Shown here: positions 1 through 64,000 of the stretch, piece by piece
How the letters are laid out: each line of letters starts with the position of its first letter
Numbering within the stretch: the stretch's first letter is position 1
Assembly (NCBI GenBank): GCA_044221725.1
Contig: JBGAON010000002.1
Coordinates: 128,001-192,000 of the forward strand
From: Elusimicrobiota bacterium
GTDB lineage: Bacteria; Elusimicrobiota; Elusimicrobia; F11
Length of the DNA: 64,000 nt
Reading direction: 5' to 3'
The notes under the pieces: generated by a model
The model's input: only the letters and a program-made list of their open reading frames with translations
The model's database searches: none
What the model was told of the DNA's origin: nothing
Made by a program: the position numbers and the translations under genes

Positions 1-178
1 TAACGCTCGATGACGTCTACGCCGGTTTCGCCGCCAATATACTTCGTCGCGTCGTTGTCCATTTTATTTAATCGAAACATTTTATTGCCGCTCATTGCGA
101 TTGTTTCTGCTTGATTCCCCAAGAGCCACGACTCATTATTTTGAAGTAATGGATATTCAAATTCATACGCTGTTTAGT

Positions 179-475
179 TCACCGTATTTTCGAGGGATCC
201 AATAACCGGGCTCCATGATAAACCGTCAATATCTCCGCAATTTTTCCTTTTAGTCGATAAACTACACGATAATTACCAAAAATAATTTCTCGAATATGCG
301 GATCCTTCAGCTCTGGAACGATTCTGCCGGATTTGGGGAAATCGACCAATCTATCTATGGTCCGCAAAATATCGACTACAAAAAGACGGGCGTAGTGAGG
401 AGAGTCTTTGGCGATAAAGTGAGTGATTGATTCTAAGTCGTTAAAACCTTGAAGTGTCCATTTTACTTGAGCCAT
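179..475 (-). CDS. Type II toxin-antitoxin system RelE/ParE family toxin
   Basis: 98 aa; N-terminal VKWT..GFNDLESI, FPKSGRIVPEL, IREIIFGNYRVVYRL and C-terminal ILTVYHGAR are typical of the RelE/ParE family; overlaps the upstream small ORF. Confidence 0.9.
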   Translation of the reverse strand: MAQVKWTLQGFNDLESITHFIAKDSPHYARLFVVDILRTIDRLVDFPKSGRIVPELKDPHIREIIFGNYRVVYRLKGKIAEILTVYHGARLLDPSKIR

Positions 476-645
476 TTCGCCATTTTCGCTTTCACCTTTG
501 CATGAGAAATGGTTTGGTGAGCATTCGCTTGCTTTAAACCACGCTCTATTTTGGAAAGGAATAGCAATCGCTCCATTGCATCTTCTATGGAAGCTTTCGC
601 GGGAAGATCACGAACTATTTTTATTACCTTTTCTTTTATCGTCAT
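463..645 (-). CDS. Putative antitoxin of the RelE/ParE pair
   Basis: 60 aa directly upstream of and overlapping the toxin; KIERGLKQA...ISHAKVK..MAKWLK resembles small ParE-associated antitoxins. Confidence 0.8.
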   Translation of the reverse strand: MTIKEKVIKIVRDLPAKASIEDAMERLLFLSKIERGLKQANAHQTISHAKVKAKMAKWLK

Positions 646-651
646 GATTCG

Positions 652-680
652 AGAATAACAGGTTTACCTGCCACCTTCAA
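652..680 (-). promoter_or_regulatory. sigma70-type promoter of the TA operon with a palindrome in the spacer
   Basis: Minus strand TTGAAG-17 nt-TATTCT with an extended TG, 6 nt upstream of the ATG; inverted repeat caggt-tt-acctg at 659-670. Confidence 0.6.
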
Positions 681-803
681 GATTGACCTTTAAATGAAAC
701 AAAAAGTTGCCCTCTAGACACCCGCACCTCCTCCGAGTAGAATCCCACCACTCATTTCCCTCGGAGAAGTCGTTAAATTCAACACACCTCGCAAGGAGGA
801 AGC

Positions 804-1919
804 ATGTCCGCAACAGAGAAGAAAAAATCCGAAATACCAACCACCAAAGAAGACAAAGAGCGTTCATTAAAATTGGCGTTGGCGCAAATCGAAAAGAGTT
901 ATGGCAAAGAAGCGCTCATGCGTTTGGGGGAAAAGGCACACGAGAAAATCGAAGTGATTCCGACGGGGGCGCTCGCGCTTGATCTTGCGATTGGCGTTGG
1001 CGGAATTCCACGTGGCCGCGTGATCGAAATCTACGGGCCGGAATCGTCCGGAAAATCCACGCTCTGCATGAGCATCGTCGCGCAGGCGCAGAAGCGCGGC
1101 GGAACCGCCGCTTACATCGATGCGGAACATTCGATGGACCCGGTCTACGCAAAAAAACTCGGTGTTGATATCGACAATTTGCTGATCTCTCAGCCCGACT
1201 CCGGCGAACAAGCGCTTGAAATTACCGAGCAGCTCGTCCGCTCCGGCGCCGTTGAGATCATTATCATCGACTCAACCGCGGCTCTCGTTCCCCGCTCGGA
1301 AATCGAAGGCGAAATGGGGCAGGCCAGCGTCGGTGTTCAAGCGCGGCTGATGTCGCAAGCGCTTCGCAAACTAACCGCGCTTCTCAACAAATCCAAAACG
1401 ACCGTCATCTTTATTAACCAACTCCGTCAGAAAATCGGTGTTCTTTATGGAAATCCGGAAACGACCCCGGGTGGCTTGGCGCTGAAGTTCTACGCAAGCG
1501 TTCGCTTGGATATTCGTCGCATCGAAGCCATCAAAGAAGGCGATGCGGTGATTGGTAGCCACGTGCGCGTCAAAGTTGTGAAGAACAAAGTGTCGCCGCC
1601 GTTCCGTCAGGCCGAGTTCGACATTATGTTCGGCTCCGGTATCGCGCGTGAAGCCGGCCTCATTGATATGGGCGCGCAGTCCGGTATTCTCGAGAAGTCC
1701 GGCGCCTGGTACCTCTACAAAGGGGAAAAGCTCGGCCAGGGACGCGAGAACGCCATGGAATTCCTGAAAACAAACGGCAAGCTCGCGAACGAGCTTGAAG
1801 AAGCGATCCGCAAACAATACGCCGCCGCCGAAAAAGCGACCGCCGCTGAAGAAGCAAAGAAAGGTGCTGATGCAAAAGCAGCCCCAGCAAAATCGGCCGC
1901 CGTCGCCGCAAAAAAATAG
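804..1919 (+). CDS. recA: Recombinase RecA
   Basis: Walker [48 protein letters not shown] aaggagg upstream. Confidence 0.99.
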
Positions 1920-1954
1920 ATCCGCAACAATTAAAGTCATCGTGGCTTGAGTAT

Positions 1955-2854
1955 TTGCGCGTCGAGCGCGGTCTCTCTGAGAATGCGCTCGACGCGTACC
2001 GCCGCGATATTGACTTGTTCCTGCAGTTCTTAAGTCGGTCCAACCAAAGCATTTCTTCCGTTCGTTCGTCGGATATCTCGGAATTTTTATTCGATGAGCA
2101 GGAAAAAAACAAAGCGGCGTCGTCGCTGACCCGTTATCTCCAAGCGATTCGCCACTTTTTTAAATTCCTGGTAGCTGAAAATCATCTGGAAAAAAATCCC
2201 GCCGAATTGATTCCGTTGCCGAAAAAACCACAGCGACTGCCCAAGGTCGTCAATGTTTCGGACGTGCAGCGGGTGCTAACAACACGAGCAAAGCCCGCGT
2301 CTGTTTCGATCGATAAGGCATCGCAGCGTCGGCGTGAGGAACGTGTGCTCCGATATATGGCCGCCTTCGAACTGCTGTACGCAACGGGCATGCGAATTTC
2401 TGAGCTCGTAAACCTCAAGGACAATCAATTGGATCTAAAAGACGGATTCGCACGCGTCATGGGAAAACGGAACAAGGAACGCATCGTCCCAGTGGGGCGT
2501 TACGCGCAAAGTGTTTTATCTCGGTACTTGGAGCTGCGAAACTCGGTGCGAAAGGACGTTCTCGTCGGAAATGGTGACGATTACGTGTTCACAAGCGCCG
2601 AGGGCGGCAAAGTGAGTCGATCAACTTTTTGGACCAATTTGCGCAAGATCAGTGTCGCGGCCGGAATCTCAAAAAAAATTAGCCCGCACGTTTTGCGGCA
2701 TTCGTTCGCCACTCATCTGTTGCAAGGCGGCGCTGACCTGCGCGTCGTCCAAGAGCTGTTGGGGCACGCGGACATTGGCACAACCCAAATCTATACGCAT
2801 GTCGACCGCACACAATTAATCGAGGCACACAAACGGTTCCATCCGCGCGCGTAG
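1955..2854 (+). CDS. xerD: Tyrosine recombinase XerD (true start probably further upstream, near 1916)
   Basis: ERGLSEN N-terminus, LLYATGMRISEL, GKRNKERIVP, SPHVLRHSFATHLL, LLGHADIGTTQIYTH. Confidence 0.9.
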   Translation: MRVERGLSENALDAYRRDIDLFLQFLSRSNQSISSVRSSDISEFLFDEQEKNKAASSLTRYLQAIRHFFKFLVAENHLEKNPAELIPLPKKPQRLPKVVNVSDVQRVLTTRAKPASVSIDKASQRRREERVLRYMAAFELLYATGMRISELVNLKDNQLDLKDGFARVMGKRNKERIVPVGRYAQSVLSRYLELRNSVRKDVLVGNGDDYVFTSAEGGKVSRSTFWTNLRKISVAAGISKKISPHVLRHSFATHLLQGGADLRVVQELLGHADIGTTQIYTHVDRTQLIEAHKRFHPRA

Positions 2855-2888
2855 GAAGGCTTCTTCTGTTTCGAGCAGAGATTTTTAG

Positions 2889-4241
2889 TTAGGAAGGACG
2901 TTGCAGCAGAATCGCGCCACCAAGTCCTCCGGCGGCGCAAGCGGCTGCGAGGCCGATGTCGGAGTTCGGGTTTTCTTTCATCGCGTACATGAGGTTCAGA
3001 ACGATCCGTGTTCCGGTCGCGGCCAACGGGTGCCCGAGCGGGATACTGCCGCCATGAGGATTCAGCATCTTCTTGTCCCACAGCGTTCGCCAATCTTGGC
3101 TCATTTGCTCGCGGCCCACGTGAAAGATTGATAAGCACGTCGCCGCAAACGCTTCGTGCAACTCAATTTGATCGATATCCGAAAACTTAAGCCCCACGCG
3201 GTCGAGCGCGGTTTGCGTTGCGTACGCGGGCGCAATGCCCATGTGCGCCGGATCAATTCCATAAAACGCCCACGACTTTAATTCGCCGAGAATTTCGAGT
3301 CCCAAATCTTTCGCCAGTTCTTCGGATGTGACGATGACCGCGGCCGCCCCATCGGAACGGGCGCAGGAATTAAAGAGCGTAACCGTCGCTTGCGCGTTCG
3401 GTTCGTAACTTTTTCCTTTGATGTGTTCACCAAACTTCTCGTAAAAGTTTTTGATCGTAAACGCTTCGCTATCGAAAAGCACCGGCGCTTTTTTGATCAT
3501 CTCCGGTTTCTGAACCAAATTCTTTCGCAGCATCACGTATTCGTCGAACTCGAGCAGTGTTTGTCCGGCTTCTACGACCGGCATGACATGACTCTTATAG
3601 AATCCGTCTAATTCGGATTCGTAACAGCGTTTGAATGTTTCGTAGGCGTACGCGTCTTGCATCTCGCGCGTAATGCCGAACATTTGCGCGCACACTTCGG
3701 CCGTGGCGGCCATGTTCAAATGTCGAATTGGATCGGTGAGCCCTTCCTCCATTGTGTCCATGATGGACACTTCGGGATCGTTCCAAAGATTTGCCCAGTT
3801 TTCTTTTACCGATTCAATGGATCGGAGAGATTTCGCTGAGCGTGGGCCGCGAATGGCGTAGGGGAAAGTCGACATCGATTCGGTGCCGCCCGCAATATAG
3901 AGTTCACCTTCGCCCATGACAATGTGGCGGGCCGCTGAGCAAATAGATTCCATTCCGGAGACGCAGTTTTCTTGAATTGTCGTTGCGTGCGCGCGTTCGG
4001 GGAGGCGGCCGGCCTTTAGAGCGGCGATGCGCGCGATGTTCGGTGCGTGGGATCCTTGTCCAACCCAGCCGACGATGACGCCGTCAATATATTTTGGATC
4101 GAGATTGGCCCGCTTGACGAGTTCTCGGATGACCGAACCCATGAGATCTTCGGGTGGCATATGCGAAAGACTCTTCGAAAGGTGGCCAATCGCCGTTCGA
4201 AGTCCGGTGCACAGAACAATTTTTTTATTTTTCGAGTTCAT
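2889..4241 (-). CDS. Thiolase (acetyl-CoA C-acyltransferase)
   Basis: ENCVSG active-site Cys, AGGTESMS, DGAAAV, HEAFAA, GHPLAATG, ACAAGG. Confidence 0.93.
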   Translation of the reverse strand: MNSKNKKIVLCTGLRTAIGHLSKSLSHMPPEDLMGSVIRELVKRANLDPKYIDGVIVGWVGQGSHAPNIARIAALKAGRLPERAHATTIQENCVSGMESICSAARHIVMGEGELYIAGGTESMSTFPYAIRGPRSAKSLRSIESVKENWANLWNDPEVSIMDTMEEGLTDPIRHLNMAATAEVCAQMFGITREMQDAYAYETFKRCYESELDGFYKSHVMPVVEAGQTLLEFDEYVMLRKNLVQKPEMIKKAPVLFDSEAFTIKNFYEKFGEHIKGKSYEPNAQATVTLFNSCARSDGAAAVIVTSEELAKDLGLEILGELKSWAFYGIDPAHMGIAPAYATQTALDRVGLKFSDIDQIELHEAFAATCLSIFHVGREQMSQDWRTLWDKKMLNPHGGSIPLGHPLAATGTRIVLNLMYAMKENPNSDIGLAAACAAGGLGGAILLQRPS

Positions 4242-4255
4242 AGCCGTTCCCCATG

Positions 4256-4284
4256 AGCGTAACGCCGCGCTCGGTTTTTGTCAA
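4256..4284 (-). promoter_or_regulatory. sigma70-type promoter of the thiolase gene
   Basis: Minus strand TTGACA-17 nt-TACGCT. Confidence 0.55.
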
Positions 4285-4327
4285 TCGAAAAACCCTTGTG
4301 AAGACGCGTCAATTCTCAAGTTCTTCC

Positions 4328-4356
4328 TTGAAAACCGTCGAGCGACCGACTAAACT
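4328..4356 (+). promoter_or_regulatory. sigma70-type promoter of the MoxR operon
   Basis: TTGAAA-17 nt-TAAACT followed by SD gaggag at 4381. Confidence 0.6.
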
Positions 4357-4394
4357 GATCACAATTCACGTCGGAATCTCGAGGAGTTTTGAGC

Positions 4395-5393
4395 GTGGCA
4401 CCCACAACACTATCAGATAAAGAACTCGCCGAAAAAGTTATCGCCGCTGAGAAGTCCATCAAATCCCAAATCTCAAAAGTTATCGTCGGACAAGATCAAG
4501 TTGTCGAGCAGTTGTTGCTATCGATTTTCGTTGAAGGGCATTGTTTGATTGTGGGGGTTCCGGGGCTTGCAAAAACGTTGCTCGTATCAACATTGGCCAA
4601 AACTCTCGATCTGGCGTTCAACCGGGTGCAGTTTACGCCCGATCTCATGCCGTCGGATATCACCGGAACGGAAGTCATCCAAGAAGACAAAGCCACACGC
4701 GAACGTCAGTTCAAATTTATCCAGGGTCCGATTTTTTCGAACGTGGTGCTCGCCGACGAAATCAACCGCACGCCACCAAAAACACAAGCGGCGCTGTTGC
4801 AGGCCATGCAGGAGCGGCGCGTGACGATCGGTGGACAGACCTACCCGTTGCCCGAACCGTTCTTTGTGTTGGCAACGCAAAATCCCATCGAACAGGAAGG
4901 GACTTATCCGCTACCGGAAGCGCAACTCGACCGGTTCTTGTTCCAAATCAATATCGGTTATCCGAGCATCACCGAGGAGAAAGAGATCGTTGCGAAGACC
5001 ACGCAAGTCACAGACGTTTCACCGAAAGCCGTTTTGAACGACAAAGAAATCAAAGCGATGCAGACAATTGTTCGGCGTGTGCCGGTGGCTGATTCGGTGG
5101 TGGATTACGCGGTGCGGCTCGTGCGCGCGTCGCGTCCGCAAGAAGCAGGGGCCAGCGAGATTGTGAAGAAATGGATCGGATGGGGCGCGGGCCCGCGCGC
5201 GTCGCAGTCGCTCATTCTCGCCGCGAAAGCGCGCGCTTTGTTGAACGGCCAACTTACGCCGTCGATTGAAGACGTGCGCGCGATGGCGCTGCCGGTCATG
5301 CGGCACCGGATTGTGCTGTCGTTCCAGGCACAAGCCGAAAATATTCCCGCGGATCATGTGTTATCGGAACTGTTGAACGTTGTCGCTGCTTGA
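4395..5393 (+). CDS. moxR: MoxR family AAA+ ATPase
   Basis: GVPGLAKT, RVQFTPDLMPSDITG, LADEINRTPPKTQAALL, ATQNPIEQEGTYPLPEAQLDRF; GTG at 4395 is better spaced from the SD than TTG at 4389. Confidence 0.95.
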   Translation: MAPTTLSDKELAEKVIAAEKSIKSQISKVIVGQDQVVEQLLLSIFVEGHCLIVGVPGLAKTLLVSTLAKTLDLAFNRVQFTPDLMPSDITGTEVIQEDKATRERQFKFIQGPIFSNVVLADEINRTPPKTQAALLQAMQERRVTIGGQTYPLPEPFFVLATQNPIEQEGTYPLPEAQLDRFLFQINIGYPSITEEKEIVAKTTQVTDVSPKAVLNDKEIKAMQTIVRRVPVADSVVDYAVRLVRASRPQEAGASEIVKKWIGWGAGPRASQSLILAAKARALLNGQLTPSIEDVRAMALPVMRHRIVLSFQAQAENIPADHVLSELLNVVAA

Positions 5394-6252
5394 TCCTGTC
5401 ATCATTGCCCAGCTCGGCAATCTCGAGCTGCGAGCTCGCCGGATTTTGGACGGCTTTTACGCCGGCCATCACGTAAACAAAAATCGCGGTCACGCTCAGG
5501 ATTTTTCCGAGCACCGTCCCTACAACCCCGGAGACGACCCTCGTTCCCTCGATTGGAAGGTGTTTGGTCGCACGGACCGCCTGGTCATCAAGCAATACGA
5601 AGAGCAAACCAATATTCAAGCGATGGTGCTGTTGGACGCATCGCTCTCAATGAATTTTTCATTCGCTGGACGCGTCACGAAGCTCGATTACGCGAAGACG
5701 CTGGCCGCGGCCCTCGGATATCTCGTTGTGTCTCAAAACGACGCGGTCGGCTTGGTCGCGCCCGGGGAGATGGTGCCGGCCGGCACGCAATTTGGGCATT
5801 TGAGTCGCTACTATTCGACGCTTGAGGCGTTGCAGCCGCACGGCGTTTGGAATCCGGCCGAGGCAACACAAAACCTGCAACAAAGCACGCGCAAACGCGG
5901 GTTTGTCATTGTGTTGTCCGATCTGATGACCGACGAAGACAAAATGATTTCCACACTGAGGATGCTCAGTGCACGGAAAAACGAAGTGCTCGTTTTCCAA
6001 ATTCTCGATCCGGCCGAGATCGATCTTCCGTTCGAGGGGCCCGTGCTGTTCGAAGATATGGAATCGGGCGAACAGCTGAAAACGGAAGCGGGTTCGATTC
6101 GCACCACCTACAACGCGTGGGTTCGCGAGAAATTGTCGTCGATCGCGAACGTTCTGCGAACATCCGGCATCGATTCGTTGACGATCACGACCAACACGCC
6201 GTTCGACAAAGGCTTGGGTGCTTATCTTTCGTGGCGGCGGGGAAATCTATGA
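5380..6252 (+). CDS. DUF58 / vWA domain protein
   Basis: DFSEHRPYNPGDDPRSLDWKVFGRTDRLVIKQYEE, LLDASLSM, VLSDL; follows MoxR. Confidence 0.92.
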   Translation: MSLLDPVIIAQLGNLELRARRILDGFYAGHHVNKNRGHAQDFSEHRPYNPGDDPRSLDWKVFGRTDRLVIKQYEEQTNIQAMVLLDASLSMNFSFAGRVTKLDYAKTLAAALGYLVVSQNDAVGLVAPGEMVPAGTQFGHLSRYYSTLEALQPHGVWNPAEATQNLQQSTRKRGFVIVLSDLMTDEDKMISTLRMLSARKNEVLVFQILDPAEIDLPFEGPVLFEDMESGEQLKTEAGSIRTTYNAWVREKLSSIANVLRTSGIDSLTITTNTPFDKGLGAYLSWRRGNL

Positions 6253-8312
6253 GTTTTTTGAATCCACTTATTTTGTGGATTCTGCCAGCGGCTGGTGTCC
6301 CTATTCTTTTGCATTTGTTGAACAAGCGACCGCCCAAAAAAATTCGTTTCTCGCATATCGGTTGGCTCAAAGCGGTCCACAAAACGACGATGCCAAAGAA
6401 AAAACTGCACGAGATGCTGCTGCTCATCACGCGCACGCTGCTCGTTCTATTTTTGATTTTCGTATTTGCGCGCCCCGTGATTCACAGCGGAACATCGCTC
6501 ACGGGCGGGACATCGAGCGAGTCCATGGTGTTTTTGTTGGACGTGTCGGCATCGATGAGCGCCGTCGAAGCTGGGCGTTCCTCACTCGACTGGACCAAAG
6601 AACGGTTGCAGGCAGCGCTTCGAAAAATTCCAAGCGGCGTTAAGGTCGGCGTTGTTGTGTATTCCGATCAGGTTGAGCAAGAACTTGCGCCAACCGACGA
6701 GCGGTCGCGCGTCACGACGACTCTGCAAAACGCGAAAGAGACGTTGCGCGGAACGGACGTTTTCCCCGCGCTTAAGCTCGGACTTCAAATGCTGGAAAAC
6801 CAACCGAAAGGACAGAAAACGCTCGTTGTTGTGTCCGATTTGGCGCGTCACGGCTGGTTAAACGCCCTCGAAAAATCGAGCGATGTTCAAAACGCGGCGA
6901 CGAATGTTCGCGTGGTTTTGTGGGAGGCGGCCTCGAATGTTCCGAACGCCGGTGTGTCCGAAGCCTCGCTCGGCTTGAGCGAAGAAGGGCTTTTAAGCGG
7001 CGCCGCGCGATTTCATTATTCGGATTCGTTGACGAACGAACCAACCTGGAAACTTCATCTGAACGACCGCGTGGTTGCCCAAGGTGCCTGGAATTCGGTC
7101 GTGACCGGTGGCAATACGTTGGCGCTTCGTGCCCAGTTTCCCGAAGGCGGTTTTTATTCGGGAAGTGTGGAGCTTTCGGCGGACAGCGCACCGTTTGATG
7201 ATGCGTATTATCTCGCGGGAAGAATACCGAAAGGGTTTCGATTGCTGCTGGTGGATGGCGAAAGCGGCTTGGCGCCGGCGGATTCCGAGGTTTATTATTT
7301 GAGATCGGCGCTTGAATCGCCGCGCGATCCTCGCATCGATTCAATTCAGGTGTTGCGACCCGAAGCGCTGGCGTCGGTTCATTTCAATTCCTATGACGCG
7401 ATTGTGCTCGCGAACGTGGCCGGGATTCCGGACGGGGCGGGCAAAGAAGCCGAGCTTTTGAAGTGGATTGAGAACGGCGGCGGGCTTCTCATGACGGCGG
7501 GCTCCAAATGGCCGCACGCTCCGACGGTGCCGTTGCGGTTGTTTCGTTCGATTGAATCAAAAAGCGCCGCAGAAAAGATTTCAGTTCCCGATCCCAAAGA
7601 GCCGTTTTTCAGCGACGTCTCAGGCATCAAAGATTTTGAATGGGGCCAAATTTCCGTTGAAAAACATGTGGCGCTTGAGAAAGAGAACACAGCGACTGTT
7701 TTGTTGACTCTCGCGAGCGGTGATCCGCTGCTGGTGCGCAAGCAGCTTGGGAAAGGTTTCGTGATGTGCTTGACCACCACTCTCGATCGTGCCTGGACAA
7801 ATTTTCCCGCGAAGCCGGTGTTTGCGCCTCTTATGCGAGAGCTCGTGGCGGCGCTCGCCGATCCTCTTCGCGAGCAAACCGTGCTGCAAGGATTCGTTGG
7901 TGTTCCGGTACGCTTCAACGTGCCCGTGGGAGTGAAGAGCGTCAGCGTGGTGGCCCCGAGCGGTGTGGTGAGCGGGGCAAACGTTACCCGCGATGGGGTC
8001 ATGGAATGGCCGGCGCCCACGACTCCCGGTTTGTATAAAGTGAAAACCGACCGCCGCGACACGGATTTTTATTTCGCCGTGAACATTCCGCATTTGGATC
8101 AGGAAGGCGATTTGACGCGCTTGTCGGAGAAAGATGCGAGGAAAATTTTCCCGGACACGGCCGTCAATTACGTCGCCGGCGGTACGGACCGGACTCAGTT
8201 GCTTTTGAACGCGCTCCAAGGAAAGGACATGACAAACCCGCTGCTGGCCAGTTTGTTTGTGCTGTTTGGTCTTGAGACCCTATTGGGATTCGCAAGAAGG
8301 ACAAATGAATAG
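6249..8312 (+). CDS. BatA N-terminal double-TM plus vWA domain membrane protein
   Basis: MSFLNP..PILLHLL..RP BatA N-terminus, MIDAS DVSASM, C-terminal TM; ATG overlaps the DUF58 stop (ATGA). Confidence 0.85.
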   Translation: MSFLNPLILWILPAAGVPILLHLLNKRPPKKIRFSHIGWLKAVHKTTMPKKKLHEMLLLITRTLLVLFLIFVFARPVIHSGTSLTGGTSSESMVFLLDVSASMSAVEAGRSSLDWTKERLQAALRKIPSGVKVGVVVYSDQVEQELAPTDERSRVTTTLQNAKETLRGTDVFPALKLGLQMLENQPKGQKTLVVVSDLARHGWLNALEKSSDVQNAATNVRVVLWEAASNVPNAGVSEASLGLSEEGLLSGAARFHYSDSLTNEPTWKLHLNDRVVAQGAWNSVVTGGNTLALRAQFPEGGFYSGSVELSADSAPFDDAYYLAGRIPKGFRLLLVDGESGLAPADSEVYYLRSALESPRDPRIDSIQVLRPEALASVHFNSYDAIVLANVAGIPDGAGKEAELLKWIENGGGLLMTAGSKWPHAPTVPLRLFRSIESKSAAEKISVPDPKEPFFSDVSGIKDFEWGQISVEKHVALEKENTATVLLTLASGDPLLVRKQLGKGFVMCLTTTLDRAWTNFPAKPVFAPLMRELVAALADPLREQTVLQGFVGVPVRFNVPVGVKSVSVVAPSGVVSGANVTRDGVMEWPAPTTPGLYKVKTDRRDTDFYFAVNIPHLDQEGDLTRLSEKDARKIFPDTAVNYVAGGTDRTQLLLNALQGKDMTNPLLASLFVLFGLETLLGFARRTNE

Positions 8313-9153
8313 CAGTCGAAATCCACTTCGGCGCCTCCGCGCAGACGGTACCATCATTAGGAGATCAACGTGGCGTGGTACCGCCTGCGCGGGGGCGACG
8401 GTGTTCCTCCTCTCAGTAGCGTCACTTTTCGCTGGGTCGGGGAACAAATTCGTTTACGCCCAGCTCCGTTACGACGGGGCCTGGGATCCGTACCCGGCGG
8501 TGCACGAGCGTATTTTTGAAATGGTCCGTACGATGACGAACATTCCGTTCGCGGCGGAACGGCGCGTTGTGACGCTCGATAGCCCGGCGTTGTTCGAGTC
8601 CCCGTTCTTAATTATCAAGGGCAATTCGGAGTTCCGCGCCACGCGTGAGCAAACACTTCATTTAAAGGAATACATCGACCGCGGCGGATTTGTGTTTATC
8701 GACGATACGTTGGCGGACCCCAAAGGTCCGTTCGCAAATTCAATTCGGAATCTCATGCTGGAGCTTTATCCCGATCGAACGTTTCAAAAGATTCCAGCCG
8801 ATCATGCGCTGTTTCGTTCATTTTTTCTTTTGCGCAGTGTCGCCGGGCGTCGCATCGCTGAGAAATATTTGGAAGGGCTCGACGTGAGCGCCTCGCTCGA
8901 CAAAAACGCGCTCACGAGCGAAGGCTTGCTCGGTGAAGGACGAACGGCCGTTGTTTATTGCCCGAACGATCTGTTGGGCGCCTGGGTCAAAGACAATTTG
9001 GGCCAGTACCGATTTAGCTGCGAACCGGGTGGCGAAGCGCAGCGATGGGAATCCTTCAAACTCACGATCAACATCATTTATTTCAGTCTGACCGGCACTT
9101 ACAAACGCGATGCGATTCATCAACCGTTCATCGAGATGAAGTTGGGCTCATGA
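8305..9153 (+). CDS. DUF4159 domain protein
   Basis: LKEYIDRGGFVFIDD, IPADHALFRSFF, PNDLLGAW, INIIYFSLTGTYKRD; usual MoxR-operon member. Confidence 0.85.
   Translation: MNSSRNPLRRLRADGTIIRRSTWRGTACAGATVFLLSVASLFAGSGNKFVYAQLRYDGAWDPYPAVHERIFEMVRTMTNIPFAAERRVVTLDSPALFESPFLIIKGNSEFRATREQTLHLKEYIDRGGFVFIDDTLADPKGPFANSIRNLMLELYPDRTFQKIPADHALFRSFFLLRSVAGRRIAEKYLEGLDVSASLDKNALTSEGLLGEGRTAVVYCPNDLLGAWVKDNLGQYRFSCEPGGEAQRWESFKLTINIIYFSLTGTYKRDAIHQPFIEMKLGS
8329..8400. repeat. In-frame palindromic element, family A, copy 1
   Basis: 25-bp arms cggcgcctccgcgcagacggtacca / tggtaccgcctgcgcgggggcgacg with 3 mismatches. Confidence 0.8.
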
Positions 9154-11219
9154 CAAACCGATACTCTTTGATTTTTCGATTGGTCGCGATGATTTTGTTG
9201 ATCATTCTTGCGTCCAAGCCGGTGATGGTGCGGCCGGAGGCACGGTTGCCGACGAATTGGGCGGTATTGATCGACGCGTCGGCCAGTATGCGTGTCAAAG
9301 ATCCGATCGAACGGTTGGACCGCGTGAAGCGCTCCGTGCATGAACTTCTTAAGAAAGCGAACGGAATGTCTCTCTTTAAATTTTCTGACACCGCCGAACG
9401 CTTAAAGAACGATGACGTGGAATCGTTAAAACCTGTTGGAAAATTAAGTGACATGGCGAATGCGCTGCGCGAGTCATTATCGGGCCGACAATACAAAGGC
9501 GCGATTCTTTTTTCCGACGGACGAGAAGTGGGAAAGGACGATGCGGTCGCGATGGCCGCCTCGTTGGGGCGGCCGCTTTTTCTGGTGGGCGTAGGGGACC
9601 GCGCGCTTTTTAAGGATGTTGCCGTGCGCGCGGTACAAAGTCCGCCATTTGCATTTAAAAATGTGGCGACATCGCTCTCGGCCACGTTGTCGGTTATTGG
9701 TTATCCGGGCACGGATATCAGCGTCACGCTGCGCGAAGGGGACCGTGTGCTCTCCATTCAAAAAATTCGCGTGGAGACCCAAGAAGCCGAAGCGACGGTC
9801 ACGTTTAACTGGACACCAACCTCGGTGGGAACGAAGATTTTAACGGTCGAAGCGGCGCGCTACAGTGGCGAAGTGAGCACGCTCAACAATCAACGCGATG
9901 TCACGCTTGATGTCGGGCGCGACCGGTTTCGAGTTCTTTATATTTGTGGAGAGCCGGGGCCCGAATATGGATTTTTGCGGCATCAGTTTAAAGCCGATCC
10001 GGCGGTCGAACTCGTAACGTTTGTGATTCTTAGGAATGCTTCGAACACCGTGAACATTCCCGAAACCGAATTGTCGCTGATTCCGTTTCCGACGCAGGAC
10101 GTTCTGATTAACCAGATGTCCACGTTCGATCTCGTCGTGTTTGAAGAGTTCTCGTATCAACAATACGGGTTAAGTCCTGCCGTCATATACGCCGTTCGTC
10201 AGAAAGTGCAAGATGGCGGGAGCTTTCTCATCATGGGCGGTCCGACGGCGTTTGGTCCGTACGGGGGGTACATGTTGCCGGGCATTCGAGAGATGATTCC
10301 GGTCGAGTTTGGCGGTAACGATGTGCGCGTGGCGGAGGAGGCGGTCCCGTTTGTGGCAAAAGCGCCGACGCATCCGATTTTGCGAATCGAAGAGAATGTT
10401 GAGCGCAATAAAGATATATGGAGATCCTTACCTCCGCTCGAAGCCGTGACGTTGTTGCCGTCCGCGAAGCCCGGGGCGTCGGTCTTGGGAACGACGAATG
10501 TCGGTGGGAAAGAATATCCGGTGCTCACCGTTTGGAAATTCGGCAAAGGGCGCGTGGGCGCGTTGTCCACGCGCACAACGTGGCGGTGGTCGATGTTGAA
10601 CGGGGGGGCGGCGCGCGTTTCCGACGTCTATCAGCGTTTCTGGAAAAACATGGTGCTCTGGCTGACGCATTCGGACGAGTTCAAATCGGTGCGCGTGGCG
10701 CTTCAGAGCAAGGTTGCCCACATTGACGAGAAACAAACGGTGCGTGTCTGGGTTGTGGATGATTTTTTCAAGCCGTTGGCGGATGTGGACGTTCAACTCC
10801 AGGTCACAGCGCCGAACGGAAACAAAGAAACGTTGAAAACATTTTCGGAAACGGCCGGCGTGTTTGCCGCATCGTTCAAACCAACGATGTTGGGGGCGCA
10901 TCAAATTCAAGCGTGGGTGACCCGCAACGGAAAGAAATTTGGTGCGGATGCGATGACAGCACGGGTTGTTGAGAATCTGTCGGAGGAAGAGGATCTGCGT
11001 CCCAATTTTGAAACGCTAAACGAGCTTGCGCGCGCCACCGGAGGAAAGTTTCTGCCGATTGATCAGTTTACGCCCGCGGCGTTCGACGAGTTTGATCGCG
11101 AATCATCGAAAACGGCGGGCAAGAAAATCCTTGTGTGGAATTCACCGTGGTTCCTGTTGCTTTTGCTGGTCGTGTTCATGAGCGAGTGGTTTTTCCGCAA
11201 GCGAAGGGGACTGCCATGA
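9150..11219 (+). CDS. Membrane protein with vWA, Ig-like and class-I glutamine amidotransferase-like domains
   Basis: N-terminal TM, DASASM/SDG vWA motifs, RVLYICGEPGPEY, GGSFLIMGG, FGKGRV..WRW, C-terminal EWFFRKRRGL. Confidence 0.8.
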   Translation: MTNRYSLIFRLVAMILLIILASKPVMVRPEARLPTNWAVLIDASASMRVKDPIERLDRVKRSVHELLKKANGMSLFKFSDTAERLKNDDVESLKPVGKLSDMANALRESLSGRQYKGAILFSDGREVGKDDAVAMAASLGRPLFLVGVGDRALFKDVAVRAVQSPPFAFKNVATSLSATLSVIGYPGTDISVTLREGDRVLSIQKIRVETQEAEATVTFNWTPTSVGTKILTVEAARYSGEVSTLNNQRDVTLDVGRDRFRVLYICGEPGPEYGFLRHQFKADPAVELVTFVILRNASNTVNIPETELSLIPFPTQDVLINQMSTFDLVVFEEFSYQQYGLSPAVIYAVRQKVQDGGSFLIMGGPTAFGPYGGYMLPGIREMIPVEFGGNDVRVAEEAVPFVAKAPTHPILRIEENVERNKDIWRSLPPLEAVTLLPSAKPGASVLGTTNVGGKEYPVLTVWKFGKGRVGALSTRTTWRWSMLNGGAARVSDVYQRFWKNMVLWLTHSDEFKSVRVALQSKVAHIDEKQTVRVWVVDDFFKPLADVDVQLQVTAPNGNKETLKTFSETAGVFAASFKPTMLGAHQIQAWVTRNGKKFGADAMTARVVENLSEEEDLRPNFETLNELARATGGKFLPIDQFTPAAFDEFDRESSKTAGKKILVWNSPWFLLLLLVVFMSEWFFRKRRGLP

Positions 11220-13246
11220 GCCGACGCTGGTTATCGCTCGTGCTGTTTCTCGCGATGTTTGGGTTTTACGCGCATTTCGCAGCGCCCAGCGTAACGACCG
11301 GAGACTCCGGTGAATTCATAACGGCGGCGGCGACATTGGCGATTCCACACGCGCCGTCGTTCCCCACGTTCGTGATTTTGGGAAAAAGCTTTTTGACGGC
11401 GGTGCCGTTTGGCTCTTTACCGTACCGCTCCAATATTTTTTCGGCTTTTGTTTCGGCACTTACGCTGGTTGTGCTGCTCGAAATTGTTTTTGGATTGACG
11501 CAAAGTTCCGCACTATCCGTGCTGACGGTCATTCTCACGGGTCTCACGGTCTCGTTCCTCGAAAACAGTTTGGTCACCGAGGTCTTCGCATTGAATACGT
11601 TGTTCGTTGCGCTTCTTGTGCTGGCGGTGCTGCGCCAACAATATACATTCGCGGCCTTTCTGTTGGGACTGGGGCTCGGAAATCATCAGGTGTTGTTGTT
11701 TATTGGCCCGGCGGTTTTGGTTTATTACGTATGGAATGGACTCCCGTTAAAAGAACAATTATCGCGCGACGTGGGACGGGCTGTCGTTTTCTTTGCTCTC
11801 GGAGTTTCAATCTATCTTGTGCTGCCGATTCGCTCGGCCAAAGAACCGCCGCTAAATTGGGGGCAACCAACCACGGTCGCAAAATTCACTCGCACCGTAA
11901 CGCGCAAAGATTACGGCTCGTTGAAGCTGGCGCTCGGAGACGCTCCTGAGCGGAACATGCCGAACACCGTGAAGCACATGCGGAAATTTTTTGAACATCT
12001 CGCGCAAGAAGTACCACTGCCAGCGCTCGTTCTCGGATTTTGGGCGTTCGCTACCGGACTTGCCAAGCGCGATCGCAATCTCATCTTTCTGTTTGTGGCG
12101 TTTCTGTTGGCCGGCCCGTTTTTCTTTTGGCTGGGAAATTTGCCGTTTAACGCTCAGTCGGACGGAATTGTTGGCCGGTTTCTAATTATGCCCGTGGTGC
12201 TATTGCTGCTGGCGGCACCGGCGGCTCTTTTGCGTCGACCGTCCATTGGCGCGGCGATTCTTGCGCTCAGCATAGCGATCGGGGTGCAAGGAAACGTTGC
12301 TCAAGCGGAGGTGACGCGCGATACACGCTTGGTTTTGGATTACGGTCGCGCGATGCTGCGCACGTTGCCACTGGGCGCAACGCTTTTCATGGACGGCGGA
12401 GATGATGCGTTCTATAGTCTCGCGATGTTGCACTACGTGCACGGCGGTCGTCCGGATGTTCGCTTGCACGATCGTGGCGGGCTCGTGTTCAAGAGTCCCT
12501 ATGGAAGTGATTTCCGGTCAATCACAAAAGAGCAAAAGAAACAACGCCGGATTGAAGTCGAGAGCGCCGCGCTCGCGCGCGGACCGGTTTTTTATTCAAC
12601 CATGGATAAAGAGGTCGTGCCCGGCGTACCGCTCGTCCAGCGCGGATTTTTGATGCAAGCCGCCGGTGGCGGTGGCGGTTCCGGGAATTTGTGGCCGGTG
12701 CTTGTTTTGCGATCGTTGTATCCGCTCGAACCGAACAATTACCGGATGCGTGCTCTCGGCGCGTTTTTTCCATTTATGCGGGGCCGTGAATTGTTGCACG
12801 CGAACGAAATCGATGCGTCGCTTCGTTATTTTCAACGCGCGACGCTCATGGGGGCCGACGTCGATTGGTTGAAATCGAATCTTGGTTCGGAATACGCGCT
12901 CACGGCTTACGCGAAACTCGTCGCGAACGATTTCGTGAACGCCGAGAAACTTTATCGTCAATGGATCGCTTTCGAACCGGACAACGTGCAGCCGTGCAGC
13001 AATCTCGGTGTCGTTCTCGAAAAGTCCGGTCGCATAGCCGAAGCGAAAGCGCAGTACGAACAAACAAAAAAGCTTTTTCCAACGGCTGCCGATCCGGTGT
13101 TTAATTTGGCCGTGCTAGCGTGGAAAGAAAATGACTGGCCAACCGTTGTGTCAAATCTCGAAGAAGTTCTGCGCCGCAAGCCGGACCATGCGCAAGCCGC
13201 TGGGTATTTGCGCATCGCGCACGAAAGGATGGGCAAACGTGGATGA
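11216..13246 (+). CDS. DUF2723 (TMEM260-like) GT-C glycosyltransferase with C-terminal TPRs
   Basis: GDSGEFITAA..L.IPHAPSFP, TEVFALN, GNHQ, PLNWGQP, GDD; many TM helices; TPR tail. Confidence 0.82.
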   Translation: MSRRWLSLVLFLAMFGFYAHFAAPSVTTGDSGEFITAAATLAIPHAPSFPTFVILGKSFLTAVPFGSLPYRSNIFSAFVSALTLVVLLEIVFGLTQSSALSVLTVILTGLTVSFLENSLVTEVFALNTLFVALLVLAVLRQQYTFAAFLLGLGLGNHQVLLFIGPAVLVYYVWNGLPLKEQLSRDVGRAVVFFALGVSIYLVLPIRSAKEPPLNWGQPTTVAKFTRTVTRKDYGSLKLALGDAPERNMPNTVKHMRKFFEHLAQEVPLPALVLGFWAFATGLAKRDRNLIFLFVAFLLAGPFFFWLGNLPFNAQSDGIVGRFLIMPVVLLLLAAPAALLRRPSIGAAILALSIAIGVQGNVAQAEVTRDTRLVLDYGRAMLRTLPLGATLFMDGGDDAFYSLAMLHYVHGGRPDVRLHDRGGLVFKSPYGSDFRSITKEQKKQRRIEVESAALARGPVFYSTMDKEVVPGVPLVQRGFLMQAAGGGGGSGNLWPVLVLRSLYPLEPNNYRMRALGAFFPFMRGRELLHANEIDASLRYFQRATLMGADVDWLKSNLGSEYALTAYAKLVANDFVNAEKLYRQWIAFEPDNVQPCSNLGVVLEKSGRIAEAKAQYEQTKKLFPTAADPVFNLAVLAWKENDWPTVVSNLEEVLRRKPDHAQAAGYLRIAHERMGKRG

Positions 13247-15381
13247 TTGAAACAATTGTTTTGTTCATCGGCACGTTTGCGCTGTATCTCCACACCGGCG
13301 CGCCGCAGTTGGCGCCGTACCGCGATGCGGGAGAAATGGTGTCGCTTTTGAGCACGCTCGGGGTGGCACATCCGCCGGGTTATCCGTTGTACACGCTGCT
13401 CGGACGCATATTTCTTTATATTCCGCTCGGGAATCTCATGTTTCGCGCGAACGCGTTCTCGGCGCTTTGTGCGGCGGCGACGATTGTCGTGTTGTATATC
13501 ACGCTGCAGGCGTGGATAAAAAAGACACCGGCGTTTCTCGCGGTTCTTTTTCTCGCGTTTTCGAATCCGTTCTGGGATTTGGCCACCGTTTCCGAAATGT
13601 ACGCGCTCGGCATGGTCGCGTTCGCGACGTTGCTGCTGGTGACGTTTCGTTTAAAAAATCCTGTTCTCTTTGCTTTTCTTATGTCTCTTACGCTCGGTGT
13701 GCGCATGGATATGTTGCTGCTCGTGCCGGTGTTTGTCGCGTGGTACGCGTGGAACGGCGCGCGACGCGAGATTGCGTGGATGATTCCTTTTTTTGCGATC
13801 GGGGCATCGGTCTTTCTTTATCTCATGGTTCGATCGCGAACGGATCCGCTTCTCGATTGGGCTAACCCCGACAATTTGCTCGCCGTGCTCAATTCGGCGC
13901 GCCGAAAGAATTACAGCGGGACGCTGGACTTGCTGTCGCTCTCGTATGCCGCCGGAGAAAATTTCACAATCAATCTACGGTTGTATGGCCAACACGTTGT
14001 GGATTCGTTTGGTTGGTGGGGGGCGCTGTTCGCCGCTGTGGGAACGGGCGTGTTGTTGAAGAAAAATATTCGGGTGGGAATGTTTTTCTTCACAATTTTT
14101 CTTATGACCGGTCCGATCTTTTTGTACCTGGCGAACATGCCGCCGAATCCTCACGCGGTGGCAATCGTTGAAGCGTCATACTTGGTGCCCGATGTGATGG
14201 TGGCCCTTTTCATTGCTTGGGGAATTGACTTCATGTGTCGCCCCGGCGCAGGCGCGGGCCCAGGCGACGTAACCGCGAACGGTAGATTTGCCGACCTTAA
14301 TATCATTGTGAAGCGATACGCCTGCGCGGGGGCGACGGCTCTGCTGCTAACGCTAAATCTGGTGCACGGTTTCCACCGCGCGTCAAAACGTCACAACCTG
14401 TTCGCTCGCGATTACGTTGAAAACGTTTTTCGCAGCATTCCCAAAAATGGTGTCGCCGTTTTTCACAAAGATGTGCAGATCTTTTCGTTGTGGGCGGCAC
14501 AACTGGTTGACCATCGTCGTCCGGACGTTGCGCTGGTGCCCACCGGCCTCTCCGCGAGTTCGTGGTATTGGGATATGAAGCGGCGTTGGAAAACCGCTCC
14601 GTCGCCCGAAATTTCTCTGAAAGACAGTTTTGGTTGGAAGCAATTGGCCAGCGAAGTCTCGTCGCGCGCGTTTGTGGCGGGTTACGATGTGGAATTGCCG
14701 CAAGCCACGGGACTTTCACCGCGACCGTCGGGGCTTTTGATGCGACTCGATACGAGCGATTATGCGGTCTCAAACGCGCTTCACGATATTTGTTTGTACC
14801 GCGGCGAATACAAATACGGCGAGACACCGGATTTTTTCTCGACCGACCTTATTGGTGACACGGCGCGTGCCAACAACCAGATGGGTTTTTATCTCATGCA
14901 AAACGGAAATCCCCAAAAGGCAGACTGGTATTTCCAGCGTGCGGAAACGCTGGACGCGACATTCGCCCGAACCACGAGTGACCGTGCGTATCTCGCATTC
15001 TCTCTTGGCCAGTTGCCGAAAGCGTACGAATTGTTCGCCTCCGCTGCGCGAAAGGCTGATCGCTCCATCCAGTTGACGATGGATTACAAGAGCCTTCCGG
15101 AGGTGGTTGAGAGTTACCGCAATGAGGCGGCCATCATCAACACGCAATGGGGCGCGGTGAGCGAGCGACTCGGCCGCATAGAGGAGGCGCGGCAGCTCTA
15201 TCTGCGCGCATTATCGATCCATGAAGTGGCGCAGGCGCATTACAATTTGGCTGTCTCCTATTGGGGAAAAGACTGGCAGCAGGTGATTGTGCATTTGCAC
15301 CGAGCATTGGAAATAAATCCGCAAATGGCGGAGGCGCGAACGTTTTTAACGAAAGCGTTGGCGGTGGTGGGAAAACATTGA
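13243..15381 (+). CDS. DUF2723 (TMEM260-like) GT-C glycosyltransferase with C-terminal TPRs, second paralogue
   Basis: RDAGEM..LGVAHPPGYPLYTLLG, ATVSEMYAL, PLLDWANP; TPR tail AHYNLAVSYW. Confidence 0.85.
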   Translation: MIETIVLFIGTFALYLHTGAPQLAPYRDAGEMVSLLSTLGVAHPPGYPLYTLLGRIFLYIPLGNLMFRANAFSALCAAATIVVLYITLQAWIKKTPAFLAVLFLAFSNPFWDLATVSEMYALGMVAFATLLLVTFRLKNPVLFAFLMSLTLGVRMDMLLLVPVFVAWYAWNGARREIAWMIPFFAIGASVFLYLMVRSRTDPLLDWANPDNLLAVLNSARRKNYSGTLDLLSLSYAAGENFTINLRLYGQHVVDSFGWWGALFAAVGTGVLLKKNIRVGMFFFTIFLMTGPIFLYLANMPPNPHAVAIVEASYLVPDVMVALFIAWGIDFMCRPGAGAGPGDVTANGRFADLNIIVKRYACAGATALLLTLNLVHGFHRASKRHNLFARDYVENVFRSIPKNGVAVFHKDVQIFSLWAAQLVDHRRPDVALVPTGLSASSWYWDMKRRWKTAPSPEISLKDSFGWKQLASEVSSRAFVAGYDVELPQATGLSPRPSGLLMRLDTSDYAVSNALHDICLYRGEYKYGETPDFFSTDLIGDTARANNQMGFYLMQNGNPQKADWYFQRAETLDATFARTTSDRAYLAFSLGQLPKAYELFASAARKADRSIQLTMDYKSLPEVVESYRNEAAIINTQWGAVSERLGRIEEARQLYLRALSIHEVAQAHYNLAVSYWGKDWQQVIVHLHRALEINPQMAEARTFLTKALAVVGKH
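14237..14336. repeat. In-frame palindromic element, family A, copy 2
   Basis: 18-bp arms gtcgccccggcgcaggcg / cgcctgcgcgggggcgac with 1 mismatch; right arm identical to that of copy 1. Confidence 0.8.
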
Positions 15382-16976
15382 AAATTGGAAAAGTTGATCG
15401 TTGCCCCGGCGCAGGCGTACCGCTTCTCCTCATCCTTCTTCACATTTGGTTGGCTCTCCCCGCGCTCACGGTTTTTTCTCCGACGTACGACGAACCCGTG
15501 CATCTGACGGCGGGGGCCGTCTATTGGAAAACCGGCGACTACCGCTTTAACGGGCACCACCACCCGGCGTTTGGAGAAATGTGGGCCGCGATTCCTTTAA
15601 ATTTTATGAAGAACATGATCCCCGTCCAGCATCCAGCGTGGATCGCGCAACAGTGGTCGCCCGTGGAGCAATACGCGTTTGCGGATGTGTTTCTATTTCG
15701 GAACTTCACAAACGCCGACCGTCTGATCGCGGCGGGACGGGCGATGCAATTGGGGATGTCGTGCGTGCTGGGCTTGCTGGTTTTTTGGTTCGCGTTAAAG
15801 TTGGCCGGTGTGCGTGCCGCGATTTTTGCGGGACTCTTCTGGGCTCTCTCGCCAACGTTTCTAGCGAACGGGACGATTGTTTCTACCGATCTTGCGTTCG
15901 CGGTGTTCTTTTTTGGTTTTTTTGCCGCGCTCACGCAATTTGGAAAGTTTGGTTACGACGTGCTCGCCGGTGTGTGTCTTGGTCTGGCGTTTGCGAGCAA
16001 GTACTTTGCTGTCGCTATAGTGCCGATCACGGCCGTGTTATTCGTTGTGCAGCCGGCGTTGCGCAAATCCGCACGATCCTGGGGAATTGTTGCAGCGCTT
16101 GGGTTCGGCGTGTTGCTCGTCGTGTACCGCGTCCATCAACTTGATGTTTTTGTGGAGGGAATTCGAAATATATTTGGCCGATCGCAAGCGGGGCGTTCGA
16201 GTTTTTTTCTTGGTCAACACGGTACACAAGGGTGGCTGATGTATTTCCCGTTCGTGTTCGTGGTTAAGACGCCGGTGCCACTATTGATTTCAATTATTTG
16301 CGCTATCGTTGCCGTTTTCGGGGGAAGAATTCGGTATTCGCACGCGTTATGGATTCCGCCTGTCTTGTTCTTTCTTGTTGCTTGTACCTCGAAGGTGCAG
16401 ATCGGCCATCGACACATTCTCGCCATATATCCGTTTCTGTTTGTGATGGCGGGAATTGCGCTCGCGCAGTTCGGGACCATCGGGAACGTTGCCGCGGGAA
16501 TTCTGCTCGTGGGGAATGCTGTTGGAACATTCCTGGTTCGGCCGAACTATCTACCGTATTTTAATGAACTGGTGGGTGGCGGCGCGAACGGATACAAATA
16601 CGTGACCGATTCGAATGTGGACTGGGGGCAAGGTTTAAAGCAGCTTGCAAGCGAATTGTCGGAAAGCGAGCGGCAGCGTGGAATTTACTTGTCCTATTTT
16701 GGCGTTGTGGACCCGCACGAATACGGAATTCGCTACATCAACGTGGGATCGGACCGCATCGTGCCGCGAACCGATGATGCACCGACACTGGTGCAAAAGC
16801 CCACGATGTTCGCGATCTCCGTAACGAATTTGCAGGCGACGTATTATGGAAATTCCACCGTTTTTGACTGGCTGCGTGGTTTCACGCCCACAAAAAAGAT
16901 CGCGGACAGTATTTTCGTGTACGATTTTTCTGAACATCCCGAAGCGATTGCTCGGTTGGAGGCTTTGCGCGGATGA
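15378..16976 (+). CDS. Glycosyltransferase family 39 (ArnT/PMT-like) membrane protein
   Basis: PTYDEPVH..G..YW, HHP, STDL, ASKY, QIGHRHIL, YFNEL.GG, DSNVDWGQGL; TTG overlaps the upstream stop. Confidence 0.85.
   Translation: MKIGKVDRCPGAGVPLLLILLHIWLALPALTVFSPTYDEPVHLTAGAVYWKTGDYRFNGHHHPAFGEMWAAIPLNFMKNMIPVQHPAWIAQQWSPVEQYAFADVFLFRNFTNADRLIAAGRAMQLGMSCVLGLLVFWFALKLAGVRAAIFAGLFWALSPTFLANGTIVSTDLAFAVFFFGFFAALTQFGKFGYDVLAGVCLGLAFASKYFAVAIVPITAVLFVVQPALRKSARSWGIVAALGFGVLLVVYRVHQLDVFVEGIRNIFGRSQAGRSSFFLGQHGTQGWLMYFPFVFVVKTPVPLLISIICAIVAVFGGRIRYSHALWIPPVLFFLVACTSKVQIGHRHILAIYPFLFVMAGIALAQFGTIGNVAAGILLVGNAVGTFLVRPNYLPYFNELVGGGANGYKYVTDSNVDWGQGLKQLASELSESERQRGIYLSYFGVVDPHEYGIRYINVGSDRIVPRTDDAPTLVQKPTMFAISVTNLQATYYGNSTVFDWLRGFTPTKKIADSIFVYDFSEHPEAIARLEALRG
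15399..15420. repeat. Single arm of palindromic element family A
   Basis: cgttgccccggcgcaggcgtac matches the left arm of copy 2. Confidence 0.65.
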
Positions 16977-19900
16977 ACGCACCGAGCACCCATTCTCACG
17001 AACAGATTCAAAAGTTTCTTAGAAAAGCCGATGCGGCTTTTGTCTTTCGCTCGGCACTCAAGGGAATTTGCCGTGCGGTTCCCGTTGCGTTCCTCGCGGT
17101 GTTGGTTTTGGCCGGTCTTGATCGCTCGGTCGAAATAGCCGCCTGGGGAAGGCAATTGCTGTGGTTTCTGGGCGCGCTTGGATGCGTGTTTGCTTTTGCG
17201 TCGGGTTTTTATCCGCTGTCGTTGTTGACGTTGTTGTCCAAATCTCAGTATCTCGCGAAACATGGCCAGACAATTCGCCCGGATGATTTGCGCATTGCGC
17301 TCGAGCTTGCCACCGGTACCAGCGACGGAACGTCGCACGAGCTTCGTGAACGGTTCGTCGCCGATGTCGCGGATCGGTTAACGCAATCCCGCGCCGGCTG
17401 GTGTTTTCCAGAATGGAAATGGAAACGGCCGACCTTGATTTTGGTCTGTACATTGTTTTTCGTTGGTGCGCTGCGCGCTTTTTTCCCGGCGGCGGTTCCG
17501 TTGGATGGCCGCGTGCTCTTCCCGTTTTGGTCGTATGAAGTCGAACGCCGCATTCGAGTTGAACCGGGTGATGCGCAGGTGCCCTACGGCGGGGAAGCAA
17601 CCATCGAATTGACTCCGCAAGTTGGCGAAACAGGAAAACCTGTCTTGCTCGTCAAAACGGGAGACAATTGGCTCGAACTTCAACCCAATTATGAAAACAG
17701 CGCAAAACTCGCCTACACAATTAAAAATATCGTGACGCCATTGTATTACCGTGTGGGTTTGCGCGGCAGCTGGAGCCGCAAGTTCGCGCTCACGCCCGTC
17801 GAGACGCTCGCGGTTAAGAAGTTTGATGTGAAACTGGTGCCCCCGGCCTACACCGGCAAATCGGCGTCCGAGCAGACGTCACCGGAATTGACGGGGCTCG
17901 CCGGCACCGACGTGTTGATGAACATTGAAGCTTCGGGTGACATGAAAGGTATCACGCTCGTTTTTTCGGACAATCGCGAAATCGTGGCAGAAAAAATTTC
18001 TGGGCGCTCGGCGAAATTTCATTTCGTATTGGAGAAGTCGGGTTCCTACGGTTTCGCCATGAATCCCGTCTCTGGCTTGCCGATGAAGGCCGAGACGAAT
18101 TATCCGGTCAATGTGGTGCCCGACAAAGCACCAACCATAATGCTTTTGTCTCCGGATCAGGATGTTGTGGTGGGTGAGAAGGAGAAATTGCCGCTCACGT
18201 TTGATGCGCGCGACGACGTTGGTCTCGGACAGATTTTTTTGCAATGGGAAACGCCGAATGGGAAATCGAATCGCGTGGCGGTGAAGTCGTTTGAAAATAT
18301 AACCGAAACGGCGCTCGCAACCGTCGATTGGGATTTGTCCAACGAGAAATTCTCGCAAGCGCAGGTTGTTCGATTCCGACTCGAAGTTCAGGACAAAAAC
18401 AAAGTCACGGGCCCGGGCGTGGGTTTTTCCGAGTGGCGCATACTCGAAATTCGCAGTTTCGATATGGAACACGCGGTTATCGAAAAAGCGTTGGAGGCGT
18501 GGCGAAACAAAACCGTCGAAACGTTGGCGCAAATGACGACGCTCGACAAAAAAATGAAAGCTGAAAACGCGGATATGTCTGCGTTGAGCAAGGAGTTCGA
18601 CGCTGCCGCACAAAACATGAAAAAGTTGGACGATGTTCTCAAAGAGATTGTGAGCCGCATGGAGCAAGATCCAAACGCCGACTACGGCGTGTGGATGGAG
18701 CACAAGGCGATCGAAGAAAACTTGAACGCATTGAATCAGACGACCGTTAAGAACACGCAGGCCGCGTTTCAAACACAAAACAAAGACGTGGCATCGCAGA
18801 ATGTCGAAAGTCTCGCAAACGAGCTTGAACGAATGACCGCATTGTCGGAAGACATGACCAAGACACAGAAGGCGCGTGATGTTCTTCAGTCGAGTGAAAA
18901 CCTTAACGATATTGGCGACAGCCTGTCGTCGTTGCTCGAAAAAGGGGGCGGTGACGAATCGACAAAGCAGAAGATCAATCAGTTGCTGAGCGACGCGCAG
19001 AAGGATCTCGCGAAAATGGCGCAAGCGCTGCAGCAAATGCCCGAAGAATTGCCCGAAGATTTCGTGAACCAAGAGGCACTTAAGAATTTGGAGCTCGGAA
19101 AATCGCAGGATATTTTGAGCCAAATTGCCGATGCCGTAAAGAACGGCGATATGGCGCGGGCGCTGGATCTGGCGAAAAAGTTTTCGAGCGCTGTTAAGTC
19201 GATGCAAAAGCAGTTATCAAAAGCCCACGAGTCGTTTTTGGAATCGCATTCGGCGTCCGATCTCTCGAAGAAGATCAAGACGCAGCAGGAAGCGCTTCAG
19301 AAAGTCGCGGATGAACAGCGCCAAATTCTTTCGGATACACAGAAATTGGCGAGCCAGCAGCTGGATGAAATTATGAAGCAGCAGGAAGAACTGCTTGATA
19401 CGTTGGCGAAACGACAATCGAAAGTCATCGGCAAATCCCACGCTGTCGTTCAAGAAAACGTGAACACCGTTCCGATGCTGAGTCGTCTCGCGGGACTGCA
19501 ACCTATCATGACCTTGGTGGAGAACGAACTGAAATCGAAACGCATTGATAAGAGCGTCGATTGGCTGACGTCCGTTACAATTCAAACGAAAATTTTACGC
19601 ACCGATATCGAAAAGTCGAGCGCGTCGGTCACGATCATCGATCCGGTCCGTGAAATAGACGCCGAGGAATTGGCGATTTTGTCAATTCTCAAGGACCCGC
19701 CGGCGCCAAAAGAGAATGTGAGCGCCGCCGATGAGAAAACATTTCAAGCGTTGGACGCGCGGCAGCAGGAACTTCGTAAGAAAACGCAATCTGTGCGTCA
19801 GGAGCTCGGCAAGCTTTCGCGTCGCACGGCGAGTTTGACTCCATCGCTTATGCAGGCGCTGGGGCGCGCCGGCAATGAAATGAAAAACGCATCCGATGAG

Positions 19901-20275
19901 TTAACAAAGAAAAACGGTGTGGTCGCACAACGCAGCGAAGAACGCGCGCTCGATAATTTGCTTGAAGGGCAGTCGCAATTGGACGAGGCGATGTCCGCGA
20001 TGTCGGAGATGGCGATGCAACAAGGCGAGGGCGAAGAAGGACAGGGAGAAGGCGGCGGCATGAGCGGCGGACGACCGAAAGTGATTTCGCGAAAATCGGG
20101 CAACGGTCCCGGTGGTTTGCGCGGTTCGCAGATGGGAAAAGTGAGATTGCCGAACGCCGACGATTTCCGCGCACCGAAGGCCTTCCGCGAAGATTTGATG
20201 GAATCACTGAAGGAACATTACCCAAAAGTGTATGAAGACATTATCCAGAAATACTACAAGCGCCTCGCGCAATAG
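16973..20275 (+). CDS. DUF4175-like membrane-anchored protein with Ig-like domains and a long coiled coil
   Basis: 3 N-terminal TMs, PPAYTG, PDKAPTI, ARDDVGL, D.N.VTGPG, Q/E/M-rich coiled coil, C-terminal YEDIIQKYYKRL. Confidence 0.8.
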   Translation: MNAPSTHSHEQIQKFLRKADAAFVFRSALKGICRAVPVAFLAVLVLAGLDRSVEIAAWGRQLLWFLGALGCVFAFASGFYPLSLLTLLSKSQYLAKHGQTIRPDDLRIALELATGTSDGTSHELRERFVADVADRLTQSRAGWCFPEWKWKRPTLILVCTLFFVGALRAFFPAAVPLDGRVLFPFWSYEVERRIRVEPGDAQVPYGGEATIELTPQVGETGKPVLLVKTGDNWLELQPNYENSAKLAYTIKNIVTPLYYRVGLRGSWSRKFALTPVETLAVKKFDVKLVPPAYTGKSASEQTSPELTGLAGTDVLMNIEASGDMKGITLVFSDNREIVAEKISGRSAKFHFVLEKSGSYGFAMNPVSGLPMKAETNYPVNVVPDKAPTIMLLSPDQDVVVGEKEKLPLTFDARDDVGLGQIFLQWETPNGKSNRVAVKSFENITETALATVDWDLSNEKFSQAQVVRFRLEVQDKNKVTGPGVGFSEWRILEIRSFDMEHAVIEKALEAWRNKTVETLAQMTTLDKKMKAENADMSALSKEFDAAAQNMKKLDDVLKEIVSRMEQDPNADYGVWMEHKAIEENLNALNQTTVKNTQAAFQTQNKDVASQNVESLANELERMTALSEDMTKTQKARDVLQSSENLNDIGDSLSSLLEKGGGDESTKQKINQLLSDAQKDLAKMAQALQQMPEELPEDFVNQEALKNLELGKSQDILSQIADAVKNGDMARALDLAKKFSSAVKSMQKQLSKAHESFLESHSASDLSKKIKTQQEALQKVADEQRQILSDTQKLASQQLDEIMKQQEELLDTLAKRQSKVIGKSHAVVQENVNTVPMLSRLAGLQPIMTLVENELKSKRIDKSVDWLTSVTIQTKILRTDIEKSSASVTIIDPVREIDAEELAILSILKDPPAPKENVSAADEKTFQALDARQQELRKKTQSVRQELGKLSRRTASLTPSLMQALGRAGNEMKNASDELTKKNGVVAQRSEERALDNLLEGQSQLDEAMSAMSEMAMQQGEGEEGQGEGGGMSGGRPKVISRKSGNGPGGLRGSQMGKVRLPNADDFRAPKAFREDLMESLKEHYPKVYEDIIQKYYKRLAQ

Positions 20276-20773
20276 AAACAAAGAACAGTGGGGTGTATTT
20301 TTTTTCCTCCCCGTGTCTCATCAACGGGGAGGGTAGGGTGGGGTATTAATGGGCGTTCCAATTAAGGATGTTCGATTTATGTCCCTCCCTACCCTCCCCA
20401 CTGAGACGACGTGGGGAGGGATTCTTTTTCTCGCGTTGGTCGCAATGTTTTTATCGTCAGAGCGGGTTGGCGCGTTTCAGACCGAAATCAAGGAACATTC
20501 CTCAAAAGTGTATGAAGACATTATCCAGAAATACGACAAGCGCCTCGCGCAATAGAAACAAAGAACAGTGGAGTGTATTTTTTCCCTCCCCGTGTCTCAT
20601 CAACGGGGAGGGTAGGGTGGGGTATTAATGGGTCTTCCAATTAAGGACGTTCGATTTATGTCCCTCCCTACCCTCCCCACTGAAACGACGTGGGGAGGAA
20701 TTCTTTTCCTCGCGTTGGTCGCAATGTTTTTATCGTCAGCGCCGGTTGGCGCGTTTCAAACCGAAATCAAGGA
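20210..20773 (+). repeat. Tandem direct duplication of about 280 bp
   Basis: 20210-20489 vs 20490-20768 differ at roughly 15 positions by eye; aagga at all three junctions. Confidence 0.95.
20349..20555 (+). pseudogene. Chimeric 68-aa ORF created by the duplication
   Basis: N-terminus copies the leader of the 20628 gene; C-terminus (KEHSSKVYEDIIQKYDKRLAQ) copies the end of the 16973 gene. Confidence 0.6.
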
Positions 20774-22091
20774 TAAAAAAGATCTTTCGAGTTTCGAATT
20801 GTTGGAAGCGGGATTGGCGACGGAGAAAAATGTACCTCCGCCTGTGTATTGGCTGGGGCAGGGGGATTACGCAAAAGCGTTAAGCGCGCAAGGAGAGGAA
20901 GGGTGGCTTAAGGATTATCTCACCGGACTCAACAAAGTATTTCCGCCGCTCGTTCGGTTCGAATCCGAGCATTTTGTTTTGTGGACGCCACCCGATCAAA
21001 CATTTCTTAAAGATTACGCGCTTCCATCGCTGGAAAAAGCCGCAGCGCACTTCGAAAAACTTTTTGGACACCGCCCGGTCGGGAAGGTGCGCGTCGAAAT
21101 TTATTCCAACAAGGAAGATTTTTCAGTCGCATCCACGCTCAGCGATGAGACGCTGGAGCGTTCCGGCGCGATTGGTATCTGCAAATTCCATCGGCTCATG
21201 GTCATGTCACCAAAAACACTACCGCTCGGTTACCGTTGGTTGGACGCGCTTGCGCATGAGTACATGCATATGATGATCAACGAGCTCACGCATTCCAAGG
21301 CGGAATTGTGGTTGCACGAGGGAACCGCACGTTATTTTGAAAGCTCGTACCGGCTCGATCCGCCAGCGTTTCTTACTCCGGATCAAAAAACGAAGCTGCT
21401 CGAAGCGCTCGAACAAAAGAAATTGGTCGCGTTTGCACGCATGTCCCCTTCGATGGTTTACTTGAAGGATCAAGACGAAGTGTCGCTCGCGTTCGCGCAG
21501 GTGTCGCATGCGGTCAGTGTTCTCGTGCGCGATCGCGGCATGCCGCAGTTTGTGAAATTCCTCGTGTCGCTGCAGAAAATGTCGTTCGCACAGTCTTTTA
21601 AATCGAATTATGGAATGACACCGAGCAAGTTCGAGTCATATTGGCAGAATCAGTTGGGGAAAGAGAAGTGGGAAAAATCAAAAGGCACGATGTCGGATGA
21701 TGTTGTGTTTGCAACGCCCAAAGAAGACGACATGATTGGAGCCGATTCGCAGGCGCAAGTTCGGCTCGGAGACCGTATGCGACGACAGGGTCTGATGGAT
21801 GCGGCGCTGATTGAATACGAAAAAGCGCTGGAGGTTGAGCCAGACAATGCCGTTATTCTGTTAAAAGCGGCAAAAACAAATTTGGCGCTCGGGCAAAAAG
21901 ACGCTGCCATTACCCAGTTGCGACGCGCGATCGAAAAAAATCCCAATTATGTGACGCCGTATCTCGAGCTCGTGCCACTCGTTTCACCGGAACAAGCAAA
22001 GCCACTTCTCTACGAAGCGATTTCCATTAATCCGTTCGATCCGCGGATCGATTCTTACGAAATTTTGGCTGAGAAAATAGAGCGCCATTAG
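20628..22091 (+). CDS. Secreted peptidase MA-like (gluzincin) protein with TPRs
   Basis: Signal-like hydrophobic stretch, ESEHF, LAHEYMH, WLHEGTARYFE, C-terminal TPRs. Confidence 0.85.
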   Translation: MGLPIKDVRFMSLPTLPTETTWGGILFLALVAMFLSSAPVGAFQTEIKDKKDLSSFELLEAGLATEKNVPPPVYWLGQGDYAKALSAQGEEGWLKDYLTGLNKVFPPLVRFESEHFVLWTPPDQTFLKDYALPSLEKAAAHFEKLFGHRPVGKVRVEIYSNKEDFSVASTLSDETLERSGAIGICKFHRLMVMSPKTLPLGYRWLDALAHEYMHMMINELTHSKAELWLHEGTARYFESSYRLDPPAFLTPDQKTKLLEALEQKKLVAFARMSPSMVYLKDQDEVSLAFAQVSHAVSVLVRDRGMPQFVKFLVSLQKMSFAQSFKSNYGMTPSKFESYWQNQLGKEKWEKSKGTMSDDVVFATPKEDDMIGADSQAQVRLGDRMRRQGLMDAALIEYEKALEVEPDNAVILLKAAKTNLALGQKDAAITQLRRAIEKNPNYVTPYLELVPLVSPEQAKPLLYEAISINPFDPRIDSYEILAEKIERH

Positions 22092-25000
22092 GCGGACTGC
22101 AGAACGAGTCGCACGGTGCGTTCGATATCTTCGACACGAGGAATTAGGTTTTTTAATTCGAGGATGTCCGCGTTCGGTACGTGAACGTGCATGTCCCCCG
22201 AAAGTACAAAACGAACGTCTTTCGCTGACGTTACGCCCGAAGGCAGTTGTTGGTCATGGACACTTTCGGGGTCAAATATGTTGAATTTGATTCCTGCCTC
22301 CTTCTCTTCTTTGTATGTCTTAATCTCGATGCGAGCCCCCAAAAGCGCCAATGCGTTTTTGATTTTTTCGTAATGCTCCTTCGTGTGTGCATTATCTTTG
22401 ATAAGCCACACGGTGGGTTTCGTGAGTCCTGTAATTAGCATTCCTGCCGCTATTGATTGGGCGTTTTCGGTTCCTTGGAAAATGTACTCGGTCGCTTTGG
22501 TTGTGGCGGGTGCGGGCGTCACGAGTCCAAACGCTTCGATGATCACGGCTGTGAGTGCCGGCGCGTACAGATCGGCGGATTCTGGCGACATGTTCGGCAG
22601 TTGTTGACGCAGTTCGCTTCGAAACGTGCGTTTCTCCGCATTCTTTTCCCAGCGGTTTAATACCTCGTTTAAACCATATTGTTCGACGTGCGGCGCCAAC
22701 AGTCGCAACGCGGCCGCGCGGTCTTTCTTTGAAATTGCACTTACCAGATGTGCCAGAAGTTCCGCGTCAGCCTGTGCATATTTCGGCCGTTGGCGTGCGG
22801 ATTCATCCGCGTGCAAAAGATTGTTGGCGAAATAGTGACTGAGCATCGTGTTGAACCCAAAGTAGCGATACGTTTTTGCATCGCCAGGAATTACCAACGT
22901 TGAGGAATAGATTGCAAAAACAGCGATGAGTGTCGCAAACACGCTGTTCGTGAAGCGCGGTTCCGAAAACTGTTTTCCATAACGGCGATTGATCCACGGA
23001 ATGAGGAAATATTCCGCTGCATGCAGCGCTGCAAACAGGCTCCACGCGAACCTATTTGCTGTTTTGAAATCCATGCCGAGGTTGACGAATGCGCAGACAA
23101 CCAAAAACACGAAAGCGTTTTCAAGGAATGGCGCCACCATGCGGTTGTATGTTGTTGGGCCCAAGGAAGGGAAAAGCCATAAAACGCCGCCGCGGAGCGT
23201 GAACAATAATCCGCCGGTGCCAGAAGAATTGTTTTTCTTTGCGCGTTCGACGGCGCTGTAGAGAATGGGATAGGGCGACGCGTTAAATTCGATTTCCACG
23301 GGTGCTGGGGTCACCGATTCCGCGTTCGGATCCACGGATGGAATGTTTGATACGACAAAAAGCGGCCTCATGTCCGGCGTAACGGAATTTGATCCCCGAG
23401 GATTAAGCATCAGCGTTACGGAGGAATCAAGTTCCAGTGACTCTCCGGCAAAAAGAACTTGCCCCGAATGCATATTGGCTAAAACGGCTGATTTTCCAGG
23501 TCTTATTAAAGCCACGTAACAACTTCCATCGGCCTGCATTTGCACGAGGTACGTATTTTCTTTGTGGTGAAGTACAAATTCGCTTTCTTCGTATTGGAAT
23601 GAAAATCCTTTGTCGGGATCGATTCGAATGAAGAGTTTGACTTTTGTGCTCGCGACCATTTCACCATCGTTGTTGATTCTGCGTCGCGTTTTCTTCTCGA
23701 TTCTCGCCGCTGCCGCAATATGAGGAGGAACCGTTAATATGTTCGCAGCAGCAGCAAAATAGATGATGCCATCGGCATTGACAGCAAGGGCATCGTGAGA
23801 AGTGAGTGAGGATGAAATATCGTTTTGCGATAGCGGACCGTTCATGACGACGGTTTTTCCATTGGTTTTAAATTGCTTCCCGGAGAATTTCATGTGAAGC
23901 CACTGGCTGTATCGTGTCGTCAATAACCGCACCGGCTTCCCAGCGACGGCGCGATGCGCGAGCCGCACGTTGTCTGGAACTCGTGGACGGTTTAAGCGCA
24001 CCATTGTGCCATCCGCTGATTGTTCATCGACAATAGTGGCAATGAAAAATCCTTTTTCTTTTGTGACCATAATCGAGCGTTGATTGGCGAAATAGAATTT
24101 TTCTCCGAGTCCGAACGTCGATTCGCGAGGATGCGCGCCCGCGGAAATTGGTTCGTCAAAAAACTCTGACGCTTGTCCGTCTTCGATTTGAACAATGCGT
24201 TCGCCGGTGACGTGGCGGGTCAATTTGATTTGATCGTTTTCGATCGGCACGAATTCGTATTTATTGCTGGCGTCGATGCTGCGGGCTGATTGATTGTTGT
24301 CCAGGTAGATAATTACGGGGCCGATAAAAGCTTCTTTGAATTCAACGTGGTGGTTTGCATCTTTTAAAAGAGCCACCACCGGTGTTTCAACGTTTTCGTT
24401 GAGTTTGGTGCGAACATTGTTCAGCAACATAAGCATTTCTTTTTTGCTGAGATCGGTATTCCCGACGATGGGGTTGATCCAGTTTTCTCTAATGTCCGTT
24501 GGGATGCGCCGGTGTTCGATGGATTGGTTTGCAATCTGGTCAAGCAGTTGCGGCGCGAATGTGGTGTTGATAAGCCGTTCAAGCAGCGCGGTCTCGATAT
24601 TTTTCAGCTGTTGGTCACGAAGAGGATCTTTTCTGTTAACCAAGAAATGGGGGGCTGCGCTGGAGAGCACGGTGAGAAAAACCGCGATATTTGTTTGTTG
24701 AACGAACGAAAAAATAGTGCTGCCGAACAAAATTCCGGAAATAGCGACGATCAACGCTGCCATTGAATTGTAAGCGGGAGGCGCGTGGAATTTTGTGCCG
24801 AAGAATTTATGGAAAGCGAGAATTACGGCACGTTCGAACGGGTGAAGCAACGCGAAAACGGACCACGCAAAGATGTTCGCGGTGTTAAAGTCGTAACCGA
24901 ATTGCGCGGTCATAACAAAAACGGCGATGCCGACAAGAATGTTTTCAAAAGCCGGTGCTGCCCAGCGGTTATAGTCGGTCGTCGTCATCTTTTCACCGGT

Positions 25001-28000
25001 GAAAAATTGAAAGAACGGTGCGGTCGCCCATTGTCCCAATGGCCGCAGCGTGGTCAAAAGGCCGCCGGTGCTGGAGAAATCGTCTTCTTCTGGGCCTTCC
25101 CATCCGCTTTTGATGGCAAGTTGTGTCGCATCAATCAGCCACGTATGCGCAATATCGCGCAAAGTCGCTTTTGCATTTTGAAGGTCGCGCAATTCCACGT
25201 CTGTAAAATTGTTGTTCGCCGTGCCATAGGTCAGGGCTTCTTTAATTCTTGGTAGGCTTTCTTCTGCAATCCGATTCCATAAAAACAGGAGGTTCACCAG
25301 CCAATGGCGCGCCGTTGTATCCAGTTTTTTCGCGCGTTCTTCGGCCATCAGGATAGAGATAGCCATGGAAGCAATCAACAACTGCTCTGCCATGTAGGCG
25401 ATTTCTTTTGAATCTGTTTCCGGATTGAAACCACGCGCATTCCAAAATTCGCTTTCGAGTAATTGGGAATAACCATACGCGTCCACTTCATCCAGAAAAC
25501 GTGCGACGGGCGCCTTGCCATCGGTAAACCAAGGATCAAAAGGAATTTCCTTTTCTCCGTGGTGCATTCCAATGTCCGACATTTTCCGGATTACGGTGGA
25601 CAGATTATGCCGCCCTTCATGAACCAATGTGGACGCAATTTGAAGCGCTGTTAAACTTGCCGGATTGATCTTAATGACTCCCGATCGATTCGTTTCACCG
25701 TGCGATGGCAAGTCGGGATCGACAAGAATATTCGTTATTGCGGTGAGACTTTCCTTAATATAAGTCCGCTCGTGAAGAGGATCGGGTTGTTCCATTAGCA
25801 TCTTGAGAATTTCACCGGCTTTTTTGATCTTGTCGATATCGCGTTGCGAAGTGTCGGGGCCGTATTCAACCTGCAACAGGGGTTCGTTGAACGGCAAATA
25901 AAAGAATCCTGCCGGACCCCAGTTCTGTTTTCCCTTTAAGGCATTTGCGACGATGAGATTCAGCTGGTAAATTTTTGTTTGCCGATTAAAGATTTGCGTT
26001 TCGGCGCGTTGCATCACGTTTAAAAATTGATTCGCTTTCTTCCAGAAATACGAACCCAATAGATGATGCAGTTGATTTATTGGTAACGCGAGCACCGGTG
26101 CGAGAATTTGTTCAATAAACCTGTCGACGATCGGTTTAAATACCGGGTCGACGGTTGGAGCCTGCTCAATTACTCGGCGCGCGTGGTCCAAACGCTCCAT
26201 GATAAACGGCTCCGCTAGCTTCACTTGCGGATCTTGTTTCGCGAATTCAAGCCAGTCTTTTTTTCGGGTGGCGATCATTTTCAGCAAGTCGGCGCGGTCT
26301 CCTGTATTCTCAGGGATGGAAGCGACGCGCCAACCGAATGTGAGCGCGAACGCGTTGTAGAAAGCATGTGCGATGGTGTTTGCGAGATATCCCACCCAGA
26401 GCGAATGCGGGGAATCAATTCCAAAATAGAAAGAGGGAAGAATGGTGAGAAGCGTGAGCACGTAGCCGACGAACGCCGGTGGCGCGCGCATTCCGTGCGC
26501 ATTCGTGAACGCGCGCGCTTTTTCGCGGATCCATGGAAGCGCGAACAAAGCGGCAGCAAGCTTCGGTGCAACGACATGAACGGTATTGTCGCTCGGAACC
26601 ATTCCAATCGGCACGAGGCTCAACGAAAGCAACATTCCGATAAGGCCAATCATCGCGATACGCGATGACGCGGTCGGCAAGAAATACGTCAGCTCCACTC
26701 CCGCGGCCCCGAAAATCGTGTGCAGCACGTAATATATTTTGCCCGCCAGCGTGCCGTTAAGGAATTTGCCTCGCGCCCACGCGTCGTTGATCGAGGCGGG
26801 GGACACGAGAGTTGGGTTGTATAAGATAGCGTTCCGTTCCAATGGCTGGCGCGGGTCGTCGGCGGTCTCTTCCAATATGCGCGCGACATTGAAGTGTTTG
26901 ATTTTTGCGATTGGGAAAGCAATTGACGGAAGAATTCGCAGAAGTTGGTGCGACTCGGCATCCCAGATGCGGGTGGTCTCGTCAGCGCTTTGGGTCAAAA
27001 TGAGTTTTCCGTCCGGGCTGAACGCCGCGCCTCGAACACCGGCCAAGTGTCCTTCCATTTTCGCGATCAAATGACCATCGGTCGCGTTGAACAACCGAAC
27101 CGCTGTATCGTCGGCTCCGCTGGCAATCACATATTGGCCATCGGGGCTGAACGCAGCGGCGCTGATCCAGAACTTGTCCTCTGTTAAACGCAGATCTTTC
27201 TCGCGCCCATGTCTGTGCATTATGTAGGCCGTTTGATCCCAACTCGCCGCCAAAACACGCTCGCTATCCGGGCTGAAAGCAATGGCTGAGATCGTGCCCA
27301 TGGGCCCATTCAATACGTTGAGAATCTCACCCGTGTCCGTATCAAAAACGCGAACCGTGCCGCTTTCGGATCCGCCAATGGCGATCATCTTTCCATTCCT
27401 GCTGAACGCAACGGCATGGAGGGGCCACTGATTTTTGAACGCCCAGATCTCTTTTCCGTTTGAAACATTAAGAATGCGTAGCGTGCCATCGTCTCGCCCG
27501 ACGACGGCCACTTTTTTTCCGTCGAGGCTAAACACTCCGGCACCAAAACTTCCGAAATTCCCCGTTAGTTCAATGGTTGCGTTCCCAGATGGGTCAAATA
27601 TTGGGGCTGGATTGATACGATCGGCCAATAGGCCAAACCGCCCGTCAGGACTGTAGGAAACATGCTCAAACGTCTGCGAATGCCCTCTCAGCATTCGCAA
27701 TTGCTGGCCTTGATGCGCATCCAATATTCGGATGGTGCCATCCAGACTGCTGGTAACAATCTGTTCCCCGTTGGCAGTGAAATTGACTGCGAATAAATCA
27801 GCCGAATGGGTGGTCGGAATTCTTCTGTATTGCTCGCTTCTAAGATCAAACAGGTGCACGTCATTGTACGGGCCGACCGCAGCGAGCGTCTTGCCATCGG
27901 GGCTGAGCGCAATATCTCGGATTGGACGCGGAGGATCTGTGTTCCGCACAGAAATAATTTGACTCTCCGATGTGTCAAACACGATGATTGTGCAGTTGCT

Positions 28001-31000
28001 CGCTACACTGACCGCTATTTTATTTTCAGAATCGAATGCGACCGCTGTCACTCGTTCGGACTGCCCTCTTAATACCGCGATCGCTGGGCCGCCGGAAATT
28101 CGAAAAATTCGTGCGGTTCCAACCCCGTTTCCGGTAATTACGTATTCGCCGTCGGTACTGAAAGCCACGGCGTAGGTTTCGCCGCCGTTTGCGTCCAAAA
28201 TTGCGGTGACATTTCCGTCGGATGTCGAAAAAACTCTCGCCGTTCCGTCTTGGCTCCCCGTGGCGATTCGGTCTCCATTCGGACTAAACGCAACGGCATT
28301 AACGCGAAACGAATGTCCTTTCAAAATTGAATGTATCTTTCCTGTTGCGAGTTCGAACACCACAACGTTTTTCCCGAGAGGAACCGCAATCAGTTTCCCA
28401 TTGGGAGAGACGTTTTTCATGACCGGCTGCAGGTAGGCGCGGTAATCGTTAATCGTTTCGACGCGCGGCGCGACATTGTCCAGTGCCGCATCGTTTTTCT
28501 TTCGGGAATCTTTCGACATGTTCGCCGTGGCGGCGATCCATTTGAAAATGGATTCCATCGGCAGTTCGCGCAATTGTGTCGCTTGCGTTTCTAATAGATG
28601 GTTCACAGCATCGACAACTGTTCGCTCCGCCTCCGGATCGTTGTTAAGAGCCGACACAATTGCGGCCAACGTTTCAAATTTGCTCTGAAGGTGTGCCGCC
28701 GCAGAAAAATCAATGGAAGTAGAAAATCGTTGCAGCAGCAACTTCGCGAGTTCTTCTTTGCCTGGTTCCAGCGGGGAAGAGATGTCATTTAGCAGTCCAA
28801 CGGCATTTAAAATTGCCCGTATGCTTTTCGGCTTCTTGAGCTTCTGAGCCCGACCGACTAAGCGCGCCGTGTCCTCGGACGATTTGATAATTACCAGAGA
28901 TCGTGGAGTTGCGTACGGGTCCGCTTCCAAACCAAAAGATTCTTTTACGGTTTTTCCGACGTTCTTTTTATCATCGGACGTATCGAGATAACAGATAGCG
29001 ATGGTGAGCCCGGTAGCGTCGTACGAGAATGGATGTGTCACTTTTTCGGCTACGTCAATAAGAGCATCAGGAAAGTCTCTTTCAAACCCCCCGAACCGAA
29101 GATGAGCATGGACAACGGCGAAGTTTGCGTTGACGGGCGCATCCATTGTGCCGACAGATCTCTGAATTGGCGAGACCAGATACAGTTCCGTGGTTTCCTT
29201 TTGTTCATTTTCAACACGAATCACGGACGTGTGTGCGGGATCGAGACCGAACCTCACGAAAAGTTCTTCGCTGAGAAATTCCGCCATGTTTGCATCGGTC
29301 ATGCGCGCCGAGATGATTCCCTGCCCCGCGAGTGCGCGCACGTGTTCGATTTCCAAAAGTTGACGGATCGCTTCGAATGCACTCGCGGTAGGTGACCCGT
29401 TCGGCCTTTTTGTCTCTTTCATAGCGAGCAGCGCCTCTGGGGAGGAGCCCAATTCCGTGAAGCCCGCCAAGTCCATCCATACAAGAAAATCGTCCGCGGT
29501 AAGAATTGCGGCCTTCTCCAATTCCGCCCGCTCGTTCGCGAGAGGTTCGGAAACCTTTCGCCAGGTTGCAAAGAACGGTGTAAGTTCGTGGGCAAATGGG
29601 AACCGCGAGCCTAACGATACCGTGTCGAGCGTTGCGAGTACTTTCGTCGTAATGTCGCCGGGCTTCAGATATCTTTTTGCCGCATTGTACAGTCGAATGC
29701 GTGCGTCAACATTTGCAGGAAGCGCTCCTTGCAGGACGAGCAATCCAAAATAATCTTCGACTTCGGGATTTCTTAACTCACTGAGAAGCTCCTCTGGCGC
29801 ATCGGTGAGAAGTTTTCGGGCGACTGTTTCTGGTGATTCGGCTGCGGTTTCCACTTTCGCCTCATTTCTATCGATGTAACGGGTCAAATCGACGTACACA
29901 AACTGGCTGTCGTTGTGAATTCCTTGACCGGTGAAACCCTGTCCGCTTAGCTCAAGCAGGTGTCTCGCGCTTATTTCGCGTAGGTTGGGGATTAGGAGCG
30001 CGCGGTATCCTTTTTCGGCCAGAAGCGTGAAGAGTCGACTGAAAAACAATTTTTTCGGGGACCATGTGCGATCGTCCATTGGTTGATAGATGAAATGGTC
30101 GGAGGTCTTTGTAAGACTTCCGTGAGCGAGCCACAATTGCTTTCCAGGTTCGTCCATTCGCTCACCGTATCGATTCAACGGTAAAGGAATTGGAATTTGT
30201 GGCACTTGCAAATTTAAATCGAGGAGCGTGCGTTCTTCGGCTGTCTGGTCAATTTGAAGAGCGTAACTCGAAATAATTGGCAGCGTGTCCGTCGCGGTTG
30301 GCGGCGCCGCCGCAAAGTGGGCCATTGAAACTTGTAATTTAAAACCACCGGCGATTGTGTAGGACCGAAATATCCGGAGCAGTTGGCTTGCATCCTCAAA
30401 AGACAGTGTTGGGTTTTTTGTAGGGGCGTATTTTTCTCTCAGTAGTTTCATGAACGCTTCGTTGTCGATGATGGTTTTGTCGTCAGCGGCCGACGCCGTG
30501 GGCCATCCAAAAAAAAGTGCGAATGCATTGTAGAGAGCGTGTCCCGTGTAGTTTGCGAGATAACCCCAAAGAGCGTGGGGGGAATCAATTCCGGAATAGA
30601 AGGAAGGAAGAATCGTGATGCCGGCGAGCACGAGTCCAACGAAGGGTGGCGGTGCGCGTAACGGGTGAGCGGCCGTGAACTCTTTTGCCCGATTTCGGAT
30701 CCACGGGATGGCAAAAAAAGCGGCGGCAATTTTAACCGCAATCACGTCAAAACCATTGTCGCTCGGAACGATCCCGAGCGGAATTAGGCTTAGCGATAGA
30801 ACCATTCCGACAAGCCCCAGCGTACCCATCCGCGATGACGCGATCGGTAGGAAATACCTCAACTCCACCCCCGCGGCCCCGAAAATCGTGTACAGCGCAT
30901 AATAAATTTTCCCACGGACAGTGCCGCGGAATTTGCCATGAAAAAACGTTTCGCGCGCCCACGTGTCGTTGATCGAGGCCGGTGGAAACGTGGTCTTCGC

Positions 31001-34000
31001 AATGATTTCTTCGAGCAGTGAGCGGCCGCTTGATTTTTGCGCTGCCTCATCCAAAATCTGATTCAGAATTGACTCGTTGGCTCGTCTCTGCTGTTCGAGT
31101 TCGACGCGGTAACGGTCCGCGCGTGATTGCGCGAGCACCGTTGCGATTTCGGTATCCGACATTTTGTTGATGATTTCCGTGGTTCGTGTAATCCGTGCGG
31201 CCTCCGTCTCAACTTGTTGGCGCAGCTTTCCAACGGATTCCATCAGTTCACCTTTATACCGCAGCACGCTTTGAAGCAATTGTTTTCTTTTGCGGTCGTA
31301 ACGGTCCTTTTCTCTCAGGTGGTGCGCTTTTCTGTCGGTGTTCTCTTCGTCTTGCATGTGTGTTTGTTCGTTCTCCGCAAGTTTGCGGTATTTTTCAACA
31401 AGAATTGTCTGGCGGTCGGCAATGGCTTTATGAAAAGAAAAAAGCGTCCGATAGGCGGCGTTGATTTCCTCAATATCGAGTCGGAAACCGTCGAGATAAC
31501 TTTTGTCTCCGGGTTTGTCTTTGAGCGTTCCGCTATGCAATTCTCGTAAAAGGGCGTCAACGCGGTCCGCTCTCGGCTTTGAAAGATGGCGTTTCAATTC
31601 ATCTTTTTTAATGTGAAATTCCAACACGACCGTCGATGATCGAAGCTTTTCATAGTTGGTCCAAAACTCGTCAAGCTTTGCTTCCCATTCGTCCAGCCGA
31701 ATTCTCCAGTCACTCAATTTTTTATCGTCGGATTCGTCGAGGCTGTCATACGTGGCCTTCGGAAGAGTTTCAAGCGTCGGTATGCTGTTAATGTGGTCCC
31801 GCACAATCTGATGGCGCGCCGCTACAGCTCTCTGCGCGGACTCCAGTAGATAAAGCGTTGCTTCGCTTATGATCTCTGTCGCGGCGTTTCTACCGTGAAG
31901 AACAATGGCGTCGGTGACAGGGTCGGCAGCGGCATCGGACGGGGGGGCAGCATTTGCCGGGTTAAGAGTCTGTTCCAGTAGATTATCGAGCATCGTTTTG
32001 CCGGCGCCAAATTTTCTTCCGTTGGCGGCGGCGATTTGCGCGTCAAGGTGGTTCGAGAGATCTCCGAGCGCTTTCAATGCTTTTTGAATTTCTTGGTTGT
32101 CGATCGCGATTTTCTTCGAGGCCTCTTTGATTTCGTTGACGGCGGCGGCCGTTGACGCATCGGTCACGAGCACGTTCCGGGCAAGAACGGCATTTGCAGC
32201 AGAAGTATTTGTTTGTGCCGGAACAGGTGATTCGTCCGCGCTCGCGGATGCCAGTGGCAGCCAATCGCCCAGACGTTTAGCCAAGCCACTATTTGATTGG
32301 CGCAGGCCAAGCACCAGGCGGTTGTATCCCATGTGAATTCCAATCCCAACAAAAAGTCCACCGATGGCGGTAAGATTCTTTTGAGTCTCTGAAAGATCCG
32401 CCATGAGCGAGGGAAGCGCCAGCGGAAGCGACAACAGCGACCCTATCACCGCCATCAAGAAAATCTTTTGACCCACGGTGGCTTTTCGATGCACCAATCC
32501 AAAAACAATGTTCGCAGCGATCGCGATAGCACCCATGGTCATGGTGTTGGGGCCAGCCGCTACATGGACGGCGAGCGGCAATTGGAAGATCCATTCCCAG
32601 AACGGCGCACCGGCAAGTGGACGTTGGGCCCACGAAAACAATGGTTTCGCTGCCGTTGGGTTTTCCGTGGTGTTTTGCGTTTCACTTTCGGTCCGCTTCA
32701 CTGTGTCGTACAACTGTTGGGGTACGAGAATTGCTCCAATTGTTTTTGTCCAAAATGTCCCTGGGAATAGTTTTGTGATCGTTAAAACGTGCTCACGGAA
32801 GAGCAGTAGTTTTTCTTTGAACGTAAACTTTGCGGTGATGTCGTCACGTGTCGGATCGGTTTTGTCGAGGATATTTATGCGGAACGTGAGTCGACGTTGA
32901 CCGATGCGCCAAGGAAATGTATCGACGCCAAGCAGGCGTGCACTCAAGCTTCCGAAGGTGCGGATGTGTGTGGCCACGCTGTTCTGGTCTTCGGGGGCTA
33001 CGAAAAGTTTTTCGCCCTGAACTAGTTTTTCGATGGGGGTTTTTTCGCGCGCGAAGACCGTGAGATAAGCGCTTCCGGAGGCGTTATCAATCTTGGTGAT
33101 CTTGGGCGAAACCACGACGTAGGGGATTTTCTTTTCGCGGAGGCGTTGCGTAAAGAGAGGCGTGTGGAAACCGCCTACGACGAGCCCCTTCACCGGATGG
33201 GCTTCGCCCATCGCCTCTCTCCCAATGGACGGCGCTGGAGGAAAGGGATTCTCTTTTAAAAGGTTCGCGAGCATTCTCTCGGTGCGGAGGTCCGCTTGTT
33301 CGTAGAAGCTTTCGAAAGGTTTTAAAAAGGTACTTCGTGCAGTGTCCTTCGTCCCTCGTCTCTGGTATTCGTTAATCGAATTCGTCGTGCGACGTACGCT
33401 GTACGAAGCACGAAGTACCTTTTTGTAGTTCTCCCATTCTTTAGCTGTCAGCGAAAACTCCACAAGTTTCTTCGTGAGTGCCACGTGCTCGCTTTCGGCG
33501 AGCAGCTGTTGTTCGCTGCCCGTTTTTGCGATTTCTTTTTTTAGCGCGGTCTCGAGCGCGTCAATCTCGTCGAAGAGTGTGTCGGCTTTGATGCTGTCGG
33601 TGAGCAACACGTAGCGCAGATAATTTTCAAATACGGGTGTCTCGCGAAGATTGATTCCTTTTTTCTCGCAGAGATTGCGGAGATTTCCGTAGTACCGTCC
33701 GAACGTCAACCGGCCGGACCGATACGCCACGCTTTGAGCGAGCAAATCGGACGTTTCGTTTTCACTGAGCGTTGCCGCTAGTTTTTTTAATGTTCGGTTT
33801 CGTTCGACTTCGATTCTCGGTAAATCCAGCGTCCGTTCCATCTGAAACGCTTCAAGAAAACGTGCCACGGTGGACAAAGGCGATGGTTCTTTTATTTCGG
33901 CCAGCTTGCTGAGATAGGTGCCGAGGCCTATCTGTTCGGCGTGATAGGCCGCTTGTATTTCGTCGAACCGTTGCAGCGAGGGAGAAAACACTTTCTTTTT

Positions 34001-34729
34001 CTGTTCAACGAGTTCGGTTTCTGCGCGGGCGATTTCTTTAAGTGCCGATTTCTTTATCGAGCGGGAATCCAGGTAGGCTTGTACGTTCGCGTCGTAATGT
34101 TCGCGGTCATCAACGCCAAACCAATCAAGGGTTTTTTCGGCGTTTGTGATGCCAGTGAATGTCGGCGCCGCCATGACGTTTTGATTCAGATAAGACTCGG
34201 CTATTTGTCGCACAGCGGGTTTATCGACGAACTTCCGAAATGCGGAGAAATCCATTTCTCCGAACGCGCCTTCCACGCCGATGCGAGCGGCCAATTTTTC
34301 ATCAATGAGCGTTTGCAGCGTGGCCGCGATATTCGCTTGCGCTTCGCTGTTCATGTGAATATCTTGAACGATGACAATCGGGGTTTTGAGCTGGGTTTTG
34401 TCGCTCGTCGAGTTGGGGAAAACCTCCTGGATCGTTGAAGGCGTCAGAGAGAGCGCTTCAATTACGGGCTTAATTGCAGCGGGCAACTTCTCAAAGCGGG
34501 GTTCCAGTGATGGCTTTAATGTCGGAATTGAAGGAAGGGATGCTCCGATAGCTGAAAAACGCTGCGAGATCGGCGCGCTCGGTGAGAGAGCCGCGTATTG
34601 CGCGGACTGCGCTTTCTTCCGTTCGGACCAAATACTGATTTCGGGCTGACTTCCCAGCGCGATTTGCGTTGTGAAATAAACCAAACAAAGACTGCCAGAA
34701 ATGATTTTTTTAACGGAGGGGACTGTCAC
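22088..34729 (-). CDS. Giant 4213-aa multi-domain membrane protein (TraB/TIKI-like N-domain, five CPBP-like TM modules, WD40 repeats, HExxH domain)
   Basis: Uninterrupted 12.6-kb ORF; signal-like N-terminus; about 12 WD40 repeats at ~26930-28420; LVHEGRH at ~25607-25627; repeated TM modules. Confidence 0.92.
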   Translation of the reverse strand: MTVPSVKKIISGSLCLVYFTTQIALGSQPEISIWSERKKAQSAQYAALSPSAPISQRFSAIGASLPSIPTLKPSLEPRFEKLPAAIKPVIEALSLTPSTIQEVFPNSTSDKTQLKTPIVIVQDIHMNSEAQANIAATLQTLIDEKLAARIGVEGAFGEMDFSAFRKFVDKPAVRQIAESYLNQNVMAAPTFTGITNAEKTLDWFGVDDREHYDANVQAYLDSRSIKKSALKEIARAETELVEQKKKVFSPSLQRFDEIQAAYHAEQIGLGTYLSKLAEIKEPSPLSTVARFLEAFQMERTLDLPRIEVERNRTLKKLAATLSENETSDLLAQSVAYRSGRLTFGRYYGNLRNLCEKKGINLRETPVFENYLRYVLLTDSIKADTLFDEIDALETALKKEIAKTGSEQQLLAESEHVALTKKLVEFSLTAKEWENYKKVLRASYSVRRTTNSINEYQRRGTKDTARSTFLKPFESFYEQADLRTERMLANLLKENPFPPAPSIGREAMGEAHPVKGLVVGGFHTPLFTQRLREKKIPYVVVSPKITKIDNASGSAYLTVFAREKTPIEKLVQGEKLFVAPEDQNSVATHIRTFGSLSARLLGVDTFPWRIGQRRLTFRINILDKTDPTRDDITAKFTFKEKLLLFREHVLTITKLFPGTFWTKTIGAILVPQQLYDTVKRTESETQNTTENPTAAKPLFSWAQRPLAGAPFWEWIFQLPLAVHVAAGPNTMTMGAIAIAANIVFGLVHRKATVGQKIFLMAVIGSLLSLPLALPSLMADLSETQKNLTAIGGLFVGIGIHMGYNRLVLGLRQSNSGLAKRLGDWLPLASASADESPVPAQTNTSAANAVLARNVLVTDASTAAAVNEIKEASKKIAIDNQEIQKALKALGDLSNHLDAQIAAANGRKFGAGKTMLDNLLEQTLNPANAAPPSDAAADPVTDAIVLHGRNAATEIISEATLYLLESAQRAVAARHQIVRDHINSIPTLETLPKATYDSLDESDDKKLSDWRIRLDEWEAKLDEFWTNYEKLRSSTVVLEFHIKKDELKRHLSKPRADRVDALLRELHSGTLKDKPGDKSYLDGFRLDIEEINAAYRTLFSFHKAIADRQTILVEKYRKLAENEQTHMQDEENTDRKAHHLREKDRYDRKRKQLLQSVLRYKGELMESVGKLRQQVETEAARITRTTEIINKMSDTEIATVLAQSRADRYRVELEQQRRANESILNQILDEAAQKSSGRSLLEEIIAKTTFPPASINDTWARETFFHGKFRGTVRGKIYYALYTIFGAAGVELRYFLPIASSRMGTLGLVGMVLSLSLIPLGIVPSDNGFDVIAVKIAAAFFAIPWIRNRAKEFTAAHPLRAPPPFVGLVLAGITILPSFYSGIDSPHALWGYLANYTGHALYNAFALFFGWPTASAADDKTIIDNEAFMKLLREKYAPTKNPTLSFEDASQLLRIFRSYTIAGGFKLQVSMAHFAAAPPTATDTLPIISSYALQIDQTAEERTLLDLNLQVPQIPIPLPLNRYGERMDEPGKQLWLAHGSLTKTSDHFIYQPMDDRTWSPKKLFFSRLFTLLAEKGYRALLIPNLREISARHLLELSGQGFTGQGIHNDSQFVYVDLTRYIDRNEAKVETAAESPETVARKLLTDAPEELLSELRNPEVEDYFGLLVLQGALPANVDARIRLYNAAKRYLKPGDITTKVLATLDTVSLGSRFPFAHELTPFFATWRKVSEPLANERAELEKAAILTADDFLVWMDLAGFTELGSSPEALLAMKETKRPNGSPTASAFEAIRQLLEIEHVRALAGQGIISARMTDANMAEFLSEELFVRFGLDPAHTSVIRVENEQKETTELYLVSPIQRSVGTMDAPVNANFAVVHAHLRFGGFERDFPDALIDVAEKVTHPFSYDATGLTIAICYLDTSDDKKNVGKTVKESFGLEADPYATPRSLVIIKSSEDTARLVGRAQKLKKPKSIRAILNAVGLLNDISSPLEPGKEELAKLLLQRFSTSIDFSAAAHLQSKFETLAAIVSALNNDPEAERTVVDAVNHLLETQATQLRELPMESIFKWIAATANMSKDSRKKNDAALDNVAPRVETINDYRAYLQPVMKNVSPNGKLIAVPLGKNVVVFELATGKIHSILKGHSFRVNAVAFSPNGDRIATGSQDGTARVFSTSDGNVTAILDANGGETYAVAFSTDGEYVITGNGVGTARIFRISGGPAIAVLRGQSERVTAVAFDSENKIAVSVASNCTIIVFDTSESQIISVRNTDPPRPIRDIALSPDGKTLAAVGPYNDVHLFDLRSEQYRRIPTTHSADLFAVNFTANGEQIVTSSLDGTIRILDAHQGQQLRMLRGHSQTFEHVSYSPDGRFGLLADRINPAPIFDPSGNATIELTGNFGSFGAGVFSLDGKKVAVVGRDDGTLRILNVSNGKEIWAFKNQWPLHAVAFSRNGKMIAIGGSESGTVRVFDTDTGEILNVLNGPMGTISAIAFSPDSERVLAASWDQTAYIMHRHGREKDLRLTEDKFWISAAAFSPDGQYVIASGADDTAVRLFNATDGHLIAKMEGHLAGVRGAAFSPDGKLILTQSADETTRIWDAESHQLLRILPSIAFPIAKIKHFNVARILEETADDPRQPLERNAILYNPTLVSPASINDAWARGKFLNGTLAGKIYYVLHTIFGAAGVELTYFLPTASSRIAMIGLIGMLLSLSLVPIGMVPSDNTVHVVAPKLAAALFALPWIREKARAFTNAHGMRAPPAFVGYVLTLLTILPSFYFGIDSPHSLWVGYLANTIAHAFYNAFALTFGWRVASIPENTGDRADLLKMIATRKKDWLEFAKQDPQVKLAEPFIMERLDHARRVIEQAPTVDPVFKPIVDRFIEQILAPVLALPINQLHHLLGSYFWKKANQFLNVMQRAETQIFNRQTKIYQLNLIVANALKGKQNWGPAGFFYLPFNEPLLQVEYGPDTSQRDIDKIKKAGEILKMLMEQPDPLHERTYIKESLTAITNILVDPDLPSHGETNRSGVIKINPASLTALQIASTLVHEGRHNLSTVIRKMSDIGMHHGEKEIPFDPWFTDGKAPVARFLDEVDAYGYSQLLESEFWNARGFNPETDSKEIAYMAEQLLIASMAISILMAEERAKKLDTTARHWLVNLLFLWNRIAEESLPRIKEALTYGTANNNFTDVELRDLQNAKATLRDIAHTWLIDATQLAIKSGWEGPEEDDFSSTGGLLTTLRPLGQWATAPFFQFFTGEKMTTTDYNRWAAPAFENILVGIAVFVMTAQFGYDFNTANIFAWSVFALLHPFERAVILAFHKFFGTKFHAPPAYNSMAALIVAISGILFGSTIFSFVQQTNIAVFLTVLSSAAPHFLVNRKDPLRDQQLKNIETALLERLINTTFAPQLLDQIANQSIEHRRIPTDIRENWINPIVGNTDLSKKEMLMLLNNVRTKLNENVETPVVALLKDANHHVEFKEAFIGPVIIYLDNNQSARSIDASNKYEFVPIENDQIKLTRHVTGERIVQIEDGQASEFFDEPISAGAHPRESTFGLGEKFYFANQRSIMVTKEKGFFIATIVDEQSADGTMVRLNRPRVPDNVRLAHRAVAGKPVRLLTTRYSQWLHMKFSGKQFKTNGKTVVMNGPLSQNDISSSLTSHDALAVNADGIIYFAAAANILTVPPHIAAAARIEKKTRRRINNDGEMVASTKVKLFIRIDPDKGFSFQYEESEFVLHHKENTYLVQMQADGSCYVALIRPGKSAVLANMHSGQVLFAGESLELDSSVTLMLNPRGSNSVTPDMRPLFVVSNIPSVDPNAESVTPAPVEIEFNASPYPILYSAVERAKKNNSSGTGGLLFTLRGGVLWLFPSLGPTTYNRMVAPFLENAFVFLVVCAFVNLGMDFKTANRFAWSLFAALHAAEYFLIPWINRRYGKQFSEPRFTNSVFATLIAVFAIYSSTLVIPGDAKTYRYFGFNTMLSHYFANNLLHADESARQRPKYAQADAELLAHLVSAISKKDRAAALRLLAPHVEQYGLNEVLNRWEKNAEKRTFRSELRQQLPNMSPESADLYAPALTAVIIEAFGLVTPAPATTKATEYIFQGTENAQSIAAGMLITGLTKPTVWLIKDNAHTKEHYEKIKNALALLGARIEIKTYKEEKEAGIKFNIFDPESVHDQQLPSGVTSAKDVRFVLSGDMHVHVPNADILELKNLIPRVEDIERTVRLVLQSA
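33324..33424. repeat. In-frame hairpin element with a perfect 17-bp inverted repeat and internal heptamer repeats
   Basis: aaaaaggtacttcgtgc (33324-33340) / gcacgaagtaccttttt (33408-33424). Confidence 0.8.
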
Positions 34730-34735
34730 TTCCTT

Positions 34736-34822
34736 ATAATAAGGCAGGTTCCCTTAAGATCGCCTTTAGGGGGGATTAAGTTTCCCTTAAGGTTCTCGGC
34801 GGACAATCGGTACATTGTACCG
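34736..34822 (-). promoter_or_regulatory. Promoter/operator region of the giant gene
   Basis: -10 TATTAT 6 nt before the GTG; minus-strand repeats CTTAAGGGAAA CTTAATCCCCC CTAAAGGCGAT CTTAAGGGAAC at 11-bp spacing; palindrome cggtaca-t-tgtaccg at 34808-34822. Confidence 0.6.
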
Positions 34823-34855
34823 CCGCCTTATCGATACTTCCGATCTACGTGTTAA

Positions 34856-37800
34856 TTACGCTGCTTTGCGCGTCTGTTGCGAGATGTTTTCGAGTTCGGT
34901 GCGCAGTTCGTGTTTTTCGTTTTGCACGCGGCGCAATTGTTCGTCCATGATGCTTTGCTGACGCATGAACTCTTGCGTGATGACTTCGACCCGTTTCGTG
35001 AGGTCCTTGCGCGCCTCTTCGAGTTCGCGTTTCCGAACTTCGCCTTCTTCCACGAGTCGATCGTACTCGGCTTTTTGATTGTCGAGTTGCAGTTGTTTGT
35101 TCTGCATTTCGGACATCGTTTTCTCGACTTGCACGGTCATCTCGTGCTGCTTCGCGAGATATTTGCGTTGGAGTTCTTCTTCTTTTTGCGTGAACGAGGC
35201 TTGCACTTCGTTCATACGCGCCATGAGCTTCATTCGCATGTCGGTCGCTTCTTCCAGCCAGTGTTGGCGCGCGGTCGCGAACTCCGCTTCCTTTTCTGCC
35301 ATCTGCTTGCGCGCTTTCTCCGCAATTTCGTTTACGCGGTTCTCAAAACGCGACGGCCATTCGATTTCAACGCTCTTCTTGTAGCCTTCGAATTCTTTTT
35401 CGCGTTGCGCGAGCGCGGCCAACAGCGCTTCTTCTTTCTTTCGATAAGATTCGCGCAGCATATCGGCTTCCTCTTGGGCCCGCAGCTTTGCGTTCTCGAG
35501 GGCGGCCAATGTTTCTTCGTGCTCTTTGCCCCAACGTCCCTTCTGTTGCTCGACCTGCTGCATCCGGGCGAGATTTTCTTTTTCGAGGCGGTCGAGATCG
35601 GCTTTGTAGCGTTTCTCGAGTTGGTCGAGCGCCGCCTGTTTTTCGAAAATCATTTTCTGGCGCGCGGCTTCGTCCTCTTCCAATTTTTTCTGGGAACGCG
35701 TGTTGCGTTCGTGCCACAGCTGCTCTTGCTCAGCCGCGCGGTTGCGCAAAGTCTCTTCCATTTGTTGATACATGGAGCGCTGCTCTTCTTCTATTTTCTT
35801 TCTCATTTCGTCAGAGATCGCGGAAAGATGACGGCGTTCCTGTTCAATGCTTACTTCGAACGCCTTTCGTTCCGCGGCCAAGCGCTGGAACGCATCTTGT
35901 TTTTCTTGGTTAAGCGCCTGTTGTTTGCCGCGGAGTTCGGCTTCTTTTTCTTGGACTTCGACGAGAAGCGCGCGTTTCAGATCTTGGAAGGATTTCTCGC
36001 GCTCGGCTTCTTTTTGTTGAGCGGATTCTTCGAGTTCGGTGGCACGTTTTTTCCAAAGCTCTTCCAATTCCTTCGCGAGGTCGCGGTGGGATTGTTCGGC
36101 TTTCATTTCCCAGTTCTTCTGCTCCATCGTGATGCGAGCGCGAAGATCTTTTTCAAATTTCTCCATCTGTTCCGTATCTCGAAGCATAGTCTCCTCCCAA
36201 GCATTCTTATTCTGCTGAAATTGAGCATGCAACCCGCGCTCGAGCGCCGCCAACCGTTCTTCTTCCTTTCGGCTGCGGAGCTCCATTGCTTCTTCCTTCA
36301 TTTTAACGGCCGCAAGATCGGAATCAAGTTGCGCTTTTCTTTTTTCCCAGTCGCTTTGCTCGCGCGCCAGCAGTTGTTGTTTCTCGTGATAGGTACGCTC
36401 GAGCTCGGCCTGTTTGCTTTCGTACATGCGGGCCAACTGTTTGCGTTCTTCTTCGGTAATTTGCTCCAGTTCTTCGGTACGCCTCTTGAGACGCTCTTCC
36501 ACTTCGGCGGTACGCCGACGGAACGATTCCTCAAACTGCGCTTCCAAATCTTTCTTTTCGCTGGCGAGCTTGCTGCGCAGTTCGCTTTCGGCGAGCGCTA
36601 ACCGCTGTTTTTCGTCGGCAACAAACCGACCGAAGACTTCCTGCTCCACTTTGGCTTTCTCGCGCAGTTCTTTCTCTATGAGCTCGACGCGTTGCTTATC
36701 GGTCTCCTGGTGTTCCTTCATGAGCCGATATTCTGACTCGGCTTTTGCGCGCAGTTCCTCTTCGAGCGCTTCAATGCGGCGTTTTTCGACATCCGCTTTG
36801 TTTTGAAGCATGCGGCGCTCGTTCGCCAAAGATTCGAGACTCGCCGATTTCGCCAATTCCCATTGTTGTTTTTCGAGAATCAGTTGCGCTTCTTTCGCAC
36901 CAAAGTCCTTTTCGAGATCATTGAATTTGGTTTCGTACATTCGCTGTTTCTGGGAAAGCAATTCGTCTGCCTGTTTGTCGAGCTGAGCCATTTTCGCGGC
37001 TTCTTTTTCCAGCAACACCTTCTCTGCTTCGACAAAGCGGTCTTGCAGCGTGCGTTCTTGTTGCGCGAGACGGAACTTTAGCTCGTTTTCTTTGTCGAGA
37101 AGCTCTTGGTCCTTTTGCTTGCGGAACGTTTCAAAATGGGCTTTCGCCTCCTCAATAATCATGCGCTGATTGTCGAGGTCGATTTGGGCGCGGTCGCGCT
37201 GATTGTTCCACTCTTGAACCGCCATCGCGCGTCGGCTTTCTTCCAGTGCCATTTTCGATTCGAGTTCCACGCGGCGCGCATGGAACGTCTTCTCCAAATC
37301 GGCCTGTTGTTCGCGCAGCGCTTCCTCCGCGCGCACTTGCAACCGCGCTTGCTCGCGCGTCATTTTGTCGCGGAAGGCCCGCTCCTCGTTGGCCAGTTGC
37401 TGATATTGCGCATCCACCTTCGCTTGCTGCGCCACGCGTTCTTCTTCCATGCGGCGCTGCGCTTCGGTTTCCATGAGTTCGAGCCGCTGAGAAACTTCCT
37501 CCGCGCGTTGTTGCAAAAGCGCTTTCTCGTTCTCCACTTTGACCATTAAATCTTTCTCGAGCAAATCAAGTCGGTCGCGGTCTTCCCGTGTTTTGTCGAG
37601 CCAAATCTTTTGTTCTTCCTCGGCTTTTGTCTGAATCTGTCGTTCCATATCCTGCAGTTTTTTCTGGTCCGCTTTCATTTGAGCATCCCACATTTCTTTT
37701 TCTTGACGAATGCGGGACATCACGTCGGCCTGCTCTTTCTGGAGCGCCTCGCGTTTCTGCTGGATTTCGATATCAAGAGTTTTGCGTTCTTTCTCGAGCG

Positions 37801-39601
37801 CCCGTGCCGCCTCGGCGCGCTGCGCTTCCCAGTCTTGCCGTTCCATTAATAAGGAATGTTCTTTTTCGGCGTACGAACGTTCGTGTTCCTTCTTTAATGC
37901 CGAGAGTGTGCGTTCGCGCTGCTCTTCGTTCTGTTTGAACGTCGATTCGAGCAGATGGCCGCGCTCGGCCAGCTGCGTTTCGAGTTGATGGGTTTGTTTT
38001 TGGTATTCGGCATTGAGTTTTGCTTCAAAATCTCGGTGTTCCTGAAGCGCTTTCTCTCGAAGATTGGATTCGAGCGCCGCCACGGAAGATTGCAGCGTTG
38101 CCTCTTTGCGTTTCAGTTCCTCTGATTTGGCCTGGAATTCGGCTTCCAGCGCCGAAAGCTTCAAATTAAATTCTTCGGTTAACTTTTCTCGTAGCGTGCG
38201 CTCACTGGTGACCAAACGCTGTTTGTCGATTTCGCCTTTTGTCTCGAGCGCTTTGCGATCGGCTTCAAAGGCCTGTAGCGCACGCGCCTTTTCAGCGTCC
38301 CATTGTTGGCGGTCGAGATACAGGCGGTTCTCTTTGTCTTCGAAGATTTTTTCGAGCGAGATTTTGCGTTGGCGAAATTCGGTTTCACGTTCGGCATCTT
38401 TTTGAGCGGAGCGTTGGTCCCAATCCAGTTTCGTTTTCTCGAATGCCGACTCTTTGGCGTACCACGCATCTTTTAACTCGGTTTCTTTGCGGGCGAAGTC
38501 TTCGCTTAAGATTCGTTGTCTTTCCAGATGTTCTTGTAACAGCGCATGGCCACGGTCGATCAGCTCTTTTTCCATCGCCTGTTCTTTGACGGTCAGTTCA
38601 TGGAAACGGGCGGACGCTTCGCGTTGCGCGGTTTCACGCTCCACTTGCAGCGCTTCGATCGCTTTCTGTCGATCGGATTCGAAACGCGCACGGTCGGCGT
38701 CTGTCTCGGCGGTTTTTCGCTGCGCAATTTCTTCAATTGCTTGGCGACGCATGACGAGTTCCCGCTCGACACCGGCATTTTGCTCGGCCATCTGGCGGCG
38801 CTCTTTCTCAAAATCTCTTTGCAGTTCCCGGCGGCTCTGCTCAACTTCGAGCAACCACTGTCCGCGTTGTTTGTCGAGCTCGTCCTTCTTTGTTTGATAG
38901 CGGCGTTCGGCCTCTGCTTCGATCGAAGCGCGGTCTCGTTGCATTTGAAGACCGTATTGGTTTAGGCGTTCTTGGAGTTCGCGTTCCTTTTGCAGAATTT
39001 GGTCCTGCGCCATGGCGAGCCGAGTCGTGAAATCTTCTTGGAGCTGTTTGACCTTTTCGTTGTACATCCGCTGTATGTTCGGCTCAACGCCGACAAGCTT
39101 TTCACGAAGCGAAACAATTTCTTGCTCTTTCAGCCGCACGTGTTCGGCGAGTTCAAGCCGCTCGCGGTCAATGCGTGCCAATTCGTTTTCCGCTTTTTGT
39201 AGGTTTTCTTCTTGAAGCGACTTATGGCGGCCAAGTTGCAACAAATCGTGTTCGAGCCCGATCACTTTGTCTTGCAGTTGTTTCTTCGCATCGGCTTCTT
39301 GCGGTGCGAATTTTTTCCAGAGCTGCTCCATCGAGGCGCCCATGAGGCCGCGATATTCTTCGAGCAGCTGAGTGGTCTTTGCGGAAATTTCTTTTTCGTT
39401 TAGTGAGACCGTCGATTGATGAGCGAGTTCTTTTGAGAGGCGGGAGGATTCTTCTTCCTTGAGAATGAGTCGGTTTGACATCCGCTGGACTTCATCGTCC
39501 AATTGGCGGATTTTCTCGAGGGACCAGCGAAGGGCCAATTTCGCTGTGGACAAATCATTCACTTCTTCTGCTTGATAGTTCCTGATATCATCCGAGCTCA
39601 T
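34856..39601 (-). CDS. Very long E/K/Q/R-rich coiled-coil protein (~1581 aa)
   Basis: Almost devoid of Pro and Gly, heptad-like throughout, no TM or signal; ATG at 39601 preferred over the ORF-track start at 39694. Confidence 0.9.
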   Translation of the reverse strand: MSSDDIRNYQAEEVNDLSTAKLALRWSLEKIRQLDDEVQRMSNRLILKEEESSRLSKELAHQSTVSLNEKEISAKTTQLLEEYRGLMGASMEQLWKKFAPQEADAKKQLQDKVIGLEHDLLQLGRHKSLQEENLQKAENELARIDRERLELAEHVRLKEQEIVSLREKLVGVEPNIQRMYNEKVKQLQEDFTTRLAMAQDQILQKERELQERLNQYGLQMQRDRASIEAEAERRYQTKKDELDKQRGQWLLEVEQSRRELQRDFEKERRQMAEQNAGVERELVMRRQAIEEIAQRKTAETDADRARFESDRQKAIEALQVERETAQREASARFHELTVKEQAMEKELIDRGHALLQEHLERQRILSEDFARKETELKDAWYAKESAFEKTKLDWDQRSAQKDAERETEFRQRKISLEKIFEDKENRLYLDRQQWDAEKARALQAFEADRKALETKGEIDKQRLVTSERTLREKLTEEFNLKLSALEAEFQAKSEELKRKEATLQSSVAALESNLREKALQEHRDFEAKLNAEYQKQTHQLETQLAERGHLLESTFKQNEEQRERTLSALKKEHERSYAEKEHSLLMERQDWEAQRAEAARALEKERKTLDIEIQQKREALQKEQADVMSRIRQEKEMWDAQMKADQKKLQDMERQIQTKAEEEQKIWLDKTREDRDRLDLLEKDLMVKVENEKALLQQRAEEVSQRLELMETEAQRRMEEERVAQQAKVDAQYQQLANEERAFRDKMTREQARLQVRAEEALREQQADLEKTFHARRVELESKMALEESRRAMAVQEWNNQRDRAQIDLDNQRMIIEEAKAHFETFRKQKDQELLDKENELKFRLAQQERTLQDRFVEAEKVLLEKEAAKMAQLDKQADELLSQKQRMYETKFNDLEKDFGAKEAQLILEKQQWELAKSASLESLANERRMLQNKADVEKRRIEALEEELRAKAESEYRLMKEHQETDKQRVELIEKELREKAKVEQEVFGRFVADEKQRLALAESELRSKLASEKKDLEAQFEESFRRRTAEVEERLKRRTEELEQITEEERKQLARMYESKQAELERTYHEKQQLLAREQSDWEKRKAQLDSDLAAVKMKEEAMELRSRKEEERLAALERGLHAQFQQNKNAWEETMLRDTEQMEKFEKDLRARITMEQKNWEMKAEQSHRDLAKELEELWKKRATELEESAQQKEAEREKSFQDLKRALLVEVQEKEAELRGKQQALNQEKQDAFQRLAAERKAFEVSIEQERRHLSAISDEMRKKIEEEQRSMYQQMEETLRNRAAEQEQLWHERNTRSQKKLEEDEAARQKMIFEKQAALDQLEKRYKADLDRLEKENLARMQQVEQQKGRWGKEHEETLAALENAKLRAQEEADMLRESYRKKEEALLAALAQREKEFEGYKKSVEIEWPSRFENRVNEIAEKARKQMAEKEAEFATARQHWLEEATDMRMKLMARMNEVQASFTQKEEELQRKYLAKQHEMTVQVEKTMSEMQNKQLQLDNQKAEYDRLVEEGEVRKRELEEARKDLTKRVEVITQEFMRQQSIMDEQLRRVQNEKHELRTELENISQQTRKAA

Positions 39602-39721
39602 AATTGAGGCAAGGATAAGAGGAGTTTTCTTGAAAAACCATTTCTTTCTTAATTTGTTTTTAGAAGTATGAATTGGGTTGATTTTACGACGCAATCGGAG
39701 GCTTTTTTAGAGTGTTAATTT

Positions 39722-40363
39722 ATGTCGTTGCTCATTGAACAAGAGATTCCTTGCACGCATTGCCAATATCCGAACGAAGTGGAAGTTTGGTCGGCGATCA
39801 ATGTGAAAACAGACCCCGAGCTCAAAGATTTGTTGCTCGGCGGCGAGATTAATATGGCCGAATGCGCCTCGTGCAAAGAGATTTTCTACGCCGAGCACTT
39901 CCTTTTGTATCACGATCCCCAGTTTGAGCTGATGGCGTTTGTGTATCCTCACACGTACACCGACGAACGAGACCGCTGGAAGCAAAAAACCGCCGAGGAC
40001 TACGCTGCGTCGCAAAGCAATTTGCCGGAAAACGAAAGGTTATCGTACCCGCCCATCACGCTGTTCGGACTGGATCAGCTTGTTTTCCTTGTCGAAGATG
40101 AAGAGGAAAACGAAATTCAGGGAGAAATTATTACGCTCTACACGCCGGGCAACGGATTTAAAGTCCGCGCGTTGACGCACGCGGTGGCGCGGCAGCAGAA
40201 CATCCCACGGTTTGTTCCTTATCTTGAAACGAGCCAAGCTCCAACGCGAGATTCGGTGCTCGGTGCGCTCGAGAAGATTCGAGCCCTAAACGATCGTCTG
40301 TACGTTTACGGTAAATTTGAAGAGACGCTGCGCGGAAATCCGTCCTGGGGTCTTGCGAATTGA
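39722..40363 (+). CDS. CpXC domain zinc-ribbon protein
   Basis: CTHC...WSAINVKTDPELK..LLGGEIN..ECASC...LLYHDP. Confidence 0.85.
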   Translation: MSLLIEQEIPCTHCQYPNEVEVWSAINVKTDPELKDLLLGGEINMAECASCKEIFYAEHFLLYHDPQFELMAFVYPHTYTDERDRWKQKTAEDYAASQSNLPENERLSYPPITLFGLDQLVFLVEDEEENEIQGEIITLYTPGNGFKVRALTHAVARQQNIPRFVPYLETSQAPTRDSVLGALEKIRALNDRLYVYGKFEETLRGNPSWGLAN

Positions 40364-41280
40364 ATATTGCCGAACGACTTCGGCCGCATTTCGCTGTTGA
40401 AATCTGGTCTGTGTTCGAAGCGGTCGCCAAGATTGGAGACCGCCGACGGTTGAATGTGGCACTCGTTGGCGGTGTGATCCGCGATTTGTTGCTCGATCGT
40501 TCCATGGGCGATGCCGACATCATGGCCGAGCATCCTGCGAAGGAATTTGTCGCGGAACTTGCGATGGCGGTGGGGGCTTCCATTGTTTCTCATGAGCGCT
40601 TTTTCACGTTTACAATAACGCTGCCGTCCGGAAAGCATTTCGACATCGTCACCGCGCGGGAGGAGCGTTACGCGGCACCGGCCAAGTTGCCCGACGTGTC
40701 GCCCTCCACGATCGAAAGGGATCTCAAGCGGCGCGACTTCACAATAAATGCGATTGCGTGCCGGCTAAATGCGTCTTCGTTCGGCGAATTGTTGGATCCG
40801 TTTGATGGTCGGACCGACATGGAGCGCAAGGTCTTGCGCGCGCTGCACGAGAAGAGCTTTGTCGACGATCCCACGAGGATTTATCGGGCCGCGCGGTTTG
40901 CAGGGCGTCTCGGCTTTGTTCTTGAGAAAACCACCGAGCAATGGATTCGTGACGCGATCGCTGGGAAATTTCCAGATCTGTTGTCGCCCGTGCGCCGACG
41001 GCATGAGTTTCAAATGATCTTGAAAGAGAAGGATCCTCTTCCAGCGCTTTGGCTGCTTAAAGAATGGAATGCGCTGCGTTTGCTTCACAGTGATTTTGAC
41101 CGGTATGGGGACAAAGGAATACGTTTTGGAGCATCCACCGCGTTGGAGGACCGGCTCCTTGACTGGTTCGCGCCGTTTGGACGCGCGGCGGCCGAAAAGA
41201 TGATGGGCGATTTGCAGTTTGAGAAGGTGATGAAGTCGAAGATCTTGTCAAAACTTGTACAATCCTCGACGAACTCATGA
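40360..41280 (+). CDS. tRNA nucleotidyltransferase / poly(A) polymerase family protein
   Basis: LVGGVIRDLLL, DAD, DIVTAREERY, DLKRRDFTINA, SFVDDPTRIYRAARF. Confidence 0.9.
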   Translation: MNIAERLRPHFAVEIWSVFEAVAKIGDRRRLNVALVGGVIRDLLLDRSMGDADIMAEHPAKEFVAELAMAVGASIVSHERFFTFTITLPSGKHFDIVTAREERYAAPAKLPDVSPSTIERDLKRRDFTINAIACRLNASSFGELLDPFDGRTDMERKVLRALHEKSFVDDPTRIYRAARFAGRLGFVLEKTTEQWIRDAIAGKFPDLLSPVRRRHEFQMILKEKDPLPALWLLKEWNALRLLHSDFDRYGDKGIRFGASTALEDRLLDWFAPFGRAAAEKMMGDLQFEKVMKSKILSKLVQSSTNS

Positions 41281-41999
41281 GCTATCAGGTCAAAATCAAT
41301 ATTTTTGAAGGTCCGCTGGACCTTCTTTTGCATCTCATCCAGAAAAACGACCTCGATATTTACGACATTCCTATTTCGGACATCACGCAGGAATACCTGA
41401 ATTACCTCGACATGTTAAAAGATCTCAACTTGTCGGTGGCCGGAGAGTTTCTCGTGATGGCCGCCACGCTGATGCAGATCAAAGCGAAAACGCTTTTACC
41501 GGTGGACCCCACCAATGCCGAGAACGAGGGCCCGGATCCGCGCGCCGAGCTCGTTCAGAAACTCCTCGAATATCAGAAATTTAAAGAGGCGGCGCGTTTC
41601 CTGGCGCGCGGCTTCGAAGAACAGCGCGATGTGTTTTACCGCGGAGCTCCGATTTTTACGAAAGATGATCAAATGCTTGAGCTTTCAATGGGCAAATTGC
41701 TCGAGGCGTTCAAGGGTGTTCTCGAAACGGCCGAGGTCAGTGTTCGCGAGATTCTCGTTGAGGAAATTCCGGTGGAAGTTCGCATCCGCGAGATTTTGGA
41801 TGTTCTCGAATCAAAGTCGTTTGTCGCATTTTCGGAATTGTTTCCGTCCGGCTCACCGCGTAAGACGCTCGTCGTTACATTCCTCGCGCTGCTTGAACTC
41901 ATTCGTCTCAAGCAGGTTAATGTCTCCCAGCCATCGAATTTTGGTGAAATTCACATCAATCGCGTGAAAGACCGTGATTTCGAACTTCTGAAAAACTAG
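41277..41999 (+). CDS. scpA: Segregation and condensation protein A
   Basis: FEGPLDLLLHLI, EFLVMAATL..IK..LLP, VVTFLALLEL. Confidence 0.96.
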   Translation: MSYQVKINIFEGPLDLLLHLIQKNDLDIYDIPISDITQEYLNYLDMLKDLNLSVAGEFLVMAATLMQIKAKTLLPVDPTNAENEGPDPRAELVQKLLEYQKFKEAARFLARGFEEQRDVFYRGAPIFTKDDQMLELSMGKLLEAFKGVLETAEVSVREILVEEIPVEVRIREILDVLESKSFVAFSELFPSGSPRKTLVVTFLALLELIRLKQVNVSQPSNFGEIHINRVKDRDFELLKN

Positions 42000-42007
42000 A
42001 GGAATCC

Positions 42008-42700
42008 ATGGAAAAAGAACAAGCAAAAAAGATTATCGAAGCGTTGCTTTACATGGCGGATCACGCGTTGTCGCCCCATGAAATTTCCCAAGTGCTCGAA
42101 CAAAAAAGTTTTACCGAAGACATCGTTCGCGAAATGGTGAACGAAATTGCGCAACAGTACGATGCGAACGGTTCGCCGATTCGAATTGTCGAAGTCGCGG
42201 GCGGGTTTCAGGCGGCAACACGGCCTGACATGGCCCCTTGGATCCGCCGTATGTACAAAGAACGGCTTACGGTTCGGTTGTCTCCATCCTCGCTCGAGAC
42301 ATTGTCGATTATCGCGTACAAACAGCCGATCACGCGTGGTGATGTCGAACAAATCCGTGGCGTTGAAGCCTCTGGCGTGATGGAAACGCTGTTGGAACGC
42401 CGCCTCGTGAAAGTGGTCGGTCGCAAAGAAACGATTGGTCGCCCGCTGTTGTACGGAACCACAATTGAGTTTCTTCGGCACTTTGGTTTGAAGCATCTTT
42501 CCGAACTCCCCGATTTGAACACGATGGTTATTCCGGAATCGATTGCCGGTGAGATTGATCAGCAAGAACTCCCTCTGCCAATCGAGTCGGACGGCGTCGG
42601 TGCGGCGCCCGAAGAAGCGACGGCTGCCACGGCCGTTCTCGAGGCTCCCGCCCCGGATATTGCTTTGCCAGATGCTGAAACAAAGCCGGAATTGAACTGA
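42008..42700 (+). CDS. scpB: Segregation and condensation protein B
   Basis: IEALLY, LETLSIIAYKQPITR..VEQIRGV, GRPLLYGTT..FL..FGL..LSELP. Confidence 0.96.
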   Translation: MEKEQAKKIIEALLYMADHALSPHEISQVLEQKSFTEDIVREMVNEIAQQYDANGSPIRIVEVAGGFQAATRPDMAPWIRRMYKERLTVRLSPSSLETLSIIAYKQPITRGDVEQIRGVEASGVMETLLERRLVKVVGRKETIGRPLLYGTTIEFLRHFGLKHLSELPDLNTMVIPESIAGEIDQQELPLPIESDGVGAAPEEATAATAVLEAPAPDIALPDAETKPELN

Positions 42701-42701
42701 C

Positions 42702-43703
42702 ATGCCAGAACTTCGCCGCGACCCCGTTATTGGTCGTTGGGTCATTATCTCCACGTCTCGCGGAAAACGTCCGAGCAGTTTTGAGCCCGTTCAGGATTAT
42801 CAAGAAGGCGGAACCTGCCCGTTTTGCCCGGGCTCCGAAGACAAAACGCCGCCCGAGATCATGGCGTACTACAACACCGGTCGAGAAAAAAACAAAACGG
42901 GTTGGTGGGTGCGTGTGGTGCCAAACAAATTCCCAGCGCTCGAGATCGAGGGGGATTTGGACCGCGCCGGGGATGGCATGTACGACAAAATGAACGGCAT
43001 GGGCGCTCATGAAGTCATTATCGAAACGCCGAATCACGATCAGCCGATTCATCAGATGGAGTTAAAAAAGCTCGAAGATGTGTTTTGGGCGTTTCGTGAT
43101 CGTATTCTGGATCTGTCGAAAGATCCGCGGCTCGAATACATTCTCGTTTTCAAAAACCATGGCGCGGCTGCCGGCGCAAGCCTCAAGCATCCGCATTCGC
43201 AACTCATGGCGCTTCCCATGGTGCCGATCCGCGTGAAGCAGGAAGCGGCCGGCGCGAAGAGCTACTTCGAGCACAAAGAACGCTGCGTGTATTGCGATGT
43301 GATTCGCCAGGAGTCCGCTCAGCAAATTCGCGTGGTCGCGAAGAACAAGGATTTCATTGCGTTCGCTCCCTTCGCAAGCCGAGCGCCATTCGAAATGTGG
43401 GTTGTTCCACTGCGGCATTCGTCGGATTTTCAAGATATCTTGAAAACAGAAGTGACAGCGCTCGCGGAAATGATGAAACTGGTGCTTGGCAAACATAGCA
43501 TGGTGTTGGACAACCCGCCGTTTAATTACATTCTTCATACGGCGCCGCTGCGTTCCCAGAAACAACCGCACATGCACTGGTATATTGAGATCATCCCGAA
43601 GCTGACGAAGCAAGCGGGTTTTGAGCAAGGCACGGGTTTCTACATTAACCCAATGCCGCCGGAAGAAGCCGCGAAATTTCTCAGAGAAGCAACTCTTTCC
43701 TAA
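42702..43703 (+). CDS. galT: Galactose-1-phosphate uridylyltransferase family protein
   Basis: ELRRDP, CPFCPG.E, VVPNKFPAL, FKNHG..AGASL.HPHSQ. Confidence 0.92.
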   Translation: MPELRRDPVIGRWVIISTSRGKRPSSFEPVQDYQEGGTCPFCPGSEDKTPPEIMAYYNTGREKNKTGWWVRVVPNKFPALEIEGDLDRAGDGMYDKMNGMGAHEVIIETPNHDQPIHQMELKKLEDVFWAFRDRILDLSKDPRLEYILVFKNHGAAAGASLKHPHSQLMALPMVPIRVKQEAAGAKSYFEHKERCVYCDVIRQESAQQIRVVAKNKDFIAFAPFASRAPFEMWVVPLRHSSDFQDILKTEVTALAEMMKLVLGKHSMVLDNPPFNYILHTAPLRSQKQPHMHWYIEIIPKLTKQAGFEQGTGFYINPMPPEEAAKFLREATLS

Positions 43704-43712
43704 AATATTTCC

Positions 43713-45161
43713 ATGAAAATTCTCTTCGCGGCGAGTGAAGGGGTTCCTTTTTGTAAGACGGGCGGTTTGGCGGATGTGGTGGGCGCGTTGCCCGATGTTC
43801 TCGCGGCCAAGCGTCACACCGTGCGGTTGTTCTTGCCGCTTTACCGTGATGTGCGGGAACGTTTTCCAAAAATAAAATTTATTGGCCGCACATTAAACCT
43901 GTCTTTTGATGGGCGCACCGAACCGGTTCAAATTTGGCAGGCCGATGTGCGCGCGAATTTCCGCGTCTATTTCGCCGGGTCTGCGACGTTCTTTGACCGG
44001 CCCGGAATTTATGGATCCCACCCCGGTACATCGTATCCGGACAACGACCGACGCTACGCGTTCTTTTCACGTGCGGTATTTGAAATGGCAAAAGCCGTCG
44101 ATTTCAAGCCCGATATTATTCATGCTCACGATTGGCAAACCGGTCTCATGATGGCGCATCAGAAATTTCATTATTCAAGTGACTCGTTCTTCGCTAAGAC
44201 TGCCACGTTATTCACCATTCACAACCTCGCGTATCAAGGGAATTTCCCCGCGCCTTCTTTTCACATGACCGGGTTGCCAGCGCGAGCCTATGAGCCGAAG
44301 GGGCTCGAGTTTTACGGAAAAGTAAGTTTTCTCAAGGCCGGCCTCGTATATTCGGATGCGATTAACACCGTAAGTCCCACCTACGCCAAAGAAATCAGTT
44401 CCGATCCGGTGTTCGGTTGCGGATTGGAAGGTGTGCTTCGCGAGCGCTCGGCCGATTTCCAAGGCATTGTGAACGGTATTGACGTGAAGTTTTGGAATCC
44501 AAAGACGGATCCGAATTTGGCGAGCGCGTTCGATCGCGAGAACGTGGAGCCGCGTTTGCGGTGCAAGCATGACTTGCAACGTCTAGCGGGTTTGAACGAA
44601 GAACCAAACACGCCGCTGTTGGCTTTCATTGGACGACTGGACCACCAAAAAGGAATTGATCTGCTGATCGAAACGCTTCCCGCGGTGCTCAAGAAGGGGG
44701 CTCAATTTGTGAGTCTCGGCCAAGGCAACATTCAATATCAAAAAGATTTGCAGCAGCTTCAACGCATGTATCCAGCGCAGGTGTACGTGAAAACCGATTT
44801 CGCCGAGCCGTTCGCGCACAAAATTTACGCCGGAGCGGACATTTTTCTCATGCCGTCGCGCTTTGAGCCTTGTGGGTTGGGGCAAATGATTGCGATGCGC
44901 TATGGGGCGGTGCCGGTGGTTACACCCACCGGTGGCTTGGTTGATACGGTCATCGATTCAGGAAAATCCCCGTCGGGTACGGGCTTTGTGGCCGCGGATC
45001 TCACGGCCGGAGCTTTTTTGACGGCCATGCGGACAGCGGTTGAAAAATGGGCGAACAAAACCGAGTGGCGCAGTCTCCAACAGCAGGGAATGAGTCAAGA
45101 TTTCTCATGGCGACATTCGGTGAAAGACTATTTGATGCTTTACGAGAGCATCTTGAAGTGA
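43713..45161 (+). CDS. glgA: Glycogen synthase
   Basis: KTGGLADV, HAHDWQTG, TIHNLAYQG, MPSRFEPCGLGQM. Confidence 0.97.
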   Translation: MKILFAASEGVPFCKTGGLADVVGALPDVLAAKRHTVRLFLPLYRDVRERFPKIKFIGRTLNLSFDGRTEPVQIWQADVRANFRVYFAGSATFFDRPGIYGSHPGTSYPDNDRRYAFFSRAVFEMAKAVDFKPDIIHAHDWQTGLMMAHQKFHYSSDSFFAKTATLFTIHNLAYQGNFPAPSFHMTGLPARAYEPKGLEFYGKVSFLKAGLVYSDAINTVSPTYAKEISSDPVFGCGLEGVLRERSADFQGIVNGIDVKFWNPKTDPNLASAFDRENVEPRLRCKHDLQRLAGLNEEPNTPLLAFIGRLDHQKGIDLLIETLPAVLKKGAQFVSLGQGNIQYQKDLQQLQRMYPAQVYVKTDFAEPFAHKIYAGADIFLMPSRFEPCGLGQMIAMRYGAVPVVTPTGGLVDTVIDSGKSPSGTGFVAADLTAGAFLTAMRTAVEKWANKTEWRSLQQQGMSQDFSWRHSVKDYLMLYESILK

Positions 45162-46561
45162 GAACCAACAAACTTTTCGTCGCCTCGCATATCGTTCTTC
45201 TTGTTTTATTGGCGAGCGTTTGGCGAAACCTCCAAACCAAAACAACTGCCGAACATCGCGATAGGAGCGTTTCCTGGGCCGCCGATTGGGAAGATGTCAC
45301 CGCCTTTCATGCCTCTCTCGAAACGCTGCCGGTGACCATAATAATGATGTCGACGGAAAGTCGGGAATCGGATGAAAAGCTGGTGCGAGCCGCGGGCCTT
45401 CGTGTTCTTTGGCGACTGGACGATGCCATTCACCCGGACGTTTTTTTAAACCGATTTCACGACGGCGACGGCGTTTTTATTGCGGGGGAGCATGTGCTCG
45501 AACATCCGCAATTGCTTCGAGAGCTGCCATCGCGACTTACCGCATTAAAGGGATTCCTCTCGGTAATGGAATTTGTGCCGAACCGGCTTCTGTCGGTTCT
45601 TGCGCAACAGGTGCCCGCGAGCATGGTCAAAAGTCACACGTTGTCCACTCGAGAAATACTCGTTTCGAATCCATCCTTGTGGAGAGCTCGGTTGGTTCGA
45701 GCCGTCGATGAACGTTGGGTGAGGCTTGTCGTGTTCCGGTTCTGCCCCAATTGGACGGTGGAGGAAAACGTGAAGTTTGTGCGCTCGGTTCAGGAAAACT
45801 TAAGTCGAAAGGGTTTTGCGGTGGCTGCCCCGGTACCGTTTCAGAGTTGGCACACGTCGACCGGCGGCGCTCGTCGACTGATCATTCTGGTTTTTGCGAT
45901 ATTAATTCCGGTTATTTCCATTCAATGGGCCCAACAAACCAAACTTTCGACGATTCCGACTTTTTTATTTGTTTGCTTGGCCAGCGTGTTAATGGGCGCC
46001 GTTGTTCACGGAAGCGGGGCGGTTCCAATGGCAATTCTTGGCGTGCATCCGGCGCGGGGCGTGAAATTGCAACTCGTCGCACCGCTCATGCTCGGGTTGA
46101 TTCTTTTTATTTCAAAGTTCAGCGGGAGAGATTTCCTCGAAACCGAAGTGAAAGTGAAGCATTTGCTCGCGGTCGGTGCGAGCGCGGTTGTTTTGCTGGG
46201 CCTTTATCTTATGCGCAGCGGAAATTTCCCGATGATTCCCGTCACCGGCTCCGAACGCGGCTTTCGAGATTGGCTGGATCATATTTTGTGGGTTCGCCCG
46301 CGGTTTAAAGAAGCTTTTTTCGGTCATCCGCTGTTTCTGCTCGGATTGTGGATTCGCGGAAAAGGCATGCCCGATTTTCTTGTGTCCCTTTTCCTCTGGT
46401 TGGGACTGATCGGACAGGTCTCGATTATTAATACGTTTTCGCATGTCTACGCGCCAATCGAAATGAGTCTTGTTCGAACGTTTCATGGCATGTGGATTGG
46501 TCTGCTGTTGTCAGCGCCTTTGATTCTCCTGGCGACGCGTTTGAACCGAGGCGCCCGGTGA
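45158..46561 (+). CDS. DUF5693-like membrane protein (CsaB-associated)
   Basis: RAVDER.VR, RGVK, Y.MRSGN, RPRFKE.FFGHP, IGQVSIINTFSH; directly upstream of csaB; GTG overlaps the glgA stop. Confidence 0.75.
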   Translation: MRTNKLFVASHIVLLVLLASVWRNLQTKTTAEHRDRSVSWAADWEDVTAFHASLETLPVTIIMMSTESRESDEKLVRAAGLRVLWRLDDAIHPDVFLNRFHDGDGVFIAGEHVLEHPQLLRELPSRLTALKGFLSVMEFVPNRLLSVLAQQVPASMVKSHTLSTREILVSNPSLWRARLVRAVDERWVRLVVFRFCPNWTVEENVKFVRSVQENLSRKGFAVAAPVPFQSWHTSTGGARRLIILVFAILIPVISIQWAQQTKLSTIPTFLFVCLASVLMGAVVHGSGAVPMAILGVHPARGVKLQLVAPLMLGLILFISKFSGRDFLETEVKVKHLLAVGASAVVLLGLYLMRSGNFPMIPVTGSERGFRDWLDHILWVRPRFKEAFFGHPLFLLGLWIRGKGMPDFLVSLFLWLGLIGQVSIINTFSHVYAPIEMSLVRTFHGMWIGLLLSAPLILLATRLNRGAR

Positions 46562-47592
46562 AGATTTTGATTTCCGGATACTACGGGTTCGGAAACCTCG
46601 GCGACGAATTGATTTTGTCGTCGATCATTCTGCAGTTGCGTGAACGCTATGGTCAGCCAGCGATTACGGTACTTTCTCAAAATCCCGAAGACACAATGTC
46701 CACGCACGGTATTAAAGCGGTTTCGCGGTGGAACCCTTTTGTTGTGATTCGCGAGATCTGGCGGAACGATGTGTTCCTTTTGGGGGGAGGAGGATTGCTG
46801 CAAAATGCGACCTCTTCGCGGTCCCTCCTATATTATATGGCGCTAATTGCGGCCGCTCGGTTGTTGCGGTGTCCGACCGTTTTGTTTGCAATGGGCGTTG
46901 AATCCGTTCACGGCCGACTGATTCGGTGGCTTCTCGGGAAAGTTCTCACGGGTGAGAATATCAAGATCACGGTTCGGGACGATGGTTCGAAAGCGATTCT
47001 GAAACAAGTTGGAATCGATCCTTCCAAGATTCATGTGACGGCGGATCCCGTGTTTGCGCGCCCGGTCAGCGCGACACCAAAAGATCGTTACTCGGTGGGC
47101 GCGTCGGCGCTGCTCATCCCGCGATTTCCGTGCCCCGCTATCGGACGACGCCTTTTTGCGATTGCGGGGCGAATCTTGAAAGACGAAAAGAAAATTCGTG
47201 TGCGTGGACTTTTGTTTCAGCCGCAGATCGAAAAAGATTTTCTTAGGCGTTTTGATGGCGAGTCGATTCTTTCCGAACAAGATTTTTTTGGCGATCTCAC
47301 ATTGGAGGACATGGTCAACCAAATACCGCAACACGATTGGATTATTAGCGCGCGGTTCCATGGACTTGTGTTGGCCGCGTTGGCCGGTAAGCCGTTCATC
47401 GGTGTCGGAGATGCCCATAAAGTCGGACGTATTTGCGATCTTATGCGCATGCCGTTTTTGCCGTGGCACGCTTCCGAAGAGGAAATCGTCGCGGCGATCG
47501 ATCGCCTCGCGCGAAAAAACGGTGATGTGCAGCGCGCGGTGGTCGCTCAGTTGCGTTCCTCCGCGCTTCAAACAACCCTCCACGTCGGATAA
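46558..47592 (+). CDS. csaB: Polysaccharide pyruvyl transferase
   Basis: ISGYYGFGNLGDE, GGGGLLQN.TS.RSL.YY, ITVRD..S, TADP, RFHG. Confidence 0.9.
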   Translation: MKILISGYYGFGNLGDELILSSIILQLRERYGQPAITVLSQNPEDTMSTHGIKAVSRWNPFVVIREIWRNDVFLLGGGGLLQNATSSRSLLYYMALIAAARLLRCPTVLFAMGVESVHGRLIRWLLGKVLTGENIKITVRDDGSKAILKQVGIDPSKIHVTADPVFARPVSATPKDRYSVGASALLIPRFPCPAIGRRLFAIAGRILKDEKKIRVRGLLFQPQIEKDFLRRFDGESILSEQDFFGDLTLEDMVNQIPQHDWIISARFHGLVLAALAGKPFIGVGDAHKVGRICDLMRMPFLPWHASEEEIVAAIDRLARKNGDVQRAVVAQLRSSALQTTLHVG

Positions 47593-47612
47593 TCTTGTAA
47601 ACTCCGCCACGC

Positions 47613-48326
47613 GTGACCACACTCGAAGAGGAAATTATTATTCCGTTGCAGCGTCAAATGGCGGCACAATCTCAACCGCGGCCCGCAAAGCCCACGTTCT
47701 GGAACATTTTTTTGTCGATCTCTTTCGGGTTTTTGTTCGGCGTGGTCGTTGGCGGCTTGTTTGTTCTTCGACAAAATTTTCTTGATTCGTGGCGGCAGTC
47801 CGTTGAAAAATTCCAGTGGCTTGTTCTTGCCCAGGGTGATCCGGTCGCTATTGATGAGGTGGGTCGCTATTTAAAAAAGTTGGATGGTGTGTCCGACGTT
47901 CAATTTCTTTCTCCCGAAGCAATGTTGGACCTTGCCAAAGCCGATTCCACGTTGGCCGCCGACCTTTCGTTAATTGAAGGCAATCCGTTTCCGGCCAGCT
48001 GGAGAGTGCATTGGGCTCCGGATCAATTTCGGAACGACCGCCTTCAGCAGGTGCTCGAAGAGGTTCGCGTGTTTCCTGGTGTTGTGGACGTTTCGTCCGA
48101 CCCCGCCGCGTTCGAGCGTGTTCAATATTTTGAAGGTTACGCACGGCGAGCGAAGATGTTTTTCCTGCTTTTTGTGTCCAGTTTTTTGCTTTTTGCGGCC
48201 GCTGGTTTGGGGCGATTTCTGTTTTCGAAAAAATCAAATTTTCAGTCGCGCCTTTTCTTTTTTTTGAGTCTTATCGGTGTTGGTAGCGCGTCGGCCGGTG
48301 CCGCGCTTATTTATTATTTGTGGTGA
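47613..48326 (+). CDS. ftsX: FtsX-like cell division permease (short)
   Basis: TM, periplasmic domain with V.F.S.EA..NPFPAS and PGVVDV, further TMs; upstream of envC. Confidence 0.7.
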   Translation: MTTLEEEIIIPLQRQMAAQSQPRPAKPTFWNIFLSISFGFLFGVVVGGLFVLRQNFLDSWRQSVEKFQWLVLAQGDPVAIDEVGRYLKKLDGVSDVQFLSPEAMLDLAKADSTLAADLSLIEGNPFPASWRVHWAPDQFRNDRLQQVLEEVRVFPGVVDVSSDPAAFERVQYFEGYARRAKMFFLLFVSSFLLFAAAGLGRFLFSKKSNFQSRLFFFLSLIGVGSASAGAALIYYLW

Positions 48327-49468
48327 TCAAAGTTCGTTCGCTGTTGCTTGTCTGCTGCGTTGTTGTTCCTGCCTGGTCTCAAGATCCAAAAGAAATAACA
48401 CACAAGAGCCGTGACCTCGAAAAAGTGAAAGCCGAGTTAAATCAAAAGAAAGAGGAAAGCGAGCGCCTTAAAAAAGAAGCTCAAGAGTTAAACCAGGCGG
48501 TCATCGATAGCGAAAGCAAAATCAAGAATGTCGAAACGTCTCTTCTGTACACGAAACAGAAAAACTGGGAAGTCGACCAGCAAGTCGCAACCACAAAGAA
48601 TTTGCACGACAAGCTCGCCAATACCGTCGTCCAAGACCGCGCAAATTTCCAATCCTCCGTAAAAACCTATTACGTGGCGTGGGCGCTCACGTCTCCGGAC
48701 ACCGATGCGGCGGTGCTTAAACGTCAAATTCTGCACGGGCAAGCACGCCAACTGCGCTCGAAATTGGGAGAAAAAGAAGTCGCTCATCGCAATCTGCAAA
48801 ATCTGGTCGACACGCAGCAGGTCATACGCGGCGAAGTTCGAAAACAAGAAGGCAAATTGAATTCCATCAAAGCGGGCGTCCAGGACAAGGAGCGCCTAAT
48901 TAATAAGAAGAAGACGCGCCAGGAAATGCTCGAAGCGGAAATGAAGGAGTTGCAACAAACGGCCGAGGAATTGGCCTCTCTTATCGATGTTTTGCGCACA
49001 AAAGCCAAAGACGAGGCGGAATCGCAGAAAGAGGCGCGCCGGCAGAAGCAGCTGACCGGTCAATCGCCGATTCTCGCGCATTCGCTGCCCTGGCCGTTTC
49101 CAGGGAAAGTTACCACGCGTTTTGGTCGCCAATTGAACCCAAAGTCGGGAACGATGTTTGTTTCGAACGGCGTTGTGATTGTCGCCGACGAGTCTCAGCC
49201 CGTGTTGGCTGTGGCCGACGGAAAAGTTTTGTACGCGGGTGAATTTATGAGTTACGGCCCAATGGCGGTCGTCGAACACCCGGGCGATTGGTACACGGTT
49301 TACGGCCAAATGTCCAGCTGGAACGTCGAAAAAGGCCAGGACGTTAAGAAAGGCGAAAAAGTGGGCTCGACACGGCCGCGGGCCGGCGGCGGATACGAAT
49401 CTTATTTCGAATTGCGTTTTTACGGGAAGTCGACCGATCCAATTCCGTGGTTGGCGAAATCCGAATAG
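48320..49468 (+). CDS. envC: Murein hydrolase activator EnvC-like (coiled coil plus degenerate M23 domain)
   Basis: Signal peptide, coiled coil, LPWP..G, V.AVADGKV, V.KGQ.V, FELR..DP..WL; Zn ligands HxxxD and HxH are absent. Confidence 0.8.
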   Translation: MVIKVRSLLLVCCVVVPAWSQDPKEITHKSRDLEKVKAELNQKKEESERLKKEAQELNQAVIDSESKIKNVETSLLYTKQKNWEVDQQVATTKNLHDKLANTVVQDRANFQSSVKTYYVAWALTSPDTDAAVLKRQILHGQARQLRSKLGEKEVAHRNLQNLVDTQQVIRGEVRKQEGKLNSIKAGVQDKERLINKKKTRQEMLEAEMKELQQTAEELASLIDVLRTKAKDEAESQKEARRQKQLTGQSPILAHSLPWPFPGKVTTRFGRQLNPKSGTMFVSNGVVIVADESQPVLAVADGKVLYAGEFMSYGPMAVVEHPGDWYTVYGQMSSWNVEKGQDVKKGEKVGSTRPRAGGGYESYFELRFYGKSTDPIPWLAKSE

Positions 49469-49546
49469 CGTCTTCGCGATGAAAAGACTTGCCGTTTTAA
49501 AATCGGGATGATAAGTAGATGGGAATAAATTAAAGGAGCGCCCCAC

Positions 49547-50854
49547 ATGATCAACAGGTCCAAGTTTCATGCGCACAAACGAGTCGCCATGTCGATTTTG
49601 TTTTCTCTTTCGCTGGCCGGTTCTGCTTTCGCTGTCAAAAAGCCGGCGGCTCCTCCTCCGACGCAGCAACAGCAAGTTGATCGAACGTTTGAGCAAATTA
49701 AACTCTTGGTTGACGTGTATCAGCAGGTGGTGCAGAACTACGTTGATGAAGTCGATGCGCAAAATTTAATTTATGGTGCCGCGGCGGGGATGGTTGCAAC
49801 GCTTGACCCGTTTAGCCAGTTTATGGTTCCCGAAGCGCGCGAGGAAATGCAAACGGTCACCGAAGGTCAATTCGGTGGATTGGGAATTCGGATCATGATG
49901 AAAGACGGTTGGCTCACCGTTATAACGCCACTGCCGGATACGCCGGCGTACCGTGCGGGTATTCTTCCGGAAGATAAAATCATTTCGATCGACGACCAGT
50001 CCACGCAGGGTATCTCGTTGCAGGATGCCGTGAAAAAATTGCGCGGCGCGCCAAAAACGCAGGTAAAGATTTCGGTTGCTCGCGAAGGTTCGAAAGAGCC
50101 AATTCCCATAAACATGATGCGCGAAAATATTGTGATTGCCAGCATTCGTGCGCGCATGTTGAACGACGGCATTGCGCATATCCGTTTGACCGAATTCATT
50201 GAGCCCACGGTTCGTGACTTGGAAGCGGCGCTTAAGAATATGGATAAGCAGGGAATGAAAAGTCTTATTCTCGATCTTCGCAACGATCCGGGTGGGCTTT
50301 TAACGTCAGCGATTGATGTCTGTAAAGAATTTATCGGTGACCAGAAAATGATTGTGTTCACCGAAGGTCGCGCTCAGCCCCGGCAGGAATTTCATGCCGG
50401 TGTCACCGCGCCGTACAAAAAGTTGCCGATTGTCGTGCTGATTAACCGGGGCTCGGCTTCGGGTTCGGAAATTGTGGCCGGCGCTATGCAAGATTTGGGA
50501 CGCGCGGTTCTCGTCGGTAGCGAATCGTTCGGAAAAGGCAGCGTTCAGTCCGTTATCAGTCTCGAGGACGGTTCCGGACTTCGCTTGACCACCGCAAAAT
50601 ACTACACGCCGTCAGGCCGATCGATTCACAGAAATGCGAAAACAGGAAAAGGTGGAATTACCCCTGACATCGTTATAACAGTCGACCGCGAAACGGAAGC
50701 AAAGCTGCAGGCGCAATCCGAGGAGATTTACGCGAAAGGACAGGACACTCATTCGGCCGTGGCCGAGAAAGATCGCGTGCAGGATGAGGCGTTGCAGCGC
50801 GCGATCGAAATCTTAAAGATCCGGCCAATCATCGCGGGTCAGAAAGAAGGGTGA
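49547..50854 (+). CDS. ctpA: S41 carboxyl-terminal processing protease
   Basis: LDPFS, PDZ GLGI, DLRNDPGGLL, SASGSEIVAGA, FGKGSVQ, TTAKYYTPSG; SD aaggag. Confidence 0.95.
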   Translation: MINRSKFHAHKRVAMSILFSLSLAGSAFAVKKPAAPPPTQQQQVDRTFEQIKLLVDVYQQVVQNYVDEVDAQNLIYGAAAGMVATLDPFSQFMVPEAREEMQTVTEGQFGGLGIRIMMKDGWLTVITPLPDTPAYRAGILPEDKIISIDDQSTQGISLQDAVKKLRGAPKTQVKISVAREGSKEPIPINMMRENIVIASIRARMLNDGIAHIRLTEFIEPTVRDLEAALKNMDKQGMKSLILDLRNDPGGLLTSAIDVCKEFIGDQKMIVFTEGRAQPRQEFHAGVTAPYKKLPIVVLINRGSASGSEIVAGAMQDLGRAVLVGSESFGKGSVQSVISLEDGSGLRLTTAKYYTPSGRSIHRNAKTGKGGITPDIVITVDRETEAKLQAQSEEIYAKGQDTHSAVAEKDRVQDEALQRAIEILKIRPIIAGQKEG

Positions 50855-51228
50855 GAAAACTTCTCGTCACCGCCGGTTTGATCGGGCTTGGCGCGGGTTT
50901 GTGGTGGATCACCGCGCGCACGGCTCGGTTCTCGATCAAGAAGTGGGACGCAAAGTTTGAAACGGTGCTTCGCCACAATTTGAACTCGATGGGCGTGACG
51001 GATCAGGACTTGTTATCGAGTATCAACGAAATCCGAAAAGACAACCGCGGCGAGTGGGTCGTTCACCGGTTGGCGCTCAAGATGCCGGATCCCGCCAAAC
51101 AGAAAGCGCTCGAGCGCGAGCTTCAAGATTCTGGCGCGAACACCGAAGAAAAAGTAATCGATAACACAAAAACATTGATTGTTCGGCGCGGATCGCGCGT
51201 TTACCAAGAAATTCATTTCTTACAATGA
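50851..51228 (+). CDS. Hypothetical membrane-anchored protein
   Basis: N-terminal TM; GTGA overlap with the ctpA stop. Confidence 0.7.
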   Translation: MRKLLVTAGLIGLGAGLWWITARTARFSIKKWDAKFETVLRHNLNSMGVTDQDLLSSINEIRKDNRGEWVVHRLALKMPDPAKQKALERELQDSGANTEEKVIDNTKTLIVRRGSRVYQEIHFLQ

Positions 51229-51268
51229 CGTCGCGCTGGAATGCCGTCATCCAGGATGACGCAATTCT

Positions 51269-52315
51269 ATGAACATCCTGGCCCTTGAGACCTCCTGCGA
51301 CGAGACCGCCGCCGCAATTGTTAAAGACGGTCGAACCATTCTGTCGAGTGTGGTTGCGACCCAAATTCCTCTGCACAAGCCATATTCGGGTGTTGTTCCT
51401 GAGATCGCAAGCCGCGAACATTTGCTGACGATCAATCGCGTTATCGCGGCGACGCTCGAAAAAGCAAAGTTCAAGAAAGATCTTTCGGACGTTGATTCGA
51501 TTGCGGTGACCGTTGGTCCCGGTTTGGTGGGATCTTTGCTGGTGGGGCGCATGACCGCCGAAACACTGGGGTGGGTTCACAATGTCCCCGTCGTTGGCGT
51601 GAACCATATCGAAGGGCATTTGTTGTCGCCGCTGCTCAACGACGCGAACGTGAAACCGCCATTTCTTGGTCTGGTGGTTTCGGGTGGACACACCGAGCTC
51701 ATTTATGCGCCGAAGTGGGGAAATTATTTTCTCGTCGGACGCACGCGCGATGATGCCGCCGGTGAAGCGTTCGACAAAGTGGCGAAGATGATGGATCTCG
51801 GATACCCCGGCGGTCCGATCATCGACAAACTGGCAGCCGGTTACCGCGCTACAAAAAATTCCAAACACGCATTCCCGCGACCATGGTTGCCCGGTACGTG
51901 GGATTTCTCTTTTAGCGGAATAAAAACGGCCGTGCTCTATCGGCTTCGCGAAAAGAAATCGACATCGCTTGCGCAGAAGAAAGTTATCTGTGCGGAGTTT
52001 CAAGAAGCTGTGGCGCAGGTGCTCGCGCATAAATCCGTGGCGGCCGCCCGCGCATTGAAGGTAAACCGGCTCGTTGTTGGCGGCGGCGTGGCCGCCAATT
52101 CTCGGTTGCGCGGGCTGTTGACCGAGTTGACGAAGAAAAATGATTTGGAATTATCCATTGCGCCGCTGGCTCTTTGCACCGATAACGCGGCGATGATCGC
52201 GTCGTCGGCATATTTTAAGATTCGAACCGGTCGCGCGCGAAAACCCGATCTCACAATTCGTCCGCAGCTTCACGTGCCTTTTTTCGACAAGAAACTCCCG
52301 CCCTTCACTTTGTAA
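51269..52315 (+). CDS. tsaD: tRNA N6-adenosine threonylcarbamoyltransferase
   Basis: LETSCDET, GVVPEIASREH, NHIEGH, VSGGHT, DDAAGEAFDK, CTDNAAMI. Confidence 0.97.
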   Translation: MNILALETSCDETAAAIVKDGRTILSSVVATQIPLHKPYSGVVPEIASREHLLTINRVIAATLEKAKFKKDLSDVDSIAVTVGPGLVGSLLVGRMTAETLGWVHNVPVVGVNHIEGHLLSPLLNDANVKPPFLGLVVSGGHTELIYAPKWGNYFLVGRTRDDAAGEAFDKVAKMMDLGYPGGPIIDKLAAGYRATKNSKHAFPRPWLPGTWDFSFSGIKTAVLYRLREKKSTSLAQKKVICAEFQEAVAQVLAHKSVAAARALKVNRLVVGGGVAANSRLRGLLTELTKKNDLELSIAPLALCTDNAAMIASSAYFKIRTGRARKPDLTIRPQLHVPFFDKKLPPFTL

Positions 52316-52359
52316 AAGCACCTGGCAATTACAACGCGTTTCCTCTACGCTTAGAGCCG

Positions 52360-53889
52360 ATGAGCATTCGTCAGCGCTTGGCGTCGTTTATTTTATTAAT
52401 GACCGGACTGTTGGTATTGGTCGGTGGTCTTCTTTTGGTCGGCGGTCCGGTCATCCTCGGTGCGTTCCGTCAATCCATCGATTCCATGGATTCCTTGGAC
52501 GCGATTCGCGAACTACGCTCCAGCATCTTCCGTCAACGAACGTCCTTGAACCGTTACTTGCTCCTCGATGATAACCAAGAATGGATCACGTTTGAAGAAG
52601 CCACGCGGCATGGACGAAAGAGCGTGGATTCGCTGAAAGATCATGTGGGGAAGAAAATTCCTGATTGGTACCCGGAATTATTGAAACTTTACGATGAAAC
52701 CGAATTGTCGGCCGAACTTGTCGTCGGGCATTACAAAAAAGGAAACAAACTGAAGGCGTACGAAGAAGCCACGACGATTTTTGAAAAGTTGACCAAACGC
52801 GTATCCGATCTCGAAACCGAAAAAGCCGTCGAAGCGCAAAAAATGTTTGAGCGAATCAAACGACTGACACGGAACATCGAATCAATTGTATTGATCGCAT
52901 TGCTCTCGGCGTTTGTGTTGGGAATTGCGCTTTTTCAATCGCTGTACCGGTCCGTCATGAATCCGATCGAAAGTCTCCGCCGCGGAGCAATCGAATTTGG
53001 AAAGGGACATTGGGATCATCGGATCCATCTCACTTCCAAAAACGAATTGGGAGCTTTGGCCGATTCGTTTAACACGATGGCCGACAACGTGAAACAACTC
53101 CAGATGCAGGCGGTGCACATGGACCGCATGAGCGCCGTCGGTCAGCTGGCCGGTGGCGTCGCGCACGAGATCAACAATCCATTGACGGCCGTGCTTGGCC
53201 AAGCGCAGATTCTTATGGCACGCCTTGGAGAAAAGGACCCGTCTTATCCGCAGATTAGCAAGATCGAGCAGGCGGCCTTGCGTTGCAAAAAAATCGTGCG
53301 CGGGTTGCTCGATTTTTCGCGGCCAAGCCAAACGGCGTTTGAGGATATTGATTTACAGGCGGTTGTCAGCGCAACGCTGGAGTTGTGCGAAGCCGATCTA
53401 AAACGGGCGCGTGTGAACGTGGAGCGCCGCGTGACAAGGAATTTCCCAATCATCGAGGGGAATTCCAGCGAATTGCAACAAGTGCTTTTGAACCTCATTA
53501 ACAATGCGATCCAGGCTATGCCCAAAGGTGGAACTCTCTCGATTGAATCGCGTGTGCACAACGACTCGCTAAGCTTTCCCGAGCGCCGCAAAGGCGCGCC
53601 GCCGCGCAAAGCCAACGGTCCATGGCTCGAACTCATGGTAAAAGACACCGGTGTTGGAATTGCGCGCGAGCATTTGTCCCGCGTTTTTGAACCGTTTTTT
53701 ACGACGAAGGAAATCGGCAAAGGTACCGGTCTCGGGCTTGCGGTTTCTATGGGCATTGTTCAAAAACACGGTGGCGATTTGCGGGCGGAGAGCGCGGGAA
53801 TTAACCGCGGTTCGATGTTTTCGGTGATTCTTCCCGTCAAGGGCAGCGCGAACGCGGTGGGCGACCGTCGTTCCGGGATGGCGGCGTAA
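52360..53889 (+). CDS. Sensor histidine kinase (2 TM, HAMP, HisKA, HATPase)
   Basis: GVAHEINNPL, QVLLNLINNA, DTGVGI, FEPFFTTK..GKGTGLGL. Confidence 0.96.
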   Translation: MSIRQRLASFILLMTGLLVLVGGLLLVGGPVILGAFRQSIDSMDSLDAIRELRSSIFRQRTSLNRYLLLDDNQEWITFEEATRHGRKSVDSLKDHVGKKIPDWYPELLKLYDETELSAELVVGHYKKGNKLKAYEEATTIFEKLTKRVSDLETEKAVEAQKMFERIKRLTRNIESIVLIALLSAFVLGIALFQSLYRSVMNPIESLRRGAIEFGKGHWDHRIHLTSKNELGALADSFNTMADNVKQLQMQAVHMDRMSAVGQLAGGVAHEINNPLTAVLGQAQILMARLGEKDPSYPQISKIEQAALRCKKIVRGLLDFSRPSQTAFEDIDLQAVVSATLELCEADLKRARVNVERRVTRNFPIIEGNSSELQQVLLNLINNAIQAMPKGGTLSIESRVHNDSLSFPERRKGAPPRKANGPWLELMVKDTGVGIAREHLSRVFEPFFTTKEIGKGTGLGLAVSMGIVQKHGGDLRAESAGINRGSMFSVILPVKGSANAVGDRRSGMAA

Positions 53890-54272
53890 TGAAAGTGCTT
53901 TTGATCGAAGACGATTTGGATGTTTCGGAGACCATTACATCGGTGTTGCAAAGCTTTTTTGCCAATGTTGAGGTGCAACATATTGCCGATGGGCCGCAAT
54001 TCCGGAAGGGACAATGGCGCGTGCCCGGATGGAGCCTTGTGATTTTGGATCTTATGATGCCCGGCATGACCGGCTTCGAAGTGTGCGAACATCTTCGCGG
54101 GTATCCGGCGACGAGCAAAGTGCCGATTCTCGCGCTCACCGGTTACGACACGCTTCAGAACGAAGAAAAAATAAAAGCCGCCGGCGCGAGCGGATACATG
54201 GCGAAACCATTTGAAGTAAATAAATTAAGAGAAGAGATTGAGCGCGTGCTCAAGAAAAATGGAATTCACTGA
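53889..54272 (+). CDS. Single-domain response regulator
   Basis: LLIEDD, ILDLMMPGMTG, LTG, KPF. Confidence 0.95.
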   Translation: MKVLLIEDDLDVSETITSVLQSFFANVEVQHIADGPQFRKGQWRVPGWSLVILDLMMPGMTGFEVCEHLRGYPATSKVPILALTGYDTLQNEEKIKAAGASGYMAKPFEVNKLREEIERVLKKNGIH

Positions 54273-55152
54273 AATTGATCGTCAGTTCGACGAAGCTTTT
54301 GAGCGCATCAACCGACGCGGGTTGACCACCGCTTCGCCCTACGGCGGAACGCCGCTCGCCGCCGATCACTTCTTGCTCAAGAAAAGCTGGGACTATTTCC
54401 GAAATCGCGTGAAGTCGATCGAAGATCAATGGCGCAAAATGCTGTCGGCCAAAGACGTGCAACTGAAAACGGTTACGGACGAACTGAAACGGGTGCGTCA
54501 AAGTTCGTTGGAACTCGAGGACGAGATCCATATGCTGCGGTCGCTCGATCAGTCAATAAAAAAGGCGCGGACCGAGGATTTTGTGGGTTTCAATCGCAAG
54601 AGCGAAATGCTGCGGATGCGCTGGGATGCGGAGCGCGCGGCGCTCATCAAAAAAGCCGACGACCTCGAGCTTAAAATCACGCGTCTCAAAAAGGACTACG
54701 ATCTGCGTGCGTCCATGGCGCGCGTCCGCGAAGAAAAGTTGCAACAAGCGCTCGAAGCAGCCAAGAAAGATTCGGCGATAAACATCGAGCGCGAGCGCGA
54801 TATTCAAAAGAAATGCACCGACGAATTGAACGCAAAAGACGAGAGAATATTTTCGCTCGATACGAAGACTGAATTGCTACGGGGCGAAGTCGAACGACGC
54901 GATGCGCTTTTAAAAGAAATGAAGGCGACTCTCGCTACGCGTGATGCCGACGCGACGGCGATGACCAGCTACATCGCTGAACTTCAGCGCCTAGTGAAAG
55001 AAAAAGATATCGAGATTGAGCAGCACAAAACCCGCCTCCAAATCCTCTCGCAAGAGAAAGATGGAATTCAGGCCGGCTGGGAACGGGAACGCGCCGAATG
55101 GCGCGAACTCTGGGACCGCGGCCGCTCGTTGTGGGACAAGAAGGCTTCTTAG
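54259..55152 (+). CDS. Coiled-coil hypothetical protein
   Basis: K/E/R-rich helical sequence with a Trp-rich end (WERERAEWRELWDRGRSLWD); overlaps the regulator gene. Confidence 0.8.
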   Translation: MEFTEIDRQFDEAFERINRRGLTTASPYGGTPLAADHFLLKKSWDYFRNRVKSIEDQWRKMLSAKDVQLKTVTDELKRVRQSSLELEDEIHMLRSLDQSIKKARTEDFVGFNRKSEMLRMRWDAERAALIKKADDLELKITRLKKDYDLRASMARVREEKLQQALEAAKKDSAINIERERDIQKKCTDELNAKDERIFSLDTKTELLRGEVERRDALLKEMKATLATRDADATAMTSYIAELQRLVKEKDIEIEQHKTRLQILSQEKDGIQAGWERERAEWRELWDRGRSLWDKKAS

Positions 55153-55156
55153 TATC

Positions 55157-55681
55157 TTACGCGTCAGGGCAGGGACGCAGGCTGTCTCGAGCCCTATCTA
55201 TTCGAAGACGGTCATAATCGTCTTTTGCCGCCAAGTAAAGGCACCAAATCGCATCTGCCTCCGCTCGAAGATCGAGCGCGCGTTTTTCTGCTAATTGGAT
55301 TGCTCCCTTCAAACGTATAATGAGGTCGAGTTGGTAAGTAGGATAGCTACCGAGCGGTTCCTTCAGACGAGCACTAAGATCACCGCGCAAACTCACAAGG
55401 TGATCCTCAAGAGCGACACGTTGGTTGACTACATTAGAAAATTGCCGAAAAAGCGATTCCATTTTTATCCACGCTGCAAACATCTCCTCAGACGTACAAA
55501 ATTCTCTTGGATCTGGGATAAAACCTAAGTTATTTTCGTCGAGAATCGGAGGTGGAGTGGGTTTTATTTGAGTTGGAATAGGCTGACTGGAACCCGACAT
55601 ATCTGCGTGGGCAACGCCCTGAAGTGTCAAGCTTGCATAAAATAGGAATTTAAAAATTGAGGACTTTATTTCGGGTTTCAT
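55157..55681 (-). CDS. Hypothetical secreted protein
   Basis: Signal peptide ending AHA; SD aaggag upstream; fills the intergenic gap. Confidence 0.7.
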   Translation of the reverse strand: MKPEIKSSIFKFLFYASLTLQGVAHADMSGSSQPIPTQIKPTPPPILDENNLGFIPDPREFCTSEEMFAAWIKMESLFRQFSNVVNQRVALEDHLVSLRGDLSARLKEPLGSYPTYQLDLIIRLKGAIQLAEKRALDLRAEADAIWCLYLAAKDDYDRLRIDRARDSLRPCPDA

Positions 55682-55782
55682 AGTCAGGCTCCTTGTTAAC
55701 TGCGTTTGACCGACAGCGGTCTACGTTGCCTCATATGCAACGCAGGTGCCGACAAAGAGGGAACTTAGGATTTGTTGGTACG

Positions 55783-55811
55783 TTGACAGGTCTGGGTGTG
55801 TATATTAGTAT
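55783..55811 (+). promoter_or_regulatory. sigma70-type promoter of trxA
   Basis: TTGACA-17 nt-TAGTAT. Confidence 0.6.
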
Positions 55812-55856
55812 CGTCGAGCAGCAAAACCCCAAATTTAACCTTGAGTGTGACAATCT

Positions 55857-56177
55857 ATGAGCGAAATCCAAGTTACCGATCAGAATTTTGAATCCGAAGT
55901 TCTTAAATCCAATCAACCCGTTTTGGTGGACTTCTGGGCGCCGTGGTGTGGTCCGTGCCGAATGCTGACCCCGATGATCGCCGAATTGGCTCAAGAATAC
56001 GCTGGTCGCGCGAAGATCTGTAAAATGAACACGGATGAGAATCCAAACATCGCGTCGCAATTTCAAATCTCGGCCATTCCTGCATTGCTGTTCTTCAAGA
56101 ACGGAAAGTTAGCGGACCAGTTAACCGGTGTTCGGCCCAAACCCGAAGTCAAATCGACTCTCGAAAAGTTGTTTTAA
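55857..56177 (+). CDS. trxA: Thioredoxin
   Basis: VLVDFWAPWCGPC, ISAIP..LFFKNG. Confidence 0.97.
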   Translation: MSEIQVTDQNFESEVLKSNQPVLVDFWAPWCGPCRMLTPMIAELAQEYAGRAKICKMNTDENPNIASQFQISAIPALLFFKNGKLADQLTGVRPKPEVKSTLEKLF

Positions 56178-56721
56178 AATTCTGAATCGCGCGATTCGCC
56201 GTTATCCTTACTATTTCACTCTGTTCGCGGCGGCTTGCGTTCATCTTTTCATCGGATGTTCGTCCCACGCCGAATCCGACGTTCAAGTTTCGTCGACCAA
56301 GGTTATTAAAGCGCCGGATTTTGAACTGACGGATTTGCAGGGAAAGAAAGTTTCGTTAAAGAGCCTCAAAGGAAAAGTTGTTTTTCTTGATTTCTGGGCG
56401 ACCTGGTGTCCGCCGTGCGTGATATCGGCTCCTGAAGTCGAAAAGCTTGTTCAAGACTACAAAGGCAAGAATTTCGAAGTATTGAGTATCAGTCTGGATT
56501 CGAGCGAAACGCCCGTCAAACGCTATTTGACGACCCATAAGGTAACAAGTCGTGTGATGTTGGCAGGGGAGTCAGGGGTTGACGGTCGCTACAGCGTTCA
56601 AGGGATTCCGGCGTATTTCATTGTGGATCAAAATGGAAACGTGGCAAAGGCGTGGGAAGGATACAACCCAACAATGACCAAACTTTGGCGAAAGGAGATT
56701 GATCGTTTGCTAGGAATTTAA
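56128..56721 (+). CDS. TlpA/ResA-like thiol-disulfide oxidoreductase, probable lipoprotein (start uncertain)
   Basis: APDFEL.DL.G, LDFWATWCPPC, GIP; lipobox-like LFIGC. Confidence 0.88.
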   Translation: MFGPNPKSNRLSKSCFKILNRAIRRYPYYFTLFAAACVHLFIGCSSHAESDVQVSSTKVIKAPDFELTDLQGKKVSLKSLKGKVVFLDFWATWCPPCVISAPEVEKLVQDYKGKNFEVLSISLDSSETPVKRYLTTHKVTSRVMLAGESGVDGRYSVQGIPAYFIVDQNGNVAKAWEGYNPTMTKLWRKEIDRLLGI

Positions 56722-56813
56722 TGTCCGTGTCGCCGCACCAACGTCTCCCTCGTAGTTACCTTCTTTAAGAATCAAAAATCCGAGTCAAAAAACCGAATCA
56801 AAATCCGAAAAAT

Positions 56814-59513
56814 ATGCCCAAGTTGTGTCTGTTTGATGCCAGTGGTTACATCCATCGAGCGTTTCACGCCATTCCGCCGCTCAACACGTCGAAAGGTGAG
56901 CCCGTGAACGCTGTGTACGGCTTTTCGCGCATGATCACGAAAGTGCTCAAGGAAGAAAAGCCCGAGTACATGGCGGTTTGCTTCGATACCGCCGCGCCCA
57001 CGTTCCGACACGAACAATTTGTTGATTACAAAGCCACGCGCGCCGAGATCGACTCCGCCCTTTTACCGCAGCTTCCGTTATCCGAACAGCTGGCCGTTGC
57101 GTGGGGCCTGCCGTGCGTAAAGAAAGACGGCTACGAAGCGGATGATGTGATCGCGACATTGGCTCTCCAGGGGCGCGACGCTGGCATGGATGTCCTCATC
57201 CTCAGTGGTGACAAAGATATTTTGCAGCTTGTTGAGAAAAATATTCATGTCCGCGATGAAATCAAGAAAGTCGAATACGATGAAACAAAAGTGTTTGAGC
57301 GTTATGGTTTTCGGCCGGACCAGATTGTCGACTATCTGTGTTTGCTGGGCGACAAAGTGGACAACGTGCCGGGCGTTCCAGGGGTTGGAGAAAAAACGGC
57401 GGCGAAACTGATCGTTGAACACGGTTCTCTCGAGGAAATTTACAAAGCAATCGATTCTAACTCGGCGTCCCTTAAAGAAAAGTTGCTAGCCAACAAAGAG
57501 CGTGTTTTTGGAAATCGGGATTTGATTCGATTAAAGACCGACGTCCCGCTCGAGAAGTCTTTGAGCGAGATGCAAATGATGACGCCCGATTCGCCGACGC
57601 TTTCGACATTGTTAACCCGCCTGGAATTTCGCGGCGGTCTTTACGGTGTTTCCGATGAGGTGGCGGAGCCCACGCTCAAAGAAAACAAAAGAAGAAAAGT
57701 CCATACCGTTTTGACGGAAGACCAGCTAGGTTTGTTGAAGGACAAGTTAGCGAAAGCCGACCGTGTGTCCTACGACTTGGAAACGGATGGTCTGAACAAG
57801 CGACTCTGCGGAATTGTGGGTGTTGCCATCTGTGTGGAAGAAAACGAATCGTGGTACATTCCGGTCGCCCACGCCTACATTGGTGCTCCGCAGCAGCTCC
57901 CGTGGAAAAAGATTTCCGACGTTATTAAGCCCGTTTTAGAAAACCCGAAGGTTCCGAAGTGTGGGCAAAACCTCAAATTTGATAATGCAATTCTTTCTTG
58001 CCAACAAATTAATGTTCAAGGACCAGCGTTCGATACGATGATCGCAGCCTATTGCATTGATCCCGGCCGTCTGAGCTTTGGTTTAAAGGACCTTGCGGCC
58101 GATTTCCTGCAAGAACGAATGACGCGGATCACGGAACTGTTCGGAAAGAAAGCACAGCCAAACTTTGCGGAAGTGCCGATCGAAAGCGCGGCGCCGTACG
58201 CCGCCGCGGACGCCGAAGTGGTGTTCCGCCTCGTCGACCTGTTCAATAAGAAGCTGGACACCGAGCACGCGCGCGCGTTGTTTGAAAATCTCGAAATGCC
58301 GCTCGTCGAAATCATCCAGGATATGGAAATGGCTGGGATTGCGATCAACCGGAAATACTTGGAAGGTATTCGGTCTGATTTTGAAAAGGAGCGGCTCGCG
58401 ATTGAAGCGGAGATTTACAAACTTGCGGGAGAAGAATTCGTATTAAATTCACCGAAGCAGCTGGCGCGGATTTTGTTTGAAAAACTGAAATTGCCGGCCA
58501 TTAAGAAGACGAAAACCGGCTACTCAACAGACGAAGACGTTCTCACGAAATTATCGAAGGACAACCCTATCTGCGAAAAGATTATTGGCGCGCGCGAGCT
58601 TGCCAAATTGATTTCAACCTATGTTGACTCGTTGCTGAACTTGGCCGATCCGAAGACCGGCCGCGTTCACACGTCATTTAATCAGACGGGCACCGTTACC
58701 GGGCGATTAAGCTCCACGGATCCCAATCTCCAAAATATTCCGGTTCGTACCGAACGCGGCCGCTTGATCCGCCGCGCGTTTGTGGCGGAGCCCGGAAATG
58801 TTTTGTTGTCGGCCGATTACAGCCAAGTGGATCTGCGGTCGCTCGCCCACATGTCGGAAGATCCGGTGCTGATTCGCACGTTCCAGGCGGGGGGAGATGT
58901 TCACACGGCCACCGCCGCCGAGATGTTTCATGTGGAGGCAAAAGACGTCACGACCGACATGCGCCGCAGCGCGAAAGCCATTAACTTTGGCATCGTGTAC
59001 GGCCAGCAGGCCTTTGCGCTCTCTCAAAGTCTTGGGATTCCGCTCGAGACCGCCAAAGAATTTATTGCGAAATATTTTGAGCGTTACGCGGGCGTGCGGG
59101 CTTGGATCGACAGGACATTGGCCGAGGCGCGAAAGAATCTTTATGTGACCACTCTCGCCGGTCGCCGTCGGCGCGTGGCCGACATCAATGCGTCAAACGC
59201 TTTCACGCGCGGTTTTGCGGAGCGCGTTGCCATGAATACTCCGATTCAAGGAACGTCGGCGGACATTATTAAGTTTGCGATGATTCGCATCTTCGATGAT
59301 CTCAAGAAAAAGAAGTTGAAGACACGTATGTTGTTGCAGGTTCACGATGAACTTCTGTTTGAATGCCCGAAGAGCGAGTTGTCCGAAGCGGCAGCGCTCA
59401 TCCGTGCGGGAATGGAAAACGCATTTATGCTCAAGGTGCCTCTCGTGGCGGAAATGAAGATTGGCGAGAATTGGAACGACATGGAAAAAATGAAACAAGC
59501 GGTGGCCGCATGA
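56814..59513 (+). CDS. polA: DNA polymerase I
   Basis: YEADDVIATL, SGDKD, DLETDG exonuclease, GRLSSTDPNLQNIP, ADYSQ, AKAINFGIVYG, LQVHDEL. Confidence 0.98.
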   Translation: MPKLCLFDASGYIHRAFHAIPPLNTSKGEPVNAVYGFSRMITKVLKEEKPEYMAVCFDTAAPTFRHEQFVDYKATRAEIDSALLPQLPLSEQLAVAWGLPCVKKDGYEADDVIATLALQGRDAGMDVLILSGDKDILQLVEKNIHVRDEIKKVEYDETKVFERYGFRPDQIVDYLCLLGDKVDNVPGVPGVGEKTAAKLIVEHGSLEEIYKAIDSNSASLKEKLLANKERVFGNRDLIRLKTDVPLEKSLSEMQMMTPDSPTLSTLLTRLEFRGGLYGVSDEVAEPTLKENKRRKVHTVLTEDQLGLLKDKLAKADRVSYDLETDGLNKRLCGIVGVAICVEENESWYIPVAHAYIGAPQQLPWKKISDVIKPVLENPKVPKCGQNLKFDNAILSCQQINVQGPAFDTMIAAYCIDPGRLSFGLKDLAADFLQERMTRITELFGKKAQPNFAEVPIESAAPYAAADAEVVFRLVDLFNKKLDTEHARALFENLEMPLVEIIQDMEMAGIAINRKYLEGIRSDFEKERLAIEAEIYKLAGEEFVLNSPKQLARILFEKLKLPAIKKTKTGYSTDEDVLTKLSKDNPICEKIIGARELAKLISTYVDSLLNLADPKTGRVHTSFNQTGTVTGRLSSTDPNLQNIPVRTERGRLIRRAFVAEPGNVLLSADYSQVDLRSLAHMSEDPVLIRTFQAGGDVHTATAAEMFHVEAKDVTTDMRRSAKAINFGIVYGQQAFALSQSLGIPLETAKEFIAKYFERYAGVRAWIDRTLAEARKNLYVTTLAGRRRRVADINASNAFTRGFAERVAMNTPIQGTSADIIKFAMIRIFDDLKKKKLKTRMLLQVHDELLFECPKSELSEAAALIRAGMENAFMLKVPLVAEMKIGENWNDMEKMKQAVAA

Positions 59514-60319
59514 GTGTTTTCCGCGGAGCGAATCCGTTCGATCAACTCACGCCCGGCGTAAAAGGGCTCGTCATCGCGAATGTGGCGGTATTTCTGCTGC
59601 AGATGGTGTTCCGCGGAATGCTCGAGCCCGTGTTAGGCCTTACGCCGGTGTTGGTTGTTACGAAGTATTGGGTTTGGCAGATTCTTACGTACGCTTTTCT
59701 GCATGGCAACGGATGGCATTTGTTTTTCAATATGTTTGCGTTGTGGATGTTTGCGCCGCATGTCGAAGCGAATTTCGGGACAAAGCCGTTTCTTAAATAT
59801 TATTTTCTGTGCGCGTTCGGCGCCGCGTTTTTTCAATTTTTGCTGGCCCCGACGTCGCTCGTGATCGGCGCTTCGGGTGCGATCTACGGTTTGTTGCTGG
59901 CGTTTGGTTTTATGTTCCCTGATGCTGTGATCTATTTGTTCTTCGTGTTTCCGTTGCGAGCAATTCAAGCGGTGATGTTCATTGCGCTATTGACGCTCGT
60001 TTCGGCCATGAGCACCGGGGGCGAACGCATCGCGAACTTTGCGCACTTGGGCGGAATGGTGACCGGATTTATTTATTTTAAGGCGCCGCAGTGGTTTCGA
60101 AACCTGCGCTTGTGGCAAGCGGATCGCCGCTTTCGCAATCCGTTGGGCCGTCGATCAAAAGCCCGCACGCCGATCACCGAATTTGTTGTTCATGATCCTG
60201 CCGATGACATGATTAAAGAAGTGGACCGGATTCTTGAGAAGATCTCCGCACAAGGCGTGGACAGCTTGACCAAAGAAGAACACGAAACGATGCGCAAATA
60301 TTCGGAACGTAAGAAGTGA
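59510..60319 (+). CDS. Rhomboid family intramembrane serine protease
   Basis: WQ.LTY.FLH, HLFFNM, GASGA, AHLGG, C-terminal VDRILEKIS..G..SLT..E. Confidence 0.93.
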   Translation: MSVFRGANPFDQLTPGVKGLVIANVAVFLLQMVFRGMLEPVLGLTPVLVVTKYWVWQILTYAFLHGNGWHLFFNMFALWMFAPHVEANFGTKPFLKYYFLCAFGAAFFQFLLAPTSLVIGASGAIYGLLLAFGFMFPDAVIYLFFVFPLRAIQAVMFIALLTLVSAMSTGGERIANFAHLGGMVTGFIYFKAPQWFRNLRLWQADRRFRNPLGRRSKARTPITEFVVHDPADDMIKEVDRILEKISAQGVDSLTKEEHETMRKYSERKK

Positions 60320-60951
60320 GTGTCGTTTCGAAAGCCGTTCGACGAAAAGTTTTTGAGAATTGGAAGTTGGTGTTGGGACTCACCGGTGGTATCGGCAGTG
60401 GAAAGTCAACGGTTCTCGCAATGTTTAAGGACAAAGGTGCGTTTACGTTGGACGCCGATCGGATTGTCCATGATTTGCTTGAGAAAAATCGATTGGTGAG
60501 ACACGCCATCAAACAAAGGTTTGGTACCTCTGTTTTTGATGCCGCCGGAGTTTTGAACAAGCGCGAGCTCGCATCGGTGGTGTTTGATTCGAAAGCGAAA
60601 CGCCGGACGTTGGAAGCCATTTTGCATCCGCGGGTGCGCGCAGCGATGTGGAACGCGCTCGTGGAGCGCCGCGGCAATGTTGCGGTTCTCGATATTCCGC
60701 TTTTGTATGAATCGAAGTGGCAAGCCGATCTTGATGGCGTTATCGTTGTAGATGCATCGCTCAAAAAACGAGTGGCTCGACTGGTAAAGAAAGGCTTCTC
60801 CGTATCGGAAGCAGCGAAGCGCATTCGCGCACAAATGAATTTGGATGAAAAGGTCCGTTTGGCCGATTTTGTTATCGACAACAACGGAACGATCATCAAC
60901 ACAAAAACACAAGTGAACACAATTTGGAACTCACTTCACGGAGGCTCGTAA
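60316..60951 (+). CDS. coaE: Dephospho-CoA kinase
   Basis: [39 protein letters not shown]. Confidence 0.95.
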
Positions 60952-62351
60952 TGGAATCGCAGCAGGAACAAAAAGATAAGGAATCAACACACGACGCAAA
61001 AAAAGGGGAAACCGCGACGAACGTAACGGCCACCCCCGCCGCTCCCGCGACGCCACCCCAACAAGTAAACACCACGCTTCAAGACGCGAAAAATCATCTT
61101 GATGCGGCCGTGCTCGCGAAGATGCATTTGGGGGAGCTCATTAAGATTGCACACGACGCAAAAGTGGAAAACGTCGCCGGGCTCCGCAAACAGGCTCTGA
61201 TTGCGCGCATTCTCGAAGCGCGCGCTAAAGATACCGGAATTATTCTTGGCGAAGGTGTGCTGGAGATTTTGCCCGACGGTTTCGGTTTCCTCCGGTCGCC
61301 CGAATACAATTATCTTCCCGGCCCGGACGATATTTATGTTTCACCATCGCAGATTAAAAAGTTTGCTTTGCGCAAAGGCGATACCGTCGCCGGGCAAGTG
61401 CGCCCGCCGAAAGATCAGGAACGATTTTTTGCGCTGCTGCAAGTTCGACACGTGAACCAGGAAGCCGTCGAGAAACTTCGTTCGCGTCAATTGTTCGATA
61501 ATTTGACGCCGTTGTACGCGCAGAAACGCATTCGTCTAGAAACGAAGAAAGAAGACCTCAATACGCGCGTGCTCGATCTGATTGCTCCGATCGGTATGGG
61601 TCAACGCGGCGTCATTGTCGCTCCACCGCGAACCGGTAAAACCATTTTTCTTCAGAAAATGGCGAACGCGGTGACCACAAATTTTCCGGACACGGTTCTC
61701 ATTGTGCTGTTGATCGACGAGCGCCCCGAAGAAGTGACAGACATGCAACGCTCCGTGAAAGGGGAAGTCATTTCCTCAACGTTCGATGAGCCCGCCGACC
61801 GTCACGTTCAGGTTGCCGAAATGGTCATCGAGAAAGCAAAACGGCTCGTCGAAATGAAAAAAGATGTGGTGATCTTGCTCGACTCGATCACGCGTCTCGC
61901 GCGTGCTTACAACACGGTCACACCGTCCAGCGGTCGCGTGTTGTCCGGCGGGTTGGACTCCAACGCGCTGCAACGTCCGAAGCGTTTCTTTGGCGCTGCT
62001 CGCAACATTGAGGAAGGCGGAAGTTTGACCATTCTTGCCACCGCGCTTGTTGAAACCGGTTCCCGTATGGACGACGTTATCTTTGAAGAATTCAAAGGTA
62101 CGGGTAACATGGAAGTGTACTTGGACCGGAAGTTGGCGGATCGCCGCATCTTCCCAGCGATCGACATTACGCGCTCGGGAACGCGCAAAGAAGAGTTGCT
62201 GCTCACGCCGGAGGAACTTAACAAGGTTTGGATTCTGCGCAAAGTCCTGTCGTCACTCAATCCGATCGAGGCGATGGAATTGTTGCTTGAGAAACTGAGC
62301 GCCACCAAGTCCAATAAAGACTTCTTGAAGTCGATGGAAGTTTCGGGCTAG
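60951..62351 (+). CDS. rho: Transcription termination factor Rho
   Basis: [57 protein letters not shown]. Confidence 0.98.
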
Positions 62352-62362
62352 CTGGAGACGTT

Positions 62363-64000
62363 TTATCCGGCGCTGCCGACGGTGCGGAGGTCGGGCGTCG
62401 GCGCGTACGGAGTTGCCGGCGCTGGTGTCTCGGTCGCTGGTAGCGGAGTTTCCAGTATCAGTTCGATTTCCTCCGCTGGGACGAGTTCAACCTCGGGTGG
62501 CAGATTATCAACCAGCCCAGGTGGTTGCGAACCTCGTTTGAATTCGCGCATCGCGCGCAGTGCTTCTTTAACATTCCTGCCGTTGTAGGTATCGACGAAA
62601 AGTCGAAACTTCTTGGGCAATGTTTGCTCCGGATTGTCCGGATCTTTCACGGTCACGTTGTATTCCATGCGAACACCATTTTCGAGAAGCCGCGCTTTCG
62701 TTCGATCAACGACCGCTCTTTCAAGTTTGGCAGTGGGACCGAACACAAAAAATGTAGAGCCGCGCGTGTGATAGAACTCGAAGCTTTCTCGTGGAAGTCC
62801 TTCTTCTGACGCTACTTCATCAATGGCTTCTCGAATCGATCGGCCGAATGTTTTGATCAATTCGGTTCCGGCCGCCTGAAGGCCTGGTGCGTGTTTGTTC
62901 ACGAGTCCAAAATTTATCAAGTCGATGATCGTGCAAGGCTGGTCGTCTTTCTTTTTTAACTTCAAGTAAAGCGCCTTAAATCCCTTGGCTCCTGGCACAA
63001 GTTCGTCTTCCATGGCCATTTTCATGTTGCCGTCCGCGTCCCGAAGGATTTCGTGATATTCCGGAAGAATCAGTTTAACCATGGCCAACCGTAGGCGCTC
63101 CAGTGGTGTGTCGGCCCGAAGATCGTGATCCGCTGAATCGTCTGGCGCGGCGGGCGTTTGGAATTTATGAAAATCGGCGTTTAACTTTCTTAAGCGAGGC
63201 TCGTTCGAGCTGGACATGAATTCCGTCGGCATGCGGTTTTTGCGGATGGCCTTTCGTTGGACGGCGCTTTGGTTTGCTTCAAGATCCGTTTTTCCAATGC
63301 CACCGCTTATAGAAACATAAAACTTCTCTTTGAATTGGCCGTCGGAATGCAGAGCGTGAAATTCATGGACACCGAACGCCGATTCCGTCACCGTTAAGAT
63401 ATTCTCAGAATCGTTTTTGTGGCAAACGATGGCGAACTCGTCGCCGCCAATACGAAAAATGTACGGTTGGATGGGGCGGTTCGGATTTACGTGGCGCGCG
63501 TGTCGAAGCGCCACGCCGATTTTTTTTATTAAGAGGTCGCCTTCGTCCCACCCGCGCTCCGTCTCGTTGTTTACGCGTTTGAAGTTGTTTGCATCGTAGA
63601 TGATAACGCGGGTATCGTTGCCGAACGGTTGTTTGCGCAGGATCGTTTGATAGGCCTGAGCGTTACCGAGCCCGGTGTCGGGATCGGTGGTGGCAAAACG
63701 CAGCCACTCATCGCGTCGGTTCGTGGCAAGCTCCAATCGGAACGTCATATCCGGGTAGAAAACTTGCACCACCCATGCGCGGAACCATTCGGGCAGGATC
63801 GCGCGATTTTCTCCTTTCTGCTCGGGCATGAACAGAAATGAGGAAACATCGAGCAGCGCATGGCCTATGGCGGCTGTGATAATAACAGCGCCCGCGTTGA
63901 CTCCAATATTCGATAGCACAACGGCCAATCCGAACGGAATCGCCGAAATGACGGAAGATGAAAAGAAGAACAACCAGAACAGTCGCGAGCGCATCAGCGA
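62363..64000 (-). CDS. C-terminal part of a membrane protein with one intact and one degenerate GGDEF domain (5'-truncated by the window edge)
   Basis: Frame open to the window end; TDPDTGLGN, D.NNFKRVN, GD.L, RIGGDEF; second copy IIDLINFGLVN...TRGSTF. Confidence 0.85.
   Translation of the reverse strand, partial: SLMRSRLFWLFFFSSSVISAIPFGLAVVLSNIGVNAGAVIITAAIGHALLDVSSFLFMPEQKGENRAILPEWFRAWVVQVFYPDMTFRLELATNRRDEWLRFATTDPDTGLGNAQAYQTILRKQPFGNDTRVIIYDANNFKRVNNETERGWDEGDLLIKKIGVALRHARHVNPNRPIQPYIFRIGGDEFAIVCHKNDSENILTVTESAFGVHEFHALHSDGQFKEKFYVSISGGIGKTDLEANQSAVQRKAIRKNRMPTEFMSSSNEPRLRKLNADFHKFQTPAAPDDSADHDLRADTPLERLRLAMVKLILPEYHEILRDADGNMKMAMEDELVPGAKGFKALYLKLKKKDDQPCTIIDLINFGLVNKHAPGLQAAGTELIKTFGRSIREAIDEVASEEGLPRESFEFYHTRGSTFFVFGPTAKLERAVVDRTKARLLENGVRMEYNVTVKDPDNPEQTLPKKFRLFVDTYNGRNVKEALRAMREFKRGSQPPGLVDNLPPEVELVPAEEIELILETPLPATETPAPATPYAPTPDLRTVGSAG

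Follow-up and report, generated by a model that had tools for sequence, protein, structure and literature searches.

A giant mosaic membrane protein of an Elusimicrobia bacterium carries five modules that probably derive from CPBP/Rce1-type intramembrane proteases

The window, a stretch of 64,000 nucleotides from an Elusimicrobiota bacterium (contig JBGAON010000002.1, positions 128,001 to 192,000), carries on its minus strand a giant gene (22088..34729) that starts with GTG and encodes 4213 amino acids in one uninterrupted open frame; all features described below lie on this strand, with coordinates counted within the window. Directly upstream from the GTG, four CTTAA/CTAAA repeats with 11-bp spacing are followed by a TATTATAA box (34754..34791, read from the sequence), and this pattern of repeats and box occurs at 4 places in the genome compared with none for the reversed control. 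An independent DNA run covered 30/30 bins of the giant gene, with at least 99% identity in 35/37 pieces and no indels listed. RNA-library contigs from one study were near-identical to the gene over 22, 17, and 24 of the 30 bins, in libraries that may contain DNA and for which uncovered bins are uninformative. One X10 contig had a single opposite-strand joint and was taken as a chimera. The organism is present in bioreactor or wastewater communities.

The protein appears to be laid out as a signal-peptide-like N terminus, a conserved head of about 550 amino acids, and then six mutually unrelated soluble segments parted by four-helix membrane modules. Its hydrophobic segments group in five modules (here M1 to M5, counted from the N terminus), with two isolated exceptions at residues 3110-3129 and 4052-4072, and its seven soluble segments are mutually unrelated (best non-self BLAST E value, 0.67), in agreement with what the preliminary description of this DNA had said of the domains between the modules. 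The first 27 residues (34649..34729) read as a Sec-type signal-peptide-like N terminus and lead into the conserved head start E-x-S-I-W-S-E-R-K; the same N-terminal pattern of a hydrophobic segment, small residues, and ESNxWxERR is found in the relatives P0133, P0129, P0143, P0175, and P0157. The shared head domain (about 550 aa; residues 28-580; 32990..34648) was recognized by BLAST: it is 30% identical (E value, 4e-77) to the head of a 2306-aa paralog from the same genome, and it matches the N-terminal parts of this paralog and of 27/60 module-bearing representatives, with the relatives at 34 to 41% identity coming from uncultured Elusimicrobia sp. Pfam gave no match for the head, the TraB/PrgY/Tiki hydrolases (PF01963) included, and hhalign of 19 heads against only 2 canonical TraB sequences gave 1.8% and aligned only a C-terminal R..M ... 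VGGFH ... G-Y-x-V stretch. With its predicted signal-like segment at the N terminus and its conserved head of about 550 residues, the 4213-aa protein belongs to the head-bearing giants.

The soluble cargo between the modules gave few links to known families. Cargo I1 (residues 821-1250; 30980..32269) is helical and charged, with no Pfam match above noise and no BLAST relative among 60 family proteins; cargo I2 (residues 1419-2106; 28412..30475) and cargo I4 (residues 3381-3814; 23288..24589) are likewise without a family in Pfam and BLAST searches. Cargo I2 is followed by a WD40 beta-propeller region (residues about 2107-2597; 26939..28411), matched in Pfam by WD40 (E value, 1.4e-51) and several other propeller families. 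Cargo I3 (residues 2810-3214; 25088..26302) contains an HEGRH string of the HExxH type, read from the sequence at 25607-25621; Pfam gave no match for this segment, and an Atlas search gave weak leads to zinc-peptidase clusters (scores of 0.85 to 0.91). For the C-terminal cargo (residues 3985-4213; 22091..22777), BLAST among the 60 family proteins found one relative, the C terminus of P0124 (24% identity; E value, 3e-10). In a homolog search with the whole length of the protein, WD40 proteins dominated, the listed matches covered 5 to 14% of the query, and no full-length relative was found; this search is uninformative with regard to the modules.

The five modules share a putative Glu/His/His/Asn tetrad, kept in 5/5 copies in the order Glu, FxxxH, HxxxN. 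Recognized by these motifs and by an HMM derived from CPBP proteases, and for M1 also by an AF2 model, are M1 (residues 692-820; 32270..32656; E712/H747/H799/N803), M2, which has an extra hydrophobic segment (residues 1251-1418; 30476..30979; E1289/H1355/H1397/N1401), and M3 (residues 2645-2809; 26303..26797; E2679/H2745/H2788/N2792). M4 (residues 3208-3380; 24590..25108; E3262/H3296/H3361/N3365) and M5 (residues 3815-3984; 22778..23287; E3870/H3903/H3965/N3969) were recognized by the motifs and by a family of their own, M5 also by an AF2 model. All 15 motif strings quoted in the preliminary description are present, in the order it gave and about where it had placed them, but its picture of five copies of one module has to be corrected: the copies are not uniform, M2 and M3 being 65% identical and M4 and M5 37% identical, and a pairwise search found no significant similarity between M1 and the other modules or in the cross-pairs. 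The modules fall into two rare families, type A (M1 to M3) and type B (M4 and M5); MAFFT run on the five modules alone misaligned the motifs. The second and third CPBP motifs, FxxxH and HxxxN, are each present in 5/5 modules. The first, EExxxR, is absent from all five, each having a single Glu, which aligns with the first Glu of the canonical pair; the earlier caution that motif 1 has one Glu and usually lacks the Arg was well placed and extends to both families, in which motif 1 reads W-E-W..Q..P (type A) or E-N (type B), with a single Glu and no Arg.

A type-A profile was searched against 1.84 billion representatives, and only the first round of the iterated HMM was used because iteration drifted into the flanks. 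The search found only 61 proteins. The preliminary description had suggested looking for the module in other giant proteins and asking whether its Glu and His residues are conserved in homologs, and both were found: 41/60 of the other type-A proteins have at least 1000 aa, several of them with two to four modules, and the type-A columns (68 instances in 60 proteins) are near-invariant (E 58/61, F 68/68, H 67/68, H 64/64, N 61/62), while none of the residues E, N, F, H, H, and N varies among the 14 type-B sequences. The motifs are not a matter of chance, because the modules form families with near-invariant residues. Type A was found in 29 of the 393 genomes surveyed from the class (9/11 in family f1, 9/12 in f4, 3/11 in f5, and 7/15 in f10) and in none of the other families searched, and the open frames that carry it reach 14169 aa; type B occurs in 9/393 genomes, partly in the same ORFs as type A. 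Both module families occur almost only within giant ORFs of four related families, and the giant gene is an intact representative of a family of giant mosaic membrane proteins that is restricted to the lineage of Elusimicrobia-type bacteria. A search for related loci with module alignment A2 found no conserved stretch, and a literature search found no paper describing these modules.

Kinship to CPBP/Rce1-like proteases was judged by the PF02517 gathering score (22.4 bits) and by the motifs EExxxR, FxxxH, and HxxxN/D. None of the five modules matched PF02517, even at an E value of ≤10. PF02517 was the sole Pfam family matched by more than one type-A member (5/23; best E value, 0.005, below the cut-off), and in NCBIfam type-A members matched only MrtJ (2/23 at an E value of 2.4). 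The CPBP-derived HMM, for which 22 PF02517-type modules embedded in giants were the sole input, matched M3 at 23.1 bits (E value, 2e-7), M1 at 16.7 bits (1.8e-5), and M2 at 16.1 bits (2.7e-5), and it found 32/68 type-A instances at an E value of ≤1e-3, compared with 0/68 reversed controls (E value, ≤0.01). An hhalign comparison of type A with 48 canonical CPBP sequences gave 90.6% (E value, 1.3e-6; score, 42.6) and was collinear across all three motifs, whereas 40 column shuffles scored at most 11.0 and the reversed alignment scored 16.8. Bridging sequences are also found: L100 scores 23.8 bits on PF02517, above the Pfam cut-off, and 24.5 bits on the type-A HMM over positions 15-161, and its sequence (APLWEEIAFRYLP ... 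GRGWRIAS) is a hybrid of the canonical and type-A motif styles. The 2306-aa paralog carries two modules with EELxxR, FxxxH, and HxxxN (17.9 to 19.8 bits on PF02517), and a 14169-aa ORF of genome G031 has PF02517 matches and type-A modules together.

For type B the same comparisons gave lower values. With the CPBP-derived HMM, M4 and M5 reached E values of 16 and 0.057 and the type-B member L054 reached 26.8 bits; hhalign of type B with canonical CPBP sequences gave 12.7% (score, 24.7; reversed, 9.4; shuffled, at most 11.7), and PF02517 was matched by 1/14 type-B members (E value, 0.25). Type A and type B were not significantly similar by hhalign, and cross-HMM matches between them reached E values of only 0.002 to 0.05. 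The proposal that the modules are CPBP/Rce1-like is thus borne out for M1 to M3 by the CPBP-derived HMM, the hhalign result, the bridging sequences, and the canonical paralog, and applies to M4 and M5 with weaker, only transitive evidence. These comparisons indicate that M1 to M3 very probably descend from CPBP proteases; for M4 and M5, where the link is only transitive, via L054 and the collinear motifs, we lean toward the same descent.

Structural models agree with this kinship in part. The AF2 model of M1 (pLDDT, 86.6) has four helices, and that of M5 (pLDDT, 82.2) has four long helices and two N-terminal ones; in both, the Glu lies 8 residues into helix 1, helix 2 ends with the FxxxH His, and HxxxN lies 7 to 11 residues before the end of helix 4, so placed by helix register that all four tetrad residues fall in one leaflet. 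A similar helix layout is described for the CPBP domain of MrtX and MmRce1, TM4 to TM7, in the accessible text of PMC11980579. Foldseek searches of PDB with the M1 and M5 models gave nothing at an E value of ≤0.001. The best structures of the CPBP superfamily were SpdC for M1 (6u0o_A; Z, 6.5; rmsd, 3.9; 111 aligned; rank 2 of 48161) and APH-1B for M5 (8oqz_C; Z, 7.3; rmsd, 4.5; 137 aligned; rank 3); designed bundles and ion-channel helices scored equally well, and this Z range is common for helical bundles. A second structure comparison with PDB brought up nothing but generic bundles and helices of Cys-loop receptors, with no Rce1 entry in any list, and profile searches of PDB sequences gave 0 matches for alignment A4 and one chance match for A5. 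The fold comparison proposed in the preliminary description therefore came out divided: the four helices and the gathering of the tetrad in one leaflet, by register, would speak for an Rce1-like core, but Foldseek returned nothing and the Z scores tie with those of unrelated bundles.

With modules that are probable relatives of CPBP proteases, giants of this kind may be self-cleaving. About a third of the type-A instances have GW-[TP]-x-A-[SA] after helix 4 (G 23/34, W 22/32, A 23/24), and an S-I-x-D-x-W-A leader precedes the module in 7 to 12 of the 68 instances; no junction motif common to all modules was found. A reading of GW-T-x-A-S as a signal-peptidase-I-type site was rejected: the motif is absent from most modules, and the reading requires the C-terminal flank to be outside, which is contradicted by the loop charges. 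In 56 type-A instances, K+R averaged 1.84 per instance in loop 2-3 compared with 0.00 and 0.04 in the other loops, a distribution that would place both module flanks in the cytoplasm. The predicted topology cues conflict here, cytoplasmic flanks by loop charge standing against the Sec-type signal on the head directly upstream from M1, which suggests a periplasmic location of the cargo.

Our results suggest that the modules are divergent descendants, in two sequence types, of the four-helix core of CPBP proteases (Rce1/Abi, type II CAAX proteases). From motif 1 both types have kept only the first Glu, without the second Glu and the Arg, whereas the His of FxxxH and the His and Asn of HxxxN are retained. 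Each module would then be a catalytically competent glutamic-type intramembrane peptidase with an active site in the leaflet toward which its own N- and C-terminal linkers face, and its substrates would be juxtamembrane segments, either of the same giant protein or of sister giants. We put the combined statement, that the modules are CPBP derived and keep a working catalytic-type site, at a probability of about 0.55. Whether the modules are catalytically active seems evenly balanced, and that the precursor is cut by its own modules is doubtful. A true bacterial membrane polyprotein, in which the five modules, once inserted, would cut the linkers next to the membrane, either in cis or from one sister chain to another, is an improbable extension; it would yield six products, namely the head, four cargo pieces, and the tail, each of them set free or still anchored by a single four-helix module.

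Conservation of catalytic-type residues is no proof of catalysis. SpdC, a CPBP/CAAX-protease homolog, acts as a noncatalytic scaffold, the role described for it in the accessible text of bioRxiv 10.1101/2020.05.21.109470. By analogy, the modules could be CPBP derived but nonproteolytic, serving as anchors or scaffolds that orient the soluble domains at the membrane, as SpdC does for SagB, in a giant chain that stays uncut; we regard this as somewhat unlikely. CflP is, in the text available for it, a further noncatalytic CPBP member, the best membrane-protein structure matches were SpdC (M1) and a scaffold subunit, APH-1B (M5), and motif 1 is degenerate in its missing second Glu and Arg. A 582-aa ORF of genome G038 moreover consists of one soluble domain and a C-terminal module, with nothing downstream to release. 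A mere anchor, however, would need none of the four polar intrahelical residues that are near-invariant in two divergent types and kept in 5/5 copies here, and of the Glu pair it is the first that has been retained, the residue that in MrtX bridges the water together with the motif-2 His, according to the portion of PMC11980579 at hand.

The same residues might instead serve other chemistry, such as acyl transfer or the handling of lipids or glycan carriers for the neighboring cargo enzymes. There are precedents in a CPBP-family protein of the S. aureus LnsAB lipoprotein N-acylation system (PMC7387801 and PMC13559823, each as far as its accessible text goes) and in the suggestion, made for SpdC, that the CPBP cavity binds a lipid carrier (accessible text of bioRxiv 10.1101/2020.05.21.109470), but no cargo of the 4213-aa protein was identified as a lipid or glycan enzyme by Pfam, and we consider this very unlikely. 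Slightly less credible still than other chemistry is that the likeness to CPBP proteases is convergent and that the modules are an unrelated four-helix membrane bundle, perhaps metal binding, in which E, H, H, and N happen to follow the CPBP order. The missing Pfam matches of M1 to M5, fold matches no better than generic bundles, and the nonsignificant comparison of types A and B (cross-HMM E values of only 0.002 to 0.05) would fit convergence; against it stand the 32/68 type-A instances found by the CPBP-derived HMM, with 0/68 when reversed, intermediate sequences that combine both motif styles, and the occurrence of canonical and divergent modules in the same ORFs and with the same head architecture.

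Set beside the CPBP/Rce1-like glutamic intramembrane endopeptidases (PF02517; MmRce1, eukaryotic Rce1, and myxosortase MrtX), the modules are alike in having the Glu in helix 1, FxxxH where helix 2 ends, and HxxxN in helix 4, in the profile-level similarity of M1 to M3, and in the presence of canonical members in the same giant ORFs and in the paralog. They differ in motif 1, which reads W-E-W..Q in type A and E-N in type B rather than EExxxR, in comprising only the four-helix core, without the extra N-terminal helices of Rce1 and MrtX, and in occurring in up to five copies in one polypeptide with large soluble domains on both sides; M1 to M5 also score below the Pfam cut-off and are known here from sequence alone. 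APH-1 of gamma-secretase (PDB 8OQZ chain C) we take to be a CPBP-like helix bundle that has a partner enzyme at the membrane. SpdC of S. aureus (PDB 6U0O) is, in the accessible description, likewise a CPBP-like helix bundle working with a partner enzyme at the membrane; both, however, are separate proteins in complexes and not modules of a giant chain, and their Z scores lie within the range of unrelated bundles. Viral and other self-processing polyproteins also embed protease-type domains between unrelated functional segments of a long precursor, but the candidate proteases here would be intramembrane and are repeated, and cleavage is here only proposed. The giant membrane proteins of Omnitrophota are similarly very long and rich in unrelated domains, and they have a signal peptide, numerous TM helices, or both, whereas the present family is from Elusimicrobia, is smaller (1 to 14 kaa), and is defined by a shared head and CPBP-type modules. 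Whether the Omnitrophota giants are cut is an open question in the accessible text of bioRxiv 10.1101/2023.11.21.568195, where C39 and S8 peptidase domains are put forward for this task, and their topology classes are described in the available part of bioRxiv 10.64898/2026.06.07.730766; the terms CPBP, CAAX, Rce1, and "intramembrane" are absent from the accessible text of both.

Our findings suggest that part of the membrane segments of these giants is a recognizable, residue-conserved derivative of an intramembrane protease family. To our knowledge, the membrane segments of bacterial giants have so far been treated only as anchors. The module profile can be used to find such modules in other giant proteins, and the CPBP superfamily would be widened by an Arg-less branch with a single Glu, by a minimal four-helix form, and by a repeated, embedded architecture. 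If the modules are inactive, they would be another case of CPBP-type scaffolds and would bear on how the giants are organized at the membrane; if the polyprotein reading is true, they would be the long-sought device by which uncultured bacteria make many proteins from one gene and one promoter.

The giant gene (window positions 34729-22088, minus strand) is a single open frame that starts with GTG and encodes 4213 aa. It is no assembly artefact: contigs from an independent DNA run span 30 of 30 bins of the gene, with at least 99% identity in 35 of 37 pieces and no indels listed. All fifteen motif strings of the preliminary description were found, in the order claimed and approximately at the coordinates claimed. 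Each of the five membrane modules, numbered M1 to M5 from the N to the C terminus, carries a Glu, FxxxH, and HxxxN (E712/H747/H799/N803 in M1, E1289/H1355/H1397/N1401 in M2, E2679/H2745/H2788/N2792 in M3, E3262/H3296/H3361/N3365 in M4, and E3870/H3903/H3965/N3969 in M5). Modules and cargo alternate strictly: five four-helix modules of the type of CPBP (the Rce1/Abi-like intramembrane protease family, PF02517) against six soluble segments, with the tetrad kept in 5/5. Strongly hydrophobic 19-mers are concentrated in the five module blocks; two lone hydrophobic segments lie outside them, one within cargo segment I3 and one within the C-terminal domain. WD40 propellers (residues about 2107-2597) are the only Pfam domains of the protein. 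That its soluble segments are mutually unrelated was borne out for seven, the lowest non-self BLAST E value being 0.67. In one wastewater study, three metatranscriptomic libraries yielded short, near-identical contigs that cover 22, 17, and 24 of the 30 bins of the gene (region 21500-35500), with DNA carry-over possible.

Upstream of the gene, four CTTAA/CTAAA repeats with a spacing of 11 bp (34754-34791, minus strand) are followed by TATTATAA and AAGGAA up to the GTG at 34729; because these elements adjoin the start, the leader is very short or absent. The strict repeat pattern occurs at 4 places in the genome and at 0 for the reversed control. The next gene upstream on the same strand (34856-39694, minus) encodes a 1612-aa E/K/R/Q-rich, coiled-coil-like product that had no match in Pfam, and the strong AT skew of the stretch is due to this gene. 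The convergent neighbor (20628-22091, plus strand; 487 aa), whose stop runs 4 bases into the giant gene at its 3' end, encodes Peptidase_MA_2 (E = 8e-10) and TPR repeats.

By pairwise comparison, the five modules are not copies of a single repeat but members of two families. M2 and M3 share 65% identity (E = 3e-77) and M4 and M5 37% (E = 4e-17), a weak link joins M2 to M5 (E = 0.004), and M1 had no significant match among the other four. Type A (M1 to M3 and relatives) and type B (M4, M5, and relatives) match each other weakly, with cross-HMM E values of 0.002-0.05, largely in the C-terminal half. The giant gene is the only one with either kind in the window's own genome, which comprises 2.82 Mb in 5 contigs and is 94% complete; in relatives, weak module matches lie within open frames whose lengths range from 1124 to 14169 aa and whose translations carry the same three motifs. 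A type-A profile built from eight modules and scored on 1.84 billion representative proteins (E ≤ 0.001) matched 61 proteins, or 60 besides the giant protein; 41 of these have at least 1000 aa (maximum, 7806), and the 19 shorter ones may include truncated entries. Of the 393 genomes searched within the class, 29 carry type A, the window's own among them (9/11 in family f1, 9/12 in f4, 3/11 in f5, and 7/15 in f10), and none of the remaining families searched yielded it (e.g., 0/145, 0/80, and 0/78); giant ORFs with type A often hold several copies each. Type B is present in 9 of the 393 and sometimes shares an ORF with type A.

The E/H/H residues, whose variability in homologs would have spoken against the proposal, are conserved. 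Across 68 type-A instances from 60 proteins, the columns read E in 58/61, P in 59/62, F in 68/68, H in 67/68, H in 64/64, and N in 61/62; among 23 type-A sequences drawn from genomic loci, no exception occurs for F, H, G, H, and N and few for E, P, and P, and the 14 aligned type-B sequences agree throughout at E, N, F, H, H, and N. From this conservation and the distribution of both types, it follows that the motifs are no chance strings but constitute the conserved core of real families. The earlier caveat that motif 1 has a single Glu and usually lacks the Arg applies family-wide, type A having W-E-W..Q..P and type B E-N compared with the canonical EExxxR.

The CPBP/Rce1-like identity proposed for all five modules is supported for M1 to M3, through a CPBP-derived HMM and hhalign, and is tentative for M4 and M5, through a transitive link only. 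None of the five matched PF02517 even at E ≤ 10, and profile searches of PDB sequences with the module families returned nothing relevant. PF02517 was the sole Pfam family matched by more than one type-A member (5/23; best E, 0.005); it was matched by 1/14 type-B members (E = 0.25). Over 61 related genomes, its above-cutoff matches fall within giant ORFs of 13760, 12118, and 5763 aa and others, and a 14169-aa ORF combines such matches with type-A modules. One giant-embedded sequence intermediate between the motif styles (L100) reads APLWEEIAFRYLP ... GRGWRIAS; it scores 23.8 bits on PF02517, above the Pfam cutoff, and matches type-A HMM positions 15-161 at 24.5 bits. Several of the giant-embedded PF02517-type modules are such intermediates. 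In hhalign, the 68 type-A instances gave 73% (E = 3e-5) against 28 single-domain CPBP sequences, 79% (E = 1.5e-5) against 22 giant-embedded ones, and 90.6% (E = 1.3e-6) against all 48 canonical sequences; the last alignment scored 42.6 with the three motifs collinear, compared with a maximum of 11.0 for 40 column shuffles of the query and 16.8 for the reversed alignment. An HMM made from the 22 giant-embedded PF02517-type modules and nothing else detected 32/68 type-A instances at E ≤ 1e-3 and 43/68 at E ≤ 0.01 (reversed, 0/68), among them M3 (23.1 bits; E = 2e-7), M1 (16.7 bits; E = 1.8e-5), and M2 (16.1 bits; E = 2.7e-5). For type B it detected 3/16 at E ≤ 1e-3 (reversed, 0/16), including the type-B member L054 at 26.8 bits, with weak values for M5 (E = 0.057) and M4 (E = 16); hhalign of type B against CPBP gave 12.7% and a score of 24.7 (reversed, 9.4; shuffled maximum, 11.7), again with three collinear motifs. 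CPBP descent is well supported by these comparisons for M1 to M3 and plausible, only transitively, for M4 and M5.

AlphaFold2 models made with family alignments were confident, with a pLDDT of 86.6 and pTM of 0.78 for M1 (helices 15-36, 40-56, 63-86, and 92-121) and 82.2 and 0.74 for M5 (two short helices, then four long ones). With neither model did Foldseek give a match at E ≤ 0.001, and a second look at its own list showed generic bundles only. A structural search of 48161 chains with M1 ranked SpdC (6u0o_A, residues 115-235; Z = 6.5, rmsd 3.9, 111 aligned) second after a designed bundle (Z = 7.0), and that with M5 ranked APH-1B (8oqz_C; Z = 7.3, rmsd 4.5, 137 aligned; top Z, 7.5) third, the SpdC and APH-1B values being level with those of unrelated helical proteins and in a range common for such folds. 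Both SpdC and APH-1B are CPBP-like bundles. In the M1 model, helix 1 bears the Glu 8 residues from its start, the motif-2 His comes just beyond the end of helix 2, and the H and N of HxxxN lie 7-11 residues short of the C-terminal end of helix 4. Helix register puts all four in the same leaflet, the one on the side of the module's N and C termini. The same Glu/His/HX3N helix layout is described in the MrtX paper for the CPBP domain, which comprises TM4 to TM7 and in which TM4 bears the Glu, TM5 the His, and TM7 HX3N (PMC11980579).

The N terminus of the giant protein is Sec signal-like, with a basic stretch, a hydrophobic stretch, and small residues, followed by E-S-x-W-x-E-R-R, the conserved start of a head domain of about 550 aa; five relatives (P0133, P0129, P0143, P0175, and P0157) show the same pattern. 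The head is common to 27/60 module-bearing representatives and to a paralog in the same genome, and relatives with 34-41% identity occur in records titled "uncultured Elusimicrobia sp." Against two canonical TraB sequences, the only ones among the 61 relatives, hhalign gave 1.8% for the head, the aligned stretch being just R..M ... VGGFH ... G-Y-x-V. Segments I1, I2, I3, and I4 and the WD40 region had no counterpart among the 60 representatives at E ≤ 1e-5, and the C-terminal tail had one, the C terminus of P0124. Because the head is widely shared and the cargo, bar the tail, has no counterparts, the family is, judged by these comparisons, one of head, variable cargo, and CPBP-type modules. 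Cargo I3, a 405-aa segment without an assigned family, contains an HEGRH (HExxH-type) string (25607-25621, minus strand) and gave weak leads to zinc-peptidase clusters in the Atlas, nothing stronger; in a relative from another genome (L018, G008), a module is followed by cargo with AHEVFH. A 582-aa ORF (G038:C30; L031:1450-3198, minus strand) joins a soluble N-terminal domain without signal peptide to a single C-terminal type-A module and ends 20 residues past HxxxN, in appearance a minimal "cargo plus module" unit.

The cues to topology conflict. Across 56 type-A instances, the loop that joins helix 2 to helix 3 averages 1.84 Lys plus Arg, and the remaining two loops average 0.00 and 0.04; because of this concentration, to which the loop charges of M1 itself conform, the positive-inside rule suggests cytoplasmic flanks and a cytoplasmic active-site leaflet. 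By contrast, the Sec-type N terminus and the head directly upstream of M1 appear exported, and no hydrophobic segment was found between head and M1 (32270-34729, minus strand). M2 (30476-30979, minus) and M3 (26303-26797, minus) share an N-terminal leader, S-I-N-D-x-W-A-R, and flank the I2-WD40 segment, each with an extra hydrophobic segment missing from M1. Such a pair may have arisen by a recent internal duplication, or it may place the enclosed segment on the opposite side of the membrane; M2 and M3 may have five helices, in which case the side of the bracketed segment would flip.

If the modules were active peptidases that cut the giant chain, the protein would be a self-processing polyprotein, an attractive and testable reading that we consider unlikely as yet, at roughly 0.2 to 0.25. 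Putative catalytic activity is favored by four polar intramembrane residues that are near-invariant across two diverged types and by retention of the first Glu, which is described in the MrtX study as acting together with the motif-2 His to bridge the catalytic water (PMC11980579). The modules may instead be CPBP derived yet nonproteolytic, serving, for example, as scaffolds or as part of other chemistry: motif 1 has lost its second Glu and its Arg, SpdC is described as a noncatalytic scaffold despite its likeness to Rce1 (bioRxiv 10.1101/2020.05.21.109470), and further CPBP members are reported to be noncatalytic or to belong to an acyltransferase system. The 582-aa protein, moreover, has nothing downstream of its module to release. 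For cleavage of the giant chain itself, no universal junction motif was found at the module borders among the 68 type-A instances; GW-[TP]-x-A-[SA] comes after helix 4 in roughly one in three of them, and S-I-x-D-x-W-A precedes the module in 7-12/68.

A term search of two giant-gene preprints found no CPBP, CAAX, Rce1, or "intramembrane"; one of them treats cleavage as an open question and proposes C39 and S8 domains (bioRxiv 10.1101/2023.11.21.568195). A full-text literature search found no paper linking CPBP or CAAX to giant genes or giant proteins. The CPBP family itself is known; what appears to be new, compared with its canonical members, is a minimal branch of four helices, with a single Glu and no Arg, that is repeated within mosaic giant proteins.

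The paralog, a 2306-aa ORF on another contig (G000:C3; L013:3158-10078, plus strand), contains the two PF02517 matches that a search of the window's genome gave, both subthreshold (19.8 and 18.8 bits; cutoff, 22.4). It has two canonical EExxxR CPBP modules (17.9-19.8 bits on PF02517), reading GGVFEELVIRN/FATVLH/HAFFN and GGLMEEILIRR/FAVVFH/HALIN, and its head shares 30% identity with residues 7-578 of the giant protein (E = 4e-77). With these strings and the shared head, the paralog carries textbook CPBP motifs within the same architecture. Between its two modules lies a subthreshold Sigma70_r4 match (20.9 bits; cutoff, 24.1; E = 2.5e-4). If a membrane-held sigma-like segment does sit between two protease-type modules, this arrangement would fit release by cutting.
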